Assembly (NCBI GenBank): GCA_043811395.1 | Contig: JBDRNE010000115.1 | Location: forward strand, 12,212 to 76,211 | Length of the DNA: 64,000 bases | Direction of reading: 5' to 3' | Origin: Candidatus Omnitrophota bacterium | Lineage (GTDB): Bacteria > Omnitrophota > Gorgyraeia > Tantalellales > Tantalellaceae | In this document: one piece after another, positions 1 to 64,000 of the stretch | Numbering within the stretch: position 1 is the first letter of the stretch | Layout of the letters: the number at the start of each line of letters is the position of its first letter | Notes under the pieces: model-generated | Databases searched by the model: none | Told to the model about the DNA's origin: nothing | What the model saw: only the letters and a program-made list of their open reading frames with translations | Translations under genes and position numbers: made by a program

Positions 1-34
1 TGAGATATAAACCTAAAACAATAAGCAGGTGAAA

Positions 35-1039
35 ATGATGTTTTTCAAGTCAAAAACGTATTGTACCAAAATTATGGGTTTTTTGTTTATTTTCAGCATG
101 GGAATAATTTGCCAGAGAGGACATGCGGATACAATTGTGCTGAAAAATGATGAACCAGTAAAAGGCGTAGTGGTTGAATCGTTTAAAGACCGAGTAGTTG
201 TCTCAACGATGGATGGGGAGAAAGTGATAATGCGGACTGATATTAATCAGCTCGTATATGACAGAGAAGAGCAGAATCTTGTTAGTCTTGCCGAGTTTTA
301 TCAGGATAAAGAGCAATTCAGCAAGGCGTATTATTGTTATAGCAAAGCTCTTGGAATTAATCCTGAGTATAAAAAAGCCAAGGAAGGGCTTCATTATGTT
401 GGCGTTTATGTTATTAACTCTGACCGCCGGCAGAAACTGGACCATGTTCAGAAAATGAATGAAGGAGAAAAGGAAAGACAAGGAATTATTAAAGAAAACA
501 TAGTGCAGGATAAAAGCCAAAAATTAAAAGATACCCTTGGGTTAGTTTTGTCTAAAGTACAGCAAAATTCAGTAGTTTCGGAGGTGGTTAAGGGAACACC
601 CGCGGCAAAAGCAGGCGTACAAAAAGGGGATATAATTTTTGCGGCATGGGGAAGGTCTGCCGGTTATATGGATTCTGAAGAGATTCTGGACAGGCTTCTT
701 AGCCCATTAATGGATGTTCAGATTACTATTGAACGGGATTATAAGATTTATCTTGAAGATTCAGTAGAAAAATATGGGAATAAAGCCGGTATAAAATTGG
801 GGTATTCAGAAATGGAAGGCATGGGTGTTGAGGATTTAGCGGCTCGCGGCGCGGCGAGCGAAGCAGGAATTCAGACTGGGGACATAGTGGTAGAGGTGCA
901 AGGGCAATCCGTGAGATATATGACAATCCAGGAAGTGGACAGCATAATAAATTCTCAAAAAATGAAGGAACTTTCTCTGAAGATAAAAAGAGATGTAGTT
1001 ATTTGGAAAAACCTAGAAGAGACAAAAACAGTATTTTAA
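35..1039 (+). CDS. Secreted/periplasmic protein with signal peptide, TPR-like segment and two PDZ domains
   Basis: The ORF is 29..1039; position 29 is GTG, and the first ATG at 35 follows AGGTG. The N-terminus is hydrophobic. Two PDZ-like segments are present (VVSEVVKGTPAAKAGVQKGDII and GVEDLAARGAASEAGIQTGDIVVEVQG). Confidence 0.6.
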   Translation: MMFFKSKTYCTKIMGFLFIFSMGIICQRGHADTIVLKNDEPVKGVVVESFKDRVVVSTMDGEKVIMRTDINQLVYDREEQNLVSLAEFYQDKEQFSKAYYCYSKALGINPEYKKAKEGLHYVGVYVINSDRRQKLDHVQKMNEGEKERQGIIKENIVQDKSQKLKDTLGLVLSKVQQNSVVSEVVKGTPAAKAGVQKGDIIFAAWGRSAGYMDSEEILDRLLSPLMDVQITIERDYKIYLEDSVEKYGNKAGIKLGYSEMEGMGVEDLAARGAASEAGIQTGDIVVEVQGQSVRYMTIQEVDSIINSQKMKELSLKIKRDVVIWKNLEETKTVF

Positions 1040-1074
1040 CTTGTGGTTGCGGTATTACAATAACGGAGGAGTAA

Positions 1075-1611
1075 ATGGCAAACAAAAAATTCAGAAGGAA
1101 ACGTTATATTATACTTTTGGGGTTTCAGCTCAAATATATTTTGTATATCCTGCTATTTATTTACATTGGTGCGGCAGTTGCCGGATATACCGTTTATTGG
1201 ACAACCTGGGTAACTTTGGGCGAGAAGTTGGCAAATGTGTATCCGCGAAGCAGGCTGATTTATATATTTCATGACGCGAATATGACTCTTCTCATTAGAA
1301 TGTTGATTATTACCCCTATTTTTATTCTTATCGGGATTTTTTTGTCACATAGAATAGCCGGCCCAATCTACAGGATAAGTAAGTATCTTGATGCATTAAA
1401 AGTTGGTGACTATTCACATGATGTAACTTTGAGAAAGAAAGATGAATTAAAAAATTTGGCCGGAAAATTGACGGAATTATGCCGAAAATTGCGTGAAGAC
1501 AAAGAAAAGAATAAGAACATAATAAAAGAAATAGAAGGCTTGCTTGATAAAAGCGAAATCCCTTTTGATGTCTCTGAAAGGATCAAAACAGAAGTGCGCC
1601 GGATTTCTTAA
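1075..1611 (+). CDS. Small membrane protein with two TM helices and a HAMP-like domain, possibly a truncated sensor
   Basis: The ATG at 1075 follows a GGAGGA RBS. Two hydrophobic helices are present, followed by a HAMP-like amphipathic segment (IAGPIYRISKYLDALKVGDYSHDVTLRKKDELKNLAGKL). There is no output domain. The stop codon directly abuts the left inverted repeat of the RAYT element. Confidence 0.55.
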   Translation: MANKKFRRKRYIILLGFQLKYILYILLFIYIGAAVAGYTVYWTTWVTLGEKLANVYPRSRLIYIFHDANMTLLIRMLIITPIFILIGIFLSHRIAGPIYRISKYLDALKVGDYSHDVTLRKKDELKNLAGKLTELCRKLREDKEKNKNIIKEIEGLLDKSEIPFDVSERIKTEVRRIS

Positions 1612-2382
1612 ATAGGGACGTCACCCATTTAATTAAAAAAACAAAACGTAGAATAATCATTTAATCATAGGTCGTCCTCTGGGGCGTGATGTCAGGGGCC
1701 GACCTAATTTATTTTCCAACATTTTAAAAAAAGTTTTATTTCCTAGAGGTTTTCCCAATAAGGTATGTTTGTTAATTGTTTCTATCAATTCTTTTGAAGG
1801 TTCTAGTTTTAGATCTTCTCTCCAGTTTTGGGGGTCCAATACTTTTTTACTTGGTGATAAAGAAATAATTCCTTGTTCGATGTTGAGATGATCTCTCGCA
1901 CTAGACCATTTCCAATCCTCGAGGTTTTTGACAAGTTGTGCCCGTATGGGATTAAGCTCAATATATTGTGTTACAATATAACTATGTTGTTCATCAAGCG
2001 GACAAGAAAAAAAACGACTTTGCCAGAGATGTCCTACTTTTTTATATTTTTTATTGAAATATTGAGTATAACACATTTGGGTATAATTGAATGTCTTGGA
2101 AAAAGAGTCGGCTTGTTTCGGGATAGCTTTAACATGGATGTGGTTAGGCATAAGAGCGTATGAAGAAATATCGAGATAATATTTAGTTTTATGTTTTTCA
2201 AGTAGTGTAAGATATCGGATGTAGTCCTCATCATCAAAAAAAGTGGTAGTTTTATTGTTTCCTCTCTGAGTTATATGATGGGGAACTCCTAAAACAACAA
2301 TGCGTGCAGTTCGAGGCATAATGGCTCCTTTCGTAATTTTAACAAAATAGGTGACGTCCCTATTTATACGTCCCTATTTATA
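1611..2382. mobile_element. IS200/RAYT-like single-gene element bounded by perfect inverted repeats
   Basis: The left repeat AATAGGGACGTCACC (1611-1625) and the right repeat GGTGACGTCCCTATT (2350-2364) are exact reverse complements and bracket a Y1 transposase gene. A 14-bp tandem duplication CGTCCCTATTTATA lies at 2355-2368 and 2369-2382. Confidence 0.7.
1657..2319 (-). CDS. IS200-like / REP-associated tyrosine (Y1, HUH) transposase
   Basis: It carries the HUH-type motif (MPNHIHV) and a downstream region (GHLWQSRFFS) that presumably holds the catalytic Tyr. The ATG at 2319 follows AAGGAG. It is a single gene between inverted repeats. Confidence 0.8.
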   Translation of the reverse strand: MPRTARIVVLGVPHHITQRGNNKTTTFFDDEDYIRYLTLLEKHKTKYYLDISSYALMPNHIHVKAIPKQADSFSKTFNYTQMCYTQYFNKKYKKVGHLWQSRFFSCPLDEQHSYIVTQYIELNPIRAQLVKNLEDWKWSSARDHLNIEQGIISLSPSKKVLDPQNWREDLKLEPSKELIETINKHTLLGKPLGNKTFFKMLENKLGRPLTSRPRGRPMIK

Positions 2383-3910
2383 CCCATAAGTTTTTGTCTA
2401 GAGAACGGTATCCGATTGCCTCGGAAATGTGAGGCGTGTCTATAGTTTCTGAATTTGCCATATCGGCGATAGTTCGTGATATTTTTAGGATTTTGTCATA
2501 TGCTCGTGCGCTAATGCCGAGTTCAAGTATTGCTTTTTTTAGTAATGCTTCAGCTGTCGATGTTAGCGGGCAAAACATTTCAATGTCTTTTTGGGACATA
2601 TAAGCATTATAAGCAGAGGATCTTTTTTTGTTTTTAAAACGATTGTTTTGCAACTGTCGGTTTGCGGTTACCCGTTTTTTTATGTTCTCTGAATTTTCAC
2701 CCGTTCTCTTTTTTGATAAATCTGTGTAATCAAGACGGGGCACTTCAAGGTGTAAATCAATTCTGTCTAAAAGAGGTCCAGATATTTTTGAAAGATAACG
2801 TTGTATCTGGTAAGGTGAACATTGGCATTTTTTTAATTTGTCCGTAAAATAGCCGCATGGGCAGGGGTTCATGGCGGCGATAAGAACAAAACGTGATGGA
2901 TATTGGAGTGAACGCTGAGCTCTTGCTATTGTTATTTTTCCGGATTCAAGGGGTTGGCGCAGAGTTTCTAAGACGTCTCGGCGGAATTCCGGAAACTCAT
3001 CGAGAAAAAGAACTCCGTTATGCGCGAGGCTAATTTCACCTGGAAGCGGGTATGATCCGCCTCCTGCCATTGCCGCGTATGAAATCGTGTGGTGTGGAGA
3101 ACGAAAAGGCCGTTCTCTTATTAAGCCGGAATTTTTTGTTTGTCCGGTTACGCTGTAAATATTAGTTGTTTCGAGCGATTCCTTGAGGGAAAGATCCGGC
3201 AGGATAGAAGGGAACCGTTTTGCCAGCATGCTTTTTCCGGAACCCGGCGGGCCGAGGAGAAGAACATTGTGATTTCCGCTTGCGGCAACTTCAAGCCCAC
3301 GTTTTATATGGTGTTGACCCTTTACATCTTTAAAATCTAATTCGGTTTGAGAATTAGTATTAAAATATGTGTTTTTATTTATAACTGTTTGTGTTAAAGG
3401 TGTGATTTTTTTTAAGTGATCAATTACTTCGCGAAGGTTTCCTGCGCCATATACTGATATGTTATCTATGTTGGCGGCTTCAAGCGCGTTAGCGGTAGGT
3501 AGTATAAATGTTTTAAATTTGGTGTTTAAAGACATGGCTATTGGTAAGGCGCCCCGGAAATGTTTAAGTTTTCCGTTTAGGGAAAGTTCTCCGCAGAACA
3601 ATATGTTGTCAAGTTCTTCCTGTTTAAGCGCGGAAGTGGCTCCAAGTATGCCCAACGCTATTGGCAGGTCAAATCCTACGCCTTCTTTTTTTATGTCAGC
3701 CGGGGAAAGATTAACTGTTATTCTTGTTTCAGGAAAAGCAAATCCTGAATTTTTGATGGCGGAACGAATTCTGTTCCGACTCTCCCTTATTGAAGCATCG
3801 GGAAGGCCTACTACTAAAAAAGAAGGCATACCGTTTGTAACATCTACTTCAACGTCAACAGCCTGAGCGTTTACACCAATGACATATCCGGAATTTACTT
3901 TAGCAAGCAT
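2378..3910 (-). CDS. comM: Mg-chelatase-like AAA+ ATPase YifB/ComM
   Basis: It has a Walker A motif (GPPGSGKS), an LFLDEFPEF Walker B region and a ComM-type C-terminus. The ATG follows AAGGAG. The stop codon lies inside the second copy of the 14-bp tandem repeat. Confidence 0.9.
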   Translation of the reverse strand: MLAKVNSGYVIGVNAQAVDVEVDVTNGMPSFLVVGLPDASIRESRNRIRSAIKNSGFAFPETRITVNLSPADIKKEGVGFDLPIALGILGATSALKQEELDNILFCGELSLNGKLKHFRGALPIAMSLNTKFKTFILPTANALEAANIDNISVYGAGNLREVIDHLKKITPLTQTVINKNTYFNTNSQTELDFKDVKGQHHIKRGLEVAASGNHNVLLLGPPGSGKSMLAKRFPSILPDLSLKESLETTNIYSVTGQTKNSGLIRERPFRSPHHTISYAAMAGGGSYPLPGEISLAHNGVLFLDEFPEFRRDVLETLRQPLESGKITIARAQRSLQYPSRFVLIAAMNPCPCGYFTDKLKKCQCSPYQIQRYLSKISGPLLDRIDLHLEVPRLDYTDLSKKRTGENSENIKKRVTANRQLQNNRFKNKKRSSAYNAYMSQKDIEMFCPLTSTAEALLKKAILELGISARAYDKILKISRTIADMANSETIDTPHISEAIGYRSLDKNLWV

Positions 3911-3931
3911 AATTGACTCCTTTTGTGCGTT

Positions 3932-4387
3932 TTACAACATTGAGCTTGTTATTATGTTTTTTAAATGTTTAAGTATTTGAAAATTTTTTTGTGAATCCAA
4001 TTTAATGGCAATACCGTCAATGCGGTAATAGTCCATTGATAATTTGTGTTGTTTAAGATAAAACAAACAATTATTCAATATATGTTTTTGTTTAGTTGTT
4101 GTTATCGAGCTAAACGCGTTTCCAAATTTTTCCGATGTACGGGTTTTTATTTCAAAAAATACAATAAAATTAGCGTGTTGCGTGACTATATCAATTTCTC
4201 CGAAAGGGGTTCTGAAGTTTTTGTTTAAAATTTTATACCCATTTAAAATCAAAAATGTTTCCGCGATTTTTTCACCTAACTTACCGATTTGGTTGAGTGA
4301 GTTGATAGATGTAGGTGTATTGAAAATGTGATTTAAATAGTTAGATGGTTTTAAAAAGCGGTGTATTTTTAACCCGTTTATTTTCAT
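3932..4387 (-). CDS. YraN/UPF0102 family endonuclease-like protein
   Basis: The C-terminal half matches the UPF0102 pattern (GEIDIVTQ...IVFFEIKTR). It overlaps the sigma-factor gene by 4 nt. Confidence 0.6.
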   Translation of the reverse strand: MKINGLKIHRFLKPSNYLNHIFNTPTSINSLNQIGKLGEKIAETFLILNGYKILNKNFRTPFGEIDIVTQHANFIVFFEIKTRTSEKFGNAFSSITTTKQKHILNNCLFYLKQHKLSMDYYRIDGIAIKLDSQKNFQILKHLKNIITSSML

Positions 4388-4995
4388 AGATATCCTCTAT
4401 ATTTTCGCAAAAGGGTTTTTAAATTTTTCCGAGCACGATTAATTAATGTCGCGACAGTACCCTTTGGAATACGCAGTATTTCCGCGATTTCTTTGTATTT
4501 TTTGTTGTCATAAAAATAAAATTTTAAAACCAATTGCTGTCGATATTCCAGTTTAGATATTGTCTTGGATAAAATAGCGCGAAGTTCTTTGGTGTCTAAA
4601 AAAATTTCTGTATTAAATGAATCCGATGCTAAAGTTTTTATGAGAGCAGTTTGTTTGTGGTTAAGGCGGATATCATTATCTAATGAAATCGCATTTCTCG
4701 AGTTGCGATAAGTTTTTTCTTTGCAATAGTTTGAAGTTGCATTAAGGGAGATTATTATCAGCCAGTTTTCTAAGCAGGATATTTTCTGAATACTTTTTAA
4801 TTTATTTTTTTTCCATATTCGGAAAAATATTTCTTGAATAATATCCTGACGTTCACTTTTTGTGAATTTCAGACCAAGCTGGTTCAATTTGTAATTTACG
4901 CTTTTCGCGATGAGGTTAGTGTACGCATTTACAAACGATGTCCAGGCGTTTTGGTCTCGGTTTACGCATTCTAGTAAAAGGGTTTGAGTGTCCAT
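4384..4995 (-). CDS. ECF-type RNA polymerase sigma-70 family factor
   Basis: A region-2-like segment (DIIQEIFFRIWKK) and a C-terminal region-4 HTH (YKEIAEILRIPKGTVATLINRARKNL) are present. Confidence 0.7.
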   Translation of the reverse strand: MDTQTLLLECVNRDQNAWTSFVNAYTNLIAKSVNYKLNQLGLKFTKSERQDIIQEIFFRIWKKNKLKSIQKISCLENWLIIISLNATSNYCKEKTYRNSRNAISLDNDIRLNHKQTALIKTLASDSFNTEIFLDTKELRAILSKTISKLEYRQQLVLKFYFYDNKKYKEIAEILRIPKGTVATLINRARKNLKTLLRKYRGYL

Positions 4996-5135
4996 GGGGA
5001 GCAGTATACGCCCTCATTGATTTAAAATCAATATATTTTTAATTTTTCACGAAATAAGTTATTCTGTTTTCTTGTCTTTCGCACGGTCAGTATGGGGTCC
5101 GGAAAGCTTTTCAGAATAAAAAAAGCATAATTATG

Positions 5136-5163
5136 TTGGAATTTTGTTAATACATAGTATAAT
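5136..5163 (+). promoter_or_regulatory. Candidate sigma-70 promoter for the STAS gene (TTGGAA-16-TATAAT)
   Basis: TTGGAA at 5136-5141 and TATAAT at 5158-5163 sit in the divergent intergenic region. Confidence 0.35.
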
Positions 5164-5242
5164 TATGACTGTATTAAAGAAATCAGCAAAAATACAGTCT
5201 TAGTTCGTTTTACGGACAATGAAATATAAACCGGAGGTGAAA

Positions 5243-5617
5243 ATGTCGCTTGTAGTGAAAATTACAAAACAAGGCAATACTTGTTTTATAGAGCCCGTTG
5301 GTGTTATTGATACTGAGACTTCAAAAACTTTTGATGAAAAAATACAAGAACAAATAGATGAGTCAATACAGGTTCTTGTGTTAAATTTGGAAGGTGTGGA
5401 GTATATAAGCAGTATGGGGCTAAGTATGATAGTAAAGGCGAAAAAGCGGATTGAAGAAGTGAAGGGTGTTTTTATGATGACCAATCTTCAGCCACAGATA
5501 CAAAAAGTTTTTAAAGTAGTCAAAGCGCTTCCAGGGTTGAATATATTTAAAAGTATGAAAGAAGCGGATGCCTATCTTGATAGTGTTCAAAAGGGAGATT
5601 TGAAAACCCGAAAATAG
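5243..5617 (+). CDS. STAS-domain anti-sigma-factor antagonist (SpoIIAA-like)
   Basis: The STAS pattern is present (LNLEGVEYISSMGLSMIV). The ATG at 5243 follows GGAGGTG, whereas the track start at 5219 has no RBS. Confidence 0.75.
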   Translation: MSLVVKITKQGNTCFIEPVGVIDTETSKTFDEKIQEQIDESIQVLVLNLEGVEYISSMGLSMIVKAKKRIEEVKGVFMMTNLQPQIQKVFKVVKALPGLNIFKSMKEADAYLDSVQKGDLKTRK

Positions 5618-5664
5618 AGGTAGAAATTTTATTAATAAATATGTAAGTTTCGGCTATTAATAGT

Positions 5665-7404
5665 ATGAATAACAAAGAGGTCGCTACAGTTTTTTTACGC
5701 ATAGCGGACGCGCTTGAAATCAAAGGCGAAAATGTTTTCAAAATACGCGCTTATCGGCGTGCCGCGCAAAATGTGGCAGATCTTTCACGTCAGGTAGAAG
5801 ATATTTATAAAGAAAACCCTTCAAAATTAAATGACATTCCAGGAATAGGCAAGGATCTTAAAGAAAAAATTGTGGAAATGATTCAAGTTTCACGTTTGAA
5901 GTATTACGATGATCTTATGAAAGAATTCCCGGAAGGATTTCTCGAACTACTTAACATCTCAGGATTGGGTCCCAAGAAACTTAAAAAACTTAAAGATGAG
6001 TTAGCTATCAATAACGTGGATGATTTGGAGAAAGCGTGCAAGAAAGGCGAGTTGTCGCGGATCGAAGGTATGGGAGAGAAAACCGGGCAGAAACTTTTGT
6101 CAGCTATACAATATTTTCGTGAAAAACAAGGAAGGTTTCTTTTGCCAGAAGCGGAAGACTTTGCGGATAGAATAGTTGAATATTTAAAGAAATCAGGTAA
6201 TTTTAAAAAGATTGAAATCGCTGGAAGCTTGCGCCGTGGCAGGGAGACGATAAAAGATGTGGATATCCTGGCCGTAGCCAAATCAGCGGAAAAAGCAATG
6301 GATTATTTTGTTAGTTTTCCGTCTGTAAAAAATGTAATAGCCAAAGGGCCGACAAAATCAAGCATTGTAATTAAAGAAGGCGCGCAAATAGATCTCAGGA
6401 TAGTGGATGAAGCTAGTTTTGGCGCGGCGTTAGTATATTTTACAGGATCAAAAGCACATAATATTAAAATACGAAAAATAGCGAAAGAGAAAAATTATAA
6501 AGTAAATGAGTATGGTGTGTTTGCCGTTAATTATTTAAAGAATAAAGAGACAAAAGTTGCCGGCAAAACCGAAGATGGAGTTTATCGTAAGTTAGGTATG
6601 GAGTGGTGCGCTCCAGAACTTCGTGAAGACCAAGGAGAAGTAGAGGCCGCGCTTGGGGGTGCGCTCCCGCGGAACCTTATACAATTAAAAGACATAAAAG
6701 GGGATTTGCATTCTCATACTACGGAAACAGATGGAAGCCGGACTATAAAGGAAATGGTATTAGCGGCTAAAAGAAAAGGATACCGTTATTTTGCCGTGAC
6801 GGATCATTCGAAAAACGTGCGGATTGCGAATGGGATGGACGAAAAGAGGTTGTTAAAACATATAGAAAATATAAAAAAAACAGCGCGGACAATAAAAGGG
6901 GTAAAAGTCTTAACGGGGGTGGAGGTCGATATTCTTGAAGATGGAAAACTTGATATAGAAGATTATGTCTTAAAAGAACTGGATATAGTGATTGCCGCGG
7001 TCCATTCAAAGTTCGGGTTAGATAAAGAGAAACAAACAAATCGTATACTTCGAGCAATGGATAATAAATATGTTAATATTCTTGCGCATCCATCGGGGCG
7101 ACTTATAACGACGCGGAAGCCGATACAGGCTGATTTTGATAAAATTTTTTTAAGAGCAGTGGAAAATAATATTTGTTTGGAAATAAATACGCATGGAGAA
7201 CGTATTGATTTAAATGATTTACATTGCCGCAGGGCAAAAGAATTTGGTGCTAAATTTGCAATTAACACCGACGCGCATGACGCGTTTGAGCTTGATGAAA
7301 TAAAATACGGAGTAGTGACAGCGCGTAGAGCTTGGCTTGAAAAAAAAGATGTGATAAATACGTATGCAGTTGATAAATTAACCAGAACACTTAAAAGAGG
7401 TTAG
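5665..7404 (+). CDS. polX: Family X DNA polymerase with C-terminal PHP phosphoesterase domain
   Basis: The N-terminus is PolX-like (VFKIRAYRRAA with helix-hairpin-helix). The PHP domain is present (DLHSHTTETDG...VTDHS). Confidence 0.9.
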   Translation: MNNKEVATVFLRIADALEIKGENVFKIRAYRRAAQNVADLSRQVEDIYKENPSKLNDIPGIGKDLKEKIVEMIQVSRLKYYDDLMKEFPEGFLELLNISGLGPKKLKKLKDELAINNVDDLEKACKKGELSRIEGMGEKTGQKLLSAIQYFREKQGRFLLPEAEDFADRIVEYLKKSGNFKKIEIAGSLRRGRETIKDVDILAVAKSAEKAMDYFVSFPSVKNVIAKGPTKSSIVIKEGAQIDLRIVDEASFGAALVYFTGSKAHNIKIRKIAKEKNYKVNEYGVFAVNYLKNKETKVAGKTEDGVYRKLGMEWCAPELREDQGEVEAALGGALPRNLIQLKDIKGDLHSHTTETDGSRTIKEMVLAAKRKGYRYFAVTDHSKNVRIANGMDEKRLLKHIENIKKTARTIKGVKVLTGVEVDILEDGKLDIEDYVLKELDIVIAAVHSKFGLDKEKQTNRILRAMDNKYVNILAHPSGRLITTRKPIQADFDKIFLRAVENNICLEINTHGERIDLNDLHCRRAKEFGAKFAINTDAHDAFELDEIKYGVVTARRAWLEKKDVINTYAVDKLTRTLKRG

Positions 7405-7428
7405 GGTGCGCGTTTCTTGAAAACAAAT

Positions 7429-9426
7429 ATGGCAAAAGACAAAAATATAAATAAAAGAATTAGTGAACTTAGGGAGATGATACTAAGACATAATGACCTC
7501 TATTACATAGATGGACTGCCAGAAATTTCTGACAATAAATATGATGAATTAGTCAGAGAACTGAAGGCTTTAGAACTTCAATATCCCGAATATGTTTCAT
7601 CGGATTCTCCTACCCAAACTGTCGGGGCTCCGATCCCTGACAAATTTGAAAAAGTGCAACATGTTACGCCCATGCTTAGCCTCGAAAGCATAAATGATTC
7701 TCTAGGCGCGAATCATTTCGATCAGGTATGTGTGAAAGAATTGGGTGAAAGTATTGATTATTTATGCGAGCCCAAACTTGACGGGCTTAGCGTAGAGCTT
7801 GTTTACGAAAATGGTATTTTTACCCGCGCCGCGACTCGCGGAGATGGCATGACTGGTGAAGAGGTTACGCTTAATGTGCGGACTATCGGGAATGTGCCTA
7901 AACGCTTGAAAAGCAGTGACGCACCTAAACACCTTGCTGTTCGTGGCGAAGTTATGATGCACATAAAAGATTTTCAGGAATTAAATAAAAGACGGATAGA
8001 ACAAAACGGGGATGTTTTTGCCAATCCGCGTAATGTAGCGGCAGGATCAATGCGGCAGTTGGATGCTCGCGTAACCGCACGGAGAAAACTTCATGTTTAT
8101 TGTTATCAGATACTAGCATTTTCTGGAAACGCGCCGACAACACAATTTGAGGCGATGAAGTTATTAAAACAAATGGGGTTTGATGTTTCACCGAATATGA
8201 AACATTGCCGAAATATCGAAGAGGTAAAAGAATATCATCACAATATGGAAGCAGTGCGAGACGATCTTAACTATGAAATTGATGGTATTGTTGTAAAAGT
8301 TAATAAAATTAAATTTCAGGAAAAATTGGGAACAAGAACCACAAATCCTAAATGGGCAGTTGCTTATAAATTTAAACCGCGAAAAGAAATTACACGTTTG
8401 GAGGATATTATTGTTCAAGTTGGGCGTACAGGAGTTATTACTCCTTTGGCTTTACTCCAGGCGGTTGAAGTGGGAGGCGTGACAGTTTCAAGAGCAACAC
8501 TTCACAATATGGATCAAATAAAAAAATTAGGTGTAAAGATCGGTGATTACGTGAAGCTTCACAGAGCCGGAGACGTTATTCCCTATATCGCGGAAGTAGT
8601 AAAAGAGAAAAGGACGGGGAAGGAAAAAGAATTTCATATGCCGTCAAAGTGTCCCAGTTGCGGCGCTAAGGTAGAATGGGAAAATGTTTTTTGTCGGTGT
8701 CCGGCCGGGCTCGCGTGCCCAGCTCAACTAAAAGAAACGATCATACATTACACTTCTAAAGGAGCGGCAAATATTGACGGATTTTCCGTAAAAACAGTGG
8801 AGCTATTATATTCCAAAGGGCTTATCCGCAATATCTCAGATATATATTCGTTAAACAGTAGTGATTTATTAAAGCTTGAGGGCTGGAAAGAGAAAAGAAC
8901 AAATAATCTTTTAGAGGCAATCGAAAAATCTAAAAACATTGCGTTAGATAGATTCATTTTCGGTCTGGGGATTAGGAATGTAGGGAAACATATCGCATTT
9001 CTTTTAGCCAAAAGGTTTGGGAATTTAGAAAATATTATTTCAGCAGATAGAGATAGAATAGTTGCGGTAAAAGAAATAGGCCCTGAAATAACAGATAGCA
9101 TAATAGATTTTTTTAATGTCTCGGAAAACATAAAGGAAATAAAACGTTTGAAAAATGCCGGAGTTGTTGTCGTGGAAAGCAAATTAGTTTCAAAAGGTAG
9201 GTTGCTTGAAAAAAAATTCGTTTTTACAGGAACCCTTGAAAAGTTGACCCGGCAGGAAGCAAAAGATTTAGTAGAATCGAAAGGCGGGGAAGTTGTTTCG
9301 AGTGTAGGTAAGGATGTTGATTTTGTTGTTGCCGGGAAAAAAGCTGGCTCCAAGTTGAAGAAGGCGAAAGAAAAAGATATAAAAGTCCTGTCGGAAGAAG
9401 AGTTTATGAAGTTAGTTGGCCGATAA
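7429..9426 (+). CDS. ligA: NAD-dependent DNA ligase
   Basis: It has the KxDG adenylation motif (EPKLDGLSVEL), a Zn-finger (CPSCGA...C) and a C-terminal BRCT. The track start at 7417 is TTG; the first ATG is at 7429. The gene begins 12-24 nt after polX. Confidence 0.9.
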   Translation: MAKDKNINKRISELREMILRHNDLYYIDGLPEISDNKYDELVRELKALELQYPEYVSSDSPTQTVGAPIPDKFEKVQHVTPMLSLESINDSLGANHFDQVCVKELGESIDYLCEPKLDGLSVELVYENGIFTRAATRGDGMTGEEVTLNVRTIGNVPKRLKSSDAPKHLAVRGEVMMHIKDFQELNKRRIEQNGDVFANPRNVAAGSMRQLDARVTARRKLHVYCYQILAFSGNAPTTQFEAMKLLKQMGFDVSPNMKHCRNIEEVKEYHHNMEAVRDDLNYEIDGIVVKVNKIKFQEKLGTRTTNPKWAVAYKFKPRKEITRLEDIIVQVGRTGVITPLALLQAVEVGGVTVSRATLHNMDQIKKLGVKIGDYVKLHRAGDVIPYIAEVVKEKRTGKEKEFHMPSKCPSCGAKVEWENVFCRCPAGLACPAQLKETIIHYTSKGAANIDGFSVKTVELLYSKGLIRNISDIYSLNSSDLLKLEGWKEKRTNNLLEAIEKSKNIALDRFIFGLGIRNVGKHIAFLLAKRFGNLENIISADRDRIVAVKEIGPEITDSIIDFFNVSENIKEIKRLKNAGVVVVESKLVSKGRLLEKKFVFTGTLEKLTRQEAKDLVESKGGEVVSSVGKDVDFVVAGKKAGSKLKKAKEKDIKVLSEEEFMKLVGR

Positions 9427-9433
9427 AGAAATT

Positions 9434-9550
9434 GGGGTCAGCCCTTGAAATGTGAAACTTGCTAATTTATTTACCTTAAGTTTCACATTTCAAGGGCTGA
9501 CCCCAAAGTACACTTTTCAAGGGCTGACCCCAAAGTACACCAAAGTACAT
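9434..9550. repeat. Long palindromic repeat element R1: a 27-bp stem hairpin plus tandem partial copies
   Basis: GGGGTCAGCCCTTGAAATGTGAAACTT (9434-9460) pairs with its reverse complement at 9478-9504. The direct repeat CAAGGGCTGACCCCAAAGTACAC occurs at 9491-9513 and 9518-9540. A second copy of the element lies at 39298-39395. Confidence 0.8.
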
Positions 9551-9576
9551 GAGTCAATTCGCTTTGAGCAATTACA

Positions 9577-9605
9577 TTGACAGAATAAATCATAGTGTAT
9601 ATAAT
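9577..9605 (+). promoter_or_regulatory. Consensus sigma-70 promoter upstream of lysS (TTGACA-17-TATAAT)
   Basis: TTGACA at 9577-9582, a 17-nt spacer, and TATAAT at 9600-9605. Confidence 0.6.
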
Positions 9606-9690
9606 TGGGTGAGGCTGAATGCCCTATGCATTTAGGGAGTAATACCGTATAAATAATATTAAACAATTTGGAATTCAAAAGGGTATCTTT

Positions 9691-11121
9691 ATGGAAGAAA
9701 AAAATGGGTTAGTTGAACAACGGTACAAAAATCTCGAAAAAATACAAAATCTGGGGGTCGATCCTTTTGGTAGAAGCATTTCCGGGATTCAAAGTATTCT
9801 TGCCGTTAAACGCGATTATAGCGAAGGCATGAAAGCTAAGATTGCCGGCAGAATAATGGCCAGCCGGGTACATGGGAAAAGTGTTTTTATGGATGTAAAA
9901 GATTTTGACGGCCGCATGCAGGTTTATTTTCGGCAGGATGTTGTCGGGGAGATTCCTTTTGATATGCTAAAAAGTTTGGATATAGGTGATATTGTAGCTC
10001 TCGAAGGCGAGCTTTTTAGGACAAGAACAGGGGAAGATACTGTTCTTGTAAAAGAATATGTTGTTTTGGCGAAGTCATTAGTGCCTCTTCCTGAAAAATG
10101 GCATGGTCTTAAAGATGTAGAAACAAGGTATCGGCAGAGGTACGTTGACTTAATAGTAAACGATACTGCCCGAGAGAAGTTTAAAACAAGATTAAGTCTT
10201 ATACGGAACATTAGAGAAACGCTTGACGTACGCGGTTTTTTAGAAGTGGAAACGCCCATGATGCATCCTATTCCGGGAGGGGCCGCGGGAAAACCTTTTA
10301 AAACACATCATCAGGCCTTGGACATGGATTTATATCTTCGTATCGCGCCGGAAATATATTTAAAAAAACTTTTAGTGGGTGGGTTTGAAAAAATTTTTGA
10401 AATTAACCGATCTTTTCGAAATGAAGGTATTTCTGCAAGGCATAACCCGGAATTTACAATGATGGAAGTGTATGAGGCTTATTCTGATTGCGAAGGCATG
10501 ATGAAGCTTACTGAAGACATCGTTCGCCGCGCGGCAAAAACTTTACTTGGCACAGAAAAATTTACATACCAGGGTAAGGATATTGATTTAACGGTTTGGA
10601 AACGGGTTTCATTCGCGGAACTTATGGAAGCAAATTTTGGGATTAAAGTTAGTGATCCTTTAAATGAGTGGATATCTAAGCTTAAAACAAAAGGCGTTGT
10701 AATCGAAGGCGATAAAGTCAGTAAAACTCAGATTCTTAATATTGTGGGTGAATTGGTTGAACCCGAGGCAGGAACACACCCAGTATTTGTTGTGGATATG
10801 TTCAAGGAACTAAGCCCGTTGGCTAAAGAGAAAGAGAATTCTCCCGGTATTGCTGACAGATTTGAACTTTATATGGGGGGAATGGAAATTGCCAACGCGT
10901 ATTCTGAACTAAACGATCCTATAGATCAACGAAAGAGATTTGAAGAGCAGGTCAAAGCGGATCCCTCTGCAATGATGGATGAAGATTTTATTCGGGCGCT
11001 TGAGTATGGCATGCCGCCTGCCGGTGGGTTAGGAATAGGCATTGATCGGCTTGCAATGATTTTTACGGATTCGGCAAATATTCGCGAAGTTATTCTTTTT
11101 CCGCATATGCGACCAGAGTAA
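9691..11121 (+). CDS. lysS: Lysyl-tRNA synthetase, class II
   Basis: It has an N-terminal OB-fold anticodon-binding region and class II motifs (FRNEGIS..., GGLGIGIDRL). The ATG follows AAAGGG. Confidence 0.9.
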   Translation: MEEKNGLVEQRYKNLEKIQNLGVDPFGRSISGIQSILAVKRDYSEGMKAKIAGRIMASRVHGKSVFMDVKDFDGRMQVYFRQDVVGEIPFDMLKSLDIGDIVALEGELFRTRTGEDTVLVKEYVVLAKSLVPLPEKWHGLKDVETRYRQRYVDLIVNDTAREKFKTRLSLIRNIRETLDVRGFLEVETPMMHPIPGGAAGKPFKTHHQALDMDLYLRIAPEIYLKKLLVGGFEKIFEINRSFRNEGISARHNPEFTMMEVYEAYSDCEGMMKLTEDIVRRAAKTLLGTEKFTYQGKDIDLTVWKRVSFAELMEANFGIKVSDPLNEWISKLKTKGVVIEGDKVSKTQILNIVGELVEPEAGTHPVFVVDMFKELSPLAKEKENSPGIADRFELYMGGMEIANAYSELNDPIDQRKRFEEQVKADPSAMMDEDFIRALEYGMPPAGGLGIGIDRLAMIFTDSANIREVILFPHMRPE

Positions 11122-11133
11122 TTTACATATGTT

Positions 11134-11211
11134 GTATGTCGTACATAGCATATCGCCTCAAAAGCCTTAAATTCTATATACGATGTACGACATACGATAC
11201 ACGACATACGA
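11134..11211 (+). promoter_or_regulatory. Inverted repeat plus tandem direct repeat immediately upstream of lolC/E (operator-like)
   Basis: GTATGTCGTACAT (11134-11146) pairs with ATGTACGACATAC (11183-11195). The direct repeat ACGACATACGA occurs at 11187-11197 and 11201-11211. Confidence 0.4.
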
Positions 11212-11216
11212 CAATT

Positions 11217-12428
11217 ATGTGGACATTTTTTCTAAGTGTAAAATATTTTTTCTCGAAGCGAAAAGAAGGCATGATTTCTTTGATCAGCGGAATTTCTGTC
11301 TCCGGAGTTGCTCTAGGTGTTGCCGCTCTCATAATAGTTTTGTCCGTAATGAATGGATTTGACTCAGAGGTTAAAAGCAAAATAATTGGTACTTACGCGC
11401 ATGTGATCATAATGCGGGAAGACGGTATAACAGATTATGCTTCTTTGGTCTCGCGAGTGGAGGCAGTTTCTGGGGTAGAACATGCTTCAGCTTTTGTTAC
11501 TGGGCAGGCCATCATCAAAAAGGGTGAGGCTATAAGCGGCATTATCCTAAAAGGTATAGATCCTCAAAAAGAGTCCGAAGTTACAAAGCTTATCAGTTAC
11601 ACGGGAGAATCTGGAGACAATCTGGGACCGGGAACGATAATTCTTGGAACAGAATTGTTGAAAAACGAAAATATTAATATTGGCGATATGATTGAAATTT
11701 TTGTGCCATATTCAGCCGTAGATTTTAGTAGGACTAAAGTAAAAGTTGTCGGCACTTTTAATTCGGGGCGGTATGATTATGACGCAAATATGGCTTTGGT
11801 TGATGTTAAAACCGCGCAACAGACTTTCAGATTGGATAATGCCGTTACAGGCATAGGTGTTAAGTTGACGGATGCAAACCGAGCTTATGCAATAAAAAAA
11901 CACTTTCAGTCTATCTTGGGATATCCCTATATGGTCAAAACGTGGATGGATCTTGACCGCAATCTGGTTTCCGCGCTTGCGTTGGAGAAAAAAATGATGT
12001 TTGTTATACTTGGTCTTATTATCATGGTGGCATGTTTTAATATTTCGGGGTCACTCATTATGATGGTGATGGAAAAAACAAGAGACATTGGCATTTTAAA
12101 AGCAATTGGCGCGAATGGCCGAGGTATAAGTTTGGTTTTTATTTTGCAGGGAATGTTGATAGGTGTATCAGGAGTAACCTTAGGGAGTTTTGCGGGATTA
12201 TACATCGCGACGAAAATTAATGTTGTAAGTAATTTTATAGAAAAAATTACGGGTGTGGCGGTGTTTCCGAGTGATGTTTATTATTTTACCGAAATACCAG
12301 TAGAGATAAAAAATAGTGACATTTTTTTAATTATTTCAATTGCTTTGTTTTTGTCAATAGCCGCGGGTATTTATCCGGCTTGGAAAGCGTCAAGATTGGA
12401 TCCGGTAGACGCGATTAGGTATGAATAA
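11217..12428 (+). CDS. lolC: Lipoprotein-release ABC permease, LolC/LolE (FtsX/MacB) family
   Basis: It has TM1 plus a periplasmic domain plus a C-terminal FtsX 3-TM bundle. The N-terminus (MWTFFLSVKYFFSKRKEG) matches the LolC/E start pattern. The track start at 11136 lies inside the upstream repeat structure. Confidence 0.8.
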   Translation: MWTFFLSVKYFFSKRKEGMISLISGISVSGVALGVAALIIVLSVMNGFDSEVKSKIIGTYAHVIIMREDGITDYASLVSRVEAVSGVEHASAFVTGQAIIKKGEAISGIILKGIDPQKESEVTKLISYTGESGDNLGPGTIILGTELLKNENINIGDMIEIFVPYSAVDFSRTKVKVVGTFNSGRYDYDANMALVDVKTAQQTFRLDNAVTGIGVKLTDANRAYAIKKHFQSILGYPYMVKTWMDLDRNLVSALALEKKMMFVILGLIIMVACFNISGSLIMMVMEKTRDIGILKAIGANGRGISLVFILQGMLIGVSGVTLGSFAGLYIATKINVVSNFIEKITGVAVFPSDVYYFTEIPVEIKNSDIFLIISIALFLSIAAGIYPAWKASRLDPVDAIRYE

Positions 12429-12477
12429 GCATTGAATGGCAAATTTATATTACAGGAGTATTTAAAAATAGGAAAAG

Positions 12478-13179
12478 ATGTTAAAGGCGCAGAATGTTAC
12501 AAAAATATTTAAACAGGGGATAAAGGACGTTATCGTTGTAAAAGATGCTAACTTGCATATTGCTAAAGGTGAGAGAGTATATGTATACGGTCCTTCCGGA
12601 GCCGGAAAATCTACACTGTTGCACATACTTGGAGGATTAACCCGTCCTACGGCAGGAAACGTGGCGCTTGAGGGAGAAAAGAATATATATGAAATTTCCC
12701 AAAACAGAAGAAGTTATATTCGAAATAGGTATTTTGGTTTTGTCTTTCAGTTTTTTTATCTTTTACCGGAGTTAAATGTACTGGAAAACGTTATGTTGCC
12801 GGCTGTTATTAGAGGGGAAGAAACTAAAAAAACCGTCAGGAATCGCGCTAGTGAACTTTTGGAAATTGTGCGTATGGATAAAAGAGTTTTGCATAGGCCA
12901 GCACAGCTTTCCGGAGGAGAATCCCAGCGTGTGGCGGTTGCTCGAGCATTAATAAATTTACCGGATATTTTGTTTTGCGATGAACCTACCGGTAATTTAG
13001 ATTCAGAATTACGCCAGGAAATCTATAGTCTGATAAAAAACGTTAGTGAAAAACGTAAAATGAGTGTTGTAATAGTTTCTCATCATTTGCTAAATGATGA
13101 TTTTTTTCATAGTGAATATTTAATGATGGATGGTAAAATAGAAAAGGAAAAAATCATTAAAGAGAATTATGTCGGATAA
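12478..13179 (+). CDS. lolD: ABC transporter ATP-binding protein (LolD-like)
   Basis: Walker A (GPSGAGKST), ABC signature (LSGGESQRV) and Walker B (ILFCDEPT) are present. It lies immediately downstream of the LolC/E permease. Confidence 0.85.
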   Translation: MLKAQNVTKIFKQGIKDVIVVKDANLHIAKGERVYVYGPSGAGKSTLLHILGGLTRPTAGNVALEGEKNIYEISQNRRSYIRNRYFGFVFQFFYLLPELNVLENVMLPAVIRGEETKKTVRNRASELLEIVRMDKRVLHRPAQLSGGESQRVAVARALINLPDILFCDEPTGNLDSELRQEIYSLIKNVSEKRKMSVVIVSHHLLNDDFFHSEYLMMDGKIEKEKIIKENYVG

Positions 13180-13292
13180 ATATTCGATGGTACGAATGAT
13201 GGAATTTTAGTGACATATTGAAAACTTACAGTATTAATTTTATTATGATAGATTTGTCAGTATACTCATAGATGACAGAAAGAAGGGTAATA

Positions 13293-14165
13293 ATGGGATC
13301 AAAGATATTTTTAAACGGAAACTTTGTTAATTCAGAAGACGCGGTAATATCTGTGTTTGACCATGGGGTGCTTTATGGTGATGGCGTTTTTGAGGGGATA
13401 AGGTCATATAATAGAAGAGTCTTTCGGCTTAAAGAGCATTTGGACAGGTTATATGCCAGCGCGGAGGGCATTAAACTGCAAATACCGATGTCTAAAAAGG
13501 ACTTCGGGGCTAAAATTTTGGAAACAGTTAAAATAAACGATTTAAATGACGCTTATATAAGAGTTGTTGTTACAAGGGGCATCGGGGATTTGGGTTTGGA
13601 TCCGCGTAAATGTAAAATTGCTACAGTGTTTATTATCGCCGGAAAAATAGCGTTGTATCCGGCTGATTATTATAGAAACGGATTGGCTATCGCAATAGCC
13701 AAAACAAAAAGAAATCATCCTGATTCGATTAACCCGAAAATAAAATCGTTAAATTATATCAATAACATTTTAGGTAAAATCGATGCCATAGAAGCTGGAA
13801 CCCAAGAAGCTTTAATGCTTTCAATCGACGGGTATGTCGCGGAGTGTACGGGTGATAATATTTTTATTGTTCGTGGTGGAAAACTTATAACTCCGCCTAG
13901 TGAAGTCGGCGCTCTTGAAGGAATAACTCAGAAAGCAGTTATTGAGCTTGCGGGAAAGAAAGGCATATTAGCGGAATATAAAAGAATGTTAATTGATGAA
14001 CTTTTTACCGCGGAAGAATGTTTTCTGACTGGTACAGCGGCAGAGATAATTCCAGTGGTGAAAATAGGGGATAAGGTTATTGGTGACGGGAATCCCGGAA
14101 GCATTACTCAGGCCTTACGGGAACAGTTTATAGAGTTAACCCTGAACGAAGGTGTTGAATATTAG
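13293..14165 (+). CDS. Class IV PLP aminotransferase (branched-chain / D-amino acid aminotransferase)
   Basis: It carries the fold-type IV signature (FDHGVLYGDGVFEGIRSY). The ATG at 13293 has an RBS (GAAGGG); the ATG at 13272 has none. Confidence 0.8.
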   Translation: MGSKIFLNGNFVNSEDAVISVFDHGVLYGDGVFEGIRSYNRRVFRLKEHLDRLYASAEGIKLQIPMSKKDFGAKILETVKINDLNDAYIRVVVTRGIGDLGLDPRKCKIATVFIIAGKIALYPADYYRNGLAIAIAKTKRNHPDSINPKIKSLNYINNILGKIDAIEAGTQEALMLSIDGYVAECTGDNIFIVRGGKLITPPSEVGALEGITQKAVIELAGKKGILAEYKRMLIDELFTAEECFLTGTAAEIIPVVKIGDKVIGDGNPGSITQALREQFIELTLNEGVEY

Positions 14166-14215
14166 AGAAGTTTTAAGAAGTATTTTATCAATAAACAAAC
14201 CATATAGGGAGATGT

Positions 14216-14722
14216 ATGAGGTGTAACATATGTGGGCGACGGGAAGCAACGGTACATTTGACTGAAGTAGTTAATGAGAAAGTGACAAAACTTCATCTTT
14301 GTGAAGAATGTGCTAAAGCCAAAAGTGATGAGATGCAGTCGCATTTCGGATTAGCTGAACTTTTGTCCGGGCTGGTGGATTTTAACCCGTCCGTATCGGA
14401 TGGACAACTAAAGAAAAACCTGACTACGAAGTGTCCGGTTTGCGGGATGACTTACTATGATTTTCAGAATACCGGACGGCTTGGATGCGGTACCTGTTAC
14501 GAAACGTTTTCAGATAAACTGAGTGAACTTTTGAAAAAAATTCATGGCGCAGACAGGCATACCGGAAAAGTTCCTTATAGAACCGCGAAAACTGCTAAAA
14601 CTGTGGTAAATGAAAAATCTATTAAAGATTTAAAAGATGAACTGAGCGAACTGGTTAAAAAAGAAGAATTTGAAAAAGCAGTTTTCTTAAGGGATAAAAT
14701 TAAAGATCTTGAAGAAAAGTAG
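14216..14722 (+). CDS. mcsA: McsA-like zinc-finger/UVR-domain protein (McsB activator)
   Basis: There are CxxC pairs (CNICG..CEEC and CPVCG..CGTC) and a C-terminal UVR motif (FEKAVFLRDKIKDLEE). It sits immediately upstream of mcsB. Confidence 0.75.
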   Translation: MRCNICGRREATVHLTEVVNEKVTKLHLCEECAKAKSDEMQSHFGLAELLSGLVDFNPSVSDGQLKKNLTTKCPVCGMTYYDFQNTGRLGCGTCYETFSDKLSELLKKIHGADRHTGKVPYRTAKTAKTVVNEKSIKDLKDELSELVKKEEFEKAVFLRDKIKDLEEK

Positions 14723-14763
14723 AGCAACTTGGATAACCTTTTCAAAAATAAAAGAGGAAATTT

Positions 14764-15816
14764 ATGAAATTAAATGATTTTTTATGCAAAAAAAGCGAAT
14801 GGCTTAAAGCTTCTGGTCCGAAGTCTAACGTTGCGATATCTACACGTGCGCGAGTAGCGCGCAATGTTGCGGGTCATTTGTATTTTAACCGTGCTGATAA
14901 TACTGAAAGAAAAAGAACACTTCAGACATTGGTGAGCGCTGTAAAGAAGACGAAAATGTTGAAAAAATCGCTCTATTTGCCTATCAACGATCTCTCAAAG
15001 CTGGATAGAAATTTTTTAGTCGAAAGACAGTTAATGAGCCGAGAGCATATGGTAGACGTGGAGCATAAGGGGTTGGTAGTTGAGGAAAATGAAATAGTAA
15101 GCCTTATGCTGAATGAAGAAGACCATTTAAGGATACAGGTTATCCAATCAGGATTTAGCATTATGGATACCTGGCGTATTTTGGATGAAATTGATACAGA
15201 GTTGGCTAACTATGTGTCTTTTGATTATTCGGATAAATTCGGATATTTAACGTCATGTCCTACAAATACAGGCACGGGTTTAAGGGCTTCAGTTATGTTA
15301 CATTTGCCGATTCTATCTATGACCGGGCAGATCGAAAATGTATTTAACGCAATTTCAAAACTAGGCCTGACAATGAGAGGGTTTTACGGCGAAGATACTG
15401 AAGCGGCGGGTGATTTTTTTCAAATTTCCAATCAGGTGGCGTTGGGGCATTCTGAAATGGATGTTTTGGATAATTTGGAAAGGATACTAAATAAAATTAT
15501 AATTCGTGAGGAAGCAAGCAGAAAAGAGCTTTTTTTGAAAAAGAAAGAAGAAATAAGCGACAGGATATTTCGGTCGTATGGCACTCTAAAAAGCGCGCGG
15601 ATAATAACTTCAAGTGAAACAATTAAATTGTTATCGTCTATAAGGTTAGGAATTGATCTTGGCTTGATTAAAGATATTAGTATCGAGAAAGTAAATGAAG
15701 TTTTGTTGTGTATGCAACCGGCGCATTTACAGAAAATAAACGGCCGGGAAATTTCTCCATACGAAAGAGACGTGAAGAGGGCAGACTTAATACGCGAAAA
15801 ACTTGTAAAGAAATAA
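14764..15816 (+). CDS. mcsB: Protein arginine kinase McsB (ATP:guanido phosphotransferase)
   Basis: The phosphagen-kinase active-site motif CPTNTGTGLR is present. The RBS is AAGAGGAAA. Confidence 0.9.
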   Translation: MKLNDFLCKKSEWLKASGPKSNVAISTRARVARNVAGHLYFNRADNTERKRTLQTLVSAVKKTKMLKKSLYLPINDLSKLDRNFLVERQLMSREHMVDVEHKGLVVEENEIVSLMLNEEDHLRIQVIQSGFSIMDTWRILDEIDTELANYVSFDYSDKFGYLTSCPTNTGTGLRASVMLHLPILSMTGQIENVFNAISKLGLTMRGFYGEDTEAAGDFFQISNQVALGHSEMDVLDNLERILNKIIIREEASRKELFLKKKEEISDRIFRSYGTLKSARIITSSETIKLLSSIRLGIDLGLIKDISIEKVNEVLLCMQPAHLQKINGREISPYERDVKRADLIREKLVKK

Positions 15817-15915
15817 CCAGAGAATAGGCCTTTCAATAGCAAAATAAGGCAAGGATTATTATAAGATCTAACGTGAAAAACACTGGATCAAAGATATGAA
15901 GTTTTGATATGTTTC

Positions 15916-15937
15916 GGACAGGCACAGGGACCTGTCC
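15916..15937 (+). promoter_or_regulatory. GC-rich hairpin GGACAGG-N8-CCTGTCC in the 174-bp mcsB-clpC spacer
   Basis: The stems are perfect 7-bp pairs. They are embedded in the 13-mer TTTCGGACAGGCA, which also occurs at 37039-37051. Confidence 0.4.
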
Positions 15938-15990
15938 CTACATCAATAAATCAGCTAATCGGTTAACCAAAGAAGTAGGAGGAGTAAAGA

Positions 15991-18441
15991 ATGCCAGCAT
16001 TTAACAGATTTACAGAAAGGGCGAGAAAAGTTATTCTTTTAGCTAAAGAAGAAGCAAAAAATCTTAACCATGATTATATCGGGACGGAACATGTCTTATT
16101 GGGCTTGATTAAAGAAGGCGAAGGTGTAGCCGCCGCGGTATTGACTAGTCTTGGTATGGATTCTGATAAAATTCGCAGTGAAGTTGAAAAACTTGTTCAG
16201 CCGGGTTCGTCAAAAATTACGGATAGAGATATACCTTTTACGCCGCGCGCAAAGAAAGTTATTGAACTTGCGATGGATGAAGCGCGTAATCTTGGACATA
16301 ACTATATCGGAACAGAGCATATATTATTGGGTCTTATACGCGAAGGCGATGGCGTGGCAAGCCAAGTTCTCTTGAATGTGGGGCTTGATCTTAAAACTGT
16401 GAGAGATGAGGTTTTGAGTCTGTTGGGATCATCGGTGCCCGGATATAGCGCGCTTTCAGACTCGGACACGAAACGTAAAAAACGGACGAAAACTCCGGCT
16501 TTGGATTCTTTCGGCAGGGATCTTACGGAAATGGCAAGCCAAGATGAGTTGGATCCTGTGATTGGTAGAGATAAAGAAATACAAAGGGTTATTCAGATTC
16601 TAAGTAGGCGTAAAAAGAATAATCCTATTCTAATAGGGGAAGCCGGTGTTGGAAAAACTGCTATTGTTGAAGGGTTGGCGCAGAAGATAGTCGCGGGAGA
16701 TATTCCTGAAGTCTTGAAGGGGAAACGTCTTTTAATCCTGGATTTAGCAATGATGATTGCTGGGACAAAATATCGCGGACAGTTTGAGGAGCGGATAAAA
16801 GCTGTTATGAAAGAAATAAAGGACACACCTGAGGTTATGGTTTTTATTGATGAAATCCATACTCTTGTGGGAGCGGGCGGCGCGGAAGGCGCGATAGATG
16901 CGTCAAATATTTTAAAACCTTCCTTACAAAGAGGAGAAATTCAGTGTATTGGAGCTACGACATTAGATGAATATCGAAAAAATATTGAGAAAGATCCGGC
17001 TTTGGAAAGAAGGTTTCAGCCGGTAACGGTTGACCCTCCAAGCGTTGAAGAAACTATAAAAATATTAAATGGGTTACGGGATAAATATGAGGCTCATCAT
17101 AAGATAAAATTTTCAGATAAAGCGTTGGAAGCCGCGGCGAAAATGTCGGATCAATACATTAGCGGTCGGTTTCTGCCGGATAAAGCCATTGATCTTATTG
17201 ATGAAGCCGGATCCAAAGCTAAACTGTCAACGATGGTAATGCCTAAAGAGTTAACTGAAGAAGAAAAAAAAATAGAAGAAATTAAACGCGAAAAAGAAGA
17301 AGCAGTTAAAGAGCAGGATTTTGAAAAAGCCGCGCGGGTCAGAGATTCGGAACGTAAAGCTAGGGAGGAGCTGGAACAGAAAAAAGTTGAATGGAAAAGC
17401 GGAAAGAATAAACAAGATGTTATAGTTTCCGATGAAGATATAGCGTCTATTGTTTCAGATTGGACGGGAATTCCGTTAATTAAAGTTGAAGAAAAAGAAT
17501 CAGAAAAATATCTCAGGTTGGAAGAGGGGTTAAAAGCGCGAGTAGTCGGCCAGGATGAGGCTATAACAGCTATCGCTCACGCGGTCAGACGTTCACGCGC
17601 GGGAATAAAGGATCCCAATCGGCCTATAGGAACTTTTATTTTTATGGGGCCTACGGGCGTAGGAAAAACGTTATTAGGCAGGAAACTGGCTGAAATAATG
17701 TTCGGGGATGAGGATGCTATTATCCAAATCGATATGTCTGAATACATGGAGAAGTTCAATGTGTCCAGATTGGTCGGTGCGCCTCCCGGGTATATTGGGT
17801 ATGAGGAAGGCGGCCAGTTAACAGAAAAAGTAAGAAGACGTCCTTATGCGGTAGTGCTTCTTGATGAAATTGAAAAAGCTCATCCGGATGTTTTTAATAT
17901 ACTTCTTCAGCTTTTAGATGAAGGCCGTCTTACGGATTCTTACGGCAGGAAGGTGAGTTTTAAAAATACAATACTCATTATGACGTCCAATATCGGCGCG
18001 AATTTACTTAAAAAAACAGGGGCGATAGGATTTAAAACTCAGGAGGAAGAAGAAGGGTATAAAGAAATGAAGGGAAGGCTTTTGGAAGCCGTAAAGAAAA
18101 CTTTTAAACCGGAATTTTTGAATAGAGTTGATGATGTTATTGTGTTCAGAAGTTTGACAAGAGCCGATCTGAAGCAGATAGTCGAGATAGAAATAAAAGA
18201 AGTGGCGGAACGTTTAAAAGAAAAAAGCATTGAGTTAATTCTTGATAGCAAGGCGAAAGTTTTTCTTATTGAAAGAGGGTTTGATAAGATTTTTGGAGCC
18301 AGACCCCTTAAAAGGATTATTCAGCGATATCTTGAAAATCCTTTGGCTGAGGAAATTTTAGCGGGAACATTTAAAGACGGGGCTAAAATTAAAGTAACCG
18401 CGCAAAAAGGAAAAACGGAATTAAAATTTGTAAAGGGATAA
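15991..18441 (+). CDS. clpC: Clp ATPase ClpC (class III stress-response AAA+ chaperone)
   Basis: Two Clp_N repeats are followed by AAA-1 (GEAGVGKT), a middle UVR motif, AAA-2 (GPTGVGKT) and a ClpB_D2-small domain. The RBS is AGGAGGA. Confidence 0.95.
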   Translation: MPAFNRFTERARKVILLAKEEAKNLNHDYIGTEHVLLGLIKEGEGVAAAVLTSLGMDSDKIRSEVEKLVQPGSSKITDRDIPFTPRAKKVIELAMDEARNLGHNYIGTEHILLGLIREGDGVASQVLLNVGLDLKTVRDEVLSLLGSSVPGYSALSDSDTKRKKRTKTPALDSFGRDLTEMASQDELDPVIGRDKEIQRVIQILSRRKKNNPILIGEAGVGKTAIVEGLAQKIVAGDIPEVLKGKRLLILDLAMMIAGTKYRGQFEERIKAVMKEIKDTPEVMVFIDEIHTLVGAGGAEGAIDASNILKPSLQRGEIQCIGATTLDEYRKNIEKDPALERRFQPVTVDPPSVEETIKILNGLRDKYEAHHKIKFSDKALEAAAKMSDQYISGRFLPDKAIDLIDEAGSKAKLSTMVMPKELTEEEKKIEEIKREKEEAVKEQDFEKAARVRDSERKAREELEQKKVEWKSGKNKQDVIVSDEDIASIVSDWTGIPLIKVEEKESEKYLRLEEGLKARVVGQDEAITAIAHAVRRSRAGIKDPNRPIGTFIFMGPTGVGKTLLGRKLAEIMFGDEDAIIQIDMSEYMEKFNVSRLVGAPPGYIGYEEGGQLTEKVRRRPYAVVLLDEIEKAHPDVFNILLQLLDEGRLTDSYGRKVSFKNTILIMTSNIGANLLKKTGAIGFKTQEEEEGYKEMKGRLLEAVKKTFKPEFLNRVDDVIVFRSLTRADLKQIVEIEIKEVAERLKEKSIELILDSKAKVFLIERGFDKIFGARPLKRIIQRYLENPLAEEILAGTFKDGAKIKVTAQKGKTELKFVKG

Positions 18442-18500
18442 GTTCTGCTTTGTGAAAAGTATTATCTTGAGTGGATAAAATCTTAACTGGATGGGTTTTT

Positions 18501-19313
18501 ATGAGAATAAAAAGATTAATAAAAATTTTTGTCCAAAAGACCCTTATTAGTGCTAAAACCTGGCTAGAAGACTGTTTTAAATATATCGGCGGTCTTTTTA
18601 TTCTTCTTGCGCAGACGGTTGTAGGGATATTTTCCGCGCGTCCCAGAAAACGCCAGGTTTTGGAACAAATGAATAAAATTGGTGTTGCAAGTTTTCCGAT
18701 AGTATTTCTGATAAGTTTTTTTACAGGTATAGTGTTAGCCTTACAAAGCGCTTATCAGCTGACGCAGATGTCGGCTGAAATGTATATAGCTTCGTTGGTT
18801 GCGCTTTCTATTACGCGGGAATTAGCTCCGGTACTAACTGCTTTAATTGTTGCTGGCCGATGTGGTGCGGCTATAACCGCGGAACTTGGGACAATGAAAG
18901 TTACAGAACAAATCGAGGCGTTAGAAACATTGTCGGCTAACCCTGTTGAGTATTTAGTTACGCCGAGGTTTATTGCTATGATTATCATGGTTCCGCTTTT
19001 AACCGTGTATGCTGATTTTTTTGGCATAGCGGGCGGGTATCTCATAGGTATAAGCAAATTGCATATAACGCATTCAATGTACATGAAAATGACCTGGGAT
19101 CCATTGTCAGTGAAAGACGTTATGACGGGATTGATTAAAAGTGTATCTTTTGCCGCGATTATATGTATCATTTCTTGCTATGAAGGAATAAATTCTCAAG
19201 GTGGCGCGGAGGGGGTGGGACGCTCTACAACATCAAGCGTTGTGAGGAGTTTCATTCTGATCATTATTGCAGATTGTTTTTTTACCGGACTTTTTTATTT
19301 TGTAGCGCATTAA
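18501..19313 (+). CDS. mlaE: MlaE-family ABC permease (phospholipid/lipid asymmetry transport)
   Basis: It is an MlaE/TTG2B-type 5-TM permease. The track start at 18471 is GTG; the first ATG is at 18501. Confidence 0.8.
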   Translation: MRIKRLIKIFVQKTLISAKTWLEDCFKYIGGLFILLAQTVVGIFSARPRKRQVLEQMNKIGVASFPIVFLISFFTGIVLALQSAYQLTQMSAEMYIASLVALSITRELAPVLTALIVAGRCGAAITAELGTMKVTEQIEALETLSANPVEYLVTPRFIAMIIMVPLLTVYADFFGIAGGYLIGISKLHITHSMYMKMTWDPLSVKDVMTGLIKSVSFAAIICIISCYEGINSQGGAEGVGRSTTSSVVRSFILIIIADCFFTGLFYFVAH

Positions 19314-19374
19314 AAATAGAGAATATTGAGGACGAAATAGCCGCGTTTTAGGCTAGGATTATAAAAGGTTGATT

Positions 19375-20136
19375 ATGATTAAGTTGAAAGATGTAAGCAA
19401 ATCATTTAATAAACAGCTTATTTTAAAAAATCTTAATCTTGAAGTAAAAAAAGGCGAGTCATTAGTGATTATAGGTAGGTCCGGTTGTGGAAAAAGCGTT
19501 TCATTAAAGCATATGATAGGTCTTGTAAGGCCGGATGCGGGATCTGTTCTGGTGGATGGAACGGATATTTCGACGCTTAAAAGTGAAGAGCTTGATCGTA
19601 TGCGGTTAAAGTTCGGTATGCTTTTTCAGGGTGCCGCTCTTTTTGATTCGTTAACTGTATTGGAAAACGTCGGGTTTCAGCTTTTTGAATATGCGGACAT
19701 GGCATTTGTGCAGATAAAACGTCGGGTATCAGAGTGCCTTGGAATGGTAGGCTTGCAGGGTATAGAAAATATGAAGCCTGCCGCGCTTTCCGGAGGCATG
19801 AAAAAGAGAGTTGGTTTGGCGCGGGCGATAATCATGAGCCCAGAAATTATTTTATTTGATGAACCGACGACTGGAGTCGATCCGGTAACCGGAGATGTTA
19901 TTAACAAGCTTATAAGGCATTTGCATAATACGCTTAAAACGACTTCAATAACCGTAACGCATGACATGAAAAGCGCGTATCAAATTGCGGATAGGATAGC
20001 CATGCTTTATGATAAGCAGATAATTGGGATCGGAACGCCTGATGAAATTAAAAATTCAAAAAATCCAATTGTTAAACAATTTATAAATGGCGACGCGGAA
20101 GGACCTATAACTCAGGGGAATGGTTCCAGATTTTAA
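19375..20136 (+). CDS. mlaF: MlaF-family ABC ATP-binding protein
   Basis: Walker A (GRSGCGKS), signature (LSGGMKKRV) and Walker B (ILFDEPT) are present. The track start at 19369 is TTG; the ATG at 19375 follows AAAAGG. Confidence 0.85.
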   Translation: MIKLKDVSKSFNKQLILKNLNLEVKKGESLVIIGRSGCGKSVSLKHMIGLVRPDAGSVLVDGTDISTLKSEELDRMRLKFGMLFQGAALFDSLTVLENVGFQLFEYADMAFVQIKRRVSECLGMVGLQGIENMKPAALSGGMKKRVGLARAIIMSPEIILFDEPTTGVDPVTGDVINKLIRHLHNTLKTTSITVTHDMKSAYQIADRIAMLYDKQIIGIGTPDEIKNSKNPIVKQFINGDAEGPITQGNGSRF

Positions 20137-20149
20137 AAGGGGGAAATGT

Positions 20150-20842
20150 ATGTATAGAAATGAAAAACTGGAATTAAAAGTGGGACTCTTTATGGGGGTC
20201 GGTGTATTTTTAATGTTTTTAATAGTTTTTTCCATCAGCGATATGTATGTTCTCAAAAAAGGGTATAACCTTTTTTCAGTGTTTGACATGGTTAACGGAA
20301 TTACCGCAAATGCTCCGGTTAGGTTAGCTGGGGTCCATGTGGGAGACATAAAAAAAGCGGAAATTTATTTTGATGAAACACTGGGAAAACCTCGGGTTAA
20401 ACTGGATATAAGAATTAATGGTGATGTAAAGATTTCAAGCGATGCAGTCGCAAGAATAAACACGTTAGGCCTTTTAGGAGAACAGTATTTGGAAATAACT
20501 CCGGGCAAGTCCAAACAGTTTTTAGAATACGGAGATAAATTGTTATCCAAGAATCCGATAAATGTTGGTTCTGAAATGGAAAAAATGAAAGAATTGATGC
20601 AAAGCACTTCTCAGCTTATACAGCATATTGAGCGCGGAGAGGGCACGCTTGGCAAACTTCTGACGGATGACACTTTGTATAATGATCTCACCGTTATTTT
20701 TGGAAGGCTAAAAAGAGGGGAAGGAACACTCGGCAAACTTCTTGTAGAAGAAGAAGTATATGATGATATGGAGGAATTTACGGAGGACATAAAAAAACAT
20801 CCGTGGAAACTTTTACACAAAAGTTCGAGCAATGAAAAATAA
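20150..20842 (+). CDS. mlaD: MlaD-family MCE-domain substrate-binding protein
   Basis: It has an N-terminal TM anchor and an MCE domain (PVRLAGVHVGDI). The C-terminus carries the internal repeat GEGTLGKLL twice. The ATG at 20150 follows AAGGGGG. Confidence 0.8.
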   Translation: MYRNEKLELKVGLFMGVGVFLMFLIVFSISDMYVLKKGYNLFSVFDMVNGITANAPVRLAGVHVGDIKKAEIYFDETLGKPRVKLDIRINGDVKISSDAVARINTLGLLGEQYLEITPGKSKQFLEYGDKLLSKNPINVGSEMEKMKELMQSTSQLIQHIERGEGTLGKLLTDDTLYNDLTVIFGRLKRGEGTLGKLLVEEEVYDDMEEFTEDIKKHPWKLLHKSSSNEK

Positions 20843-20909
20843 AACAATATTTTTTATTTATTCGAAAACAGGTTCTTATTAAGTTCTGAAAAAGAAAGGA
20901 ATTGGTAAA

Positions 20910-21947
20910 ATGACAGTAAAATTTATTAGAGTCTTTTTTGTGGTCTTGAGCGCGGTATGTGGATATTATTTATTGCCGCTATTGCCGGTTGTTCCGGCAT
21001 GTTCGCCTCTTATCGGCGCGGGGATAGGGATGGCGAGTTCGCTTATTCTTATAATTATGGAAGCAAAACTAAAAGGTGTTTCTTTGAGGGACCTTTCAGC
21101 TAGTCTAGTTGGGCTTGGTTTCGGCTTTTTTATGGCGTGGATGATTACATTAATATTGCGGTTTATTCCCATGGATGAAATTTTTTATTCAGTGCTCAGA
21201 ACAGTTTTTACTTTAACTTTTTGTTATTTAGGTATGGTAATATCAATAAAAGGAAAAGACGAATTTAATCTTGTAATTCCTTATGTAAGATTTTCTCGGG
21301 AAGATAGAAGAAGCCAGATATATCTTTTAGATACCAGTGTTGTTATTGACGGTAGAATCGCCGGTATATGCGAAACAGGTTTTTTAGAGGGGAAACTCAT
21401 GGTGCCGCGTTTTGTGCTAAAAGAACTTCAGCAGATAGCAGATAGCGCTGATGATGCGAAACGCAATAGAGGCAGACGCGGGTTGGATATGTTGGAACGG
21501 CTTAAAACGGTAAAAGGCGCGGAAATTATAATACACGAAGAACCTTTACCCGAGATTAAGGAAGTGGATGCTAAGCTTGTTCGTCTGGCAAAAATACTGG
21601 ATTGCCCAATTATTACGAACGATTTTAATTTAAATAAAGTTGCTAGACTGGAAGGCGTAGCGATTCTTAATATTAACGATCTTGCTAATTCTATGCGACC
21701 TGTGGTTTTTCCGGGAGAACAACTTAACGTTTATATTCGAAAAGAAGGAAAAGAAAGAAACCAGGGAGTTGCTTTTATGGATGACGGTACAATGATAGTC
21801 ATCGATAACGCGAAAAAATATATTGGTAAAAACGTTAATATTGCCATAACAAGCGTTTTGCAAACGTCAGCCGGGAAAATGATATTTGCGAATTTGATAG
21901 AAAAAAACAATTCACAAAAAAGTAGAGCTCCTCATAGAAACGCGTAA
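20910..21947 (+). CDS. Membrane-anchored PIN and TRAM domain protein (YacL-like)
   Basis: The N-terminus has TM helices. The PIN domain contains YLLDTSVVIDGR and the C-terminus is TRAM-like. As in Bacillus, the gene is adjacent to isp genes. Confidence 0.75.
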   Translation: MTVKFIRVFFVVLSAVCGYYLLPLLPVVPACSPLIGAGIGMASSLILIIMEAKLKGVSLRDLSASLVGLGFGFFMAWMITLILRFIPMDEIFYSVLRTVFTLTFCYLGMVISIKGKDEFNLVIPYVRFSREDRRSQIYLLDTSVVIDGRIAGICETGFLEGKLMVPRFVLKELQQIADSADDAKRNRGRRGLDMLERLKTVKGAEIIIHEEPLPEIKEVDAKLVRLAKILDCPIITNDFNLNKVARLEGVAILNINDLANSMRPVVFPGEQLNVYIRKEGKERNQGVAFMDDGTMIVIDNAKKYIGKNVNIAITSVLQTSAGKMIFANLIEKNNSQKSRAPHRNA

Positions 21948-21971
21948 AGGCCAAAGGCAGTGATTCCGACA

Positions 21972-22454
21972 ATGAAGGAAATGAGAATAGGTGTTGGATA
22001 TGACATACATAAATTAGATAGTGGCTGTAAGATGGTTTTGGGCGGGATTAACCTTGCTAGCTCAAAAGGTTCTCTTGGACATTCAGACGGTGATGTTTTA
22101 ATCCACGCTATTTGCGATGCTATACTTGGCGCTTTAGGCGAGTGTGACATAGGGATTATGTTTCCTGACACGAACAGTAAATATAAAAATGCTGATAGTG
22201 TAGAGTTTCTATATGAAGTTAAAAATGTAATGCGGCGGAACGGGTGCCGGATAATAAATTTGGATTCGGTTGTTATTTGTGAAGAACCTAAAATAGCGCC
22301 ATATCGTGAAAAAATAATTAATAAGTTAAGTGATGTTTTAGAAGTGTCTTCTGACAGAATAAATGTTAAGGGGAAAACGTCTGAGAAATTAGGTGATATT
22401 GGCGCAGGCAATGCTATTGAATCTCAGGTGGTAGTTCTTTTAGAAAAAGGATAG
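21972..22454 (+). CDS. ispF: 2-C-methyl-D-erythritol 2,4-cyclodiphosphate synthase
   Basis: The MRIGVGYDIHKL and HSDGDVLIHAICDAILGA motifs are present. The track start at 21960 is GTG; ATGs lie at 21972 and 21981. Confidence 0.9.
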   Translation: MKEMRIGVGYDIHKLDSGCKMVLGGINLASSKGSLGHSDGDVLIHAICDAILGALGECDIGIMFPDTNSKYKNADSVEFLYEVKNVMRRNGCRIINLDSVVICEEPKIAPYREKIINKLSDVLEVSSDRINVKGKTSEKLGDIGAGNAIESQVVVLLEKG

Positions 22455-22536
22455 GGGTAGTCGAAGAATTTGGGATATAACTATAAAAGTGTTCGTAATT
22501 TTTGACATTATGTATATTTTACGATGGAGATGAAAT

Positions 22537-23253
22537 ATGAATTGGATATATGGAATTATTGGGGTAGGGGTTGGTTATTATATTGTCGTGCGTGCGGTTT
22601 TTTCTGAAGCAATAGAAACCGCTTTGCAAAGAGACCCTGCCGCGTTAAATTCTTTGACAATAATTTTTACTTATTCAGGGTTTCATGCTCTTGTTTTATA
22701 TAGAATAGCGCATTTTTTGAAAAAGGAATGGAATATTCCTTTTTTTCCGCGGTTTATTTCACAATTCGCGAAATTTGTAACAGGCATTGAAATACATCCG
22801 GGGGCAAGTATTGGTAAAGGGTTTTTTATTGATCATGGCATGGGGGTTGTTATAGGGGAAACAACCATAATAGGTGATAACGTAACATTATTTCAGGGAG
22901 TTACTTTGGGTGGAACCGGGAAAGAAAGAGGCAAACGCCATCCGACTCTGAAAAACGATATTGTAGTAGGCGCTGGAGCGAAAGTGCTGGGAAATATTAC
23001 CATAGGAAACAATGTGTCAATCGGAGCGAACGCTGTAGTTCTTCGGGATGTTCCGAGTAATTCAACTGTGGTTGGCGTACCCGGACGTGTAGCTAAGAAA
23101 AGTGGACGGCGTATTCCCGGCGGGATTAATCTTGATTATACATCATTGCCCGATCCCATGCAAAAACAGCTTGAAAAACTACAACATGAGATAGACCATA
23201 TTGAACATGAAATAGAAGATTATCACAGTAGGAAAGACAAAGAAGACGAATAA
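22537..23253 (+). CDS. cysE: Serine O-acetyltransferase (short form, hexapeptide-repeat)
   Basis: The sequence GIEIHPGASIGKGFFIDHGMGVVIGETTIIGDNVTLFQGVTLGG is present. The RBS is GGAGA. Confidence 0.85.
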   Translation: MNWIYGIIGVGVGYYIVVRAVFSEAIETALQRDPAALNSLTIIFTYSGFHALVLYRIAHFLKKEWNIPFFPRFISQFAKFVTGIEIHPGASIGKGFFIDHGMGVVIGETTIIGDNVTLFQGVTLGGTGKERGKRHPTLKNDIVVGAGAKVLGNITIGNNVSIGANAVVLRDVPSNSTVVGVPGRVAKKSGRRIPGGINLDYTSLPDPMQKQLEKLQHEIDHIEHEIEDYHSRKDKEDE

Positions 23254-23307
23254 ATGGGTGGCGGATGACAACTCTCATTTAATCATTTCGCCGAAGGTAA
23301 AATTGTT

Positions 23308-23329
23308 ATCCCGGACGAAGAGCCGGGAT
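23308..23329 (+). terminator. Candidate intrinsic terminator after cysE
   Basis: The ATCCCGG/CCGGGAT stem is followed by an AT-rich tract. Confidence 0.35.
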
Positions 23330-23517
23330 CTATTTAAAATGTGAAATTTTATTATTAAATCATCGTCGAGAGGTTTTATTGAAAATTCGATTGTAAAAAA
23401 ACCGTGTCCGGCTTAAACAGGTTCTCGTCCGCCAGAAACAGTCTGCGGAACTCGCCTGACACAAAAACCAAACGCCTTTTGCATGAATGTAGATACAATG
23501 AAAATAGCTGAAGAATA

Positions 23518-24972
23518 ATGATTACAATATACAATACACTTACGCGTCGGAAAGAAGAATTTAAGCCTTTAGAAGAGGGTAAAGTGCGGATGTACGTGTG
23601 CGGGCCTACGGTTTATGATGTGCCGCATATTGGACACGCGCGTAGCAGTTATATTTTTGACTGGATACGAAGATATTTAGAGTATTCGGGTTTTCGTGTG
23701 TGTTATGTCCGGAATGTTACGGATATAGATGACAAAATTATAAAAAAAGCCGCAGGGGAACTAAAAAAACGAAAAATAACCGGAACAGATGTTTTGTGCC
23801 GGAAAGTTAAAGAAGTCGCGGATTATTATTTAGAAATATATCATAGTCAAATGTCAGAAATGGGTATTAACGGTCCGGATTTAGAACCCAAAGCAACAGA
23901 AAACATTTCGCAAATGATAGAGTTTATAAGTGTTTTGATAGAAAAGGGATGTGCTTATGAGGTGGAAGGGAATGTATATTTTAGTGTTGAAAATTTTGCG
24001 GGATACGGGAAACTGTCTAATCGAGATAAAGAACAGATGATGAGCGCTGTTCGTATTGATCTGGATAAGAGAAAAAAATACCCGCTTGACTTTGCGTTAT
24101 GGAAGTCTGTCAAGAAAGACGAGCCTTTTTGGGAAAGCCCCTGGGGAAAAGGACGTCCTGGATGGCATATTGAGTGTTCAGTAATGAGTACCAGTATATT
24201 TGGAGCACATTTTGATATACATGGAGGTGGATTGGATTTAATTTTTCCGCATCATGAAAATGAAATTGCGCAGGCAGAAGCGGCAACAGGCAAAGATTTT
24301 GCCAATTATTGGATTCATAACGGGCTTTTGACTGTAGAAAACGAAAAAATGGCAAAGTCTTTGGGGAATTATATTACCATTACGGATTTTTTGAAAAAAT
24401 ATAAAGATCCAGATTTTTTAAAAATAGCTTTTTTAAATAGTCATTACAGAAGCCCTATGGATTATAGTGATGAGCGAATGGAAGAGTCACGCCGGGTTAA
24501 GGAACGGATTGTGGTATTTTTTGATAAGGTTAATAAACTGCAAAGTAGGTGTTCTGGTGAGTTTAACGGAGAGTTGAAAGTAAAAGAAGCTATAGCTGTA
24601 ATGAAGAAAAAGTTTAAAGAAGTTATGGATGATGATTTTAATACCGCAGTGGCAATGTCAGTTATGTTTGAAACCGTAAAAATTGGAAATGAGCTATTGG
24701 CTGACAAAAATACGCCGGACGGTGAAAAAAAAGCGAATTTAAAAACTGTTCAAGATACAATTTTAGAGTTTGCCGGTATTTTTGGATTAAAATTTGACGG
24801 GTCTGAAATTGACAAGAAGAAACAAAAGGAAATAGAAGAATTGGTTTCGCAGAGAATCGAAGCAAGAAAGAATAAGGATTATGCTACAGCGGATAGGATA
24901 CGGGATAAACTGACAGCTAAGGGAGTAGTACTTGAAGATACTCCAGAAGGGCCTGTTTGGAGAGTGAAATGA
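23518..24972 (+). CDS. cysS: Cysteinyl-tRNA synthetase
   Basis: It has HIGH (HIGHARS), KMSKS (KMAKSLGN) and a C-terminal DALR/anticodon domain. Confidence 0.95.
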   Translation: MITIYNTLTRRKEEFKPLEEGKVRMYVCGPTVYDVPHIGHARSSYIFDWIRRYLEYSGFRVCYVRNVTDIDDKIIKKAAGELKKRKITGTDVLCRKVKEVADYYLEIYHSQMSEMGINGPDLEPKATENISQMIEFISVLIEKGCAYEVEGNVYFSVENFAGYGKLSNRDKEQMMSAVRIDLDKRKKYPLDFALWKSVKKDEPFWESPWGKGRPGWHIECSVMSTSIFGAHFDIHGGGLDLIFPHHENEIAQAEAATGKDFANYWIHNGLLTVENEKMAKSLGNYITITDFLKKYKDPDFLKIAFLNSHYRSPMDYSDERMEESRRVKERIVVFFDKVNKLQSRCSGEFNGELKVKEAIAVMKKKFKEVMDDDFNTAVAMSVMFETVKIGNELLADKNTPDGEKKANLKTVQDTILEFAGIFGLKFDGSEIDKKKQKEIEELVSQRIEARKNKDYATADRIRDKLTAKGVVLEDTPEGPVWRVK

Positions 24973-25610
24973 AAAAAGGTTTTTTTATTACTTTTGATGG
25001 GCCTGAAGGGAGCGGGAAAAGTACCCATTCAGTTAGATTGAAAGACGATCTTACTTTAGACGGATATGATGTTATTTATACAAGAGAACCCGGTGGGACT
25101 TTACTCGGCCAAAAGATACGGGACGTTTTGTTGAAAAATGAGGATATTAAACCTGGAAAACAGGCGGAGCTATTACTTTTTGAGGCAGATAGGGCTCAAC
25201 ATGTGGAAGAAATAATCAAACCAGCTTTGGACAAAGGAAAAACCGTTATTTGTGACCGTTTTAACACAGCTACTTTTGCTTATCAGGGATACGGTGCTGG
25301 TATGGATATAAATATGATAAGAAGCATAGATGATTTCGTAACAAACGGAATTTTTCCTGATATTACGCTGATTTTAGATATTGAGGTTAATATGGGGCTT
25401 TCGCGTGCCGGAAAGAGATGCTCTGCCGATAAAATGGAAAAAAGGCCGTATGAATTTCATGAAAGAGTAAGACAGGGGTACCTTGATATCGCGAAAAAGT
25501 TTCCTAAAAAGGTAAAGGTTATACAAGTAAAAAACGATATAGACGAGACATATAAATTTATAAAAAATGAGGTGTATGATTTTATTGGGCGGAATAAAAG
25601 GTCAGGATAA
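24969..25610 (+). CDS. tmk: Thymidylate kinase
   Basis: The P-loop is FDGPEGSGKST. The ATG at 24969 follows GGAGA and overlaps the cysS stop codon (ATGA). The track start at 24957 is TTG. Confidence 0.9.
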   Translation: MKKGFFITFDGPEGSGKSTHSVRLKDDLTLDGYDVIYTREPGGTLLGQKIRDVLLKNEDIKPGKQAELLLFEADRAQHVEEIIKPALDKGKTVICDRFNTATFAYQGYGAGMDINMIRSIDDFVTNGIFPDITLILDIEVNMGLSRAGKRCSADKMEKRPYEFHERVRQGYLDIAKKFPKKVKVIQVKNDIDETYKFIKNEVYDFIGRNKRSG

Positions 25611-26568
25611 TGCCGTTAAATATCTTTCGAATTGCGTTAAGTCTGGAAGGATAGCAGGAAGTTTTCTGTTTTCGGGGCCCGAAGGCATAGGTCGGGCGCT
25701 TACCGCAAAAAGTTTTATTAAAGCATTAATGTGCCGAAAAAAAACAGAAGAAAACTCTACTTGCGAGGGATGTTTTACTTGCGCGAAGATTGATAAAGGT
25801 ACTCATCCTGATATTGTATGGATAAAACCTGAAAAAAATAAAAATATCAAAATAGAAGAGATAAGGAAAGTTAAAGAAGTATTGAGTTTGAAACCTTATA
25901 CAGCGGGGCTTAGCGTATGTATTGTTGAAGATGCGCATATGATGACCCAGTCAGCCGCGAATGCTTTATTAAAAATTTTAGAGGAACCGCCCAAAACAGC
26001 TGTACTAATTCTTATCACCAGCCGAAAAGAACTTTTGCTTCAGACTGTTGTGTCGAGGTGTTCGGAAGTAAGGTTTTCGTGTTTATCGGTTGAACTTGCG
26101 AAGGGCATTATTCTGGAGAAGTCTAATCTTACGGAAAGTGAGGCGTATTTTCTTGCCTGTTTAGCTCAAGGGTCTCCCGGAAAAGCTCTTGAAATGATGA
26201 ACGAAGATATTGGCGAAAGAAAAAGCGAATGTTTGGCAATGCTTGAACAAATTATTGATGAAGATAGTTCTGTGTGTTTAGACTGGCCGAAGGAAGGCAA
26301 GGATTATCTTATGGAAGACATTGAAATGATGATAATGTTTTTTCGCGATGTGGTTATGGGGAAAGAAGGATTAAAAAGCTCTGTATTTGACCGGAACGTT
26401 TTGGAGTCAAAAATATACCAGTTTTTTAAGAAATGCGGTATAAATGAAATATACCGGACAATTGAAAAGTTGATAGATATTAAACGCGCGTTGGCGGGGA
26501 ATGTAAACCCTAAATTGGTTGCGCAAATTTTGCCGGAAAGTATTAAAACCGCGAGTTGTGTGGGGTAA
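25567..26568 (+). CDS. holB: DNA polymerase III delta-prime subunit
   Basis: The AAA+ clamp-loader pattern FSGPEGIGR is present with a Zn-module (CEGCFTC). An alternative ATG lies at 25576. Confidence 0.85.
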   Translation: MRCMILLGGIKGQDNAVKYLSNCVKSGRIAGSFLFSGPEGIGRALTAKSFIKALMCRKKTEENSTCEGCFTCAKIDKGTHPDIVWIKPEKNKNIKIEEIRKVKEVLSLKPYTAGLSVCIVEDAHMMTQSAANALLKILEEPPKTAVLILITSRKELLLQTVVSRCSEVRFSCLSVELAKGIILEKSNLTESEAYFLACLAQGSPGKALEMMNEDIGERKSECLAMLEQIIDEDSSVCLDWPKEGKDYLMEDIEMMIMFFRDVVMGKEGLKSSVFDRNVLESKIYQFFKKCGINEIYRTIEKLIDIKRALAGNVNPKLVAQILPESIKTASCVG

Positions 26569-26629
26569 CGCTCAAAGCGGAGCAAAAATTACTTCAATGT
26601 ATATACTAAGGCTGAGGAGATTATAAAAA

Positions 26630-27439
26630 ATGAATGAAATTATACAGGTACAGCTTAGAACTGCCGGAGAAATAAAAAATTTTATTACAGGAGGATTAAA
26701 ATTCGAGGTTGGTGACAGGGTTATTGTTGAAGCTGACAGAGGGCTTGAATACGGGACGGTAGCCTCCCCCAGCGAAAAGGTTACGGAAGCCGTTAAAACT
26801 CCTGAAAAACCTTTACGAAAAGTAATCCGAAAAAGTAATCCCTGGGATGAAAAACAGATAGCAAAAAATAAGGCAAAGACAAAAGACCTTATGAATGTTT
26901 GTGAAAAGAAAATACAAGAACATAAGCTTCCCATGAAACTTGTTGATGCGGAATATTCTTTTGACCGGTCAAAAATAATTTTTTATTTCACATCAGAAAG
27001 CAGAGTGGATTTCAGGAATCTCGTAAAAAATTTAGCAAGTATTTTCAGAGTACGAATTGAGTTAAGGCAGATTGGGGTGAGAGACGAGGCTCGGCTTCTT
27101 GGCGGTCATGGATCGTGCGGCAGGGAGCTTTGCTGTATGTCTTTTCTTAAAAATTTCGAACCTGTTACAATTAAAATGGCTAAAGTCCAAAATCTTCCGT
27201 TTAATCCTTCTAAAATTTCAGGGCTGTGCGGTCGTCTTATGTGTTGTTTAGGATATGAATATGCTACTTACAAGGAAGCTTCGAAAGCATTGCCCAAGGT
27301 GGGTAAGGAGATTGCGACAGATCAGGGAAAATGTAAGGTGATAGCAGTTAATCCTTTGAAAGGAATAATTACAGTTGATTTTGGAGAAGGAAAAATAAAA
27401 GATATAAAAACAGAGGAAATAAAGGAGTTAAAGAAATAA
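26630..27439 (+). CDS. PSP1 C-terminal domain protein (YaaT/RicT-like)
   Basis: The Cys-rich PSP1 core is present (GSCGRELCCMSFL...CGRLMCCL). It has the conserved position between holB and metG. Confidence 0.8.
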   Translation: MNEIIQVQLRTAGEIKNFITGGLKFEVGDRVIVEADRGLEYGTVASPSEKVTEAVKTPEKPLRKVIRKSNPWDEKQIAKNKAKTKDLMNVCEKKIQEHKLPMKLVDAEYSFDRSKIIFYFTSESRVDFRNLVKNLASIFRVRIELRQIGVRDEARLLGGHGSCGRELCCMSFLKNFEPVTIKMAKVQNLPFNPSKISGLCGRLMCCLGYEYATYKEASKALPKVGKEIATDQGKCKVIAVNPLKGIITVDFGEGKIKDIKTEEIKELKK

Positions 27440-27441
27440 GT

Positions 27442-29007
27442 ATGAAAAAAAAACAGTTTTATATTACAACACCGATATATTATGTTAACGCGAATCCTCA
27501 TATAGGCCACGCATATACTCAAATCGCGGTTGATGTTTTATCCCGGTACCATAAAATGTTGGGTGAAGAAGTGTTCTTTCTTACGGGAACGGATGAGCAT
27601 GGTGAAAAAATAGAGGAAGCGACGTTAAAATCAGGATTGGGGCAAGGCCGCGAAAAAGAGTTTGTTGACAAAATAGTGCCGAATTTTAAAAAAGTATGGG
27701 ACATTTTGGGGATAGAGTACGATTATTTTATAAGGACAACGGATAGTGTTCACAAAGAAACAGTACAAGAGTTTCTTAATAAAATGAAAGAAAACGGTGA
27801 TATTTATCAGGGAGAATATGACGGATGGTTTTGTGTTCCATGCGAAACTTTCTGGACCGACGGTCAGGCAAAAGACGGTATTTGCCCTGAATGCAGTCGG
27901 AAACTTCAGCGTATAAAAGAAAAAAATTATTTTTTCAAAATGAGTAAATATCAAGATTGGCTTATCGATTATATTAAAGCTAATCAGACTTTCATCATGC
28001 CTAAAAACCGCAGAAATGAAGTTCTTGGGTTTTTGAAGGAAGAATTGACAGATTTATGTATATCACGTCCTAAAAACAGGATGTCTTGGGGAGTGGAACT
28101 ACCCTTTGATAAAGACTATGTTGTGTATGTTTGGTTTGACGCGCTTATAAATTACGCGTCAGGTCTTCGCGCGTGCCACGCGTTTGACAAATATTGGCCG
28201 GCAGATTTTCATATAATTGCTAAAGATATATTGCGCCATCACGCGGTTTATTGGCCGATAATGCTAAAAAGTTTAAGTATGGAACTTCCAAAAACCATTT
28301 TTGCCCATGGATGGTGGAAAATGGGAGACGAAAAAATATCAAAGTCCAAAGGCAATATAATTGATCCTGTTTTTCTCGCGGAAAAATATGGAGTGGACGC
28401 TCTTAGATATTTTTTACTGAAAGCGGTTTCTTTTGGGCAGGACGGTGTTTATACGGAAGATGCCTTTATCCACTTGTATAACAGCGATCTTGCTAATGAT
28501 CTGGGTAATCTTTTAAATAGGACGCTTACAATGCTTGAAAAATATTTGGTAAATCCTGTTGCCCCGAATCTAGGGATTATGCCGAAAAACGAAGTCGTAC
28601 AGTCGGGTAAGATTAGAAAAGCACTTTGTGATTTGTTCCCTCGGGTTAAGGAACGCATGGAAAACCCGAATCTTTTTTTAAAAGAAGCTTTAGAAGAAAT
28701 AATGTCAGTTGTCGGGATAGCGAATAAATATATTGAAGAAACCGCTCCGTGGAAATACAACAAAGCAAACAATAAAAAAGCGGTAGATTTAATTATTTCG
28801 GATTTACTAGAAGTATTGAGGTCGGTCGCTATCGCTCTTTTTCCTTTTATGCCACACGCGTCGCAAAAAATATGGGATCAGCTTGGGCTTAGAGGAGAAG
28901 TAAGGGGTGAAGAAATTTCTATTGAGAAGAACGCGGATAACTGGAGAAGGTTTCCTGCTGGAACAAAAATCGCGAAAAAAGATCCGCTTTTTCCGCGTGT
29001 ACAATAA
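27442..29007 (+). CDS. metG: Methionyl-tRNA synthetase (short form)
   Basis: HIGH (NPHIGHAYT), KMSKS (KISKSKGN) and a Zn-knuckle (CVPC...CPEC) are present. Confidence 0.95.
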   Translation: MKKKQFYITTPIYYVNANPHIGHAYTQIAVDVLSRYHKMLGEEVFFLTGTDEHGEKIEEATLKSGLGQGREKEFVDKIVPNFKKVWDILGIEYDYFIRTTDSVHKETVQEFLNKMKENGDIYQGEYDGWFCVPCETFWTDGQAKDGICPECSRKLQRIKEKNYFFKMSKYQDWLIDYIKANQTFIMPKNRRNEVLGFLKEELTDLCISRPKNRMSWGVELPFDKDYVVYVWFDALINYASGLRACHAFDKYWPADFHIIAKDILRHHAVYWPIMLKSLSMELPKTIFAHGWWKMGDEKISKSKGNIIDPVFLAEKYGVDALRYFLLKAVSFGQDGVYTEDAFIHLYNSDLANDLGNLLNRTLTMLEKYLVNPVAPNLGIMPKNEVVQSGKIRKALCDLFPRVKERMENPNLFLKEALEEIMSVVGIANKYIEETAPWKYNKANNKKAVDLIISDLLEVLRSVAIALFPFMPHASQKIWDQLGLRGEVRGEEISIEKNADNWRRFPAGTKIAKKDPLFPRVQ

Positions 29008-29094
29008 ATTTATGAGTTTAAAAAAAGATAAAACTGGAAGTTTTATAATCTATACCGGCAAAACAGTTTCGTATAAAACGCTTAAGAGGATTAT

Positions 29095-31074
29095 ATGAAC
29101 AAAAAAAATGGTAACATTTTTTCATTGTGGCTGGGGAATGTGGTTTTTTTAGGCATTTTTCTTGGAATCTCTTTTTGGTTTTTTGAAGTTATGCTCCACA
29201 TGTATGTATTCGGGTTAACTGACCAGACTTTTATACAGCATTTGCTAATGCCGGATCCTCATGAATTTTGGATGAGGTCTTGCGTTACGATTTTTTTTGT
29301 GCTTTTTGGGGTTTACGCGCAACATAGCATAAACTTAAGAAAAATCGCGGAGAAAAAACTTAGGCGGCAAAACCAGTTTTTTTATAAAACAATAGATTCC
29401 CTGACTCATCCTTTTTATGTTATAGATACGGACGACTACAAAATAAGAATAGCCAATTCCGCGGCATGCCAAAATATTCTGCCTAAAGGTAAAACTTGTT
29501 ACGAAATTACGCACAAAAGGATTAATCCATGCTCTGGGATGGAACATGGATGCCCTTTAGAGGAAGTAAAAAGGACAAAAAAACCGGCAATTGTAGAACA
29601 TATACATTATGATGCTAATGGCAATCTTCGCAACGTGGAGGTTCACGCTTACCCCATTTTTGATGAAGACGGTTTTGTTGTACAGATGATAGAGTATTCT
29701 TTGGATGTTACGGAACGAAAAAAAGCCGAAGAACAACTTAAACAAGCGTTGGCTGTTACGAACATAATTTTAAAGGAATTGCCTTTTGGTATTATGATAG
29801 TAGGCTTAGACAAAAGAGTACGTAAGATTAATAAGGCGGCTTTGACAATGCTGGGGCTTAATGACGAAAAAGAAATTATTGGTAAAATTTGTCATAAACG
29901 CGTTTGTCCGGCTGAAGAAAATAAATGTCCGATAATAGACCTTGGAGAAGATGGTAATATTTCGGAAAAGGAACTTGTTACTAGTGACGGCAAAAGAATT
30001 CCTATCTTAAAAAGCGTTTTACCGATAACGCTTGAAGGGGAAGAAGTTTTACTTGAGTCATTTATTGGTATTGTTGAACAAAAAAAAGCGGAAGAGGCTA
30101 TTGTAAAAGCCCGGGATGAAATGGAAACGCGTGTCGAGGAACGGATCAAAGAACTGGCAGGCATGAACGAAGCGTTAATCAAAAGTACGAAAGAATTGGA
30201 GTCTGCCAATCGCGCGCTTCAGGATAGCCAGGTTCAGCTTGTTCAATCTGAAAAGATGGCCAGTCTCGGCCAGCTTGCGGCTGGTATCGCGCATGAGATT
30301 AATAATCCAATAGGATTTATTTTGAGTAATTTAAATACGCTGAATGAATATGTTAAAGTTTTTAAGAAACTTTTGGCCGAATATGAGAAATTTATCGATA
30401 AAACAAAAAACCTCAAACAGCATAAAGATTTTGTTTCTGCCATTATGGATGTCCGCGAAGAGAATAGTTTAGATTACATTATAAAAGATGTGGATAATCT
30501 TTTCAAAGAAACTAAAATCGGCGCGGATCGCGTAAAAGACATTGTTGAAGGGTTGAGAACTTTTGCTCACACGGATGAAACAACTATGGTGCAGACTGAC
30601 ATTAACAGATGTCTTGAGAATACGTTAAAAATTGTGTGGAATGAAATTAAATATAAGTGTGACATAGAGAAGAAATTTGAAAAATTACCTTTAGTTTCTT
30701 GTCATCCGGGGCAGATAAATCAGGTTTTTTTAAATCTTTTGGTTAACGCCGCGCAGGCAATAAGAGGGGAAGGGACTATTACTATTGAGACGTCTCTTGC
30801 GGGAAGCCATGTTCTTATCAAAATATCGGATACTGGTGGAGGAATTTCCGCTGAAAACCTTTTGAGGGTGTTTGACCCGTTTTTTACGACTAAAGAAGTA
30901 GGAAAAGGCACAGGATTAGGACTTTCAATTTCACATGGAATAATTCAAAAACATGGCGGGACAATTGAAGTTAAAAGCAAAGTTGGCGAAGGTTCTGTTT
31001 TTACGATAAAATTGCCGGTAAAGAATCAGACCGGGATAACGGAACAACAAAAGAAAACGAGTAGAAAATCATGA
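29095..31074 (+). CDS. Sensor histidine kinase with two N-terminal TM helices and PAS domains
   Basis: The first PAS domain carries a 4-Cys cluster. The HisKA H-box is AAGIAHEINNP and the HATPase_c is GTGLGLSISHG. The RBS is AAGAGGA. Confidence 0.85.
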   Translation: MNKKNGNIFSLWLGNVVFLGIFLGISFWFFEVMLHMYVFGLTDQTFIQHLLMPDPHEFWMRSCVTIFFVLFGVYAQHSINLRKIAEKKLRRQNQFFYKTIDSLTHPFYVIDTDDYKIRIANSAACQNILPKGKTCYEITHKRINPCSGMEHGCPLEEVKRTKKPAIVEHIHYDANGNLRNVEVHAYPIFDEDGFVVQMIEYSLDVTERKKAEEQLKQALAVTNIILKELPFGIMIVGLDKRVRKINKAALTMLGLNDEKEIIGKICHKRVCPAEENKCPIIDLGEDGNISEKELVTSDGKRIPILKSVLPITLEGEEVLLESFIGIVEQKKAEEAIVKARDEMETRVEERIKELAGMNEALIKSTKELESANRALQDSQVQLVQSEKMASLGQLAAGIAHEINNPIGFILSNLNTLNEYVKVFKKLLAEYEKFIDKTKNLKQHKDFVSAIMDVREENSLDYIIKDVDNLFKETKIGADRVKDIVEGLRTFAHTDETTMVQTDINRCLENTLKIVWNEIKYKCDIEKKFEKLPLVSCHPGQINQVFLNLLVNAAQAIRGEGTITIETSLAGSHVLIKISDTGGGISAENLLRVFDPFFTTKEVGKGTGLGLSISHGIIQKHGGTIEVKSKVGEGSVFTIKLPVKNQTGITEQQKKTSRKS

Positions 31075-32219
31075 AAACAATAGATGTAGCGATTGTTGAC
31101 GATGAACAAAATGTGTTAAATTCGCTCAAACGTCTTTTTAGAAAAGAAAACTATGAGCTTTTTTTTACGACAAATTATGAAAAAGTAATGCACCTTTTAA
31201 GTGAAGGGGAAATTAAAGTTGTAATGTCGGATCAAAAAATGATAGGGATAACCGGTATAGAGTTTTTGAAAAACATAAAAAAACAGTATCCCCGTGTAGT
31301 AAACATACTTTTCACCGGGTATGCTGACATGAATATGGCGGAAGACGCTATAAACGAGGGAGAAGTTTATCGTTTTGTAAATAAACCCTGGAATGATGAT
31401 GATTTGAAAAGTATTGTGCGTCAAGCCGTAGATAAGTATGATTTAGAAGAAAAAAACAGATGCCTCGCGGAAAACATAAATAAACAAAACAAAAAACTTA
31501 CTTTTTTGAATAAAAAACTGAAAAATATGTATGACGCGCAGAAAGTTTTCACATCAACCCTGGCACATGAACTCAGGACTCCTTTAGCTTCTATACGCAT
31601 GGCGCTGGATATAGTTATGAAACAGGCGTTTGGGGAGATTAATAATAAACAGGAAGATTTGTTAAATAAAGCTAAAACGAATGTTAATAGGTTAAACCGG
31701 CTTATTAATGATATTTTGGACCTTTCAAAAATGGAATTTGAAGGCGCACAACTTAACTTTGAAAAATATGAGCTGAATAGTATTATACAGGGAGTTATAG
31801 ACAACCAAAGACCTTTAGCCGTAGAGCATGGCCTTTTTCTGAGGACGCGATTGGATCAAAAGATTTCAAAAGTTAGACTTGATTCTGACCGAATAACACA
31901 GGTTTTGGATAACCTTATAAATAACGCGATTAAATTTACCGTTCAAGGAGGTATAACCGTAATATCCGAACTGGACGCTTTAAAAAAACAAGTAATAATA
32001 TGTGTTGAAGATACTGGTATGGGAATTCCGGAAAAAGATATTCCGAAATTGTTTAAAAAATTTCAACAACTAGCGCAACCACAGACGCAGAGTGCTAAAG
32101 GGACGGGCTTAGGGCTTGTGATATGCAAAGAAATCATCCATCATCATGGCGGGGAAATCTGGATAAAAGCAGGGATTGAGCATGGCAGTAGTTTTTGTTT
32201 TTCTCTGCCGATAAAATAG
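31071..32219 (+). CDS. Hybrid response-regulator receiver + histidine kinase (REC-HisKA-HATPase)
   Basis: The N-terminal REC is VAIVDDE...VVMSDQKM. The H-box is AHELRTPL and the HATPase_c is GTGLGLVICKEI. It overlaps the upstream kinase gene by 4 nt. Confidence 0.8.
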   Translation: MKTIDVAIVDDEQNVLNSLKRLFRKENYELFFTTNYEKVMHLLSEGEIKVVMSDQKMIGITGIEFLKNIKKQYPRVVNILFTGYADMNMAEDAINEGEVYRFVNKPWNDDDLKSIVRQAVDKYDLEEKNRCLAENINKQNKKLTFLNKKLKNMYDAQKVFTSTLAHELRTPLASIRMALDIVMKQAFGEINNKQEDLLNKAKTNVNRLNRLINDILDLSKMEFEGAQLNFEKYELNSIIQGVIDNQRPLAVEHGLFLRTRLDQKISKVRLDSDRITQVLDNLINNAIKFTVQGGITVISELDALKKQVIICVEDTGMGIPEKDIPKLFKKFQQLAQPQTQSAKGTGLGLVICKEIIHHHGGEIWIKAGIEHGSSFCFSLPIK

Positions 32220-32243
32220 CGGTCGGGACGTGGAAAGGAACGT

Positions 32244-32993
32244 ATGAAAGAGAAGACGATTTTATTAATTGACGATGAGGCTGATTTTGTTGAAATGATT
32301 AAATTTCAGCTGGAATCGGAAGGATATATTGTAGTTACCGCAAGTGACGGTGAAGAAGGGCTTTTGAAACTAAAGCAGATTAAGCCTGATTTGATTGTAT
32401 TGGATATTAATATGCCAAATATGGGAGGTTTGGAGTTTTATAACAAGATATTTACTCCGCATGGAAGAACTAAATATCCTGTTTTAGTTGTAACCGCGAG
32501 ATTGAATCTAGAGGAAATTTTTAAAGAGATAGAAGTAGAAGGATTTTTGTCTAAACCGTTTGAAATCAACCATCTGATGTCGGAAATTAAAAGAATAACA
32601 CTTGGGGGCATAAATCCAGTTGTGTTTTTAGCGGCGCCAAAAAACAGCACGCATGTTAAAAAGATTATGGAAATATTCGTTAATGAAAGATATGATGTTA
32701 TTGTTTGTGGCAATATACAGGAACTTAGTGCGCACGTTAAAAGGCATGGACTGCATTTTATACTTTTAGAATATGCTGGTAAAGAATTTTTTGAAAATTT
32801 TTTGACAAAGATTAAAAGCGATATAAAGCTTAAAAATATACCGATAATTGTTTACTCTTACTCGGAATTCACAATAGACGAAACTCGATGGCCGGCGCTT
32901 GGTGTAAATATGTTTTTGGATCATCCTGATGATTATGGCACGTTTGTGGAAGCGGTTAAGGAAGCTCAGTTAAAAGAAAAAGATGAAACTTAA
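32244..32993 (+). CDS. Response regulator: REC domain plus a C-terminal degenerate (pseudo-)receiver-like domain, with no DNA-binding domain
   Basis: The canonical REC is ILLIDDEADF...LIVLDINMP. The second domain (FILLEY) lacks the acidic phospho-acceptor context. Confidence 0.65.
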   Translation: MKEKTILLIDDEADFVEMIKFQLESEGYIVVTASDGEEGLLKLKQIKPDLIVLDINMPNMGGLEFYNKIFTPHGRTKYPVLVVTARLNLEEIFKEIEVEGFLSKPFEINHLMSEIKRITLGGINPVVFLAAPKNSTHVKKIMEIFVNERYDVIVCGNIQELSAHVKRHGLHFILLEYAGKEFFENFLTKIKSDIKLKNIPIIVYSYSEFTIDETRWPALGVNMFLDHPDDYGTFVEAVKEAQLKEKDET

Positions 32994-33047
32994 ACTTAAT
33001 AGATAACTTCCTTTTATAAAAAATAACAACACGAAAAGCTGTTTTAA

Positions 33048-33365
33048 AAAAAACAGCATAATTCTAGTCTTTCAGCGTTTCAGAAAAAGGTTCTAAGAGT
33101 TGTTCTAGGTATCCCCAAAGGGCAAGTAAGGTCTTATGGATTTATAGCAGAAAAGGTAGGTTTGTCTAAAGCGGCAAGAGCTGTTGGACGAGTTCTTCGT
33201 GGTAATCTGTATATCCCGTATGTGCCGTGCCATAGGGGTATTTTTTTAGATGGGTCAATAAGTGGATATTCCGCGAAAGGTGGAATTAAGGCAAAAATAC
33301 GTATGCTTGAAAAAGAAGGGGTGCGGATCAGTAGCGTGTGGCTGTTAGATAATAAATGTTGGTAA
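33048..33365 (+). pseudogene. Ogt/MGMT C-terminal (methyltransferase active-site/DNA-binding) domain remnant without a canonical start
   Basis: The frame is open from 33048 and encodes FQKKVLRVVLGIPKGQVRSYGFIAEKVGLSKAARAVGRVLRGN...VPCHRGI (PCHR active site). The only in-frame start is TTG at 33162, which falls inside the domain. No ATG, GTG or TTG lies upstream, and the frame is closed by TAA at 33045. Confidence 0.5.
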
Positions 33366-33417
33366 CATATAAACGTTTGCTGTTAAGTGACTGCGAAGAG
33401 GTTTTAATGGAGGAAAT

Positions 33418-34794
33418 ATGAAATTGGTGGACACTCACTGCCATCTTAATTTTTCGGATTATGATAAAGATTTGCCGGAAGTATTGACCCGGGCCAAAAC
33501 CGCGGGCCTGGTCAGAATTATAGTTCCGGGGACGGATATAAAAAGCAGTATAAAGGCCGTTGAATTAGCTAAAAAGAATAAAATGATATTTGCCGCTGTG
33601 GGAGTACATCCTCATGAAGCTGATGATGCGGGCGTTTTAGACGTGGAAAAATTGAGGGATATTGCTGTTGGGAGTGACAAGGTAATCGCAATAGGCGAAA
33701 TTGGCTTAGACAAATATAAAAATTATTCAAAAATAGAGAATCAGCAAAAACTTTTTAGTGAGTGTTTACGTCTAGCGCGAACACTTGATCTGCCCGTTAT
33801 TATTCACAATAGACGAGCCGGGAAAGAAATGTTAGATATTTTAAAAAAATTTAAAAATACTGGAATAAAAGGTGTTTTTCATTGTTTTTCAGAGGACATA
33901 TCTTTTTTGAACGCAATACTTGAATTAGGTATGTATGTTTCTTTTGCGGGTAATATTACTTTTAAAAACGCTTTTGATTCGCGTAAGACGGCACAAGCCG
34001 TGCCTTTGGAGAAACTTCTTTTAGAAACGGATTCGCCTTTTATTACGCCGGAGCCTTACAGAGGCAAACGCAATGAACCGGCATATGTTAAAAACCTTTT
34101 AGATGTTTACGCAAAAATGTATAAATTGTCGGTAGAAGATGTAGCTAGGGTTACGACTCATAACGCGAATAAATTATTTAATCTTGGAATTAAAGAAAAA
34201 GGCGTGATAGCTTACGCTATACGGGATTCTTTGTATCTGAACATTACGAACAGGTGTACCAATAGATGTGGGTTTTGCACGAGGCAATATTCAAATTTTG
34301 TAAAGGGACATAAACTTTCTCTTGGTTCAGAGCCTTTGGCCGGAGAAATAATCCAAAAACTAAAAAAGGTTTCAAAATATAAGGAAATAGTATTTTGCGG
34401 TTTTGGAGAAGCTACTCTTAGGCTAAATACGGTTATAAAAATAGCGGCATACGTAAAAAGGCAAGGAGGTAAAGTTCGATTAACAACGAATGGACAGGGG
34501 AATCTCATTGCTGGATATAGTATAGCGCCAAAACTTAAGGGTATTGTTGACGCGGTGTCGGTAAGCCTGAATGAGGCAGAAGCGGATATGTATAGCCGGT
34601 TATGTTGTCCAAGTTTTGGCAAAAAAGCATATAGCGCGATAATGGACTTTATTAAAGAATGTGTCGAGCAGTCGATTAAAGTTGAAGTAACTTGTCTTGA
34701 TATGATAGGGGGTGAAGCTGTTTCCGCCTGTCGGAAGATGGCAAAAGATTTAGGGGCAGAATTTAGGATGAGGCATTTAGATGTAGTTGGTTAG
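33418..34794 (+). CDS. TatD-family metal-dependent hydrolase fused to a C-terminal radical SAM domain
   Basis: The N-terminal ~255 aa are TatD-like (VDTHCHLNF...HPHEAD...ETDSPF). The C-terminus carries CTNRCGFC (CxxxCxxC) with radical SAM core features. The RBS is GGAGGAAAT. Confidence 0.85.
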   Translation: MKLVDTHCHLNFSDYDKDLPEVLTRAKTAGLVRIIVPGTDIKSSIKAVELAKKNKMIFAAVGVHPHEADDAGVLDVEKLRDIAVGSDKVIAIGEIGLDKYKNYSKIENQQKLFSECLRLARTLDLPVIIHNRRAGKEMLDILKKFKNTGIKGVFHCFSEDISFLNAILELGMYVSFAGNITFKNAFDSRKTAQAVPLEKLLLETDSPFITPEPYRGKRNEPAYVKNLLDVYAKMYKLSVEDVARVTTHNANKLFNLGIKEKGVIAYAIRDSLYLNITNRCTNRCGFCTRQYSNFVKGHKLSLGSEPLAGEIIQKLKKVSKYKEIVFCGFGEATLRLNTVIKIAAYVKRQGGKVRLTTNGQGNLIAGYSIAPKLKGIVDAVSVSLNEAEADMYSRLCCPSFGKKAYSAIMDFIKECVEQSIKVEVTCLDMIGGEAVSACRKMAKDLGAEFRMRHLDVVG

Positions 34795-34861
34795 TTGGCG
34801 GAGGAGAGAAGAGTAAATTATTAAAACAGGGAATGTGAAGATACAGTAGGGGTGGGCTCTT

Positions 34862-35956
34862 GTGTCCTACCGTAATGGTGAATATCCGGCGATGAAAATA
34901 TTTAAAATTGTTAAAAACAATAAGCTTTATACTGTACTTTTTCTCTTTGTTTTATTGATAAATATTCTGGTTTTCACTGATTGGATAATGGAAAAATTTT
35001 CACCAAGCAAAAAACCGGAAGTTACTCTGACGCAATGTGAAGCTAGTTCCCATAAAGACGATATAAAAGCGAGCCAGGACAAATTAAGTGTTGTAGCAAA
35101 ACAAAACCCGTTGTTGTATTTTTTTCTAGCAATGTTTAATTTTACGTTGCTATTTATGTTGTTAATCGGTTTGATTCTCGATTTGTATTTTTTGCGGCAA
35201 TGGATAAAAAAGAAAAAAATAGATATATGTATTCTTTCCCAAAAGGAATCTGTCTGGGGCATTAGTGACGTTGTGCGAGTTATTCTGATAAACATGTCTT
35301 TTGGATATACGTTTTTGATTATACAGGGCACGTTATCAAAAGTTTTTCCTGTAGTTGGTAATGAAAATTTCCGCATGATTTTTAACACAATGATCATGAA
35401 TGTCATCGGGATAAGTGTTGTATTGTATTTTGTTATAAAAAAAGGCAAACAAAACATTGAAGCAGTAGGGCTTACATCTCAAAGCTTTACGAAAAGCGTG
35501 TTTTATGCTGTTATCGGATATATCTCTTTAGGGCCGCTTCTTGTGCTGATAATGACTGGAACTTTTTTTGTTATCGATTTTTTTCATTATAAACCGCAGG
35601 TTCAATCTATTGTACAGATTTTTGTGAAAGAAAACAATCTGCCGGTACTTTTCTTTTCAACGCTTTTTGCGGGTGTTTTTGGTCCGATTGTGGAGGAAAT
35701 TTTTTTTAGAGGGTTTATGTATTCGGCAATAAAGAAAAGTATAGGCGTTTTAGGTGCGATGATAATAACATCGGTAGTTTTTTCGCTTTTACATGCGCAT
35801 GTGATAGGATTTTTGCCGATAATGACATTGGGTTTATTGCTTGCTTATTTATATGAAAAAACAGGTTCGCTAACAGCTTCGATTACTGTGCATATTATGC
35901 ATAATGTTGCTATGCTTGTTTTGGTTTTTCTAGTGCGTTGTATTGGCGCTCAGTAA
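34862..35956 (+). CDS. CPBP-family (CAAX/Abi) intramembrane metalloprotease
   Basis: The protein is multi-TM. The EExxxR motif (PIVEEIFFRG) and the His motifs (FSLLHAH, HIMHN) are present. The track start is GTG; an alternative ATG lies at 34892. Confidence 0.8.
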   Translation: MSYRNGEYPAMKIFKIVKNNKLYTVLFLFVLLINILVFTDWIMEKFSPSKKPEVTLTQCEASSHKDDIKASQDKLSVVAKQNPLLYFFLAMFNFTLLFMLLIGLILDLYFLRQWIKKKKIDICILSQKESVWGISDVVRVILINMSFGYTFLIIQGTLSKVFPVVGNENFRMIFNTMIMNVIGISVVLYFVIKKGKQNIEAVGLTSQSFTKSVFYAVIGYISLGPLLVLIMTGTFFVIDFFHYKPQVQSIVQIFVKENNLPVLFFSTLFAGVFGPIVEEIFFRGFMYSAIKKSIGVLGAMIITSVVFSLLHAHVIGFLPIMTLGLLLAYLYEKTGSLTASITVHIMHNVAMLVLVFLVRCIGAQ

Positions 35957-35980
35957 AATATGCCGTTAGGAGGGGGTACT

Positions 35981-37012
35981 GTGAAGTATGAAACAATAAA
36001 ATGGAAGAATGACGGGGTTGAATTGATTGATCAAAGGCTTCTCCCGTTAAAGGAAAAGTATATTGTTTGCCGAACAGTTAAGGATATGTGGAGCGCGATA
36101 AAAGATATGAAGCTTAGAGGCGCTCCCGCTATAGGAATAGCCGGTGCATATGGGATGTATTTAGGTGTGCGTGGCAGTAAAACAAAAACCTTTTCAATCT
36201 TTAAAAAAGAAATTGATAAATGCGCGAAATATTTAGGGTCAGCGCGGCCGACGGCTCGAAATCTTTTTTGGGCGTTAGAGCGCGCAGTGCTTCTTGTTGA
36301 AAAAAACAGGGAAAAACCGGTTTCTGAGATTAAAAAATTAATGCTAACTGATGCTCATTTAATTTTAAAAGAGGATGAGAATATATGCAGGACGATTGGG
36401 CGGTTTGGGGAGAAGCTCATTAAAAAGAACTCAGCAGTTCTTACGCACTGTAATGCCGGAGGCTTAGCTACTTCAGGGTACGGAACCGCGCTTGGAGTTA
36501 TTTTTTCGGCAAAGAAAAAGATTTATAGAGTTTTTGTTGATGAAACGCGCCCATGGCTACAGGGCGCACGGTTGACCACATGGGAACTTACAAAAGCAAA
36601 AATGCCCGTGGTTTTAATTTGTGATAATATGGCTTCTGCGATTATGGCGAAAGGAGAAGTAGACGCGGTTGTTGTCGGCGCGGATCGTATCGCGCGGAAC
36701 GGGGATACCGCCAATAAGATCGGGACATACTCTCTTGCGGTATCCGCGAAGTATCATAAGGTTCCTTTTTATGTCGCGGCGCCGGTTTCTACATTTGATT
36801 TTTCTATTGCTTCGGGCCGGGAAATTCCCATAGAAGAAAGATGCTCTTCGGAGATAAAAATAATCAATAAAAAGTATATTACCGTAAAAGATGTGAAAGT
36901 GAAAAATCCGGCATTTGATGTTACGCCGTCAAAATTAATTACAGCTATAATTACGGAAAAAGGTGTTATTAAAAAACCAAATAAAAAGAGGATAAGAGAA
37001 GTGATTGGGTAG
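35981..37012 (+). CDS. mtnA: Methylthioribose-1-phosphate isomerase / eIF-2B-like sugar-phosphate isomerase
   Basis: It belongs to the MtnA/eIF2B family (YETIKWKNDGVELIDQRLLP...). The GTG at 35981 follows AGGAGGGGG; the track ATG at 35960 has no RBS. Confidence 0.8.
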   Translation: MKYETIKWKNDGVELIDQRLLPLKEKYIVCRTVKDMWSAIKDMKLRGAPAIGIAGAYGMYLGVRGSKTKTFSIFKKEIDKCAKYLGSARPTARNLFWALERAVLLVEKNREKPVSEIKKLMLTDAHLILKEDENICRTIGRFGEKLIKKNSAVLTHCNAGGLATSGYGTALGVIFSAKKKIYRVFVDETRPWLQGARLTTWELTKAKMPVVLICDNMASAIMAKGEVDAVVVGADRIARNGDTANKIGTYSLAVSAKYHKVPFYVAAPVSTFDFSIASGREIPIEERCSSEIKIINKKYITVKDVKVKNPAFDVTPSKLITAIITEKGVIKKPNKKRIREVIG

Positions 37013-37128
37013 AAGGGAAGAGGCTTGTGTTTGTTTTGGTACATAGATTTTCGGACAGGCAAGAGCCATTTGGTTTATGCGTTCGGTTCAAACTTGTTTC
37101 TAACTGTCAGGCGGGTTGGTGAAATCTT

Positions 37129-38019
37129 ATGAAAGAATTAAAATTCATTGAATACATAAAGAAACGAGCCGGAAAACCCGGAAAAGGTATTATTGCCGGG
37201 ATAGGCGATGATGCGGCTGTCATTGAATATAGGGATAATCAATATCTTTTATGGGCAACGGATATGATTATTGAGGGGACTCATTTTACGCTTAAAAATG
37301 CTTCGTTAGAAAACATTGGGCACAAAGCGGTTGCGGTTAATATCAGCGATATCGCGGCAATGGGCGGTGAGCCTAAGTACATTACGGTAAACATTGGCGT
37401 TCCACGCGGATTTACGGCGAAACAATTAAGCAGGATATATGACGGCATATTTAGCATATGCGGAAATTATGGTATGTCTATTGTAGGTGGAGATACAAAT
37501 GCTTCGGATAAGCTGGTGATAGATGTTTCAATCTTAGGGGTGGCAAGGAAGAACGCATTAATTCGGCGTAACGGAGCAAAAGAGGGAGATCTTATATTGA
37601 TTACAGGCCCGATTCGAGATGGTAAAAAAGAGCATTTAACTTTTGTTCCGCGCGTTAAAGAATCACGATTTCTTTCGCGAAACTTCAAAATCACATCAAT
37701 GATAGATGTATCGGACGGTATTTCTGTGGATTTAAACCGTTTATGTGCTGAGAGTAAGACCGGTGCCATAATATACCAATCTGCTGTTCTTCTTTCAGAG
37801 AATCTTTCATTGGAAGATGCTTTGTATTACGGCGAAAGTTTTGAGTTATTGTTTACAATGTCGCCAAGCGAAGTTAAAAAATTGTTTTTAAGTTCGGAAA
37901 AGCACAAATTTGCTTATTGTGTAATTGGTGAAATAACGGATAAAAAAGAGGGGTGTATTTTAGTGAAGAAAGAAGGGCTTATGGTACGCCTCCAAAAACG
38001 TGGATACCGGCATATGTAA
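37129..38019 (+). CDS. thiL: Thiamine-monophosphate kinase
   Basis: The AIRS/ThiL N-terminus is GIGDDAAVIE...ATDMIIEGTHF. Confidence 0.9.
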   Translation: MKELKFIEYIKKRAGKPGKGIIAGIGDDAAVIEYRDNQYLLWATDMIIEGTHFTLKNASLENIGHKAVAVNISDIAAMGGEPKYITVNIGVPRGFTAKQLSRIYDGIFSICGNYGMSIVGGDTNASDKLVIDVSILGVARKNALIRRNGAKEGDLILITGPIRDGKKEHLTFVPRVKESRFLSRNFKITSMIDVSDGISVDLNRLCAESKTGAIIYQSAVLLSENLSLEDALYYGESFELLFTMSPSEVKKLFLSSEKHKFAYCVIGEITDKKEGCILVKKEGLMVRLQKRGYRHM

Positions 38020-38041
38020 TGATTAGTAAAGAGGCTGTTAA

Positions 38042-38506
38042 ATGGAAAACATAAAAAAGATTACTACCAGTTCTCCTCTCGAAACCATGAATTTGGGAGA
38101 AAAAATAGCGAAACAGTTAAAAAAAGGAGATCTTGTTGCTCTTGTCGGGGAGTTGGGCGCTGGCAAAACTGTTTTTGTTAAAGGATTAGCAAATGGGCTT
38201 GGAGTTAAGGATGCGTCTTACGTTAACAGCCCGTCATTTGTTATTATAAAGGAATATGAGGGGCAAAAAAATTTATACCATTTTGATGTTTACCGAATAG
38301 ATCTAAGAAGTTTTTGTGAAACTTTGGATTATAAACGTTATTTTTACGGATGCGGAATAACTGTAATTGAATGGGCAGACAAAATAAAAGAAGTTTTGCC
38401 GGAACAGTATTTGGAAGTAACTATCAAATACGGTTCGAAACAGAATAGACTCTTAAGTTTTCGAGCGATAGGCGGTAAATTTAAGAAAATTATTGCAAAG
38501 ATATAA
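38042..38506 (+). CDS. tsaE: tRNA t6A37 threonylcarbamoyladenosine biosynthesis protein TsaE
   Basis: The P-loop is GELGAGKT. It is the YjeE family. The RBS is AAAGAGG. Confidence 0.9.
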   Translation: MENIKKITTSSPLETMNLGEKIAKQLKKGDLVALVGELGAGKTVFVKGLANGLGVKDASYVNSPSFVIIKEYEGQKNLYHFDVYRIDLRSFCETLDYKRYFYGCGITVIEWADKIKEVLPEQYLEVTIKYGSKQNRLLSFRAIGGKFKKIIAKI

Positions 38507-38608
38507 GAGCTAAAAGCTTTTAAAACAGCTGTTTTAGATTGGGGGAGGCAAGGATGGCTCTTTTCTGCAGAAAAATTTTTTTTTAACACAAATTGTAAAG
38601 AGAGAAGA

Positions 38609-39295
38609 ATGAAAGTTTTAGCATTTGATACTTCAACAACATTTTTAACAATAGCATGTGTTGAGGATAATAAACTTAAAAAAAAATATCATAAAGACGT
38701 AGGAATACGCCATAGTGAGATTTTAATCGAAAAAATAAAGGATATGTTGGATAGTCTCGGCTGGACTATGCGGGATTTGGACCTAATATGCGTGGGTTCA
38801 GGGCCTGGTTCTTTTACCGGATTACGTGTAGCTATGGCAACGGTTAAGGGTTTTTTGACGTCACTTTCTGCTAAAGCAGTTGTTGTCCCGACAGTGGACG
38901 CGATGGCGGGTAATGTATCAAAAAGGTTTGCATCCAGGAAAAAACATAAATTAATAGCACCTTTTTTAGACGCTCGAAAGAACAAAATATATACGTGTGT
39001 TTATGATTGTTTTAAGCGAGATGTTAAACGTGTTTCAGGTTATATTTTAGCTGAGCCCGAAGATTTTTTAAAAGGGTTAAAACAAAATGTATTTTTTTTC
39101 GGAGATGCCGTGAAGAAATATAAGAAGGAATTAGATTCGTGCCCTTTTGCGGATTATTCGGAAGAAGTAGATTGGTATCCAAAAGCAGTTTATATTGCGC
39201 GAATAGGTATAAAAAAATCTTTAAAAAAAACAGATAATCATAAAACTATAGAACCTTTATATTTGCATGAAAAAGAATGTAGCATAAGCAGATAA
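38609..39295 (+). CDS. tsaB: tRNA t6A37 biosynthesis protein TsaB (YeaZ)
   Basis: The Kae1/YeaZ fold N-terminus is VLAFDTST. Confidence 0.85.
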   Translation: MKVLAFDTSTTFLTIACVEDNKLKKKYHKDVGIRHSEILIEKIKDMLDSLGWTMRDLDLICVGSGPGSFTGLRVAMATVKGFLTSLSAKAVVVPTVDAMAGNVSKRFASRKKHKLIAPFLDARKNKIYTCVYDCFKRDVKRVSGYILAEPEDFLKGLKQNVFFFGDAVKKYKKELDSCPFADYSEEVDWYPKAVYIARIGIKKSLKKTDNHKTIEPLYLHEKECSISR

Positions 39296-39297
39296 AT

Positions 39298-39395
39298 GGG
39301 GTCAGCCCTTGAAATGTGAAACTTAGCATAAATAAATTGTCAAGTTTCACATTTCAAGGGCTGACCCCAAAGCTCAGGGCTGACCCCAAAGCTCC
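39298..39395. repeat. Long palindromic repeat element R2: the second copy of the 27-bp stem hairpin plus tandem partial copies
   Basis: The arms at 39298-39324 and 39342-39368 are identical to those of R1. The loop is the inverse of the R1 loop. The direct repeat GGGCTGACCCCAAAGCTC occurs at 39358-39375 and 39377-39394. Confidence 0.8.
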
Positions 39396-39417
39396 TGGAG
39401 AATTAAGGAAGAAGGAT

Positions 39418-40542
39418 ATGATGACAAGTTACAGGCCGACATGGGCGGAAATAAATTTGAACGCGATTAAACATAATCTAAACTGTATAAGGGGTGTTAT
39501 TAGCGACAAGGTTAGCATTCTCGCGGTGGTTAAAGCCAATGCCTACGGCCATGGCATATGTCCTGTCAGCAAAGTTCTTGTGGAAGAAGGTGTGGATTAT
39601 TTAGGAGTGGCGACGGTCGATGAAGCATTAACTTTAAGAAAAGCAGGTATTTTAGTGCCCATTCTTGTTTTAGGGGCTGTTCTTAAAGAAGAGGCAAAAG
39701 CGGCTGTAAAGCATGATATTACACTTACTTTATGTAGTCGTGCGCTTTTACAAGTTTTTGCGGATATTGCGGACGAAACAAATATGAAGCCGAAAGTACA
39801 TGTTAAAATTGATACAGGAATGGGAAGAATAGGAATATGGCATGAGGAGGCAGTTCATTTCATGCGGGAAGTGTATTTAATGAAAAAAATTGAAATGGAA
39901 GGGATCTATACGCATTTTTCTTCTGCCGCAAGAGATAAAATGGTAACACAACTGCAAATAGAATATTTCGATAAAGTTTTAGAAGATTTAGAGAAAAGGG
40001 AAGGCATTTGTGTGAAATACCGGCATTCTGCTAATAGTATCGCGGTAGTTGATTGGAAATCGTCTCATTTGAATATGGTGCGTCCGGGTATTTTGCTTTA
40101 TGGCGTATACCCGAAAGAAGATTTTCGAAAAGAACTTAAGCTTAATCCGGTTATGAGTCTGAAAACCAAAATAGTGCATTTAAAAGAAGCGCCCCCGGGC
40201 AGAGCGATAAGTTATGGGAGAACCTATATAACACAGAAGTGGACGAAGATTGCTACAATTCCAATAGGGTACGCTGACGGATATGGGCGCATTCTTTCGA
40301 ATAAAGCGGAAGCTTTAATTCGGGGTCAATATGTGAGAATTGTGGGTATGGTTACAATGGATCAGACGCTTTTGGATGTCGGTCATATTGAAAATGTTCA
40401 AGAGGGCGATGAAGTGGTTTTGGTTGGCAGACAAGTTAATTCAGAAGTTAATATTGAAAAAATAGCGAAACTTGCGGGAACCATACCTTACGAGATTTTA
40501 TCCGCAATAACAGATAGAGTTCCGAGGGTTTATACTCGCTAG
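39418..40542 (+). CDS. alr: Alanine racemase
   Basis: The PLP-Lys motif is AVVKANAYGHG. The ATG at 39418 follows AGGAAG. The track start at 39316 would place the N-terminus inside the R2 hairpin repeat. Confidence 0.9.
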   Translation: MMTSYRPTWAEINLNAIKHNLNCIRGVISDKVSILAVVKANAYGHGICPVSKVLVEEGVDYLGVATVDEALTLRKAGILVPILVLGAVLKEEAKAAVKHDITLTLCSRALLQVFADIADETNMKPKVHVKIDTGMGRIGIWHEEAVHFMREVYLMKKIEMEGIYTHFSSAARDKMVTQLQIEYFDKVLEDLEKREGICVKYRHSANSIAVVDWKSSHLNMVRPGILLYGVYPKEDFRKELKLNPVMSLKTKIVHLKEAPPGRAISYGRTYITQKWTKIATIPIGYADGYGRILSNKAEALIRGQYVRIVGMVTMDQTLLDVGHIENVQEGDEVVLVGRQVNSEVNIEKIAKLAGTIPYEILSAITDRVPRVYTR

Positions 40543-40784
40543 TCTTTAAGTGTTTTTATTCGAAAGTGTATTTGTTTTTTAATCGAATATACAAACTGAG
40601 TTTTAGTGTGATCATGTAGTGAATGGGAAGAGCTATACAAACTCCCTTTGAAAAAAAAGGGGGGTAAATTAAAACAAATCTCTCTTAATTTTCCTTTTTT
40701 GAGGTGAGAAATTGAGGGGTGTTCCTTTTTTCTAAATGGATACGTTGTAGGGGAAACTGCTGAATTTGAAAAACTAAAACCTGG

Positions 40785-40812
40785 TTGACAAAGCTTTTCA
40801 ATATGCTATACT
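40785..40812 (+). promoter_or_regulatory. Consensus sigma-70 promoter upstream of ilvB (TTGACA-16-TATACT)
   Basis: TTGACA at 40785-40790 and TATACT at 40807-40812, followed by a ~110-nt leader. Confidence 0.5.
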
Positions 40813-40921
40813 TTTCCTTTATGTAAATTAGATCGTGCTTGCTATATTATAAAGAAAATATTATTATTAATAGTGGATCAAGGGGGCCTAATCGGGCAAA
40901 AGGTCGGAGAAGGGGAATAAA

Positions 40922-42616
40922 ATGAATAAAATTACTGGTGCTGAAATATTGATACAAAGCCTTAAAGCCGAAAAAGTGGAACATATTTTTGGATATCCGG
41001 GGGGTTCAATTATACCTTTGACTGATAAGTTTTACAGTGAAAAGGCTATAAAGTTTCATTTAACCCGACATGAACAAGGAGCGGTACACGCGGCGGATGG
41101 GTACGCGCGGGCGACAGGTAAAGTAGGCGTTTGTATCGCCACGTCAGGTCCCGGAGCGACAAATCTAGTTACCGGGATAGCGACTGCTCATATGGATTCT
41201 ATTCCGATAGTTGCTATTACCGGACAGGTTAATTCCGCGCTCATTGGTAATGACGCTTTTCAGGAAGCTGATATGGTAGGAATTACGCGTCCAATTACAA
41301 AACACAATTATCTTGTAAAAGATGTTAAAGAACTGGCGCAAGTTGTTAAAGAGGCTTTTCATATAGCAAGAACAGGCAGGCCGGGTCCTGTCTTGATAGA
41401 TTTGCCGGTAGATGTACAGCTTCAGACCGCGGAGTTTAAATATCCTAAAACAGTTACATTGAGAGGTTATAACCCTACATATAAAGGTCACATGGGTCAG
41501 ATCAAAAAAATTATTAAGGCCATTAACAAATGTAAAAAACCTGTTATTTACGCGGGAGGCGGGATTATTCTTTCCGGCGCGAGTAAGAATCTTACCGCAT
41601 TCGCGCGAAAAACAAAGATTCCTGTAACAACAACCTTAATGGGGCTTGGTGCTTTTCCCGAAGACGATTCTTTAAGTTTGGGTATGTTGGGGATGCATGG
41701 TACTGCTTACGCGAATAATGCTGTGCAGGAAGCAGATCTTATTATTGCCGTTGGCGCCAGGTTTGACGATAGAGTTACCGGTAGAGTTGATACATTCGCG
41801 CCCAAGGCTATAATCGCGCATATTGATATTGATCCGGCAAGTGTAAGCAAAAATGTACAAGTGGATATTCCCGTTATCGGCGATGCGAAAGAAATTCTTA
41901 ACGAATTGCAGAATTTATCTGGGAAAACTGATTTTACTGAATGGCACAAAAAAATTTCTACTTGGAAAAGAGAAATTCCGCTTAGGTATAAAGATGATAA
42001 TAAATTGAGGCCTCAATTTATTATTGAGGAAATGTATAAATTAACCAAGGGCGAAGATGTTATAATTTGTACAGAAGTAGGTCAGAATCAGATGTGGGCG
42101 GCGCAGTATTATACATATACAAAACCGCGGACATGGATTTCCAGTGGAGGATTGGGAACTATGGGGTATGGGTTTCCGGCGGCGATTGGGGCAAAAATAG
42201 GCCGGCCCGAAGCTACAGTATTTGATATAGCGGGTGATGGCAGTATTCAGATGAACATACAGGAACTTGCGTTAGCGGTAATGGAAAAAATACCGGTCAA
42301 AATAGTTATCCTAAATAATGGATATCTTGGTATGGTACGTCAATGGCAGGAGCTTTTTTATGATAAAAGATACGCTTTTACGAATATTACGCAAGATATT
42401 GGCACAACATGCCCTGATTTTGTGAAATTAGCGGAAAGCTATGGCGCCAAGGGAATCAGGGTAACGAAAAAAGAGGAAGTAAAAAAAGCTCTCAAAGCGG
42501 CTTTAAAAGCAAAAGGAACAGTGCTTTTGGATTGTATAATCGAAAGAGAAGAAAACGTTTTCCCCATGGTTCCGGCGGGCGAATCTATTAGCACAATGTT
42601 GCATGGATTGGCGTAG
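40922..42616 (+). CDS. ilvB: Acetolactate synthase large (catalytic) subunit
   Basis: The ThDP motif GDGS...NN and an FAD-binding middle domain are present. The RBS is GAAGGGG. Confidence 0.95.
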
Positions 42617-42652
42617 TAAGTATATGTAACGCAAATTTAAGGAGATAAGGGT

Positions 42653-43144
42653 ATGTCAAAATTTGTTATTGCGGCATTAGTTGAAAATAAGTTTGGTGTT
42701 TTAGCTAGAGTTGCGGGTCTTTTTAGCGCCAGAGGGTTTAATATTGATTCTTTGGCCGTGGGTGAAACCGAAGATCCCGATGTTTCGCGTATGACTATTG
42801 TTGTTGAAGCAGACGAAAAAATTCTCGAACAAGTAAAAAAACAGCTCAACAAACTGATAGAAGTGATTAAAGTACACGATCTTACAGGCGGGGAGTATGT
42901 TGATAGGGAATTAATACTTATCAAAATCAAAGCTGAAAACACCGAAGTGCGGGAGAAAATAGTGCAGGTTGTGGATTCAACCGGAGCGGAAATAATTGAC
43001 ATCGGGAAAAATTTTCTTACAGTGGAAGAATCCGGAGATGAGCATAAAATCAAAACTTTGATTGAGCTTGTACGTCCTTACGGTATTCTTGAAATTGTCA
43101 GGACAGGTAAAATCGCAGTTAAATCAAATAAGGAGGAAGTGTAA
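42653..43144 (+). CDS. ilvN: Acetolactate synthase small (regulatory, ACT-domain) subunit
   Basis: The ACT domain is [24 protein letters not shown]. The RBS is AAGGAG. Confidence 0.9.
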
Positions 43145-44133
43145 TGGCAAAAATGTATTATGACAATGATGCGGATTTAAGCGTGATAAAAGGTCTTAAA
43201 GTCGCGATAATAGGTTATGGAATACAAGGACGCGGGCAAGCTTTGAATTTACGTGATAGCGGGGTTGAAGTTTTAGTTAGCGAGTTGGAAGGAACACCAA
43301 ACTATGAACAGGCAAAAAAAGACGGGTTTGAAGTGTTTTCAGCAAGTGACGCGGCGAAAAACTCGGATATTATACAAATTTTAACACAGGATCATGTGCA
43401 AGGCGCTGTATATAAAAATGCCATAGAAGCGAATTTGAAAGAGGGAGACGCGCTTGTTTTTTCACATGGGTTTAATATTCACTTTAAACAGATAGTTCCC
43501 CCGAAGAATGTAGACGTTTTTATGGTAGCTCCAAAGGGGCCGGGCGCTTTGGTGCGTGAGATGTATGAACAGGGTAAAGGGGTTCCTTGTCTTATAGCGG
43601 TGTATCAGGATTTTAGCGGAAAAGCCAAAGATAAAGCCCTTGCTTACGCTAAAGCTTTGGGAGGAACACGAGCCGGTGTTATCGAAACCACATTTAAAGA
43701 GGAAACAGAAACTGATCTGTTTGGCGAACAGGCAGTGCTTTGCGGCGGAGCCTCAGAACTTATAAAAGCCGGGTTTGATACTCTTGTGTCTGCTGGTTAT
43801 CAACCGGAAATAGCTTATTTTGAATGTCTTCATGAGCTGAAACTTATTACGGATCTTGTTTATAAATACGGGATTTCCGGAATGCGCAAAAGAGTTTCGG
43901 ATACCGCGGAGTATGGTGATATAACAAGGGGCAAAAGAGTTATTGATCAGCATACACGCGAGGAAATGAAAAAAATCCTTAGTGAAATTCAGTCCGGCAG
44001 TTTCGCGGATGAATGGATAAAGGAAAATGAAAATGGACGTCCGAATTACAATAGAATAACGCAGGAAGAAAAGGGACACCAAATAGAAAAGGTTGGAAGT
44101 GAATTGCGCGGTATGATGCCGTGGATGGAATAG
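43144..44133 (+). CDS. ilvC: Ketol-acid reductoisomerase
   Basis: The Rossmann motif is [15 protein letters not shown]. The RBS is AAGGAGGAAG. It is coupled to the ilvN stop codon. Confidence 0.95.
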
Positions 44134-44143
44134 CAAATTATTA

Positions 44144-44179
44144 GGGGTCAGGTTTTGACATTTGTCAAAACCTGACCCC
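44144..44179 (+). terminator. Perfect 17-bp stem hairpin GGGGTCAGGTTTTGACA/TGTCAAAACCTGACCCC after ilvC (terminator or REP-like element)
   Basis: The palindrome begins 10 nt after the ilvC stop. It shares the GGGGTCAG...CTGACCCC termini with R1 and R2. Confidence 0.55.
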
Positions 44180-44227
44180 CTGGCAAATTTGAATTTTGTC
44201 ATTTGTCATTAATTAAAGGGACGTATT

Positions 44228-45754
44228 ATGGAAAAAGACAGACTTATTATTTTTGATACAACTTTAAGAGACGGAGAGCAGACTCCTGGCGCGAGTCTTA
44301 CGGCCAATGAAAAACTTAAAATCGCTTTACAGCTTGAAAAGCTGGGAGTTGATATTATTGAAGCCGGGTTTCCTCGTACAAGCCCTGGAGATCTTTTGGC
44401 CGTAAAAACTGTTAGTAAACATATTAAGGGCGCGGTAATTTGCGCTTTAGCAAGGGCCACAAAAAAAGACATTGATGATGCGTATGAAGCTCTTAAAAAC
44501 GCGCGGCAGGGAAGAGTTCATATTTTTCTTGCAACTTCCGCCATACATCGAAAGTATAAACTGCGTAAAGCAAAAGATGAAATTTTAAAGACTTCAATAG
44601 AAGCTGTAAAATACGCGCGAAAAAAATTTTCCGATATAGAATTTTCTCCGGAAGATGCTTCTCGGACGGAACCGGACTTTTTAGCTCAGGTTGTGGAAGC
44701 TGTAATAAAAGCAGGAGCAAAAACCGTGAATATTCCGGATACTGTGGGGTATTCTGTGCCGGGAGAGTTCGGCGCGGTGATAAAAGGATTGAAAGATTCA
44801 GTGCCGAATATCAATAAGGCCGTAATAAGCGTTCATTGCCACAACGATTTGGGGCTTGGAGTAAGCAATTCTTTGTCAGCCGTTTTAAATGGAGCAAGGC
44901 AAGTGGAGTGTACCATTAACGGGCTGGGAGAGCGGGCCGGAAATGCGGCATTAGAGGAAATAGTTATGGCGCTTAAAATGCGAAAAGACATATTTAGTGG
45001 CATTATGACAAATATACAGACTAAACAGCTGTATAAAACGAGCCGGCTTGTCAGCAGGTTAACCGGGATTACTGTTCAGCCTAATAAGGCCATTATAGGA
45101 GAAAACGCGTTTAGTCACGAGTCGGGGATTCATCAGGACGGTATTTTAAAACGGCGTGATACGTATGAAATTATTCGTCCGCAGGATGTCGGTTTTAAGG
45201 GAAGCAAACTCGTTTTGGGCAAACTTTCAGGCAGACACGCTTTTTCAGAACGTTTGAAAGATTTGGGGTACCAGCTTTCAGGCAAGGAATTGGATCAGGC
45301 ATTTATAAGGTTTAAAGCTTTGGCTGACAAGAAAAGTAAAATATTTGATGAGGATCTTGCGGTAATTGTTGAAGACGAACTTTCAATGGTGAGAGAAGAG
45401 TATAAACTTATTAATTTTCAGGTGACAAGCGGGAATAAAATAAATCCGGTAGCGAATGTAGAGCTAGAGAAAGATAAGGAAAGAATAAGCGCAAGCTCAA
45501 CAGGTGACGGGCCAGTAGACGCGTGTTTTAAAACGATCGATAAAGCCATCGGTCTTAAAGGGAAACTTATTGATTATAAAGTTAGCGCTGTGACAAGCGG
45601 GAAAGACGCCTTAGGGGAAGCAAGCGTTAAAGTCGCGTTTGGGCATGAAAGCGTGATAGGCAGGGCTTCGAGTACGGATGTAATCGAGGCAAGTGTTCGG
45701 GCCTACGTAAATGCCGTTAACCGTTTCAGTTTGAGAAAGAAAAAACTCAGGTAG
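44228..45754 (+). CDS. leuA: 2-isopropylmalate synthase / citramalate synthase family (LeuA-type with C-terminal regulatory domain)
   Basis: The DRE-TIM motif is DTTLRDGEQ, and HxH is VHCHND. A LeuA dimerisation domain is present. Confidence 0.85.
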   Translation: MEKDRLIIFDTTLRDGEQTPGASLTANEKLKIALQLEKLGVDIIEAGFPRTSPGDLLAVKTVSKHIKGAVICALARATKKDIDDAYEALKNARQGRVHIFLATSAIHRKYKLRKAKDEILKTSIEAVKYARKKFSDIEFSPEDASRTEPDFLAQVVEAVIKAGAKTVNIPDTVGYSVPGEFGAVIKGLKDSVPNINKAVISVHCHNDLGLGVSNSLSAVLNGARQVECTINGLGERAGNAALEEIVMALKMRKDIFSGIMTNIQTKQLYKTSRLVSRLTGITVQPNKAIIGENAFSHESGIHQDGILKRRDTYEIIRPQDVGFKGSKLVLGKLSGRHAFSERLKDLGYQLSGKELDQAFIRFKALADKKSKIFDEDLAVIVEDELSMVREEYKLINFQVTSGNKINPVANVELEKDKERISASSTGDGPVDACFKTIDKAIGLKGKLIDYKVSAVTSGKDALGEASVKVAFGHESVIGRASSTDVIEASVRAYVNAVNRFSLRKKKLR

Positions 45755-45918
45755 GGAAGAGGTATGCCCCTTTCGGTATGTTTAATGTATAGGAATTTCA
45801 ATGTTTATGAGATTTTTCGTTGAACGCTCCACTCGTTCCTAAGAATGATGCTAGCTGTCACTCTGTGGGAAAGAGCTTTGCGACTGAGTCGAAGGATCTA
45901 ATTAAACAAAATTTTATT

Positions 45919-46842
45919 ATGACGGAAAATTCAAAAAATAAAAAACTTTATGGTCTTTTAGGCAGAAATATAAACTATTCTTTATCTCCCGCCATGCATA
46001 ATGCCGCGTTCAGGCATTTCAACATTCCCGCTGAATACGCAATTTTTGATAAAGAGCCGAATGAATTAAACGATTTTTTTAAAAACGAAGTTTTAACCGG
46101 TAAAATCGCTGGACTCAATGTTACGGTGCCGTATAAATTAGATGTTAAAAAAATGTTAGAAGAAGATTTTTCTAAAAGCTCGGACGGATTTGAAGCTTTG
46201 GCAAAAATGACAGGAGCTGTTAATACCATAACAATAAATAATGGAAGGGTTAAAGGTTATAATACTGATGCTCCTGGCTTTATTACATCTATAAGTGTAG
46301 ATGCGGGATATGGTTCACGGCAAGGGAATGAGAACGTTTTTGTAGCAGGCGCTGGGGGTGGAAGCCACGCGGTATGTTTTATTTTGGCTTTTCAGTCGAG
46401 AAAACCCAAGAATATTTACGTATATGATCCAGAAAAAGTCAAAACAGATACTTTAAAAACGAACTTTGAAAATGCGCGCAGTAAGTTTTCGGATATTCCT
46501 GATATTTTACGTATTATTTCGCTAGATGAGAGAGAAAATATAGTTAAAGATTGTAATTTGATTGTAAATACTACGCCGCTTGGTACGCATGAGGGTGATC
46601 CAATGCCGATTCCCTCGGAATGGTTAAAGCCAGGCCTGACGGTATATGATCTGGTTTATGCCAGGGAAACTGAACTTGTTAGAGCGGCAAAAGAAAAAGG
46701 GCTTAGAGCGTCCGGCGGGCTTGGTATGTTAGTTGGACAGGCGGCGCAGGCGTTTTATCTTTGGGAAAACAAACCTTTTATAGAAGTTAGAGAAATAATG
46801 AAACAAGCGGCTCTCAAAGAACTCGCGAAACGAAAGGCCTAA
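45919..46842 (+). CDS. aroE: Shikimate 5-dehydrogenase
   Basis: The KLYGLLGRNINYSLSPAMHN substrate-binding motif and GAGGGSHAV NADP-binding motif are present. The ATG at 45919 is used; the track TTG start at 45820 adds an unsupported 33-aa extension. Confidence 0.85.
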   Translation: MTENSKNKKLYGLLGRNINYSLSPAMHNAAFRHFNIPAEYAIFDKEPNELNDFFKNEVLTGKIAGLNVTVPYKLDVKKMLEEDFSKSSDGFEALAKMTGAVNTITINNGRVKGYNTDAPGFITSISVDAGYGSRQGNENVFVAGAGGGSHAVCFILAFQSRKPKNIYVYDPEKVKTDTLKTNFENARSKFSDIPDILRIISLDERENIVKDCNLIVNTTPLGTHEGDPMPIPSEWLKPGLTVYDLVYARETELVRAAKEKGLRASGGLGMLVGQAAQAFYLWENKPFIEVREIMKQAALKELAKRKA

Positions 46843-47610
46843 ATGGAAAAACTTATTATTTTTGTTTTTGGCGCGATTATCGGCAGTTTTTTAAACGTGT
46901 GTATTTATAGGCTACCTTTAGGTAAATCCATTGTCCATCCGCATTCTTTTTGCCCACATTGTGAACGTCCCATTAAATGGTTTGATAATGTTCCTTTGAT
47001 TAGCTTTTTGATTCTTTTTGGCAAATGCCGTTATTGTAAAAATTCTATATCGGCCAGGTATTTTGTTGTTGAATTAGTAACCGCGCTTAGCGGCGTAATT
47101 TTATTATTTTATTTTCCGATTAGCGCGCCTTTTTTTGTATACTGGGTTTTGGTATGCGCGCTTATTACAATAACCTTTATTGATATTGAACATCAGGAAA
47201 TACCGGATGTTATAAGTCTTCCAGGGATTCTTGTCGGGCTTATTTTGATGACGGTTTTTAAGCTTGACGGGTCACCGGTATATATGAAATCTTTTTTGAA
47301 TTCTGCAGTTGGAGTTCTTGCCGGCGGCGGGCTTATGTTTCTTTTGGGCGCTTTTGGTGAACTGATTTTTAAGAAAGAAGCGCTTGGCGGAGGCGATGTG
47401 AAATTAATGGCGATGATAGGCGCTTTTTTAGGATGGAAACTTGTTGTTTTAACTTTCTTTTTGGCACCTGTTATGGGATCTGTTGTAGGTATTTTTCTGA
47501 AAATCCGGTTCAGTAGAGAAATAATCCCTTATGGGCCGTATCTTTCAATCGGGGCGGTTATAAGTTTGCTTTATGGAGATAAAATATTGCATTATTTGTT
47601 TCTAATATGA
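46843..47610 (+). CDS. pilD: Type IV prepilin leader peptidase (A24 family)
   Basis: The Zn-binding module is CPHC...C..C. The multi-TM peptidase domain has the catalytic Asp context (GGGDVKLM). Confidence 0.85.
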   Translation: MEKLIIFVFGAIIGSFLNVCIYRLPLGKSIVHPHSFCPHCERPIKWFDNVPLISFLILFGKCRYCKNSISARYFVVELVTALSGVILLFYFPISAPFFVYWVLVCALITITFIDIEHQEIPDVISLPGILVGLILMTVFKLDGSPVYMKSFLNSAVGVLAGGGLMFLLGAFGELIFKKEALGGGDVKLMAMIGAFLGWKLVVLTFFLAPVMGSVVGIFLKIRFSREIIPYGPYLSIGAVISLLYGDKILHYLFLI

Positions 47611-47679
47611 TTGACAATAAGTTTTTTAGGTAGCGACAAAATTAGCGAAAACAGCCGGACAAAATAGAGGGGGAGTATA

Positions 47680-48831
47680 ATGTTACGATATATGACCGCT
47701 GGAGAATCTCACGGTAAAGCTTTAATAGCGATTATTGATGGTGTGCCGGCGGGTCTTACCATTGATGAAAAAGCCGTGAAATTTATATGGGACGAACTCC
47801 ATAAGAGGATGTCGGGATATGGTAGAGGCGCACGTATGGCAATAGAAACTGATTGCGGAAAGAATGTGGAAATATTGTCGGGTATTCGTAAAGGCGTAAC
47901 CATAGGTAGTCCCGTAGCGATAGAACTTGTTAATAACGATTTTAAAATTAATGATTTGCCGGATGTTAAATGTCCGAGGCCGGGGCACGCGGATTTGGCA
48001 GGTATGCAGAAATATAATTTTAAAGACGCGAGAGATGTTCTTGAACGTGCTAGCGCGCGTGAAACTGCCGCGAGAGTAGCCGTGGGAGCGGTTATTAAAT
48101 TGTTTCTCAAAGAATTCGGCATAAGGATATTGAGTCATGTGACTATGATAGGTCGGGTTAAGGCGCGTACGGGAAATCTTTCGTTTGATGAAATTGCCAG
48201 TCTTACAGATCCGGATACCTCACCCTTGCGATGCGCGGATAAAAACGCTGAGAAAAAAATGTGTAAAGAAATTGATAAGGCAAAAGCGCATGGTGATACT
48301 CTCGGCGGGGCTTTTGAAGTTGTTGCTACCGGTGTTCCTTCGGGGCTTGGTAGTTATGTTCAGTGGGATAAAAGGTTAGACGCGGAATTGGCGCGCTTAA
48401 TTGTATCAATTCCGGCTGTGAAAGCTGTTTCAATCGGTGAGGGTATTGCGGTTGCCGCGAATACGGGATCAGAAACGCATGACCCAATAGAATATGATAT
48501 GAACGAGAAAATATTTAAAAGAACGACTAATAATGCCGGCGGGATTGAAGGCGGCATGACGAATGGTATGCCTGTTATAATTACCGGGTTTATGAAACCA
48601 ATAGCGACTTTAAAAAATCCGTTAAAGTCAGTTGATATTGATAGTAAAAAGGAATCTACGGCGGCAACTGAAAGGTCGGATGTTACGGCTGTCGCGGCGT
48701 GTGGAGTGGTCGCTGAATCTATGGCGGCGTTTGGAATAGGCGCGGCGTTTTTAGATAAATTCGGTGGAGATTCTATGCGGGAAGTGCAGTGTAATTATGG
48801 CGCATATATGGAATACCTGAAAAAAATGTAA
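47680..48831 (+). CDS. aroC: Chorismate synthase
   Basis: The N-terminus is MLRYMTAGESHGKAL. The RBS is AGAGGGGGAG. Confidence 0.95.
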   Translation: MLRYMTAGESHGKALIAIIDGVPAGLTIDEKAVKFIWDELHKRMSGYGRGARMAIETDCGKNVEILSGIRKGVTIGSPVAIELVNNDFKINDLPDVKCPRPGHADLAGMQKYNFKDARDVLERASARETAARVAVGAVIKLFLKEFGIRILSHVTMIGRVKARTGNLSFDEIASLTDPDTSPLRCADKNAEKKMCKEIDKAKAHGDTLGGAFEVVATGVPSGLGSYVQWDKRLDAELARLIVSIPAVKAVSIGEGIAVAANTGSETHDPIEYDMNEKIFKRTTNNAGGIEGGMTNGMPVIITGFMKPIATLKNPLKSVDIDSKKESTAATERSDVTAVAACGVVAESMAAFGIGAAFLDKFGGDSMREVQCNYGAYMEYLKKM

Positions 48832-48858
48832 GATTAAAAGGTTTGGTAATCAGAAAAT

Positions 48859-49377
48859 ATGAAGAATATTGTTCTTGTGGGTTTTATGGGGACTGGAAAA
48901 ACTATTATTTCTAAAGCGTTGTCCGAGCGTTTAAAAAAAAAGCGTGTTAGTATAGATGAAATGATAGAGCTTCAGGAAGGTAAAAAAATTAGTGATATTT
49001 TTAAAGATCAGGGGGAAGCTTACTTTCGGGTAATAGAAAAAGTTTTGGTCAAAGAAGTATCTCGTAAATCCGATCAAATAGTAGACGCGGGCGGCGGGGT
49101 AGTGTTGGACGCGGAAAATATGAAAAACCTAAAAAGTAACGGGTTTGTGATTTGTCTTTGGGCTGACCCAAAAGTTATTTATGAAAGGACAAAAAAGTAT
49201 AAGCATAGGCCTCTTTTAAAGGTGGAAAGCCCTATGCAAAAAATTGAAGAACTGTTGGAGTTTAGGCGCTCCTTTTATGAAAAATCTGATTTTCATATTG
49301 ATACAACAAATTTAGATATAGATACGATACTGAAAAAGATAGAATTAATTATAACCAAAACCGAATCCAAAAAATAA
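48859..49377 (+). CDS. aroK: Shikimate kinase
   Basis: The P-loop is GFMGTGKT. Confidence 0.9.
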   Translation: MKNIVLVGFMGTGKTIISKALSERLKKKRVSIDEMIELQEGKKISDIFKDQGEAYFRVIEKVLVKEVSRKSDQIVDAGGGVVLDAENMKNLKSNGFVICLWADPKVIYERTKKYKHRPLLKVESPMQKIEELLEFRRSFYEKSDFHIDTTNLDIDTILKKIELIITKTESKK

Positions 49378-49569
49378 ATACACATTTTAGATTCCGGATA
49401 CCCTGTTCCTCTTCGACAAGTTCCTGTCGATATCACTCGAGACAGGCAGGACAGGCAGGCCTGGTAAAGGGTTTCGGGATGACAATTCGGGGAATTATTT
49501 TTTGGAATGGGCATAATAACGATACGAGTAGCAGGAAAGGGTTAACGTAATAACGAAAGTGAGGGTTTA

Positions 49570-50604
49570 ATGTCAAAAGATGCGGGGAAAAACCGTGAAA
49601 ATAAAAAAATGAAGAAGGAGACTCTTCTGTGGGGGCTGTTTTTCGAAAAACTTCTTCAAAACGTTGATGCTTCGGTAATGGTTACGGATAGAGAAGAAAA
49701 AGTAATATTCGCAAATGAAAGGTATTTGGATTTTTTTAGTTTTAGAAAAGAGGAGATACTTGGTAAGAGCTGGATTGAAACTGTTATCCCAAAGGCTCAA
49801 CGAGAGTTAGTAAAAAAAATTTTTGAAGATATAAAAGCGAAAAAAATGCTTGGTAAATTTGATACCCCAGTTGCGAATTCAAAAAAATTAAAAAAACATT
49901 TATGCTGGATAGCTATTCCCTTAGAGGAAGAGCGTACAATGTTGTATACCTTTATTGGAAAAGAAATAACGGAATCTCCCGGGCAGAAAATAGTAAAGGT
50001 GTATAAAAATACAAAAGTGACGTTAAATACGGCATATGCTGAAGTTGTTGAGGCGCTTTTTTCCGCCGCGGAAGTAAGTGAACCCGGGACAGCAAAACAC
50101 GCGACAAGGGTTATGCTTTTCGCGGGTGCATTAGCAAAAAAGCTTAATATTTCGCAAGAGGATATTGAAAAACTTAAAGTAGCATCTCTTCTGCATGATC
50201 TCGGAAAACTGGCTGTTGATGAAAAGATATTGTTTAAGAAAGGCAAACTGAACGGAGAAGAATTTGAACAAATAAAAAACCATCCGCGATGGGGGTCGGA
50301 GATGATATATCTTGTATATTTTTTAAGAGATATTATCCCGATTATGGCTAATCACCATGAAAATTATGATGGGACGGGTTATCCTGATGGGCTTGAAGGT
50401 GAAAATATTCCGCTATCAGCGAGAGTTTTGGGAATAGCGGATATATATGAAGCTTTAACCGCGGACAGGCCTTACCGCAGAGGTTTTTCTCACGAAGACG
50501 CGGTGGAAATAATAAAAAGTGAAAAAGGCCGAAAACTAGATCCCGCGATTACGGATGTGTTTTTAGAAATGTTAAAAAACGGAGAGATAAAGGAGAATAT
50601 TTGA
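49570..50604 (+). CDS. HD-GYP domain phosphodiesterase with N-terminal PAS-like sensor domain
   Basis: The motifs HDLGK and HHENYDGTGYP are present. Confidence 0.85.
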   Translation: MSKDAGKNRENKKMKKETLLWGLFFEKLLQNVDASVMVTDREEKVIFANERYLDFFSFRKEEILGKSWIETVIPKAQRELVKKIFEDIKAKKMLGKFDTPVANSKKLKKHLCWIAIPLEEERTMLYTFIGKEITESPGQKIVKVYKNTKVTLNTAYAEVVEALFSAAEVSEPGTAKHATRVMLFAGALAKKLNISQEDIEKLKVASLLHDLGKLAVDEKILFKKGKLNGEEFEQIKNHPRWGSEMIYLVYFLRDIIPIMANHHENYDGTGYPDGLEGENIPLSARVLGIADIYEALTADRPYRRGFSHEDAVEIIKSEKGRKLDPAITDVFLEMLKNGEIKENI

Positions 50605-51728
50605 ATTCAACATGTTGTGATCTGATGGCTCTTAGCTTTGTTGACGGTCTTGGCCCAAGAAGAATTTTATCAATTATAAACAAAGTTCCTGAAGGGAAAA
50701 ATATATTTTTGATGCCGGATTTTAAAATCGCGGAAATTATATCAAACTTAAAAACTATTGATAAAATAAAAAAGGTAAAAGATACTGATGAATATAAACG
50801 GGAATTAGAGTACGTTCAAAAAGAAAAAATCTCAGTTTTATGTTTAAAAGATAAAGAGTATTCCTGTAATTTGAAAAGCATATATGATCCTCCGGCGGTT
50901 CTTTACTGTAAAGGAGATTTTTTAGACGCGGATATTAATGCTGTTGCCATTGTTGGATCTCGGCGATGTTCCTTGTATGGGCAGAAAATGGCAAAAAGTT
51001 TAGCCGCGGACCTTGCAAAAAAAGGAATAACCGTAGTAAGCGGGATGGCAAGGGGGATAGATATAGCGGCGCATAGAGGGGCTCTTGAAGCGGGCGGGCG
51101 CACTATCGCGGTTATGGGAAGCGGGTTCAGGCATATTTATCCAGTAGAGGCAAAACCTTTGATTGAAGAAATATGCCATAGTGGAGCGGTTATCACTGAA
51201 TATAGTTCAGAAACTCATCCTCTGCGTCAAAATTTTCCAAGACGTAACAGAATTATAAGTGGATTGGTTAAGGCTGTTGTGGTTGTTGAAGCGGCAGAAA
51301 GAAGCGGTGCTATGATAACCGTGGATTTCGCTCTTGAACAGGGTCGGGAAGTTTTTGCCGTGCCTGGCAGAGTTGATTCATATGCAGCCAATGGCTCTAA
51401 TAAGCTTATACAAGACGGTGCTAAATTAGTAATGTCAGCCGAAGATATTCTTAATGAGCTTAATCTTGAAAAAATAGATGCCATAAAAAGGTCTGATAAA
51501 GAAGTAACCGTGGAAGTTCTGAACAAATTAGATAATGAAGAACGGATGGTGCTTGACTTAATCAGTATTGAAAAAAATGCGCATATTGATGATATTCTGG
51601 AGCAAACCAATTTAGATCCGGGAAGAGTTCACGCGGCAATACTTAAAATGCAGATGAAGAGGTTGATAAAAGAAATACCTGGAAAATATTTTGCTTTGAC
51701 AAATGAAAAACTATCAAGAAAAGGATGA
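50601..51728 (+). CDS. dprA: DNA-processing protein A (Smf), Rossmann-fold ssDNA-binding domain plus C-terminal winged helix
   Basis: The sequence GSRRCSLYGQKMA...SGMARGIDIAAHRGALEAGGRTIAVMGSG is present. The TTG at 50601 follows AAGGAG at ideal spacing and overlaps the HD-GYP stop codon. Confidence 0.9.
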   Translation: MNSTCCDLMALSFVDGLGPRRILSIINKVPEGKNIFLMPDFKIAEIISNLKTIDKIKKVKDTDEYKRELEYVQKEKISVLCLKDKEYSCNLKSIYDPPAVLYCKGDFLDADINAVAIVGSRRCSLYGQKMAKSLAADLAKKGITVVSGMARGIDIAAHRGALEAGGRTIAVMGSGFRHIYPVEAKPLIEEICHSGAVITEYSSETHPLRQNFPRRNRIISGLVKAVVVVEAAERSGAMITVDFALEQGREVFAVPGRVDSYAANGSNKLIQDGAKLVMSAEDILNELNLEKIDAIKRSDKEVTVEVLNKLDNEERMVLDLISIEKNAHIDDILEQTNLDPGRVHAAILKMQMKRLIKEIPGKYFALTNEKLSRKG

Positions 51729-51734
51729 GTATTT

Positions 51735-53795
51735 ATGGCGGTTAAGAAGAAGACAACTAAAACAAAAAAAAACCTGTCAAAATTTTTGGTAATTGTAGAA
51801 TCTCCCGCAAAATCAAAAACCATAAATAAGATATTGGGAAAAAATTTTAAAGTATTGGCAAGTATGGGGCATATCATTGATTTGCCGGTGGATAGAATGG
51901 GAATTGATTTTGAAAATGGGTTTAAGCCAGAATATATGGTTATGAAAGGTAGAAAAAAATATTTGAACAGTCTTAAAAAAGAGGCCAAAACCGCTTCCGC
52001 GATATATCTTGCCGCTGACCCTGATAGAGAAGGAGAAGCGATTTGCTGGCATCTGAAGAATTCTCTCGCGAAAAAAGATACTACTTTTCATAGGGTAAGT
52101 TTTGGAGAAATAACGGAAAAAGCTGTTAAAGCCGCATTTCTTCATCCGGGTGAACTGGATATGAACAAGATAAATGCTCAGCAGGCACGCCGGATTTTAG
52201 ACAGGATTGTCGGATATTCTTTAAGTCCGCTTTTGTGGCGAAAAATAACAAGGGGATTAAGCGCTGGCCGGGTACAATCAGTAGCTGTTATGTTGATTGT
52301 AAGACGAGAAGAAGAAATAAGGCGGTTTAAATCTGAAGAGTATTGGAGTATAGAAGCTCTTTTGAGTAAGAAAAACCAAAAAGATGAGGTTTCTCCGGAG
52401 TTTAACGCGCGTCTCGTAAAATATAAAGGCGAAAAAATTGATATACCAGATGAAGAGACTGTTAAAGAGATTGTTTCAAATGTTGAGAAGGAAGAGTTTA
52501 AAGTAGCGGATATCAGTCGTAAAGATAAAAAGAGCTATCCAAGGGCGCCTTATATTACTTCAGCTTTACAGCAGGACGCGTTTAATAAATTGAATTTTTC
52601 AGCTAACAAGACAATGAGAATCGCGCAAAGTCTTTATGAAGGAATAGACCTGGGCGAAGAAGGAAGTGTTGGTTTAATAACGTATATGCGTACAGATTCT
52701 GTTCGCGTGTCTCTCGATGCGGCAGATGACGCGAAAAAATATATATTAAGCGAATACGGAGAAAAATATTACGCGAAAAAGCAAGTGCAGTACAAATCGA
52801 AAAAAGGAGCGCAAGAAGCGCATGAAGCAATAAGACCCACTCTTCCATTAAGGCCGCCTGATGAAATAGCAGGAATGTTGAGTGTGGATGAGTTAAAGCT
52901 TTATAGCCTGATCTGGAAACGATTTATTGCTAGCCAGATGGAGAATGCTCTTTTTTCTGTTTTAACTGTAAACATATCTGCCGGAGATTACAGGTTTCGT
53001 GCTGGCGGGAGCCAGCTTATTTTTGACGGGTTTTTGAAAGTTTATAAAGGTATGGATGATATTACTGAGGATGATTCAGAAATACCTGATCTTACAGTCG
53101 GAGAAATAGTTGACCTGAAGGAATTGGTTCCCGAACAGCATTTTACAAAACCACCGGCGCGGTATACAGACGCTTCTTTAGTAAAAATTTTGGAAGAAAA
53201 AGGTATCGGCCGGCCTTCAACATACGCGCCGATTATACGTACAGTTATAAATAGAAACTATATTCAGCGTAAAGGCAAAGCTCTTCATCCGACGGAGTTA
53301 GGGGAATTAGTTAACGGTCTTCTTCTTGAAAATTTTCCGGATGTTGTAGACGAAGAATTTACGGCGAAAATGGAAACGGAACTTGATAATATCGAGGATG
53401 GAAAGATTAAATGGGTCGAGGTATTGAAAAACTTTTATTTGCCTTTTACAAAGAAACTTGAGGAAGCAAAGGAACGAATGCGTAATGTTAAGAGACAGGT
53501 TGTGACAACCGATGAAATATGTGATAAATGCGGGAAACCAATGGTTATAAAATGGGGGCGTCGTGGAAGATTTTTGAGTTGTTCGGATTTTCCGACGTGT
53601 AAAAACGCGAAATCAATAACAACAGGCGTTAAATGTCCTGAACCAAACTGTGACGGTGAACTCTTGGAACGGAAGTCTTCCCGGGGGATGTTTTACGGAT
53701 GTACAAGATATCCTAAATGTACACATACGACAAAAAAACTTCCGGTACCAGAAGAAAACGATAACGGCGCATCAGATTACGTTGAGGAGGAATAA
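51735..53795 (+). CDS. topA: DNA topoisomerase I (type IA) with C-terminal zinc ribbons
   Basis: The TOPRIM region is VIVESPAKSKTI. The active-site Tyr region is present. The C-terminal C4 Zn fingers are CDKCG...CSDFPTC and CPEPNC...CTRYPKC. Confidence 0.95.
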   Translation: MAVKKKTTKTKKNLSKFLVIVESPAKSKTINKILGKNFKVLASMGHIIDLPVDRMGIDFENGFKPEYMVMKGRKKYLNSLKKEAKTASAIYLAADPDREGEAICWHLKNSLAKKDTTFHRVSFGEITEKAVKAAFLHPGELDMNKINAQQARRILDRIVGYSLSPLLWRKITRGLSAGRVQSVAVMLIVRREEEIRRFKSEEYWSIEALLSKKNQKDEVSPEFNARLVKYKGEKIDIPDEETVKEIVSNVEKEEFKVADISRKDKKSYPRAPYITSALQQDAFNKLNFSANKTMRIAQSLYEGIDLGEEGSVGLITYMRTDSVRVSLDAADDAKKYILSEYGEKYYAKKQVQYKSKKGAQEAHEAIRPTLPLRPPDEIAGMLSVDELKLYSLIWKRFIASQMENALFSVLTVNISAGDYRFRAGGSQLIFDGFLKVYKGMDDITEDDSEIPDLTVGEIVDLKELVPEQHFTKPPARYTDASLVKILEEKGIGRPSTYAPIIRTVINRNYIQRKGKALHPTELGELVNGLLLENFPDVVDEEFTAKMETELDNIEDGKIKWVEVLKNFYLPFTKKLEEAKERMRNVKRQVVTTDEICDKCGKPMVIKWGRRGRFLSCSDFPTCKNAKSITTGVKCPEPNCDGELLERKSSRGMFYGCTRYPKCTHTTKKLPVPEENDNGASDYVEEE

Positions 53796-53800
53796 AACCG

Positions 53801-54673
53801 GTGAGGCGTTATATAGAAAAGTTCAGGAATTATCTCGATATAGAAAAAAATTATTCAGTCCACACTTTAAGAAACTATCAGTCTGATCTTAAGGAACTGT
53901 CAATTTTTTTGGAAAACAAAGATATAAAAGATGTGAATCATCTTGATATTAGGCGTTTTTTAGCGGAATTAAAGCAAAAAGGTTCTGCGAAACGTACTAT
54001 TGTTAGAAAATTGGGCGCGGTACGGTCGTTTTTTAAGTTTCTTTTTCGAGAAAAATATATAGAATCCGATCCGGCAGGAAGTGTTTTTACTCCGAAACTT
54101 GATAAAAGATTGCCTGAATTTCTTGATCTTGAAAAAACTTTAAAGCTTATTACTTCACCAAATTCTGATACTTTTTTAGGATTAAGGGATCGGGCTATGT
54201 TAGAGGTTTTGTATTCAACAGGTATCAGAGTAAGCGAATTGGTGGGACTTAACATTCAGAATATTGATTTTATAGCGGGTGTAATTAAGGTAAGAGGGAA
54301 AGGTAAAAAGGAACGGATTGCATTGCTTGGACAGCAGGCTCAATTGTCTCTCAGGCGGTATGTGCGAGAAAAACAGGGGTTTTCGGCGGTGGAAGAGAAA
54401 GCAGTGTTTCTCAACAGGTTTGGCGGACGGCTTACGGATAGAAGTGTAAGACGGCTTATTGATAAATATGTAAAAAAATGCAGTATAGAACAAAAGATAT
54501 CTCCCCATTCTATTCGTCACTCATTTGCTACGCATATGATAAATAATGGTGCGGATCTAAGAAGCGTGCAGGAACTGTTGGGTCACAAAAATCTGTCAAC
54601 GACTCAGATTTATACTCATCTTGGTTCACAAAGAATTAAAACTATGTATACAAAAGCACATCCAAGAGCCTGA
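53801..54673 (+). CDS. xerC: Tyrosine site-specific recombinase XerC/XerD family
   Basis: The C-terminal catalytic motif is HSIRHSFATHM...LGHKNLSTTQIYTH. The GTG start follows GAGGAGG. Confidence 0.85.
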   Translation: MRRYIEKFRNYLDIEKNYSVHTLRNYQSDLKELSIFLENKDIKDVNHLDIRRFLAELKQKGSAKRTIVRKLGAVRSFFKFLFREKYIESDPAGSVFTPKLDKRLPEFLDLEKTLKLITSPNSDTFLGLRDRAMLEVLYSTGIRVSELVGLNIQNIDFIAGVIKVRGKGKKERIALLGQQAQLSLRRYVREKQGFSAVEEKAVFLNRFGGRLTDRSVRRLIDKYVKKCSIEQKISPHSIRHSFATHMINNGADLRSVQELLGHKNLSTTQIYTHLGSQRIKTMYTKAHPRA

Positions 54674-54697
54674 TTTTTTAGGCGGGATAAAGCTATT

Positions 54698-55972
54698 ATG
54701 AAATTTTTATATGATTTAGTTTTTATAATTTTCAGTATTTTATATGTGCCATATCTTGTGTTTAAGGGCAAAGCCCATAAAGGGTTTTCGGAAAAATTTG
54801 GATTTTTGCCGGAAAAAGTTACAAGATTGCGTAATCCCGTGTGGATACATTCTGTAAGTGTCGGTGAAGCGGTTTTGGGTGTTAAACTGTCCGCGTATTT
54901 AAAAAAATGTTTTCCAGATAGACCTATAATTGTTTCAACTACAACACGGACAGGCTATGATGTGGTTTCAAAAACGCAAAATGGTTTCGTGGACGCGGTA
55001 TTTTATTATCCCATGGATTTAAGTTTTATTACGGCTAAGGTTGTATCAAAGATAGAGCCGTTCGCCTATATTATGATTGAAACCGAGCTTTGGCCGAATA
55101 TGTTACGTGAATTACAGTCACGGAACATTCCGGTTATAATGGTGAACGGGAGGATATCTGATTCGTCGTTCAAAAATTATAAGCGCGTAAAATTTCTGAT
55201 GACACGTATTTTAAAATGCGTTAGCTGTTTTTGTATGCAGACAGAGCGGGATGCTGAAAAAATTGCACAATTGGGCGCGTCAAAAAACAAAATATTTGTT
55301 TCCGGAAATATGAAATTTGATGAAGGTCTTTGTTCTTCGGGGCAAAAAGGTATTAATCCGGAGTGTTTTGGATTTCATGATAAGGACAAAGTTATAGTCG
55401 CGGGGAGCACTCATTTTCCGGAAGAAATTGATATTATTGACGTTTATAAAGATTTAAAGGCGGAACGAAGTAATCTGCGGCTTATTATCGCGCCTCGTCA
55501 TGTGGAACGCACTTCGAAAATACAGAATGATATTGAAAAGGCAGGGTTAAACTGTCTCCGATTTTCTGAAATTTTGAAAAGCGGCGTTCATGACAATTTT
55601 TCAAATAAAATAATACTGGTGGATACGATAGGGCATTTGGCTGATATTTACAGTGTAGCGGATATTGTTTTTATAGGCGGTAGTTTGGTAAAAAAGGGCG
55701 GGCAGAATCCGATAGAACCTGCAAGGTGGGGGAAAATTGTTATTTTCGGGCCCAATATGTTTAATTTTCGAAAGATAACGGATACATTTTTAGAAAATAA
55801 CGCGGCTTGTAAAATAAGAAACAAGCAGGAACTTAAAATAAAGATAAAAGAATTTTTATCGAACACGCGAAAGAGTTGTGAAATGTCAAAAAATGCTTTA
55901 AAAGTTATTGAACAAAATTCAGGGGCAATTGAAAAAACAGTTGAAAAAATAAAAGGATATTTGACAAGATAA
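54698..55972 (+). CDS. waaA: 3-deoxy-D-manno-octulosonic acid (Kdo) transferase
   Basis: The GT30 N-terminal motif is PVWIHSVSVGE, and a C-terminal GT-B domain is present. Confidence 0.9.
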   Translation: MKFLYDLVFIIFSILYVPYLVFKGKAHKGFSEKFGFLPEKVTRLRNPVWIHSVSVGEAVLGVKLSAYLKKCFPDRPIIVSTTTRTGYDVVSKTQNGFVDAVFYYPMDLSFITAKVVSKIEPFAYIMIETELWPNMLRELQSRNIPVIMVNGRISDSSFKNYKRVKFLMTRILKCVSCFCMQTERDAEKIAQLGASKNKIFVSGNMKFDEGLCSSGQKGINPECFGFHDKDKVIVAGSTHFPEEIDIIDVYKDLKAERSNLRLIIAPRHVERTSKIQNDIEKAGLNCLRFSEILKSGVHDNFSNKIILVDTIGHLADIYSVADIVFIGGSLVKKGGQNPIEPARWGKIVIFGPNMFNFRKITDTFLENNAACKIRNKQELKIKIKEFLSNTRKSCEMSKNALKVIEQNSGAIEKTVEKIKGYLTR

Positions 55973-56028
55973 AGGTTTTGAACAATAAGGGGATAGGACT
56001 GTTGTTTAGATTATATATCTTAAAACTT

Positions 56029-57036
56029 ATGAAAGACGAAAACTCCGGTTTTTTTGATAATCTTATAAAAGGGGTTTTGCGAATTTTATCCTGGATTTAT
56101 TATGTAGCGATAAAATTTGTAGATAAATCTTATAGGCTGGGAATTAGGCGCGAGATTAAAATAAGCATTCCGGTTATAAGTGTAGGAAATATTACTTTAG
56201 GCGGAACAGGTAAAACTCCTTTGGCGATTTTTTTAGCAGAATATTATCAAGCAAGAGGTAAAAAACCCGCGATACTTATTCGCGGGTACGGCGGGGATGA
56301 GAACCGTTTGCTTGCGGATGAACTGGCAGATATTTCTATTTTTACGGGGCAGGATCGGGTTAAAAATGCCCGTATGGCTGTTGCTAGAAAAAATGATGTT
56401 ATTATTCTGGATGACGCCTTCCAGCATAGAAGAATAAGGCGTGATTACAATATTGTGGTACTCGATAGTGTTTCTCTGTTTGGAAATAAGGCTTTAGTGC
56501 CGAGAGGAATTTTAAGGGAACCGGTTTCTTCGCTTGGGAGGGCGTCCGCGTTTGTACTTACAAAGGCGGATATGATAGGCGAAACTCGGAAGAATGCTGT
56601 TACGGAAATGTTGAAATCTAGCTTTCCGGAGATTCCGATTGCTCTAACTTGTCATAGGCCTTTGTCTTTTAGCGATGTGACAGGCGCGTCATATCCGGTA
56701 GAGACTATTAAAGGTTGGCAAATAGCTGTTGTTAGCGGAATAGGTGATCCTGATTATTTAGCGTTTTTATTGGAGAGGCAAGGAGCTAATATTGTTTTAA
56801 GACGAGACTATATGGATCATTATCAGTACACTCAGAAAGATATTGATAGGATTTCTCGCGATGTTCTCACGAGAAAAGTCCAAAAAATAATTGTAACCGC
56901 GAAAGATTATGTGAAACTTAAAAATTTAAATTTATCAAATATCGAAGACAAAACATTTATTTTAAAAATAGGCATTGATTTTATCGCCGGGAAGGAGGGG
57001 TTAATTGCTGGACTTAATAGCGTCATTTCTGGTTAG
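56029..57036 (+). CDS. lpxK: Tetraacyldisaccharide 4'-kinase
   Basis: The P-loop is GNITLGGTGKTP. With the ATG at 56029, the N-terminal TM helix aligns with the SW motif position of E. coli LpxK. The track start at 55978 is TTG. Confidence 0.85.
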   Translation: MKDENSGFFDNLIKGVLRILSWIYYVAIKFVDKSYRLGIRREIKISIPVISVGNITLGGTGKTPLAIFLAEYYQARGKKPAILIRGYGGDENRLLADELADISIFTGQDRVKNARMAVARKNDVIILDDAFQHRRIRRDYNIVVLDSVSLFGNKALVPRGILREPVSSLGRASAFVLTKADMIGETRKNAVTEMLKSSFPEIPIALTCHRPLSFSDVTGASYPVETIKGWQIAVVSGIGDPDYLAFLLERQGANIVLRRDYMDHYQYTQKDIDRISRDVLTRKVQKIIVTAKDYVKLKNLNLSNIEDKTFILKIGIDFIAGKEGLIAGLNSVISG

Positions 57037-58939
57037 AGTGATTAATCTTGTCTTTTATGTTCTACCAATTGAGGTTAATTTAGCCATTGGCAGGAGTTTG
57101 GGCGGATGTATATATCTTTTAAGCGGGAAAAGAAGCGCGATTACGTATTCGAACCTTAAAGCGGCATATGCTTTGAGCAAATCTGCGGAGAATGAAAACA
57201 AAACCCCGCAGGAAATTAAGCGGATCACGAAAAGTGCATACAGGAACGTTGGGCAAACTTTTGCGGAACTTATTTCAATGACAAAGGTTTCCTCGGCGTA
57301 CATAAACAAATTTGTAAGTATCAAGAACTTTGAAAGAATACAGTCTGCCGCTAAAAATCCTAAAGGGATGATTTTGGTTTCCGCGCATTTTGGCAACTGG
57401 GAAATTAGTACCATAACGAGCGGGTTTAAGGGGTTCCCGATGTACATTTTAGCGCGGGACCAAAAAATGAAACGATTAAATGAACTTTTAAATGTACTGC
57501 GTGAATCTAAAGGAATTAAGGTTATACGAAAAGGTGCAAGCATTAAAAATATCTTTCGTGTGCTTCAAAATGGTAAAAATATTGGTTTGCTTGCTGATCA
57601 AAATGCCGGTCCGCAGGGGTTTCTGGATGATTTTTTCGGTCGGCCCGCTTCAACTGCCGTCGGCCCGTATCGGTTTGCGCAAAAAAGCGGAGCATGGATA
57701 TTGCCGGCGTTTATTCATCGGGTAAAAGGGCCATATCATGAGCTTGTGCTGGAAAAACCGATGGTTTTGGGCAAGGACGATGACATAGGGGTTTATCTGC
57801 ATGAATACAATAAACTTTTAGAAAAACATGTGAGGGCGCATCCCGAGCAGTGGTTATGGATGCATAAAAGATGGAAGATGACGCCGGTAAAATATGTTAT
57901 GGTTTTAGATGATGGAAAAAAAGGTCATTTAAAACAAAGTTTAGCGGTTGTAGGGCAGATGAAACAGTACCGGGAGAATGAAGGGTTTAGTCCGGAAAAC
58001 CTAAAAATGCAAATAGTGCCGGTAAAATTCAAAAGCAAGAAGAATAAAATTATTTTTAACCTAGCAAGTTTGTTTTTTTCTGCGCGGTGTCAAGGATGTT
58101 TAAAATGTTTAAAATGGGCGCTTAAAAAGGATAGTTATGAGTTGATTTCGTCAAAATACGCGGATATTATCGTGAGCTGTGGTTCGAGTTTGTCATCGGT
58201 TAACAGGCTTATGAAAATAGAGAATTATGCCCGCAATCTTACGGTACTGGATCCGGGGGTTTTGATTCGAAAAAAGTTTGATCTTATTGTGGTTCCTCGG
58301 CATGATGCCGGCGGGCGGAGTTTTGACGAAGATAAAACTATAGTAACAGAACTATCTCCTAATTTGGTGAAAGAATTACCTGGTATGGAGGTCAAGCAGA
58401 ACTGTATAGGGGTATTGTTCGGTGGTGATAACAAGTATTTTAGTTTGACCGAAGAGATGGCTCGCATTGCGGTAAAAGAGTTAAAGAAGGCATGTGAATC
58501 TATTGACGGGGAAACTTATATTACTACTTCACGAAGGACTGTGCCCCCGGTAGAGAAGATTTTAAAAAACGAGTTTGAAGCTTATTCAGGAAGTTATAGA
58601 TTTGTTTCCGGTTCAAACGATAAAGATCCGTTTACTGTAGAGAAAATTTTGGCACGAAGCAATGTGGTTGTTGTTTCAGGAGAAAGCATTTCAATGGTGT
58701 CGGAAGCTGTTGCTTCCGGCAGACAAGTATTAGTTTTTATGCCTAAAAAAAAGACGAAAGACATTACGAAGTATGAAAAGTTTGTTCAAAATCTCGAACA
58801 AAAAAAGTATCTTAAATGCGTTAATATTGAGGATATTGCCGCAAGAATCACAGAGACTGTAAAACAGGGGAAATTGAAGAAAAATATTGTGCCGGAAGAT
58901 AATAAAAGAATTTATGAGAAAATGTATAGATTGTTTTAG
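57005..58939 (+). CDS. lpxL: Fusion: lipid A biosynthesis lauroyl/myristoyl acyltransferase (LpxL/HtrB family) + C-terminal ELM1/DUF1022-like domain
   Basis: The N-terminal ~290 aa carry the HFGNWE acyltransferase motif and the LpxL C-terminal signature EQWLWMHKRWK. The C-terminal ~350 aa start at VMVLDDGKKGHLKQSLAV, which is typical of the ELM1 family. The TTG start follows AAGGAGG. Confidence 0.7.
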   Translation: MLDLIASFLVRVINLVFYVLPIEVNLAIGRSLGGCIYLLSGKRSAITYSNLKAAYALSKSAENENKTPQEIKRITKSAYRNVGQTFAELISMTKVSSAYINKFVSIKNFERIQSAAKNPKGMILVSAHFGNWEISTITSGFKGFPMYILARDQKMKRLNELLNVLRESKGIKVIRKGASIKNIFRVLQNGKNIGLLADQNAGPQGFLDDFFGRPASTAVGPYRFAQKSGAWILPAFIHRVKGPYHELVLEKPMVLGKDDDIGVYLHEYNKLLEKHVRAHPEQWLWMHKRWKMTPVKYVMVLDDGKKGHLKQSLAVVGQMKQYRENEGFSPENLKMQIVPVKFKSKKNKIIFNLASLFFSARCQGCLKCLKWALKKDSYELISSKYADIIVSCGSSLSSVNRLMKIENYARNLTVLDPGVLIRKKFDLIVVPRHDAGGRSFDEDKTIVTELSPNLVKELPGMEVKQNCIGVLFGGDNKYFSLTEEMARIAVKELKKACESIDGETYITTSRRTVPPVEKILKNEFEAYSGSYRFVSGSNDKDPFTVEKILARSNVVVVSGESISMVSEAVASGRQVLVFMPKKKTKDITKYEKFVQNLEQKKYLKCVNIEDIAARITETVKQGKLKKNIVPEDNKRIYEKMYRLF

Positions 58940-59074
58940 CCCGGGCAATTTCAACTTGTAGTTGAAGTCGAGGCGGGCATGTTGCACGTGGCAGGTAACA
59001 CGTATCTTTTTATCTCGAGAGTGGGAAGGAAAGCCGGGCACGCAATGTGTGGCCTGCGTAACTTAGTATAAAAT

Positions 59075-61174
59075 ATGAATATTTTACAATTGGTTCCAAA
59101 ACTAAATGTGGGTGGTGTGGAAAAAGGCACTGTTGAAGTCGCGCGTTATTTGGTTCTTAACGGGCATAAGGCCGTTGTGGTTTCCGGAGGCGGAAGTTTT
59201 GAAAAAAAACTTGCCGCTATCGGCGCGCGTCACTACGCGTTGCCGGTAGGGAAAAAGAATCCATTTATTATGATGTACAGTTACTTTAAGCTGAAACAGA
59301 TAATTCTAAAGGAAAACATCAATATTGTGCATGCGCGGAGCCGGATACCTGCTCTCATTGGATATTTTGCGGCCAGGAAAACTGGTAAAGTTTTTATAAC
59401 TACCGCTCATGGACAATATAAAAAACATCTCATAAGCAAAGTAATGGGATGGGGAAAAATAGTTGTTACTGCCAATGAAACAATGGCAAGATATATGAAG
59501 GATAATTTTAACGTTCCTCTTCGAAAAATTAGTATTGTGCCAAGAGGGGTTGATCTTGAAAAGTTTTCTTTCAAATTGCCAGCTCAAAAGGTCGGCAAAA
59601 CTTTGCGTATAGGAATGATTTGCCGGTTTACTCCGCTTAAAGGGCATTTAGATTTTTTAAAAGCCGCCTCATATGTTTTAAGAAAAATTCCTAATCTTGA
59701 AGTTATTATGATGGGAGACAAATCTTCCGCGAAAGAAGAATATATTAAGAAAATTGAGCTGTCCGTTAAACGGCTTATGATGGGAGGAGTCGTAAAATTT
59801 ATCGACAGCAGTCAAAGCGTTTCAGAAGTAATGAAAAGTTTAGATATTTTAGTTTCGGCAAACAGAGAACAGGAAGCTTTTGGACGTTCGATTATTGAAG
59901 CTCAAGCGTGTGGGGTTCCGGTAGTCGCGACGAAAGTAGGTGGTGTTATTGAAACTGTATTAAACGAACAAACAGGTTTGTTGTGCGAGGCCGGAAACCC
60001 GACAGATATGGCGGATAAAATACTCCAATACGCGCGGGATTTAAAACTTATGCAGACAGTAGCCTTAGCCGCACGGCAATATGTTGAGGATAATTATTCT
60101 TTGAGAAAAGCCATGGATTTGACGATGCAGGTTTATACGAAAGCGCTTAACGCTAAAAGTATACTTGTCCTTAAAATGAGCGCGCTGGGAGATGTTATTC
60201 TCGTGGTACCGTCACTACGGGCGATAAGAGAACGGTATCCAGGTGCATTGATAAAAGTGCTTGTTGACGCGCGTTTTCGTGACTGTTTGGCAAATTGTCC
60301 ATATGTAGATGGAGTTATTTCTTGTGATTTTCAAACGCGGGATAAAGGAACGGGGTTTTTAAGGTTAGCGGCGAAACTTCGTTCAGAGGATTTTGATATG
60401 TCAATAGATTTTCAGAATAATACTAAAAGCCATATGTTGTCGTTTTTAGCGGCTATTCCTGAAAGATATGGATATGATAACCGGAAGATGAGTTTTTTAA
60501 TTAACCGAAAAATCAGTTTACCAAAAAAGCCTCTGTCCCCAATTGAACATCAAGCATGTGTTTTAGGTCTTATGGGAATTACAAGGGTAGAACCTGTTCT
60601 TAAACTTTGGCCAGGAAAAGACGATGTGGCGTGGGCTCAGAAATTCCTGAAAGATAATTGGCTGAAAGAGCGTCAGAAAATTGTCGGGTTTGCTTTGTCC
60701 TCGAGCAGTAGGTGGGAAACAAAAAACTGGGGACTTTCTGCTATGGTAGAAGTTGCGGATATGTTGGCAAAAAATGAAAACATAAGAGTCGTTCTTTTAG
60801 GGCAGGATTCGGATAACAATCTTAAAGAACTTTTTCTAAAAAAAACAAGAGCTAAACCAATAGACGCGGTAGGAAAAACCAGTATTTTACAGCTTTTCGC
60901 GCTTATCGGAGAATGTGACGCGGTACTTACCGGAGACAGCGCTCCTATGCATATTGCTACTAGTATGGGGACGCCTTTTACAGCTATTTTTGGTCCGACA
61001 GATCCTATCCGGCATGTTGTACCAGGGGAATTTTGTAAAATTTTGTATAAAAAACAGACATGCGCGCCATGTTATAAAGGTGTATGTAAGCGGAATAAAA
61101 AATGTATGACAAGCATAAAAACGTCCGAAGTTTTTAGCGCTTTAATGGAAAATATAAGAGATGGAAAAGAGTAA
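59075..61174 (+). CDS. Fusion glycosyltransferase: N-terminal GT4 (GT-B, retaining) + C-terminal GT9 heptosyltransferase-like domain
   Basis: The N-terminus (NVGGVEKGT...EAFGRSIIEAQACGVPVVAT) is the GT4 EX7E region. The C-terminus (ILVLKMSALGDVILVVPSLRAI) is GT9 and carries the C-terminal G...GDS..MHIA motif. Confidence 0.75.
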   Translation: MNILQLVPKLNVGGVEKGTVEVARYLVLNGHKAVVVSGGGSFEKKLAAIGARHYALPVGKKNPFIMMYSYFKLKQIILKENINIVHARSRIPALIGYFAARKTGKVFITTAHGQYKKHLISKVMGWGKIVVTANETMARYMKDNFNVPLRKISIVPRGVDLEKFSFKLPAQKVGKTLRIGMICRFTPLKGHLDFLKAASYVLRKIPNLEVIMMGDKSSAKEEYIKKIELSVKRLMMGGVVKFIDSSQSVSEVMKSLDILVSANREQEAFGRSIIEAQACGVPVVATKVGGVIETVLNEQTGLLCEAGNPTDMADKILQYARDLKLMQTVALAARQYVEDNYSLRKAMDLTMQVYTKALNAKSILVLKMSALGDVILVVPSLRAIRERYPGALIKVLVDARFRDCLANCPYVDGVISCDFQTRDKGTGFLRLAAKLRSEDFDMSIDFQNNTKSHMLSFLAAIPERYGYDNRKMSFLINRKISLPKKPLSPIEHQACVLGLMGITRVEPVLKLWPGKDDVAWAQKFLKDNWLKERQKIVGFALSSSSRWETKNWGLSAMVEVADMLAKNENIRVVLLGQDSDNNLKELFLKKTRAKPIDAVGKTSILQLFALIGECDAVLTGDSAPMHIATSMGTPFTAIFGPTDPIRHVVPGEFCKILYKKQTCAPCYKGVCKRNKKCMTSIKTSEVFSALMENIRDGKE

Positions 61175-61204
61175 TTAGAACTTGAAAATATTGGTTTTTA
61201 AAAT

Positions 61205-62308
61205 ATGAAAATACTATTGTTAACTACACACTTAAATATAGGCGGAGTAGGGTTTTATACGGTAAACTTGGCCAAATACCTAAAAAAAAGAAATGTTGAT
61301 GTTATTGTAGTTTCTTCCGGAGGGGATTTGGAAGAGATATTAGTTCGCGAACGTATACCTCATATAAAAATAGATATAAGGACTAAGTTTGAATTCAGCT
61401 TTAAGATTTTAAAAGTAGTACCTGTATTGTTCAATTTAGTAAAAAAAGAACATATTCAGGTAATACATGCTCAAACACGCGTAACGCAGGTCTTGGCATG
61501 GATTGTGTCAAGAATTACGCGGATTCCTTTTATTTCAACATGCCATGGTTTTTTTAAATCTCAAAGATTATCCCGTAAGCTTTTCCCGTGCTGGGGAGAG
61601 AAGATTATTGCTATAAGTGTCAGCGTTAAGGAACATCTTTTGGAAGATTTTTTTATTCCTAATAAGCGAGTGGAATTAATTCGTAACGGGATTGAAGTCA
61701 ATCGTTTCGTAAAAATCGCTTCTGAAACAAGAAGCAATCTTATAAAGAAGATGAATTGGTCTCGGGATGTGATAATAGTAGGTTCCGTTGGACGGCTTTC
61801 ACCGGTAAAAGGGTTTAATTATCTTATCTCAGCCTTCAAAAGGGCTAAAGCTGATAACGACAAGTTGAAATTACTTATTGTCGGAGAAGGTAAACAAGAA
61901 TCTGTTTTAAAACAGCAGGTTGAAAGTGCCGGGCTTTCTGGTGAGGTTTTGTTTGTTTCCGGCCGGGAGTCTTTGGAATACTATTTATCTGCAATGGATA
62001 TTTTTTGTCTATCGTCGGTAAGTGAAGGGTTAGGATTGTCTCTCATGGAGGCCATGGCGACAGGTATTGCCTGTATCGCTAGCAGTGTAGGTGGTCTCGT
62101 GGAACTTATTAATGATGGAGTAGATGGGCTTTTAGTTCCGGCAAAAAACGTTGAAAAATTAAGCGCTACGATAATTCGTCTGGCTGGAGATGATGTTTTT
62201 AGGACTTTGCTGAAAAAAAACGCGCAAAAAAAAGCTATTGAAAATTTTTCAATTGAAAAAAGCGTCGAGAAAACGATAAAAGTATATAGAGAAATGACAA
62301 AAGAATGA
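61205..62308 (+). CDS. Glycosyltransferase family 4
   Basis: It is paralogous to the N-terminal half of the preceding fusion (LLLTTHLNIGGVGFYTVNLAKYL...EGLGLSLMEAMATGIACIAS). Confidence 0.8.
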   Translation: MKILLLTTHLNIGGVGFYTVNLAKYLKKRNVDVIVVSSGGDLEEILVRERIPHIKIDIRTKFEFSFKILKVVPVLFNLVKKEHIQVIHAQTRVTQVLAWIVSRITRIPFISTCHGFFKSQRLSRKLFPCWGEKIIAISVSVKEHLLEDFFIPNKRVELIRNGIEVNRFVKIASETRSNLIKKMNWSRDVIIVGSVGRLSPVKGFNYLISAFKRAKADNDKLKLLIVGEGKQESVLKQQVESAGLSGEVLFVSGRESLEYYLSAMDIFCLSSVSEGLGLSLMEAMATGIACIASSVGGLVELINDGVDGLLVPAKNVEKLSATIIRLAGDDVFRTLLKKNAQKKAIENFSIEKSVEKTIKVYREMTKE

Positions 62309-62417
62309 CAAAATTTACCGCCAAAAGCGGGTCCGCCTCCGGTGGAAAATGTGAAAATGTTGTAGGGGAGGCCCTTGCGTCCTCCCCTAGTAGTGAATGG
62401 TAGATTGTGGATGAAAA

Positions 62418-63449
62418 ATGGAGAAACCTAAAAGAATACTTATTTTTGAATTAAATTGGCTGGGAGACATACTGTTTTCTTTTCCTTTTATTAAGGCTCT
62501 TAGAGGCGCTTTCCCGTCTGCTTATATAACTTGCGCGGTGGTGCCTCGGTACGCGGAACTTTTAAAAAACAATACTTGTGTGGATAAAATATACGAACTT
62601 TCAGATGGTAACGGCGTTTTATCTTTATTGGAAAAATTAAAATTTATCTTTTTTTTACGAAAAGAAAGATTTGATACTTGTTTTCTTCTTAAACCTTCAA
62701 GAAATAAATCATTTGTCGCGTTATGCGCGGGAATTAAGCGAAGAATAGGGTTCGGTGGTAAAAAATCTTTTCTTACGGAAGAAGTAAAGCTTCCCCTAAA
62801 AGAAATGCACAGAGTGTTTCAGATTTTGCTCATTGCAAAAAGTATTGGCATAGATGTTACAGATGATAAATATGAATATTGTGTAAATATAGAAGATTCA
62901 AAGTGTGTTAATGAGTTATTAAACGCGGATACATGCGATAACAATGCTTTAATTGCGATTAATCCCGGAGGGAACTGGCCAGCGAAAAGGTGGCCCGCTA
63001 AAAACTTTGTATTGCTTGCAAAAAAAATTTTAACTCAGTTTAGTAACGTAAAAATTGTTATAACAGGTGCTAAAAAAGATAAGTTACTTGCGGAAGATGT
63101 GGCGCGTGAAATAGGAAGTGAAAGGTGTTGTAACTTGGCAGGGTGCACAAAGTTGAATGAGTTAGCCTCGGTTTTTAGTAAATGTGCTCTTATGATAAGC
63201 TCTGATTCAGGCCCGTTACATTTAGCTTCCGCGGTCGGGACCGTTACAATAGGTATTTTTGGGCCGACATCACATAAAATCACCGGGCCGATGGGGGTTG
63301 GCAGGAGTATTGTAATTAGAGAAGATATTGATTGTAAAATTCCATGTTACGAAGAGCATTGTATGAAAGATTATATTTGCATGGAAAAAGTGACTGTAGA
63401 TAAGGTTTTTAACACGGTTTGTGATTTGTTTGGCCGGGGTGCTAAGTAG
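62418..63449 (+). CDS. Glycosyltransferase family 9 (ADP-heptose:LPS heptosyltransferase-like)
   Basis: The GT9 N-terminal motif is ILIFELNWLGDILFSFP, and the C-terminal motif is SGPLHLASAVGT. Confidence 0.8.
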   Translation: MEKPKRILIFELNWLGDILFSFPFIKALRGAFPSAYITCAVVPRYAELLKNNTCVDKIYELSDGNGVLSLLEKLKFIFFLRKERFDTCFLLKPSRNKSFVALCAGIKRRIGFGGKKSFLTEEVKLPLKEMHRVFQILLIAKSIGIDVTDDKYEYCVNIEDSKCVNELLNADTCDNNALIAINPGGNWPAKRWPAKNFVLLAKKILTQFSNVKIVITGAKKDKLLAEDVAREIGSERCCNLAGCTKLNELASVFSKCALMISSDSGPLHLASAVGTVTIGIFGPTSHKITGPMGVGRSIVIREDIDCKIPCYEEHCMKDYICMEKVTVDKVFNTVCDLFGRGAK

Positions 63450-63607
63450 AAGGGGGTGCAAGATTCAGTTGCTTTGTGTACCCGTATCAAACAGGTCCTC
63501 GGCTTCTAAAGTGGCCTGTGAAACTCGCCGGGCATACAAAGCAAGTGAATCTTTTGTCAAAAAGGTGTTTTGTGCAACGTGGAGCCTGTAACGTGTTACG
63601 CTAAATT

Positions 63608-64000
63608 ATGAAAATAGACAAAAAAAAAGTAAAATTAATTTTATTTATAACACTAAATAATTTGGGTGATATTGTGTTAACTACCCCTGTTTTTAATGAG
63701 CTTTGCCGAGAATTCCCGTCAGCTCTTATAGATGTTGTAACAGGGGCGCCTGGGAGAGAAATCTTTATTTCTCATCCTGCTGTCAGGGAGGTAGCGGTTC
63801 ATGGAAAAAGAAAATCATTATTAGATAGAATTTCTCAGGTTTTCCAGTTTCGCCGCAAAAAGTATGATTTAATAATAGATTTAAAAAACTCCCTTTTGCC
63901 GCATTTGATCGGGGCAAAATATCATGCAAATTTATACGCGTTTATAACGGAATTTATGCGCAGAAAAGGAGCTTTTCATAAAAAAGAACAGCATTTAATG
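63608..64000 (+). CDS. Glycosyltransferase family 9 (heptosyltransferase-like), 5' partial at the window end
   Basis: The ATG is at 63608. The N-terminal motif is LILFITLNNLGDIVLTTPVF. The frame stays open to the end of the window, so the gene is absent from the ORF track. Confidence 0.7.
   Translation, partial: MKIDKKKVKLILFITLNNLGDIVLTTPVFNELCREFPSALIDVVTGAPGREIFISHPAVREVAVHGKRKSLLDRISQVFQFRRKKYDLIIDLKNSLLPHLIGAKYHANLYAFITEFMRRKGAFHKKEQHLM

Follow-up and report, generated by a model that had tools for sequence, protein, structure and literature searches.

This locus raises the question of what a lone Y1/HUH tyrosine transposase gene, bracketed by short inverted repeats and fitted between the stop codons of comM and a HAMP-like gene, is doing there: whether it is an insertion sequence, a resident enzyme with a repeat family of its own, or a gene unrelated to the palindromes beside it. 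The window, that is, the whole 64-kb stretch of DNA analysed, contains one copy of the transposase gene. The features of the locus are as follows.

1075-1611: HAMP-like open reading frame, with a weak HAMP match (18.8 bits against a cut-off of 25)
1609-1646: left arm as an extended inverted repeat of 38 nt that pairs with 2329-2366 at 84%
1610-1630, plus strand: left arm, an imperfect palindrome of 21 nt (AAATAGGGACGTCACCCATTT) that lies 3' of the transposase gene
1657-2319, minus strand: Y1/HUH tyrosine transposase gene, 220 aa, by its motifs TnpA-Y1 subclass 2.1 (Group 1 RAYT, TIRYT)
2325-2331, minus strand: ribosome-binding site AAAGGAG of the transposase gene, with a 5-nt spacer to the ATG
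2329-2366: right arm as an extended inverted repeat, the imperfect partner of 1609-1646
2345-2365, minus strand: right arm, 5' of the transposase gene, reading AAATAGGGACGTCACCTATTT on the minus strand
2354-2382: 14-bp tandem duplication (2354-2367 and 2368-2381 plus one base, 29 nt)
2378-3910, minus strand: comM/YifB (TIGR00368, 640 bits), with its stop codon at 2378-2380

The transposase gene lies exactly where a preceding sequence-only reading had placed it, and its 220-aa product matches Pfam Y1_Tnp at 45 bits. The catalytic motifs are an HuH motif (N59-H60-I61-H62), a W[EQ] motif (W99-Q100), the tyrosine motif YIELNP (Y119-I-E-L-N123-P124) and the SS motif of the core extension (W138-S139-S140); H60, H62, Q100, Y119, N123 and S139 show no variation across 116 homologues. 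The remaining ~80 aa (residues 140-220) form a conserved C-terminal extension with confident helices in the structural model, and no Pfam domain was found within it. An AlphaFold2 model with a pLDDT of 90 has the E. coli TnpA-REP structure 4ER8 as its top Foldseek match (E 4.9e-8, target-normalised TM-score 0.70), followed by IS608 and ISDra2; 4ER8 is also the top match in a sequence search of the PDB (E 3e-6). The protein is under purifying selection, with a dN/dS of ~0.16 against an 88%-identical orthologue.

Class assignment was guided by published motif schemes. TnpA-Y1 subclass 2.1 (PMC6006769) corresponds to Group 1 of the RAYTs (PMC5581495) and to the TIRYT of the TIRtron (PMC3733652). 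Its HuH motif is given as NHVH or NH[YF]H, with L, V, I, F, Y or M as the hydrophobic residue in class 2 as a whole (PMC6006769, Table 1), and its proteins have a tyrosine motif of YIELNP or Y[IV]HLNP together with W[EQ], an SS-motif core extension followed by a further C-terminal domain, and a median length of 238 aa (PMC6006769). TIRYT genes carry terminal inverted repeats, many of which contain GGGGWSAS (PMC3733652). All of these elements recur here: the HuH, tyrosine and W[EQ] motifs, the SS tail with a C-terminal domain, and terminal inverted repeats whose core, (A/G)GGGACGT, agrees with the consensus GGGGWSAS at 6 of 8 positions. Judged by these motifs, the protein belongs to subclass 2.1. 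It is not a canonical RAYT, because its 59.4 bits against the NCBIfam REP_Tyr_transpos model (NF047646) fall below the cut-off of 80, a GT[AG]G foot is missing from the repeats, and the motifs are those of subclass 2.1; the canonical fold, that of 4ER8, is present. The IS200 model scores only 20.4 bits (cut-off 55). The profile comparison that the sequence-only reading had suggested thus ranks the RAYT model above the IS200 model, with both scores under their cut-offs. The proposed layout itself, RAYT-type rather than classical IS200, is borne out by this ranking, by 4ER8 as the best structural match, by YIELNP, by inverted hairpins, by a single genomic context and by the lack of any tnpB-like ORF adjoining the gene in the sequence available. 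We therefore describe the cassette as a new example of a known but little-studied system, a domesticated transposase plus its repeats.

The flanking arms are inverted copies of a 21-base hairpin, AAATAGGGACGTCACC[C/T]ATTT, at 1610-1630 and 2345-2365. The perfect 15-bp inverted repeat reported initially does occur, as AATAGGGACGTCACC at 1611-1625 and its exact reverse complement at 2350-2364. The full perfect match is 17 bp long (TAAATAGGGACGTCACC, 1609-1625 against 2350-2366), and each arm is itself an imperfect palindrome of ~21 nt. In the right arm a perfect 7-bp stem (AAATAGG/CCTATTT) encloses a GACGTCA loop. As also claimed, the repeats lie at the stop codons of both neighbours, and on the left the TAA of the HAMP-like ORF (1609-1611) overlaps the first bases of the arm. 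The foot of the hairpin is (T)AAAT, and neither GTAG nor GTGG was found beside either arm. When folded as single-stranded DNA, the left-arm hairpin (-3.9 kcal/mol, z -0.5) is no better than shuffled sequences, so thermodynamics alone gives it no support; the predicted hairpin is supported instead by conservation and by stems that vary in sequence between loci. Within the window, no further copy of AATAGGGACGTCACC was found with up to 3 mismatches, and AGGGACGTCNCC gave 2 matches with at most 1 mismatch against 0.19 expected. Chance is ruled out as the source of the inverted repeat, since the same arms are kept around orthologues. A 28-nt leader, TTTTGTTAAAATTACGAAAGGAGCCATT, encloses the ribosome-binding site and is identical across four genomes (loci compared with the window: L004, L028 and L075). 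An Rfam scan of 1300-2700 with E values up to 1 returned no match, and a promoter and terminator scan found no terminator-like site with a T-run and promoter-like sites no more numerous than in shuffles.

Copies of the repeat that lack a transposase, for which the sequence-only reading had proposed a genome-wide search, were found in relatives but not further in the window. The 21-mer pattern AAATRGGGACGTCWCCYATTT occurs at 73 loci in ~15 MAGs, all from organisms other than the present one, and dispersal without a transposase is an observation on the relatives only. All but a few of these loci belong to about a dozen MAGs labelled Omnitrophota or "Planctomycetia", with one Geobacteraceae match. 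The six richest genomes hold at least 11-29 copies each, numbers that are lower bounds owing to exact-match seeding. Most copies form plus-then-minus inverted doublets 8-270 nt apart. The great majority of repeat copies (119 of 136, 88%) lie outside long open frames, and 43 of 136 (32%) abut a gene end, as both arms do at this locus. Short elements in JBDRBY and JBDRBG have ~45 nt of 5' leader and ~60 nt of 3' tail in common with the transposase unit, and L072 is a deletion intermediate.

Inverted repeats also accompany more distant homologues. Among 80 relatives with 38-47% identity, ~70 are flanked by inverted repeats with the core ATAGGGAC[AG], which mostly lie 30-45 nt upstream of the start codon and change in sequence together with the protein lineage. 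In a per-sequence stem search, perfect stems of 5 bp or more were present in 22 of 72 upstream arms and in 4.5% of shuffled controls, with stem sequences varying from locus to locus. RNAalifold predicted no consensus structure for 46 aligned upstream arms, whose 3' arms are out of register owing to a variation of 1-2 nt in loop length. The repeat is directly followed by a TTGACA-like hexamer in many relatives and consequently overlaps a likely promoter there.

The tandem duplication beside comM repeats the outer half of the 5' arm plus 3 nt of flank. Inward it ends within the loop of the hairpin, the boundary being GGGACG|TC when read along the minus strand and A2354|C2355 along the plus strand. 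comM takes its final codon and stop (2378-2383) from the outer copy, as had been noted, but the duplication did not create this end: deleting either copy leaves the same ...TTA TGG GTA TAA, which indicates that the stop of comM already overlapped the repeat before the duplication arose. The same overlap is seen in L004 and L028, orthologous loci that have no duplication. A perfect duplication is not evident in L005. An identical duplication is present in three other independent assemblies (L001, L002 and L003) and is consequently not an assembly artefact. With the extra copy, the right arm is predicted to form a single-stranded hairpin of -8.5 kcal/mol (z -3.7), compared with about -4 kcal/mol for the left arm.

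The same type of duplication, with the same boundary, recurs at 7 other repeat copies. Among GACGTC-type repeats, 7 of 8 duplications are compatible with the boundary GGGACG|T. Family-wide, such duplications are enriched at GGGAC sites, which make up only 3-3.6% of bases: of all perfect tandem duplications 12-20 bp long, 12 of 23 and 14 of 26 lie there; in the wider family the boundaries scatter over two zones, at offsets 1-3 and 5-7 from GGGAC. Short tandem duplications recur throughout the family with their inner boundary fixed within the loop of the hairpin, suggesting a nick site there, and the 14-bp duplication is most likely a scar of enzyme activity. A target-site duplication was rejected for the 14-bp repeat, as its copies are adjacent on one side rather than one per end and the flank belongs to the repeated unit.

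The history of the locus was traced by comparison with orthologous regions. The order comM-repeat-transposase was found again in five genomes. The sequence-only reading had asked whether parts of the neighbouring genes were deleted, and there is no sign of this: the alignment of comM to TIGR00368 and to orthologues runs over its full length, and 174 of 178 residues of the HAMP-like protein align with an orthologue that likewise abuts a repeat. When the window is compared with L004, a block of high similarity begins at the repeat arm, and the cassette has a dS of 0.37 where comM is saturated (nucleotide identity 89% versus 67%). By this measure the cassette is much younger than its flanks, so it is not a purely stationary, vertically inherited gene; the unit has moved or been exchanged as a block. 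The identical protein P0007 occurs in two upstream contexts (L006 and L007) with the breakpoint exactly at the repeat. Linkage to comM extends beyond the close clade: L110 (43% identity) has comM, then the repeat, then the transposase gene, L084 (Auribacterota, 51% identity) has the transposase gene 1.5 kb from dprA-comM-yraN, and in L154 a comM fragment adjoins it. Most relatives sit in unrelated contexts, with comM nearby in only 3 of 83 more distant loci; on a given side, flanks longer than 2 kb are available for only ~35-41 of these loci.

We consider that the locus is probably a resident single-copy cassette, made up of a subclass 2.1 HUH enzyme gene and two inverted cognate 21-nt hairpins, which would mobilise transposase-less doublets in trans and of which the duplication would be a scar. 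If it works like E. coli TnpA-REP and IS608, the enzyme would bind the hairpin on single-stranded DNA, Y119 would nick it with a metal ion held by H60, H62 and N123, and the strands would be re-joined. Short transposase-less inverted doublets with the same hairpins could then be mobilised or amplified in trans, also in this genome if the enzyme is active there, while the gene would stay between comM and the HAMP-like gene, both of whose stop codons lie in the hairpins' T-AAAT foot. The 14-bp duplication would arise from a loop nick at GGGACG|TC, short primed re-synthesis and re-joining, in line with the nick, extend, re-join model put forward for TnpA-REP (PMC3333891, Fig. 7B). The candidate cleavage site is derived from duplication boundaries only, because the literature searched holds no biochemistry on subclass 2.1.

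An alternative is that the 0.76-kb unit is an autonomous IS200/IS605-type insertion sequence that transposes itself, with the hairpins as its ends and the doublets as miniature derivatives. The youth of the block that starts at the repeat arm, the two upstream contexts of P0007 and the retention of both ends in deletion derivatives all fit such an element, and no other large RAYT group resembles insertion sequences as closely as Group 1 does (PMC5581495). The HUH/Y1 fold, the hairpin ends and the internally deleted derivatives are likewise familiar from IS200/IS605. However, the exact protein is known from one context only in the sequence available, five genomes have the same insertion point beside comM, and the window holds one copy of the gene, without a tnpB next to it. 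Its tyrosine motif is the Y---NP of class 2 rather than the Y---Q of IS200 (PMC6006769, Table 1), in keeping with the low IS200 score, and its ends are inverted, whereas the left and right ends of IS608 have the same orientation. The family is also virtually absent from 2.9 million viral contigs, and we regard an autonomous insertion sequence as unlikely.

The linkage to comM could instead reflect a host-recruited, putative single-strand DNA enzyme that acts alongside ComM (and DprA) in natural transformation or recombination. The hairpins would then be local sites, fixed in place, for recognition or regulation, and the copies elsewhere a by-product. Loci such as L110, L084 and L154, the purifying selection on the protein and the overlap of the repeat with a likely promoter in many relatives would agree with this role. 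Against it, comM is near few of the distant loci, given the flank available, most contexts are unrelated, and the close-clade linkage may reflect simple shared ancestry; the doublets and deletion derivatives are left unexplained as well, and we judge this role very improbable. Scarcely any likelihood attaches to the view that the palindromes are ordinary gene-end hairpins, acting as terminators or mRNA stabilisers, and the duplication a replication slip, both unrelated to the enzyme. Palindromes are known hot spots of replication error, and both arms abut stop codons, as do 32% of the copies in relatives. Yet no terminator-like T-run is present, and ~70 of 80 distant relatives have their Y1 gene between arms that co-vary with the protein lineage. 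Slippage also accords poorly with the little or no microhomology at the duplication junction (1 nt in the window copy, the sole junction inspected), and a site-specific nick would better fit duplications with fixed inner and variable outer boundaries.

The reading as a resident cassette with cognate hairpins places the locus between two described systems. Like the TIRYT/TIRtron, it combines NH[VI]H, W[EQ], YIELNP and an SS tail in a protein of 220-240 aa with a C-terminal extension, has terminal inverted repeats at a fairly constant distance from the gene with a repeat core, GGGAC[AG], resembling the published GGGGWSAS, and goes with only moderately abundant, often dimeric repeats; the gene occurs once in the 64-kb window. 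In contrast to that system, the repeat here is a self-complementary 21-mer with a GACGTC loop and REP/REPIN-like behaviour, and no REPs were found near subclass 2.1 genes in PMC6006769. Deletion derivatives that keep the gene leader and tail, loop-anchored duplications and a fixed position after comM have no description in the literature searched.

With E. coli TnpA-REP (the REPtron) and the Pseudomonas REPIN-RAYT systems (subclasses 2.2 and 2.5; PMC3333891, PMC5581495), the locus shares a Y1 gene, here present once in the window, between inverted hairpins, and the same hairpins also occur, here in relatives, as inverted doublets in extragenic DNA. TnpA-REP further provides the closest solved structure, shares the Y---NP motif, and has a proposed nick, extend, re-join amplification that fits the duplications at this locus. 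Unlike these systems, the present enzyme scores under the NCBIfam RAYT cut-off, its repeats are without the GT[AG]G foot, it has an extra C-terminal domain of ~80 aa, and its candidate nick is in the loop and not at C|T beside the hairpin. The copy numbers recovered from the six richest relatives, lower bounds of 11-29, also stand below those of REPs, which usually exceed 100 per genome (PMC2817692).

No branch of the RAYT-like enzymes is larger or less understood than Group 1/subclass 2.1, and at least one of its lineages has hairpin-type repeats that spread as doublets and deletion derivatives. At this locus and in its relatives the repeats sit on gene ends and have stop codons in common with them. 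To our knowledge, Omnitrophota is a phylum known from metagenomes only. The literature searched does not name Omnitrophota and REPs together, and the present locus would extend REPIN-like systems to this phylum. It offers a defined 21-nt substrate with a predicted nick site, and the fixed-boundary short tandem duplications give a testable cleavage position. Tentatively, the supposedly "REP-less" subclass 2.1 may run a REPIN-like system; if so, loop-anchored perfect duplications of 10-20 bp could be in vivo footprints of nicking, extension and re-joining that would give the cleavage site without biochemistry. In addition, whole cassettes might pass between lineages at one fixed site, the comM 3' end, with the enzyme rather than homologous recombination driving the replacement. 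Phage carriage was considered as a route for such exchange and rejected, since 2.9 million viral contigs yielded 2 distant relatives and no match to the repeat.

The cassette is not the only mobile element in the window, contrary to what the sequence-only reading had stated: a second family of doublets is present at 9432-9550 and 39297-39394.

The tyrosine (HUH/Y1) transposase gene encodes 220 aa and lies between comM/YifB and the gene of a small membrane protein, enclosed by two inverted hairpin repeats (arms). The following features were annotated in the window:

1075-1611, plus strand, HAMP-like ORF (Pfam HAMP, 18.8 bits)
1610-1630, left arm, near-palindrome of ~21 nt, AAATAGGGACGTCACCCATTT
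1657-2319, minus strand, Y1 transposase ORF
2345-2365, right arm, near-palindrome of ~21 nt, minus-strand reading AAATAGGGACGTCACCTATTT
2354-2382, 14-bp tandem duplication
2378-3910, minus strand, comM/YifB (TIGR00368, 640 bits)
9432-9550, 39297-39394 and 49160-49170, second inverted-doublet family, arms TTGGGGTCAGCCCTTGAAATGTGAAACTT

The sequence-only reading had placed 15-bp inverted repeats around the Y1 gene, and their coordinates were borne out (AATAGGGACGTCACC at 1611-1625, reverse complement at 2350-2364); the perfect arm-to-arm match is actually 17 bp long, with an imperfect extension to 38 nt (84%). The right arm forms a perfect 7-bp stem, AAATAGG/CCTATTT, with the loop GACGTCA. The neighbouring "HAMP protein" gene does end on the left arm, its stop (1609-1611) overlapping the foot, but the HAMP call is weak, falling under the cut-off of 25 bits. 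This ORF encodes a 178-aa two-helix membrane protein without a kinase or output domain, and its orthologue in the related MAG CAYPYT (69.5% identity, L071) also abuts a hairpin copy.

The Y1 protein scored 45 bits against Pfam Y1_Tnp but fell below the cut-offs of both NCBIfam profiles, REP-associated tyrosine transposase (59.4 vs 80 bits) and IS200/IS605 (20.4 vs 55 bits). The layout had been read as that of a RAYT and not of an IS200. This reading holds: score, tyrosine motif, orientation of the ends and, in the available sequence, copy number all set the cassette (the gene with its two hairpins) apart from IS200. The layout is of RAYT type, but not that of a canonical RAYT, because the NCBIfam cut-off is missed and the arms lack the GT[AG]G foot. 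Of the solved structures, only E. coli TnpA-REP (4ER8, E 3e-6) matches clearly in sequence, and it is also the best fold match (E 4.9e-8) of an AlphaFold2 model built with 116 homologues as input (mean pLDDT 90), ahead of the IS608, ISDra2 and IS200 transposases. The protein carries the motifs N59-H-I-H62, W99-Q100, Y119-IELNP and S139-S140, followed by a conserved C-terminal region of ~80 aa, and H60, H62, Y119 and N123 are invariant in 116 of 116 homologues. Quentin et al. 2018 (PMC6006769, Table 1) gave the motif set of TnpA-Y1 subclass 2.1 and regarded the subclass as the same as RAYT Group 1 of Bertels and, probably, as the TIRYTs described by Di Nocera et al. 2013 (PMC3733652). By its motifs and C-terminal region the Y1 protein is a member of this branch.

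Repeat copies without a transposase were found in relatives, while the 64-kb window contains no further copy of the arm motif. A scan of AAATRGGGACGTCWCCYATTT against 185,579 species-representative genomes, a collection without the window's own genome, returned 73 loci, which come almost exclusively from a dozen or so Omnitrophota or "Planctomycetia" MAGs. The six richest genomes hold at least 29, 27, 22, 16, 12 and 11 copies, these counts being lower bounds from fetched loci, at up to 3 mismatches around scan seeds. The majority of copies are inverted doublets spaced by 8-270 nt. Most copies (119 of 136) are not within an open frame of 100 codons or more, and at 43 of 136 the end of such a frame lies no more than 12 nt from the hairpin or reaches up to 6 nt into it; a position at stop codons is therefore typical of the GACGTC hairpin family. 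The longer doublets of the related MAGs JBDRBY and JBDRBG have kept ~45 nt of the Y1 5' leader, including the ribosome-binding site, and ~60 nt of the 3' tail, and a truncated intermediate composed of hairpin, first ~100 codons and hairpin occurs in JBDRHE (L072:273-650). Both kinds derive from the gene-bearing unit by internal deletion.

The exact Y1 protein was found in this context only, in a Candidatus Omnitrophota MAG. Its orthologues in JBDRBY (L004, 88% identity) and JBDRBG (L005, 65%) lie directly after comM, behind the same hairpin. In CAYPYT (L028) and CAZGOZ (L075), MAGs labelled Planctomycetia, comM is 76% identical and is followed by the hairpin, the same 28-nt leader as in the window, and the contig end. 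The order comM-hairpin-gene thus recurs in five genomes. Between the window and JBDRBY the Y1 genes share 89% nucleotide identity (dS 0.37, dN 0.06), compared with 67% for comM (dS saturated, dN 0.26), and the high similarity (window 1657-2366, L004:5955-6663) begins at the hairpin. By these divergences the cassette is younger than its surroundings, being far less diverged than the adjacent comM. The 3' hairpin of L004 is mostly deleted (TGAttgttct|ctatttaag) and is followed by a remnant of the HAMP-like gene end. The short elements of JBDRBY carry the JBDRBG-type leader, not that of its present gene, which fits a recent replacement of the resident cassette. The divergence gap and this leader mismatch thus suggest exchange between lineages with the position retained; a phage is an unlikely carrier. 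Relative to JBDRBG, the window's Y1 gene and comM are about equally diverged. The dN/dS of the Y1 gene is ~0.16, and thus the unit is under purifying selection.

The same 14-bp duplication is present in one NCBI MAG contig and two independent Logan assemblies of the same organism; it is absent from L004 and L028, and L005 has no perfect duplication. It had been proposed to supply the end of comM. The comM stop (2378-2380) does lie inside the outer copy, but the two copies are in tandem, and comM would end identically if one or the other were removed; the pre-duplication TAA therefore overlapped the foot of the right arm, where it is found in orthologues (TGG TAA ATGGGG in L004, AAT TAA ATAGGG in L028). 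Among 135 GACGTC-type hairpins, eight independent copies, including that of the window, show a perfect tandem duplication of 12-17 bp, in which the outer half of the hairpin is repeated together with the flank outside it. In these copies the inner boundary stays constant (GGGACG|TC is compatible with 7 of the 8) and the outer one varies; two copies in L057 show the mirror event from the same starting point, and in GGGACAG-type relatives the boundaries fall in two zones. Perfect 12-20-bp tandem duplications in the ~0.9 Mb of fetched sequence lay at GGGAC sites in 12 of 23 and 14 of 26 cases, and such sites cover only 3-3.6% of bases. Junction microhomology at the window's duplication is almost absent. 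This scarcity and the boundary pattern would fit site-specific nicking, then a short stretch of primed synthesis and re-joining, much as Ton-Hoang et al. (PMC3333891, Fig. 7B) drew it for TnpA-REP. With the extra copy the predicted single-strand stem reaches -8.5 kcal/mol (z -3.7), compared with about -4 for the plain left arm, so a much longer stem may form.

In a sample of 80 metagenomic relatives (38-47% identity), ~70 genes stand between inverted repeats whose core, (A)ATAGGGAC[AG], comes close to the TIRYT consensus GGGGWSAS of the literature; the upstream repeats mostly stop 30-45 nt short of the ATG. Of 72 upstream arms, 22 contain a perfect stem (5 bp or more) with a loop starting at GAC, compared with 4.5% of shuffled controls, and the stems vary by locus (AAATAGG/CCTATTT, TAAAGG/CCTTTA, AAAGGG/CCCTTT, TAGGG/CCCTA). 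In this family the repeats change along with the protein lineage, and the window falls in its hairpin-type part. In many relatives (L084-L165) a -35-like TTGACA or CTTGAC directly follows the inner end of the upstream repeat, 30-45 nt ahead of the Y1 start codon, so that this repeat and the probable promoter overlap, which could leave room for autoregulation. Near comM, a distant relative (43% identity, L110:1-300) shows the order comM, repeat, gene; an Auribacterota locus (51% identity, L084:4001-8135) has gene, relBE-like pair, dprA, comM, yraN; and in L154:1767-2884 a C-terminal comM fragment lies ~200 nt upstream of the Y1 gene. This proximity could stem from a preferred target or from a functional tie to genes of transformation.

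The cassette may work in a manner analogous to REPtrons and REPIN-RAYT systems. Moderately abundant inverted repeats, sometimes self-complementary and in dimers, accompany TIRYT genes (Di Nocera et al., PMC3733652); flanking 16-mers of Group 1 occur ~12 times genome-wide (Bertels et al., PMC5581495); and no REPs were found for subclass 2.1 (Quentin et al., PMC6006769). Given these precedents, the locus adds one member to a known system and is not a new kind. The novelty lies in details: a host in Omnitrophota, clear-cut deletion derivatives, tandem duplications anchored in the loop, and a constant site beside comM at which the cassette turns over.

The unit is not the only mobile element of the window, as had been supposed. 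TTGGGGTCAGCCCTTGAAATGTGAAACTT forms doublets at 9432-9506 and 39297-39369, both immediately behind a gene end, with arms of 28-29 nt and a 17-nt spacer, and a partial copy starts at 49160. Both doublets carry a tandem echo of the outer arm (an imperfect 27-nt repeat, 87%, at 9478-9535; 19 bp twice at 39357-39394). GGGGTCAGCCC gave 7 matches in the window at up to one mismatch (0.2 expected), and GGGGTCAG fits the TIRYT consensus. No cognate Y1 gene was found in the window.

Among further observations, GC skew is strongly and uniformly positive across positions 1-64000 (~+0.14 to +0.30 in all 2-kb bins), and therefore the entire window lies on one replichore arm, with comM and the Y1 gene on the opposite strand. 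In JBDRBY contig 5 (L076:4880-4989 into L013), a second Y1 gene, truncated after 27 codons, has its own GGGACAG-type repeat AAAAATAGGGACAGCGACCATTT and adjoins a GACGTC-type hairpin. A relative's protein (P0007, 64% identity) is identical in L006:5860-6700 and L007:5860-6700 but has two differing upstream contexts, which diverge precisely where its own hairpin AATTAGGGACAACTCCCTA ends on the outer side; this split is due either to rearrangement at one of the repeat copies or to contigs having been joined through a repeat in assembly. The downstream flank, common to both, looks like a putative tRNA gene.

Follow-up and report, generated by a model that had tools for sequence, protein, structure and literature searches.

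Hairpins behind stop codons in an Omnitrophota genome as probable mini elements of the TIRtron class

Introduction

RAYT-like genes that are flanked by terminal inverted repeats, and not by REPs, have been named TIRYT, and the elements that carry them TIRtrons (Di Nocera et al. 2013, PMC3733652). Many TIRtron repeats share the motif GGGGWSAS and may overlap the 3' end of the gene, and in some genomes they form moderately abundant families whose members occur singly, as dimers or in groups. Quentin et al. 2018 (PMC6006769), who quote the GGGGWSAS motif as well, treat TIRYT as subclass 2.1 of TnpAREP, with a C-terminal extension resembling Bac_DnaA_C, HTH_23 or HTH_28. The TIRtron/TIRYT class has been known since 2013 and is little studied; our literature searches found neither a mechanistic study of TIRYT nor biochemical data on its cleavage. 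To the GGGGWSAS class we add here three hairpins, R1, R2 and R3, from a 64-kb stretch of Omnitrophota DNA, the whole of which is called the window below.

Results and Discussion

Hairpin structure and copy number

R1 (9434–9504) is made up of two 27-nt arms (9434–9460 and 9478–9504) which are 100% complementary and extend to 29 nt once the flanking TT/AA is included; the arm sequence GGGGTCAGCCCTTGAAATGTGAAACTT is followed by a 17-nt loop (9461–9477) and then by its exact reverse complement. R2 (39298–39368; arms 39298–39324 and 39342–39368, 17-nt loop 39325–39341) contains the identical 27-mer, as the initial annotation had stated, and this 27-mer occurs four times in the window against an expectation of zero. 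The same annotation had described a third hairpin after ilvC with shared termini and a different interior, and this too was recovered: R3 (44144–44179; perfect 17-nt arms at 44144–44160 and 44163–44179, loop of 2 nt) carries the 8-nt tips GGGGTCAG/CTGACCCC of R1 and R2 around an interior of its own (GTTTTGACA). The tip GGGGTCAG is found eight times in the 64-kb window (0.6 expected), and all eight occurrences lie inside R1, R2 and R3. The window thus holds two copies of the R1 type and one of the R3 type. The R1 loop (GCTAATTTATTTACCTT) and the R2 loop read in reverse complement (GACAATTTATTTATGCT) match at 12 of the 17 positions, which agrees with the claim that the two loops are mutually reverse-complementary in their core.

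The predicted RNA folds of the three hairpins have, in order, energies of -59.6 kcal/mol (z-score -9.2 relative to shuffled controls), -65.3 kcal/mol (-10.4) and -36.8 kcal/mol (-5.7). Scans of the whole window with Rfam (gathering threshold) and for tRNA/tmRNA gave no hits. That the hairpins are not ordinary terminators, again as first proposed, was upheld: no U-tract follows them, their tails being AAAGTACA (R1), AAAGCTC (R2) and CTGGCAAA (R3), and no terminator-like site was found around R1 (9300–9800). An assignment as intrinsic terminators, that is, a GC-rich stem plus a U-tract, was rejected since the U-tract is missing. Downstream of R3 (44184–44215) there is a 7-nt tandem repeat, TTTGTCA, in 2.3 copies (44195–44210); in view of its similarity to the inner arm of R3 (ATTTGTCAAAA) this repeat may be a degraded partial copy.

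Genomic setting

The stop codon of ligA (7417–9426, plus strand) lies 7 nt upstream of R1, that of tsaB (38609–39295, plus strand) 2 nt upstream of R2, and that of ilvC (43144–44133, plus strand) 10 nt upstream of R3, which confirms the reported start of R1 and R2 just after ligA and tsaB. The first of these genes specifies a product with DNA-ligase domains, the second a product with a TsaD-family domain (NCBI name TsaB), and the third corresponds to a KARI-domain gene of a syntenic relative; a look-up of the exact ilvC product found no record. Across the hairpin dimers collected in this study a gene stop is found at a distance of 60 nt or less in 10 of 13. The mini elements might insert into short spacers right behind stop codons, or survive only there. 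In a compact genome purifying selection, too, would spare insertions of any kind in positions of this sort.

Between R1 and the gene at 9691–11121 there is a perfect sigma-70 consensus promoter (TTGACA, 17 nt, TATAAT; 12 of 12 positions; 9577–9605), and because of this promoter downstream of it R1 is placed at the end of the ligA transcription unit. Two further types of hairpin occur after stops within the window. One, at 11130–11213 right after the stop at 11121, is long and imperfect (GTATGTCGTACATAGCATATCG ... CGACATACGATACACGACATACGACA) with a 7-nt ATACGAC array; the other, at 63460–63553, begins 11 nt past the stop of the gene at 62418–63449 and has 25-nt arms, 88% complementary, around a 44-nt loop.

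The probable parent element

The outer 20 nt of the arm were used to scan one genome per species, and this search beyond the window found them in 31 stretches of other metagenome-assembled genomes (MAGs). These are mostly Omnitrophota, with a few of the 20-mer hits falling in bins labelled Nitrospirae, Planctomycetia, Clostridia, Desulfobacteraceae and Dehalococcoidales. In two of the retrieved loci (designated by L numbers), L022 (1046–2059) and L027 (5913–6923), an inverted pair of the 20-mer about 1.0 kb apart encloses a single ORF, of 315 and 314 aa, respectively. When metagenomes were scanned for the species-specific 20-mer GCCCTTGAAATGTGAAACTT, a single further hit came up, to a variant in L036, and the R3-type arm pattern GGGGTCAGGTTTTGA had no match among the retrieved loci.

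The ORFs of L022 and L027 match Pfam Y1_Tnp (IS200-like) [1e-11 and 4e-13], and the HUH motif NHYHL and the tyrosine motif RYMHLNP are visible in translation. ORFs of this type also match Bac_DnaA_C [4e-8; 33.7 bits, above the cut-off of 31.5] and reach 70.8 bits with NCBIfam REP_Tyr_transpos (REP-associated tyrosine transposase), below its cut-off of 80. A phmmer search of the PDB aligned the C-terminus to DnaA domain IV [1J1V]; this domain was the only match and no RAYT structure was found. Homologues number more than 7000 at E<1e-10.

The right repeat of these elements is coding: it constitutes the last six codons (..ISHFKG) and the TGA stop of the transposase gene, encoded by ATTTCACATTTCAAGGGCTGA, and across 120 homologues the C-terminus is conserved as (I/V)S(H/S/T)FK(G/V/A). 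The left repeat lies 62–65 nt upstream of the ATG, without exception in five further full elements, and consists of the 8-nt tip, 3 nt and two 7-nt direct repeats (TTGAAAT, GTGAAAT); inside it come TTGACA, 17 nt, TAAAAT and then the ATG. The two ends co-vary, the C-terminus ISRFSA being accompanied by the left repeat GGGGTCAGGCACTGAAACGTGAAATA and TSNFEG by the left repeat GGGGTCAGCCCTCGAAATTAGAA (L044, L046). No target-site duplication was seen in the flanks of L022, L027, L009, L010, L021, R1 or R2. Assignment of the TTTCACA within the repeat as a DnaA box was considered and is no more than a weak idea; it matches TTWTNCACA at seven of nine positions and is not kept where the C-terminus differs (ISSF, TSNF).

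The repeat is dispersed within genomes, occurring on five contigs in one MAG (CSMAG_2647) and at five loci on four contigs in Hainich-H52-bin157. Short hairpin dimers resembling R1 were found in L005, L009 (two), L010, L021, L028 and L031. In other assemblies contigs break exactly at the repeat; thus L004 ends with ...GGGGT and L053 starts with GGGTCAG.

Two other arrangements of element ends were encountered. Clusters of truncated or tandem left ends, each a repeat followed by TTGACA, occur in L044 (9478–9660) and L051 (5019–5140), in the former upstream of an intact TIRYT gene and in the latter about 5 kb from one; they have conserved flanks of 8–9 nt (GATAAT, TAATTAAA), and may represent nested or abortive insertions beside resident ends. 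In L029 (486–3550) and L033 (minus strand) three single repeat ends stand in direct orientation about 0.35–2.1 kb apart, most of them followed by a GTTG... flank, and in L029 they separate small genes which include a toxin-antitoxin-like pair and an ankyrin-repeat gene. An attC-like cassette array was rejected for L029 and L033, the likeness being one of superficial layout and no integrase having been seen at these loci.

R1 and R2 as probable deletion derivatives

The left arm of R1 (9434–9460, plus strand) aligns to the left ends of L022, L027, L044 and L046 and is a left terminal inverted repeat, with the GGGGTCAG tip, CCC and two 7-nt direct repeats (TTGAAAT, GTGAAAC). Its right arm (9478–9504, plus strand) is the right terminal inverted repeat, which in full elements forms the last codons and the TGA (..SHFKG*). 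The loop between them (9461–9477, plus strand) is a remnant of the subterminal region, in which TTGCTA corresponds to the -35 box TTGACA in forward orientation. In R2 the order is reversed. Read in the element's own orientation, the first arm (39298–39324 on the plus strand) is the right repeat and the second (39342–39368 on the plus strand) the left repeat, and the loop (39325–39341) is to be read from the minus strand, where its reverse complement GACAATTTATTTATGCT holds the end of an intact TTGACA remnant, the adjoining arm supplying the two leading Ts with its final two bases.

When aligned, the R1 loop (TTGCTAATTTATTTA...) and the R2 loop in reverse complement (TTGACAATTTATTTA...) both fall on the TTGACA region inside the left repeat. 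Since the loops align to this subterminal promoter region, forward in R1 and reverse in R2, insertion in opposite orientations explains the "inverted loop"; of the two explanations first put forward for it this one stands, and an invertible switch is not needed. The suggestion of a MITE-like or REP-like mobile hairpin family is supported, with a refinement. The family is mobile in that its arms are the terminal repeats of a transposase element; membership among the classical MITEs or REPs was not borne out, the sequences having neither a target-site duplication nor GTAG.

Based upon these alignments we conclude that R1 and R2, together with R3, are probably gene-less mini elements derived from TIRtrons, R1 and R2 being non-autonomous copies with an internal deletion. 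What is left in each of these two is the left repeat, about 15 nt of the adjoining promoter region and the right repeat, and therefore the repeats pair as a 27-bp hairpin; as for R3, it is a shorter dimer belonging to a sister subfamily of repeats. No TIRYT gene with repeats matching R1 and R2 was found within the 64-kb window. One would assume that a TIRYT encoded elsewhere in the genome mobilises the mini elements, presumably as single-stranded hairpins and without target-site duplication.

Tandem duplications at element ends

The partial tandem re-duplications that had been described at the hairpin ends were recovered at both R1 and R2 by Tandem Repeats Finder. The flank of R1 (9505–9549, plus strand) shows two of them, which together add 37 nt: a 27-nt unit in 2.1 copies (9484–9540, 96% matches) composed of 19 nt of arm and the 8-nt flank AAAGTACA, and a 10-nt unit in two copies (9530–9549) composed of 2 nt of arm (CC) and the same 8 nt. 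At R2 (39357–39394, plus strand) a 19-nt unit is present twice with 100% identity, namely the 12-nt arm tip AGGGCTGACCCC followed by the 7-nt flank AAAGCTC. L001, which comes from another assembly of this organism, lacks the 37 extra nucleotides of R1 and in all else agrees at 100% over 4829 nt; since the R1 duplication is polymorphic between near-identical assemblies the events are recent. The R2 duplication is identical across three assemblies, and at three other TIRYT loci no end polymorphism was seen across samples.

Equivalent duplications recur in genomes that are unrelated, and in full elements they are seen at left and right ends alike. The duplicated unit is CTGACCCC+TTGTTGA in L022, AGGGCTGACCCC+ATGGTTCC in L035, CAAGGGCTGACCCC+GTTATCTCG in L014 and CTGACCCC+CCATAATT in L013, each present twice; in L017 the flank TTATTCGC is present three times and in L044 the flank TTATTCTC twice, and looser cases occur in L005, L026, L030 and L051. 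On the flank side the breakpoint lies at +7 to +9 in nearly all cases, and on the element side it varies (0, -1, -2, -8 [three cases], -12 [three cases], -14, -19 and -27); most junctions are without microhomology. A survey of 399.5 kb of non-redundant loci for perfect tandem duplications with periods of 10–45 yielded 20, seven of which touch an element end, and such ends make up about 1% of this sequence. The flanks are also biased in composition: at 48 ends T is present at +2/+3 in 60–65% and pyrimidines at +5 to +9 in 75–88%, and certain flanks, GTTGTTT(T) and ATTCTCCC, are shared by members of a subfamily.

The geometry of the breakpoints allows a tentative proposal, which we put forward as possible, that the duplications of tip plus flank arise by nicking, extension and resealing. 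The transposase would nick about 8 nt (7–9) outside the tip, on the strand 5'-N8-GGGGTCAG; by short strand-displacement synthesis a polymerase would then extend the free 3'-OH into the repeat, to a point that varies from case to case; and once the protein-linked 5' end had been rejoined to the extended strand, the copied stretch would be present twice. It is a little more doubtful still whether the duplications may be taken as enzymatic footprints, by which the nick made by TIRYT would lie about 8 nt beyond the GGGGWSAS tip and this pathway would be implied. The pattern of end scars and its fixed offset are the only parts of the present description that may be new.

The second Y1 element

The window contains a single Y1 transposase gene (1657–2319, minus strand), and it is of another kind. 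Its 220-aa product matches Pfam Y1_Tnp [1.4e-11], is 38% identical to the N-terminal domain of TIRYT, and is without the DnaA-like domain. The gene has inverted repeats of its own (TAGGGACGTCACC; 1613–1625 and 2350–2362). At one repeat of this element (1613–2383) the sequence ATAAATAGGGACGT is tandemly duplicated (two copies, 2354–2383), and the duplication overlaps the stop codon of the upstream gene for a 510-aa protein (2378–3910, minus strand).

Related loci at the same spacers

In the sister species represented by L037 synteny is complete, the DNA is about 85% identical and TsaB 86% identical. Its tsaB-alr spacer, the site of R2, contains unrelated GC-rich sequence and no GGGGTCAG hairpin; in its ilvC-leuA spacer, the site of R3, there is a GGGGTCAG hairpin whose interior (ACTTCGAAAAT) differs from that of R3 and is similar to a repeat of L044. 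A clean empty site was recovered at neither the R2 nor the R3 site of L037. More distant relatives (L038–L043) have other hairpin families, including GTAG-type ones, in the tsaB-alr and ilvC-leuA spacers. Their CGTATGTCGTA-type repeat is also present in the window, at 11130–11213, and the repeat type found there fills the ilvC-leuA spacer in L038 and L040. In the tsaB-alr spacer L038 (10682–10820) has a GTAG-containing hairpin with perfect 26-nt arms, and L041 (10682–10972) four tandem copies of a GTAG-containing unit of about 35–40 nt, both resembling REPINs. These occurrences suggest that the tsaB-alr spacer is a hot spot for different hairpin families. In the Omnitrophota successive hairpin families may replace one another in such spacers because a hairpin serves there as the 3'-end structure of the operon.

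Alternative explanations

If the hairpins were RNA or DNA structures selected by the host (3'-end stabilisers, terminators or operon punctuation), with a transposon ancestry that is incidental, one would expect them where they are found, all three lying 2–10 nt behind the stops of co-directional genes, and one would expect the extremely stable folds. The perfect sigma-70 consensus promoter past R1, by which R1 would mark the end of a transcript, points the same way, as do the further after-stop hairpins of the window (11130–11213 and 63460–63553), the other long-hairpin families at the tsaB-alr and ilvC-leuA spacers of related Omnitrophota, and the GGGGTCAG hairpin which L037 keeps after ilvC. 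We nevertheless regard such selection as rather unlikely. There is neither a U-tract nor a terminator-like hit, L037 has not kept the sequence of the R2 site, and identical 27-nt arms at two unrelated loci speak of recent copying and not of local conservation, while the position behind stops is where purifying selection leaves any insertion in a compact genome. Host selection is moreover compatible with a transposon origin, and its probability therefore overlaps that of the TIRtron derivation. That GGGGTCAG might be a DNA-uptake or other genome-wide signal which occurs as inverted pairs, as does the Neisseria DUS in terminators, is a thought prompted by the three hairpins sharing only their 8-nt tips; it is so improbable as to be negligible, given that none of the eight occurrences in 64 kb is dispersed outside the three hairpins, and that in many phyla this motif forms the tip of inverted repeats linked to a transposase, a finding already in the literature (PMC3733652).

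The main competitor of nicking, extension and resealing as the origin of the duplications is replication slippage, or faulty flap processing, at a long palindrome, in which the transposase would have no part. Long palindromes stall replication and provoke local rearrangements, and the duplications do sit right at the foot of the stem. We disfavour slippage and think it improbable, for it normally needs microhomology, which the junctions in R2, L022, L013 and L014 do not have; it would also have to act at single ends of full 1-kb elements whose partner arm is about 1 kb away (L022, L014, L035), to respect a flank breakpoint fixed at +7 to +9, and to have a parallel at the end of an unrelated Y1 element (2354–2383). 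A trivial origin, either of R1 and R2 by simple segmental duplication or of the tandem repeats by faulty assembly, would accord with there being just two copies in the window and with the R1 duplication missing from one other assembly. It is very improbable. The flanks of R1 and R2 are unrelated, which excludes segmental duplication, named by the initial annotation in one of its refuting cases, and their loops are inverted; three assemblies made independently agree on the R2 duplication, duplications of the same kind are found in MAGs of different studies and different assemblers, and the repeat periods (10–27 nt) are far below assembler k-mer sizes. Derivation from TIRtrons is the reading of the hairpins that we prefer.

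Significance

The homologues of TIRYT, more than 7000 at E<1e-10, show that the class is abundant, and in uncultured lineages such as the Omnitrophota its 27-nt ends are strikingly conserved. The anatomy of the element is clear, consisting of the tip, two 7-nt repeats, a -35/-10 promoter and a right repeat within the last codons. The reproducible scar at its ends, with a fixed offset of 7–9 nt, gives a testable prediction of where TIRYT would cut. If the scars are indeed footprints, the chemistry would be nearer to that of HUH Rep proteins acting at hairpinned termini than to the peel-and-paste of IS200/IS605, and the R1 polymorphism would mean that the enzyme is active in present-day populations. 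For annotation, such hairpins explain contig breaks in MAGs, and they should not be called terminators or RNA genes.

Comparison with known systems

Classical MITEs (Correia/NEMIS, RUP) are, like R1 and R2, short non-coding derivatives of a transposase element with terminal inverted repeats. They are mobilised by DDE enzymes and make target-site duplications (TA and similar), whereas none are found here. With IS200/IS605 elements (IS608, ISDra2) the present ones share the Y1 HUH fold and the lack of a target-site duplication; single-strand intermediates are probable, and cleavage offset from the recognised structure, which we infer here, is a further likeness. Those insertion sequences, however, have two different subterminal hairpins in place of perfect inverted repeats of about 27 nt, and their transposases are without the DnaA-like HTH.

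REPINs (Bertels & Rainey 2011, PMC3116915) are likewise long hairpins of two inverted units, non-coding and dispersed between genes; for their mobilisation they presumably depend in trans on a Y1 transposase (RAYT), the product of a single-copy gene with the same repeats on either side. The differences lie in the arm. The 27-nt arm of R1 and R2 contains neither GTAG nor CTAC (the classical REP tag being GTAG or CGTC), and it is not itself a palindrome, having a GGG/CCC pairing of only 3 bp, so that the hairpin forms between arms; furthermore the arms are the transposon's own terminal repeats, one of them coding.

From the TIRtrons the family differs in its hosts, Omnitrophota and other uncultured groundwater and sediment organisms, which are not among the genomes named in the accessible portions of PMC3733652 and PMC6006769. 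Those portions likewise make no mention of perfect 27-bp dimers with a -35 remnant or of tandem duplications of the tip with 7–9 nt of flank, and a cognate gene is lacking in the 64-kb window. In all other respects compared the likeness is close. The tip GGGGTCAG fits GGGGWSAS at R1, R2, R3, L022, L027, L044 and L046; in the related loci L022 and L027 a RAYT-like Y1 HUH transposase is encoded between the repeats and ends in a Bac_DnaA_C-like HTH, as described for subclass 2.1; left and right repeats are complementary and co-vary, and the 3' end of the gene lies within the right repeat; and the repeats are dispersed as singles, dimers and groups, as are those of the TIRtrons.

Follow-up and report, generated by a model that had tools for sequence, protein, structure and literature searches.

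Gene organization of the locus

The DNA analysed here, hereafter called the window, is a stretch of 64,000 nucleotides from a Candidatus Omnitrophota bacterium. In this window, the genes mcsA, mcsB and clpC are intact and contiguous, and are embedded in a co-directional array that opens with lysS. The genes of the array are as follows.

9691-11121, + strand: lysS, lysyl-tRNA synthetase; opens the conserved array; syntenic and 49-92% identical in related loci
11136-12428, + strand: lolC/E-type lipoprotein-release permease; TIGR02212, 365 bits against a cut-off of 362; Pfam MacB_PCD and FtsX
12478-13179, + strand: lolD-like ABC ATPase; syntenic in relatives
13272-14165, + strand: ilvE, branched-chain aminotransferase; NF006185, 420 bits against a cut-off of 363
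14216-14722, + strand: mcsA, zinc-finger activator of McsB; 168 aa
14764-15816, + strand: mcsB, protein arginine kinase; 350 aa; PF00217, E = 7e-63
15991-18441, + strand: clpC, AAA+ unfoldase; 816 aa; predicted phosphoarginine-binding N-domain and ClpP-docking loop
18471-20842, + strand: mlaE-mlaF-mlaD; PF02405, PF00005 and PF02470; TIGR00056 above its cut-off
20910-21947, + strand: PIN-TRAM membrane protein; PF01850 and PF01938; architecture like that of B. subtilis YacL

The true start of lolC/E probably lies downstream of a repeat array at 11130-11213. For the lolD-like ATPase, the top NCBIfam match was TIGR02211 (LolD) with 240 bits, below the cut-off of 308. The mlaE-mlaF-mlaD genes begin 29 nt past clpC, and the PIN-TRAM gene is followed by ispF, cysE and cysS. 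LPS genes (WaaA, LpxK, a lipid A acyltransferase and GT9 heptosyltransferases) are also present in the window. An earlier reading of the DNA, made from the sequence only, had placed LolCDE-like, MlaEFD and Kdo/lipid A/heptosyltransferase functions in the same window as the mcsA-mcsB-clpC genes, and family matches confirmed them. The host background is diderm, as judged from LolCE/LolD, MlaEFD, WaaA, LpxK and the heptosyltransferases. Neither clpP nor a gene for a YwlE-type phosphoarginine phosphatase was found within the 64-kb window.

McsA, McsB and ClpC are full-length orthologues

The identities and the contiguity of the three genes, as given in the sequence-only reading, were borne out by coordinates and by family and structure matches. 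McsA matched the B. subtilis McsA chain 8WTB_B over its full length (residues 1-167 aligned, E = 1.3e-32). It possesses a Pfam UVR domain and a UVR/coiled-coil C-terminus; the NCBIfam McsA model gave 168 bits, below its cut-off of 210. The protein has both Cys4 motifs (C3/C6/C29/C32 and C73/C76/C91/C94), and the second is equivalent to C81/C84/C99/C102 of B. subtilis McsA.

McsB carries the SCPTNTGTGLR motif and shares 42% identity with B. subtilis McsB. Its score with NCBIfam NF002194 was 409 bits (cut-off 385), and that with the Bacillus-type model NF053707 was 382 bits, below the cut-off of 500. All 48 Omnitrophota sequences compared keep, without change, the NEED motif, C167-PTN-G-T and R176, as well as the phosphoarginine receptor site R337/D338/R341. 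The octamer-clamp residues R190 and R194 of B. subtilis McsB correspond to G and N here (or E, depending on the alignment), and arginine is found at position 194 in none of the Omnitrophota sequences compared. A gated-cage regulation has been described for Bacillus McsB (PMC8370763). Because the clamp arginines are absent from the window McsB, this regulation may be inapplicable here.

ClpC consists of two Clp_N repeats, two AAA modules, a UVR middle domain and a D2-small domain, and scored 1061 bits against B. subtilis ClpC. It keeps equivalents of T7, E32, K85 and E106, of which E32 and E106 are crucial phosphoarginine determinants (PMC12583610). Its IGF loop aligned with the VGF loop of B. 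subtilis ClpC.

The array is common to Omnitrophota

We compared the window with 80 related loci from Omnitrophota, Planctomycetota, Elusimicrobiota and Nitrospirota (901 kb, window included). About 47 Omnitrophota-type loci have the same lysS-lolCE-lolD-ilvE-mcsA-mcsB-clpC-mlaEFD array, even where McsB identity falls to 44%, and ilvE was immediately 5′ of mcsA in every locus of this type. The best matches of McsB were Omnitrophota MAGs: the top one was 89% identical and the others at least 60% among the 120 matches listed. The mcsA-mcsB pair also occurs in many MAGs of Planctomycetota, Elusimicrobiota and Nitrospirota. An unusual arrangement had been implied in the sequence-only reading. However, the same gene order is the norm across Omnitrophota, and a precedent from Chlamydia has been published. 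The mcsA-mcsB-clpC module is an ordinary, phylum-wide copy.

A conserved candidate promoter upstream of lysS

A perfect sigma-70 consensus was found before the first gene of the array.

9577-9605, + strand: candidate array promoter, TTGACA-N17-TATAAT; 86 nt upstream of lysS

This is the only 12/12 sigma-70 match in the window. A perfect copy is present 5′ of lysS in all 32 Omnitrophota-type loci for which the region was available, the window included. By the same consensus matching, which deviating promoters would escape, no site of at least 10/12 was found in 38 mcsB-clpC spacers or in 35 ilvE-mcsA spacers. Intrinsic-terminator-like sites were absent from every intergenic gap from lysS to cysS. 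The conservation of this candidate promoter suggests that mcsA-mcsB-clpC most likely form one transcription unit with the neighbouring housekeeping genes, driven from the site before lysS.

The mcsB-clpC spacer and its repeats

The gap between mcsB and clpC contains two inverted repeats.

15817-15990, + strand: mcsB-clpC spacer; 174 nt; among the longest of 47 Omnitrophota-type spacers
15887-15908, + strand: ATCAAA-N10-TTTGAT inverted repeat; arms 15887-15892 and 15903-15908; -3.4 kcal/mol
15916-15937, + strand: GGACAGG-N8-CCTGTCC hairpin; arms 15916-15922 and 15931-15937; -12.1 kcal/mol

The spacer and both repeats had been reported in the sequence-only reading, and they are present where it placed them. 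The spacer is not an assembly artefact, because two independent assemblies of this organism agree over its whole length. That reading had further proposed that clpC is regulated separately. If clpC were regulated apart from mcsAB, the GGACAGG hairpin (as a partial terminator, processing site or stabiliser), an ATCAAA/TTTGAT operator or a non-consensus internal promoter would be responsible. The hairpin is stable and unique in the window. A perfect 7-bp stem with at least five G/C arose in only 0.3% of dinucleotide shuffles of the spacer; therefore, the GGACAGG hairpin is more than a product of chance. Furthermore, the ATG of clpC is preceded by its own strong AGGAGG ribosome-binding site. Among the relatives, only the nearest one (locus L001) has a common spacer sequence: the first ~110 nt are ~90% identical and the ATCAAA/TTTGAT arms are kept, two positions are changed in the 5′ arm of the hairpin, and L001 has an inserted palindrome of 40 nt. 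Because the hairpin is unlikely to arise by chance and the first ~110 nt of the spacer are shared with L001, a local role for the spacer is conceivable. A strong hairpin (z <= -2) was also found in 9 of 15 long mcsB-clpC spacers of relatives, in unrelated sequences.

However, the other results argue against separate regulation. The spacer length in the 47 Omnitrophota-type loci ranges from 2 to 354 nt with a median of 57 nt; about half of the gaps are 57 nt or shorter, and some are only 2-19 nt. A perfect 6-bp stem arose in 41% of the shuffles; thus, the ATCAAA/TTTGAT repeat is unremarkable and at chance level. The spacer has no promoter-like site of at least 9/12, no terminator-like site and no Rfam match, its fold as a whole gave z = -0.98, and the GGACAGG hairpin, which is not followed by a U-tract, was not called an intrinsic terminator. 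Across species, no k-mer in these spacers exceeded the shuffle level. The lolD-ilvE, ilvE-mcsA and mcsA-mcsB gaps have hairpins of equal strength, and in L003 and L051 one palindrome is reused in several gaps of a single genome. We therefore consider separate regulation of clpC unlikely. The 174-nt spacer is better explained as a gap that is usually short and was enlarged in this lineage than as a conserved regulatory element. Its hairpin probably belongs to a general build-up of species-specific palindromes between Omnitrophota genes, and the GC-rich stem may affect mRNA stability or read-through locally.

No CtsR or CtsR operators in the window and related loci

The sequence-only reading was right that no ctsR gene precedes mcsA: ilvE occupies that place. 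A CtsR domain was absent from all window ORFs of at least 110 aa. Two CtsR sequences served as phmmer queries on all six translated frames of the window and the 80 related loci, and there was no hit (best E = 0.5). As the same reading had suggested, we searched for CtsR heptad operators and found none at the mcsA-mcsB-clpC locus. With at most one mismatch, there was none in the 901 kb of the window and related loci; the sole window match (position 30861, two mismatches) is inside a histidine-kinase gene and at chance level. A CIRCE element, a HAIR element and a sigma-54 promoter were not found upstream at the locus. The lack of a CtsR repressor and of its operators in the window and related loci suggests that McsB is here probably only a degradation-tagging kinase and adaptor, and not the switch of a CtsR heat-shock regulon.

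McsB might instead retain another transcription factor as target, for example HrcA or the product of a ctsR-like gene elsewhere, so that the module would be both a stress switch and a tagging system. One article names heat-shock repressors as major targets of McsB in Gram-positive bacteria (PMC11046695). However, CtsR operators, CIRCE and HAIR elements are missing from the locus and from the 80 related loci, and the array is conserved without a regulator gene. A retained repressor target is thus a doubtful reading.

Descent of the module

The gene order is the same as in Bacillus, and the authors of a study on Chlamydia proposed horizontal acquisition of the chlamydial mcsAB (PMC10128030). These points would fit a recent transfer from Firmicutes in which ctsR was lost on the way. 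However, McsB is just 35-42% identical to three Firmicute proteins, a distance similar to that to Planctomycetota. In a neighbour-joining tree, computed without support values and with three Firmicutes, the Omnitrophota McsB sequences cluster together, separate from Planctomycetota and the Firmicutes. Moreover, the synteny is fixed phylum-wide, and in GC content and GC skew the locus is like the rest of the window. A recent transfer is accordingly very improbable. These comparisons favour a module that is old and was probably inherited vertically at a fixed chromosomal position in the phylum.

Proposed function

As the best overall explanation, and a likely one, we propose that mcsA, mcsB and clpC together specify a complete module for protein degradation through phosphoarginine. 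That McsB is an active kinase, that ClpC binds phosphoarginine and that it couples to ClpP is here predicted from conserved residues and from orthology to the Bacillus system. The zinc-finger protein McsA would bind and activate McsB, and McsB would phosphorylate arginines of misfolded or target proteins. The tagged proteins would be captured by two phosphoarginine pockets of the ClpC N-domain, unfolded by ClpC and passed to ClpP via the IGF loop. It is barely credible that McsB is a small-molecule phosphagen (arginine) kinase: the PF00217 fold is common to arginine and creatine kinases, but the window McsB lacks the N-terminal domain of phosphagen kinases, possesses the McsB-specific C-terminal domain PF27454 and the phosphoarginine receptor residues, is encoded by a gene always paired with mcsA (and, in Omnitrophota, with clpC), and scores 275-300 bits against B. 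subtilis and Geobacillus McsB chains and 194 bits against the S. aureus chain, as compared with ~90 bits for single-domain arginine kinases and 143-180 bits for two-domain taurocyamine/arginine kinase chains.

Comparison with known systems

The class III heat-shock operon of B. subtilis consists of six genes, ctsR-mcsA-mcsB-clpC-radA-disA (PMC10633939). The window shares with it the mcsA-mcsB-clpC order and three full-length orthologues, which keep the residues for catalysis, zinc binding, phosphoarginine binding and ClpP docking. The wider neighbourhood is similar as well: on the B. subtilis map, lysS lies upstream and a yacL-like gene, ispF, cysE and cysS lie downstream of the ctsR operon. 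In contrast to B. subtilis, the window locus has neither ctsR nor heptad operators; lolCE/lolD and ilvE are upstream, with ilvE at the place of ctsR, and mlaEFD instead of radA-disA follows clpC. The octamer-clamp arginines R190/R194 are missing, and the host is diderm.

Planctomycetota are diderm relatives in which McsB is 42-48% identical and mcsA adjoins mcsB, in some loci as tandem copies. Unlike in Omnitrophota, clpC follows mcsB in only 2 of ~30 Planctomycetota loci.

Chlamydia trachomatis, a diderm of the PVC group, keeps McsA (CT676), McsB (CT675) and ClpC, and no CtsR is described for it in these two studies (PMC10128030; PMC11708050). In vitro, its ClpC-ClpP2P1 breaks down casein only when this is phosphorylated on arginine (PMC10128030; PMC11708050). 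Thus, a diderm with McsAB and phosphoarginine-dependent ClpC but no CtsR is already known, and the window locus resembles it by these published descriptions. However, the chlamydial mcsAB genes are apart from clpC on the chromosome and are flanked by tRNAs (PMC10128030), whereas the Omnitrophota mcsA, mcsB and clpC are contiguous within a fixed housekeeping array.

The McsA, McsB and ClpC proteins

Three contiguous genes, mcsA, mcsB and clpC, were found among the ORFs of the window, and each lies exactly where the sequence-only reading had placed it. The genes and their products are as follows.

14216-14722, + strand: mcsA, product of 168 aa, matching B. subtilis McsA (8WTB_B) over its whole length (E 1.3e-32)
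14764-15816, + strand: mcsB, product of 350 aa, matching the NCBIfam protein-arginine-kinase model NF002194 with 409 bits (cut-off, 385)
15991-18441, + strand: clpC, product of 816 aa, scoring 1061 bits against B. subtilis ClpC

We compared the three products residue by residue, through sequence identity to the solved structures of McsA, McsB and ClpC. McsA possesses two Cys4 zinc motifs (CxxC pairs at 3/6, 29/32, 73/76 and 91/94), which align to 8WTB_B, and a C-terminal coiled-coil/UVR domain in Pfam (residues 133-167). In NCBIfam it scored 168, short of the Bacillus-trained cut-off of 210. The mcsA gene adjoins mcsB in 76 of the 80 related loci from other genomes; of the remaining four, three have mcsB directly at a contig end.

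McsB can be aligned along its entire length to the McsB structures of B. subtilis and Geobacillus and has a catalytic domain of the phosphagen-kinase type (PF00217, E 7e-63). Against the Bacillus-type model NF053707, it scored 382 bits, below the cut-off of 500. The NEEDH and SCPTNTGTGLR motifs align to B. subtilis McsB and are invariant in 48 Omnitrophota sequences, as are C167 (within CPTNxGT), R176 and the phosphoarginine receptor site, R337/D338/R341. The roles of the NEED(H) and CPTNxGT motifs, the latter with the catalytic Cys (PMC11046695), and of the receptor site (R337/D338; PMC8370763) have been described. The C-terminal dimerisation domain is given as McsB_C (PF27454) on the database record. 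One site differs. R190 and R194, the autophosphorylated clamp that stabilises the closed octamer of B. subtilis McsB, are missing in the window protein, in which R190 is replaced by G, and R194 by N or E. Arg at position 194 was found in none of the 48 Omnitrophota sequences. R190 is present in one of three Firmicute McsB sequences; the clamp is not universal even there. Because the clamp is absent, the octamer gating layer of B. subtilis, judged by these residues, may not apply to this McsB.

ClpC has a double Clp_N N-domain in Pfam, followed by AAA, AAA_lid_9, UVR (425-459), AAA_2 and ClpB_D2-small, giving two AAA+ modules and a short middle domain of the UVR type. Both GTEH motifs, RFTER and TPRAKKV are identical to those of B. 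subtilis. The equivalents of T7, E32, K85 and E106 are kept in the two phosphoarginine pockets, in which the role of E32 and E106 is described (PMC12583610). In the ClpP-docking IGF loop, AIGF aligns to YVGF of B. subtilis ClpC. The best PDB matches are ClpC chains, with ClpB and ClpA lower. The same McsB protein and an identical mcsB-clpC spacer are found in two independent assemblies (GCA_018814505.1 and the Logan assembly of SRR27458547), and in public MAGs the genes are already named correctly by automatic annotation.

The gene array is a fixed feature of Omnitrophota

Among the 120 matches listed, the best McsB relatives were Candidatus Omnitrophota MAG proteins, the top one with 89% identity and the others with at least 60%. 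A scan of one genome per species yielded 331 relatives, and the best 80 of these were examined. They belong to Omnitrophota, Planctomycetota, Elusimicrobiota and Nitrospirota, with a few oddly labelled MAGs. When the window proteins were mapped onto the 80 loci, every Omnitrophota-type locus had the array lysS-lolCE-lolD-ilvE-mcsA-mcsB-clpC-mlaE-mlaF-mlaD-(PIN-TRAM), even at McsB identities as low as 44%. Therefore, the arrangement is not unusual but a normal feature of the phylum. A precedent from Chlamydia is published. The diderm background was borne out: the window contains Lol, Mla and lipid A/Kdo/heptose core genes. LolCE (TIGR02212), heptosyltransferase II and MlaE (TIGR00056, within MlaEFD) scored above their cut-offs, a LolD-like ATPase is also present, and WaaA, LpxK and a lipid A acyltransferase were matched by Pfam.

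Variations were observed around this order. Planctomycetota mostly possess mcsA-mcsB without an adjacent clpC. In 24 loci, an additional gene for a membrane protein of about 500 aa, which is absent from the whole window, lies between clpC and mlaE. This membrane-anchored protein, encoded in most of the Omnitrophota loci (for example, L002:8076-9629 and L004:9585-11102, with 22 further loci), matched no Pfam family, and a shorter version in the related locus L063 gave a weak TamB hint (E 0.003). In some Planctomycetota-type loci (L046, L069 and L077), mcsB is preceded by a tandem pair of mcsA-like genes. Taxonomic labels and gene content conflict in several MAG records (L073, L075, L046, L077, L006, L008, L019-L021 and others). 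Records labelled 'Planctomycetia' (L006, L008, L019-L021 and others) possess the whole Omnitrophota array and group with Omnitrophota, and 'Alcaligenaceae' records cluster with Planctomycetota. We found no relevant literature on Omnitrophota ClpC or on McsB in Planctomycetes.

CtsR and its operators do not accompany the module

The absence of ctsR ahead of the module was confirmed: the gene preceding mcsA is ilvE, and no CtsR homologue was detected in the window or the 80 loci. The sequence covered was 64 kb from this genome plus, for each relative, at most about 13 kb around mcsB. No CtsR domain was found in window ORFs of at least 110 aa. When Geobacillus (3H0D) and B. subtilis CtsR were compared by phmmer with six-frame translations of the window and the 80 loci, the best E value was 0.5, and the weak matches fell on McsB itself. 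The query sequences were taken from PDB 3H0D in place of seeds from L073 and L075. These two loci, labelled 'Clostridia', were rejected as a source of CtsR seeds: truA lies upstream of mcsA, and ctsR is absent.

The proposed check for CtsR heptad operators was also run, and none was found at the locus. The pattern (A/G)GTCAAA-NAN-(A/G)GTCAAA gave one match in the window, with two mismatches, at 30861 within a histidine-kinase gene; 0.95 matches are expected by chance. With at most one mismatch, no operator was found in 901 kb of loci. CIRCE, HAIR and sigma-54 sites were likewise not found upstream of mcsA or clpC in the window and the 80 loci.

The mcsB-clpC spacer is specific to the lineage

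The spacer of 174 nt (15817-15990) contains both inverted repeats that had been noticed in the sequence-only reading, ATCAAA/TTTGAT at 15887-15908 and the GGACAGG/CCTGTCC hairpin at 15916-15937. The further suggestion, that the spacer provides separate regulation of clpC, was not supported: there is no promoter-like or terminator-like site in it, no motif is shared across species, and the gap length is variable. The mcsB-clpC gaps of 47 Omnitrophota-type loci are between 2 and 354 nt long (median, 57 nt). These lengths thus indicate that the ancestral state is a tight operon and that the 174-nt gap of the window is an expansion.

The spacer sequence is common only to L001, the nearest relative (89% McsB identity), in which roughly the first 110 nt, together with the ATCAAA arms, match at about 90% identity, and insertions have rearranged the remainder. 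An exact-pattern scan of metagenome contigs revealed no further copies, and Rfam gave no match in the spacer or the locus. The fold of the whole spacer is unremarkable (z -0.98). An ATCAAA repeat of equal quality arose in 41% of shuffles. The GGACAGG hairpin (-12.1 kcal/mol), the like of which arose in 0.3%, is real but is without a U-tract. In relatives, long gaps throughout the array usually hold a strong hairpin, the sequences of which are unrelated, and one palindrome can fill several gaps of a single genome (L003 and L051). A de novo search across species in the ilvE-mcsA, mcsB-clpC and lolD-ilvE spacers gave no shared k-mers above the shuffle level. Taken together, the spacer is best described as a lineage-specific build-up of palindromic sequence. 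It may locally influence the stability of the mRNA or read-through.

Repeats were also observed elsewhere. A REP-like element, in which perfect arms of 28-29 nt (TGGGGTCAGCCCTTGAAATGTGAAACTT) and their inverse enclose a 17-nt loop, occurs in two intergenic gaps, 9432-9533 (ligA-lysS) and 39297-39388 (tsaB-alr); five arms were counted in the window against 0 expected by chance. A Y1 (IS200-like) transposase ORF at 1657-2319 (- strand) matched REP-associated tyrosine transposase as its best NCBIfam model (59 bits, below the cut-off of 80) and the IS200 model with 20 bits. This ORF is a possible partner of the REP-like palindromes. Inverted heptamer arrays (ATACGAC/GTCGTAT) lie at 11130-11213, between lysS and lolCE. 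In another relative (L003:7051-7192), closely similar arrays stand on both sides of a GC hairpin in the mcsB-clpC spacer. The L003 locus reuses the hairpin CCGCCGGAGGCGGG...CCCGCCTCCGGCGG in three gaps of the array. Tandem heptamers and hairpins that differ between species seem to characterise Omnitrophota intergenic regions in general. At their listed starts, the lolCE ORF (ATG 11136) and the alr ORF (GTG 39316) extend into repeat elements, and the true starts are probably further downstream; alr has an ATG with a ribosome-binding site at 39418.

A probable promoter with a perfect consensus precedes lysS

The window contains a single perfect TTGACA-N17-TATAAT, at 9577-9605 (+ strand), 86 nt upstream of lysS. 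A perfect copy precedes lysS in all 32 Omnitrophota-type loci for which the region was available (for example, L001:663, L003:570 and L040:446), and in each locus it is the only perfect plus-strand match. The flanks are conserved too (AATTAC[GA]TTGACA ... TATAATTG). In the deep-branching L049, L051, L063 and L068, the ATG of lysS lies about 9 nt after the -10 box, which suggests a leaderless lysS mRNA. A promoter match of at least 10/12 was found in none of 38 mcsB-clpC spacers and none of 35 ilvE-mcsA spacers, and the intergenic gaps from lysS to cysS contain no terminator-like site. Read most simply, these sequences suggest a strong constitutive promoter from which the stress module is transcribed together with housekeeping and envelope genes. 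Rfam searches of the lysS leader and five related loci gave only sub-threshold, generic hairpin matches to miRNA models, at the palindrome 9430-9510. All real genes between 5219 and 63449 are on the + strand, and the GC skew of this strand is very strong and even, between +0.14 and +0.30 in each 2-kb interval of 1-64000.

Origin and predicted function of the module

The McsB phylogeny that had been called for was obtained as a neighbour-joining tree: the Omnitrophota proteins group together, apart from Planctomycetota and three Firmicute proteins. Window McsB is 42% identical to that of B. subtilis, similar to the 41-42% to Planctomycetota, and the composition of the module locus matches the rest of the window. 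The neighbourhood also resembles the B. subtilis map, with lysS upstream, with yacL-like, ispF, cysE and cysS downstream, and then tmk-holB-yaaT-like ... metG ... tatD. In the window, the regions 20910-29007 and 33418-39295 contain strings of genes like those of B. subtilis neighbourhoods, namely PIN-TRAM (yacL-like)-ispF-cysE-cysS, tmk-holB-PSP1 (yaaT-like)-metG, TatD fused to a radical-SAM domain and thiL-like-tsaE-tsaB. The six-gene ctsR operon of B. subtilis is documented (PMC10633939), and no literature was found on the extended gene order. The tree, identities, composition and neighbourhood together argue for old vertical inheritance over recent transfer.

With somewhat less than even confidence, we propose the following. 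The phosphoarginine-ClpC system would be no Gram-positive invention but ancient, common to Firmicutes and to a wide range of diderm phyla, namely Omnitrophota, Planctomycetota, Chlamydiota, Elusimicrobiota and Nitrospirota. Omnitrophota would keep a Bacillus-like context (lysS ... mcsA-mcsB-clpC ... yacL-like, ispF, cysE, cysS), with constitutive expression in a housekeeping/envelope super-operon under the invariant consensus promoter. Control by CtsR would be a later Firmicute-specific add-on, and McsB would ancestrally be a degradation tagger, not a transcriptional signaller.

The marking of proteins for degradation by arginine phosphorylation is still described as a mechanism of Gram-positive bacteria. 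In this uncultured diderm phylum, all three genes of the module are retained in a fixed position, with every known functional residue and without CtsR. Three results deserve to be retained: synteny that is fixed throughout the phylum, a lysS promoter that does not vary, and the lack of the octamer clamp. In practical terms the gain is modest; the automatic names are already correct, and the biology is a prediction by orthology. By that orthology, the module is expected to work as in Bacillus, with predicted protein-arginine phosphorylation. Without CtsR, McsB most likely just marks proteins for ClpC-ClpP, and the Omnitrophota locus offers a clean natural setting in which to study McsB acting purely as a tagging kinase. 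In Chlamydia, which retains McsAB, ClpC-ClpP2P1 degrades only arginine-phosphorylated casein, and the tagging role of McsB is now being explored (PMC10128030, PMC11708050). The Omnitrophota locus supports this work in Chlamydia.

Follow-up and report, generated by a model that had tools for sequence, protein, structure and literature searches.

GC-rich intergenic islands of an Omnitrophota genome as probable members and remnants of labile, hairpin-forming repeat families

The question raised by this locus is why several intergenic spacers in a stretch of Candidatus Omnitrophota DNA, from a metagenome-assembled genome, are conspicuously rich in G and C and have short exact words in common. The window (the whole stretch of 64,000 nucleotides that was analysed) has an overall GC content of 38%, a strongly positive GC skew and nearly all of its genes on the plus strand, and neither tRNA genes nor Rfam families at gathering scores were detected within these 64 kb. 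The initial annotation had proposed binding sites for a common regulator, small structured RNAs or degenerate copies of a small repeat. The flagged spacers are indeed GC-rich, with 39–50% compared to 21–36% in ordinary spacers. The evidence given below points, with a probability of roughly 0.7, to the GC-rich islands being members or remnants of several hairpin-forming intergenic repeat families, which are labile and resemble REP/BIME elements. They comprise REP-like hairpins, a 68-nt repeat in two copies and the worn arms of composite palindromic elements that are common in the clade.

Shared words and their statistical weight

All of the motif strings quoted in the initial annotation were found in the window, with some of its coordinates being slightly off. 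The exact 13-mer TTTCGGACAGGCA is present both upstream of clpC (15912) and upstream of thiL, where it lies at 37049–37061 rather than at 37039–37051. The block AAACAGGT[TC]CTCG was located at 23415 in the cysS spacer and at 63489 in the spacer of the last GT9 gene. The second block described for this pair is shared as AACTCGCC only (23449, 63522), with GAACTCGCC confined to the first copy. In the aroK/HD-GYP spacer, GACAGGCAGG is present as a tandem pair (49441, 49450), and the TAGGGGAGG/CCTCCCCTA hairpin of the GT4/GT9 spacer lies at 62363–62389. The words common to the spacers at 58940 and 63450 also exist, among them GTGGCCTG (59049 and 63511) and GCCGGGCA (59033 and 63527). Their order differs between the two spacers, however, and the similarity is not collinear.

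Spacers of at least 30 nt were listed, and all 32 spacers were compared in all pairs on both strands by composition-aware local alignment, with 60 dinucleotide shuffles as the null. This scoring was needed, as plain match/mismatch alignment left the pairs of the initial annotation inseparable from shuffles. The best score per shuffle averaged 22.5 ± 1.6 bits with a maximum of 27.8. The cysS/GT9 pair reached 36.9 bits over ~68 nt, about 9 standard deviations above this null, and its similarity is a genuine repeat. The 13-mer pair scored 21.7 bits, inside the null, and in a longest-common-word test weighted by base composition 4.7% of 300 shuffles reached its information content (p~0.05); on its own the 13-mer is marginal. 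The similarities between the 58940 and 63450 spacers, at 19.3 bits, also lie inside the null, and they are regarded as real because both spacers have a period-7 structure.

An unbiased k-mer analysis was also conducted, for which the sister genome GCA_043812935.1 (83.6% nucleotide identity over 52.8 kb aligned) was included. GACAGGC was found in four copies in three spacers of the window against 0.1 expected, and in the sister genome CCTGTCC (five copies in five spacers, 0.03 expected) and TGTAACG (seven copies in four spacers, 0.24 expected) were similarly overrepresented, with the intergenic enrichment at p = 1e-6 to 1e-10. The top signal was CTGACCC/TGACCCC, which stems from a palindrome family absent from the list of the initial annotation.

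It is highly unlikely that the shared words as a whole are chance matches among a small number of GC-rich spacers. Such an origin would agree with the shuffle-level scores of the 13-mer and of the 58940/63450 words, with the p value of ~0.05 for the former, and with the alignment to the sister genome reaching five bases into the thiL copy (it ends at 37053). It does not agree with the score of the cysS/GT9 pair, with the k-mer enrichment, with the period-7 and period-8 structure that matches intact arrays of relatives, or with the clpC hairpin recurring in another spacer of the sister genome (locus L124, 4870–4905) at 24 of 25 nt. For the clpC hairpin, as for the 7-mer arrays and the 68-nt pair, a chance origin is refuted. 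Chance may account for the thiL 13-mer and the 8-mers GTGGCCTG and GCCGGGCA.

Hairpins, a two-copy repeat and tandem arrays

The hairpins and related segments of the clpC, thiL, HD-GYP and GT4/GT9 spacers are as follows.

15912–15941, minus strand: GTAG-headed REP-like hairpin, GTAG GGACAGG tccctgtg CCTGTCC gaaa, upstream of clpC
15941–15975, plus strand: remnant of an 8-mer tandem arm, CAGCTAAT CGGTTAAC, adjoining the clpC hairpin
37049–37067, minus strand: possible half copy of the hairpin, 3' arm and tail only (TGCCTGTCCGAAA), with the exact 13-mer, upstream of thiL
49390–49481, plus strand: long imperfect palindrome of ~90 nt with CCTGTC/GACAGG stems and a tandem GACAGGCAG x2, HD-GYP spacer
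62362–62389, plus strand: GTAG-headed hairpin GTAGGGGAGG cccttgcgt CCTCCCCTA with perfect 9-bp arms, GT4/GT9 spacer

The clpC hairpin has a perfect 7-bp stem and an 8-nt loop, and the 13-mer corresponds to the 3' arm and tail of this hairpin, which has the form GTAGGGACAGG-loop-CCTGTCC when read on the minus strand. The hairpin at 62362 has a 9-nt loop, and heads related to it were found at 40744 (GTTGTAGGGGA) and 34845 (AGTAGGGGTGG). Both the clpC island and the hairpin of the GT4/GT9 spacer are REP-type stem-loops with a GTAG head. The motif TAGGGAC occurs four times in the window, in all four cases in spacers, with one occurrence in the clpC hairpin and three in the flanks of a transposase gene described below. 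No 5' arm and no GTAG head were found at the thiL copy, which is possibly half of a hairpin of the clpC type. The palindrome at 49390–49481 folds at −31.7 kcal/mol with a closing stem of GAUUCCGGA.ACCCU / AGGGUUUCGGGAU, and TRF reports a tandem of period 9 x2.1 in this island. It should also be noted that GGATCAAAGATATGAAGTTTTGAT (15885–15911), considered as a CtsR operator, is conserved in the sister genome and lies beside the clpC island, not within it.

About seven copies of the clpC hairpin family were detected in the sister genome, in other spacers. These GGACAGGC...GCCTGTCC hairpins lie at 3157, 4870, 9800 and 17288 of L124, at ~2160 of L130 (a variant) and at 11114 and 13827 of L131, these three loci together covering ~6.4–64 kb of the window. 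The GTAG head is present at 15941 (minus) and 62362 (plus) in the window, at 17288 and 9840 of L124 and at ~2160 of L130, and is missing at 4870 of L124 (GCAG), at 11114 and 13827 of L131 and in the 49.4-kb island. The density is ~7 hairpins per 56 kb in the sister genome and 1–3 per 64 kb in the window. In the ~76 kb covered of the present species, the GGACAGG family has 1–3 hairpins and the 68-nt repeat two copies.

The two copies of this repeat were delimited as follows.

23404–23470, plus strand: copy A of the ~68-nt repeat, upstream of cysS, aligned to copy B at 36.9 bits
63469–63544, plus strand: copy B of this repeat, preceding the last GT9 gene, with a closing stem of 11+4 bp

According to this alignment one ~68-nt repeat is present twice, in the cysS and in the GT9 spacer, and it is the least understood part of the islands. 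It was considered whether the islands, and above all this element, are cis-regulatory structured RNAs or small RNA genes. Copy B folds at −35.1 kcal/mol, far better than its shuffles (z −5.45), and both copies have a closing stem and lie in sense orientation 48–64 nt upstream of a start codon, all of which would suit a structured leader. Copy A, however, does not fold better than would be expected by chance (z −1.84). A consensus structure backed by both copies was not found, their joint fold being weak at −7.2 kcal/mol with one compensatory pair, from only two distinct copies. There was no Rfam match at gathering or E-value thresholds; a search of the cysS spacer at E ≤ 10, like one of the whole window at E ≤ 1, gave nothing relevant. 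Copy A is missing from the orthologous sister spacer (119 nt), which holds GTAGGGGACAGGCATGCCTGTCCC instead, and copy B has no counterpart in the orthologous spacers, neither in the sister genome (L131 12191–12303) nor in L122, a locus of ~70% nucleotide identity. A mismatch search of ~250 kb of related loci gave no third copy. The cysS, GT9, HD-GYP and thiL islands were likewise all absent or replaced in the sister genome, and a structured-RNA role is considered improbable. A scan of the genome collection for AACAGGTYCTCG-N12-40-AACTCGCC returned at least 120 stretches and was set aside, with all of the matches listed being chance matches in GC-rich coding DNA.

The remaining features belong to tandem arrays or to the composite elements in which such arrays take part.

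11130–11213, plus strand: composite element without GC core, with left arm GTATGTC GTACATA GCATATC, a spacer, and right arm ATACGAC x5.1 (TRF)
58975–59010, plus strand: decayed tandem 7-mer array, TTGCACG TGGCAGG TAACACG
62318–62345, plus strand: GC-rich palindromic core CCGCCAAAAGCGG-GT-CCGCCTCCGGTGG, just upstream of the 62362 hairpin (pattern search, up to two errors)
63568–63604, plus strand: decayed tandem 7-mer array, TTTTGTG CAACGTG GAGCCTG TAACGTG TTACGCT

The motif TTGCA(A)CGTGG...GTAAC, described by the initial annotation as shared between the 58940 and 63450 spacers, is present, and is a worn tandem 7-mer array. The TTGCACGTGG...GTAAC segments have a clear period of 7, with a lag-7 self-similarity of 0.59 at 58975–59010 and of 0.50 at 63568–63604, compared to at most 0.25 at other lags in both. 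The sister spacer orthologous to 58940–59074, upstream of the GT4–GT9 fusion, carries an intact CGTGCAA x5.3 array (L131 7828–7864). A period of 8 was found in the arm next to the clpC hairpin (15941–15975; lag-8 self-similarity 0.56 compared to at most 0.39 at other lags), and intact AACCGGCT x4.5 arrays occupy the matching position of the sister genome.

The most complete arrangement was found in L136, a related locus, in which a 7-mer array, a core of the form TT-CCGCCGGAGGCGG-nnn-CCGCCTCCGGCGG-AAA and an inverse 7-mer array follow one another in 8 of 10 printed spacers. This locus holds 15 arrays, seven inverted array pairs and eight cores per 20 kb, with all eight cores lying between arrays. 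The core at 62318–62345 is the only copy in the window of this core found eight times in 20 kb of L136, and 63568–63604 resembles the terminal part of the right arms in the L136 elements (...CCTGTAACCTGTAACGTGTTAC / ...CCTGTAACGTGTTAC). The window retains one core plus arm remnants. The asnS–macB spacer illustrates the exchange of contents: in the window it has the ATACGAC x5.1 array (11178–11213) and no GC hairpin, in L136 it has ATCGTAT / ACGATAT arms around a core, and in the sister genome it contains the 24/25-nt copy of the clpC hairpin, which at 4870 of L124 sits between 8-mer arrays. Among relatives, the fullest composite form was seen at 86% ClpC identity, in most of the spacers examined.

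The composite elements of L136 always lie between co-directional genes with the core in a single orientation, and the same spacers (asnS–macB, mcsB–clpC and that upstream of cysS) are occupied by different sequences in different lineages. Both observations would fit hairpins that are not selfish or mobile and are selected by the host as operon punctuation, i.e. processing sites, insulators or nucleoid-protein arrays, with the turnover reflecting a relaxed sequence constraint on a structural role. This explanation is thought rather unlikely. The window genome and the loci L121 and L122 have few or no arrays at spacers that carry them elsewhere, several orthologous spacers are only 12–50 nt long, a RAYT-like transposase is present and no terminator signature was found. 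The islands do share with Rho-independent terminators a GC-rich stem-loop between genes, but a T-run does not follow their stems, and in the composite elements the core has, on both strands, a T-run before it and an A-run after it; for this reason the stems are not considered to be terminators. No terminator sites were predicted at the clpC, cysS or HD-GYP islands, a weak one was placed at 58986–59003, and terminator counts were at chance level.

The islands in related genomes

GCA_018814505.1, an assembly of the same species, matches the window at 99.9% identity, also in the islands, and for this reason is uninformative on conservation. The sister genome is more distant, with amino acid identities of 95% for ClpC, 95% for IlvC and 69% for GT4. 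Twelve AT-rich spacers align to it over their full length. The flagged spacers behave differently, with 22 of 264 nt aligning for 23254–23517 (cysS), 27 of 192 nt for 49378–49569 (HD-GYP), 4 of 135 nt for 58940–59074, 4 of 109 nt for 62309–62417 and 21 of 158 nt for 63450–63607. At the HD-GYP spacer, the palindrome belongs to ~155 nt missing from the sister genome, the spacer there being 35 nt long and only 49543–49569 aligning. The GC islands are absent, replaced or rearranged, while promoter-proximal and ribosome-binding-site segments align, and two sigma-70-like promoters, TTGACA-N17-TATAAT (9577–9605) and TTGACA-N16-TATACT (40785–40812), are conserved. Three of the sister spacers contain the following.

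Spacer preceding the last GT9 gene: GGTTAGCC x6.6, together with a hairpin that is unrelated
GT4/GT9 spacer: GGACAGGCTCCGGTGCCTGTCC immediately after the stop codon, in place of the hairpin of the window
Upstream of clpC: hairpin kept and rearranged, with ~35 nt inserted in the loop and the 8-mer arrays expanded

Since the islands are labile while the adjoining regulatory segments are kept, they are not regarded as sites of a common regulator or as conserved riboswitch-like leaders. In the first case a single transcription factor would co-regulate clpC, thiL, cysS, HD-GYP and glycosyltransferase genes through these motifs as operators. Several genes are indeed preceded by exact GC-rich words, in each case on the coding strand, and spacers are enriched in GACAGGC. 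No function unites the genes, however, different pairs of islands have different motifs in common, and the hairpins of the sister genome are found in spacers with no relation to these, in two cases immediately behind a stop codon. With the exception of the rearranged clpC copy no island is kept at its orthologous sister spacer, while the neighbouring promoter segments are; a single motif conserved at the orthologous promoters of functionally linked genes was not found, and an operator role is extremely improbable. Readings of GTGGCCTG...AAC and of TGCAAC/TGAAAC as sigma-54 or ECF-sigma promoters were also tried and rejected by eye, owing to unsuitable spacings and a lack of conservation of the motifs.

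The check on conservation in a related genome thus had a negative outcome for the islands at their orthologous positions, with the hairpin family recurring elsewhere in the 83.6%-identical genome. Of the three initial proposals, the regulator sites and the structured RNAs are not upheld, the latter in view of the missing conservation, the lack of an Rfam match and the weak consensus fold of the 68-nt copies. The third, degenerate copies of a small repeat, agrees with the islands being cores and arms of hairpin repeat families that recur in other spacers of relatives. The comparison indicates that islands have been gained, lost and replaced between close Omnitrophota genomes. More distant loci differ again: L121 and L122, both at ~70% nucleotide identity, have a GTAG family of their own (GTAGGGGCACATTGCATGTGCCCGC), and L122 contains 15 GTAGGGGCAC units in 15 kb, which are clustered, with clusters at both contig ends.

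A RAYT-like transposase and known repeat systems

A gene that may provide the enzyme for such repeats lies within the window.

1609–1646, plus strand: left inverted repeat, TAAATAGGGACGTCACCCATTTAATT..., a 38-nt arm 84% complementary to 2329–2366
1657–2319, minus strand: Y1 (HUH) transposase of the REP-associated type (Pfam Y1_Tnp PF01797, E 1.4e-11)
2329–2383, minus strand: right inverted repeat with an extra tandem copy of a 14-mer, ACGTCCCTATTTAT x2.1, flanking the transposase

The protein, of 220 aa, scored 59.4 bits against the NCBIfam model REP_Tyr_transpos (NF047646), below the cut-off of 80, and 20.4 bits against the IS200 model, and its only PDB match was E. coli TnpA-REP (4ER8, E 3e-6). 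It is a candidate RAYT-like enzyme for the repeats. Its inverted repeats have only TAGGGAC in common with the dispersed hairpin of the clpC type, and both arms were found back to back without the gene in L122 (12322–12400). Both GTAG REPs and long inverted repeats have been described as alternative flanks of RAYT genes (PMC3733652).

The islands resemble the GTAG REPs, BIMEs and REPINs (PMC3733652, PMC2817692, PMC8266576) in being short, GC-rich, imperfect palindromes confined to spacers, several of them with an unpaired GTAG head, in forming lineage-specific families with presence or absence varying between close relatives, and in having a RAYT-like Y1 transposase in the same window. In terms of what usually defines a REP, the window has imperfect palindromes of 20–40 bp with a stem-loop, an extragenic location and presence/absence variation. 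The islands differ in that several copies of the window and sister genome have no GTAG, and in that the transposase, which falls short of the NCBIfam cut-off, has 38-nt inverted repeats on its flanks instead of the dispersed hairpin. Within the ~76 kb covered the copy number is low, REPs being defined by a high one (tens to hundreds per genome). The layout also departs from that of REPs and BIMEs, with the hairpins of relatives embedded between inverted 7- or 8-mer arrays.

A second comparison is with the TIRtrons, in which a RAYT-like TIRYT has long terminal inverted repeats, some of them GGGGWSAS (PMC3733652). The 38-nt inverted repeats of the gene at 1657–2319 and the gene-less copy of both arms in L122 are alike, and the other palindrome family of the window starts with GGGGTCAG, which fits GGGGWSAS; the arms beside the transposase itself, however, read TAGGGACGTCACC and do not. 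The third comparison is with cyanobacteria, where intergenic heptamers and hairpins have been documented in Nostoc (PMC2408588). Tandem 7-mers in spacers, GC hairpins inside arrays, many copies and lineage-specific sequences are features in common, the window having 7-mer arrays (ATACGAC x5.1 and the lag-7 remnants) and, of the hairpins inside arrays seen in relatives, remnants only. The Omnitrophota elements differ from the cyanobacterial ones in phylum, in the lack of sequence similarity evident by eye and in having arrays that are mutually reverse-complementary around the hairpin, by which the whole unit becomes a long palindrome. The short tandemly repeated heptamers (STRR) of cyanobacteria were reportedly described by Mazel and co-workers in 1990, and their small dispersed repeats (SDR) are said to have been treated by Elhai and co-workers in 2008. 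In the literature searched, no Omnitrophota paper mentioning repetitive extragenic palindromes was found, and the sole paper with the terms Omnitrophota, intergenic and palindrome concerns another subject. What is new here is the phylum and the mirror-image layout of array, core and array; REPs, RAYTs and cyanobacterial heptamers with embedded hairpins were already known.

As repeat families of this kind, the hairpin cores would spread as single-stranded DNA by means of a REP-associated Y1 transposase such as that at 1657–2319, a route established for E. coli REP and TnpA-REP (PMC3479197, PMC8266576). The array arms would lengthen and shorten through replication slippage. Transcribed within strings of co-directional genes, the stem-loops may act in the manner of E. 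coli REP/BIME elements as barriers to 3' exonucleases. Stem-loops of the latter stabilise the mRNA upstream of them. Such barriers would set the relative stability of upstream mRNA segments and would not be sequence-specific switches. Neither a transposition event nor a target duplication or transcript was seen.

It is tentatively suggested, as a possibility that is less likely than not to hold, that the Omnitrophota composite element represents an undescribed class of repeat. It would consist of a palindromic GC core (CCGCCGGAGGCGG-nnn-CCGCCTCCGGCGG or the GGACAGGC hairpin) between reverse-complement 7- or 8-mer arrays, would fill about half of the spacers in some lineages and would evolve by expansion and contraction of the arrays together with replacement of the core, the window islands being its decayed form.

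For annotation, the islands are neither a regulon nor riboswitches and are to be masked as repeats. They also lengthen ORF calls, with the true starts lying near 11218 instead of 11136 and near 39433 instead of 39316. In the relatives examined, contig ends or runs of N adjoin several arrays, a sign that assemblies may be interrupted by them. Contigs carrying an identical ClpC protein (P0006) differ in having AGGATAA x2 or x5, and such differences in array copy number between samples with identical proteins are possible strain markers. Hairpin repeats and tandem 7- and 8-mers that evolve quickly shape the spacers of Omnitrophota, as the comparison shows, and a RAYT-like transposase is available. 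If the composite class is real, and is either spread by the RAYT/TIRYT-type transposases of these genomes or kept because polycistronic mRNA is shaped by it, a new kind of bacterial repeat system would have been found in a candidate phylum for which hardly any genetics exists.

Palindromes and transposase-type inverted repeats

Within the window, the two near-perfect 74-nt palindromes were found to be 93% alike and, together with a shorter relative, constitute a palindrome family separate from the other repeats of the window. The head of this family, GGGGTCAG, matches GGGGWSAS, a motif reported in the inverted repeats around RAYT-like (TIRYT) genes, RAYT being the REP-associated tyrosine transposase (PMC3733652). 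The window itself contains a RAYT-like gene with inverted repeats, and a relative at ~70% nucleotide identity (L122) carries both repeat arms in the absence of the gene. The features concerned are as follows.

9432-9538, near-perfect 74-nt palindrome, TTGGGGTCAGCCCTTGAAATGTGAAACTT ... inverse, with extra tandem half-arms
39297-39394, second near-perfect 74-nt palindrome, TTGGGGTCAGCCCTTGAAATGTGAAACTT ... inverse, with extra tandem half-arms
44144-44179, relative of these palindromes with a 17-bp stem
1609-2383, RAYT-like Y1 transposase between 38-nt inverted repeats
44211-44227, degenerate fragment of the transposase inverted-repeat arm, AATTAAAGGGACGTATT
L122 12322-12400, both inverted-repeat arms back-to-back without the gene

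The sole sub-threshold Rfam matches within the window, namely those of microRNA precursors to the 39.3-kb palindrome, are spurious.

Asymmetry of the palindromic core in a related genome

In the locus of a relative with 86% ClpC identity (L136), most of the spacers examined carry a GC-rich palindromic core between mutually inverse tandem 7-mer arrays. The halves of this core were found to be asymmetric (cores at 3260, 4975, 6310, 7195, 8180, 9907, 16641 and 17467). Read along the gene strand, each half has a short segment at its centre, which varies in the first half (GGAG, GAAG, AAAG) and is nearly always CTCC in the second. These central changes preserve G-T or G-U pairing on the opposite strand only, a possible sign of either a hairpin specific to one strand or strand-biased mutation.

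Repeats at gene starts and spacers

An inverted repeat of the mcsB-clpC spacer is conserved in the sister genome (GCA_043812935.1), where a partial copy also adjoins a hairpin in the asnS-macB spacer (L124 ~4925). This inverted repeat may represent either a heat-shock operator or a piece of a larger repeat unit. In both genomes, GTAACG(C/T) words lie directly 5' of the ribosome-binding sites of several genes, with TGTAACG present in seven copies in four sister spacers against 0.24 expected. These words look like terminal units of the right-hand 7-mer arms.

15885-15911, inverted repeat GGATCAAAGATATGAAGTTTTGATATG, mcsB-clpC spacer
42625-42644, 49546-49556, 59059-59066 and 63586-63600, GTAACG(C/T) words
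Sister L130 7578-7650, 13702-13811 and 14331-14365, GTAACG(C/T) words

Gene calls and assembly gaps

Repeats are traversed by two mechanically called ORF starts (11136-11217 and 39316-39432). For the macB-like gene, the true start is most likely ATG 11218 rather than 11136, which gives a protein of 403 aa, the length of its sister-genome counterpart. For the alanine racemase, the start is placed 3' of the 74-nt palindrome, as the model alignment begins only at residue 40 of the ORF called from 39316. Separately, 1.35 kb at L129 1798-3151, ~6-7 kb before the window begins, has no called gene; this region encodes peptide chain release factor 2, in which programmed frameshifting (+1, at CTT TGA C) accounts for the missing call.

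Runs of N and contig ends in related genomes fall at tandem arrays or repeat clusters (L132 6413-6510 and ~16290-16390; L133 ~4120-4220; both ends of L122), which suggests that the repeats interrupt metagenome assemblies.
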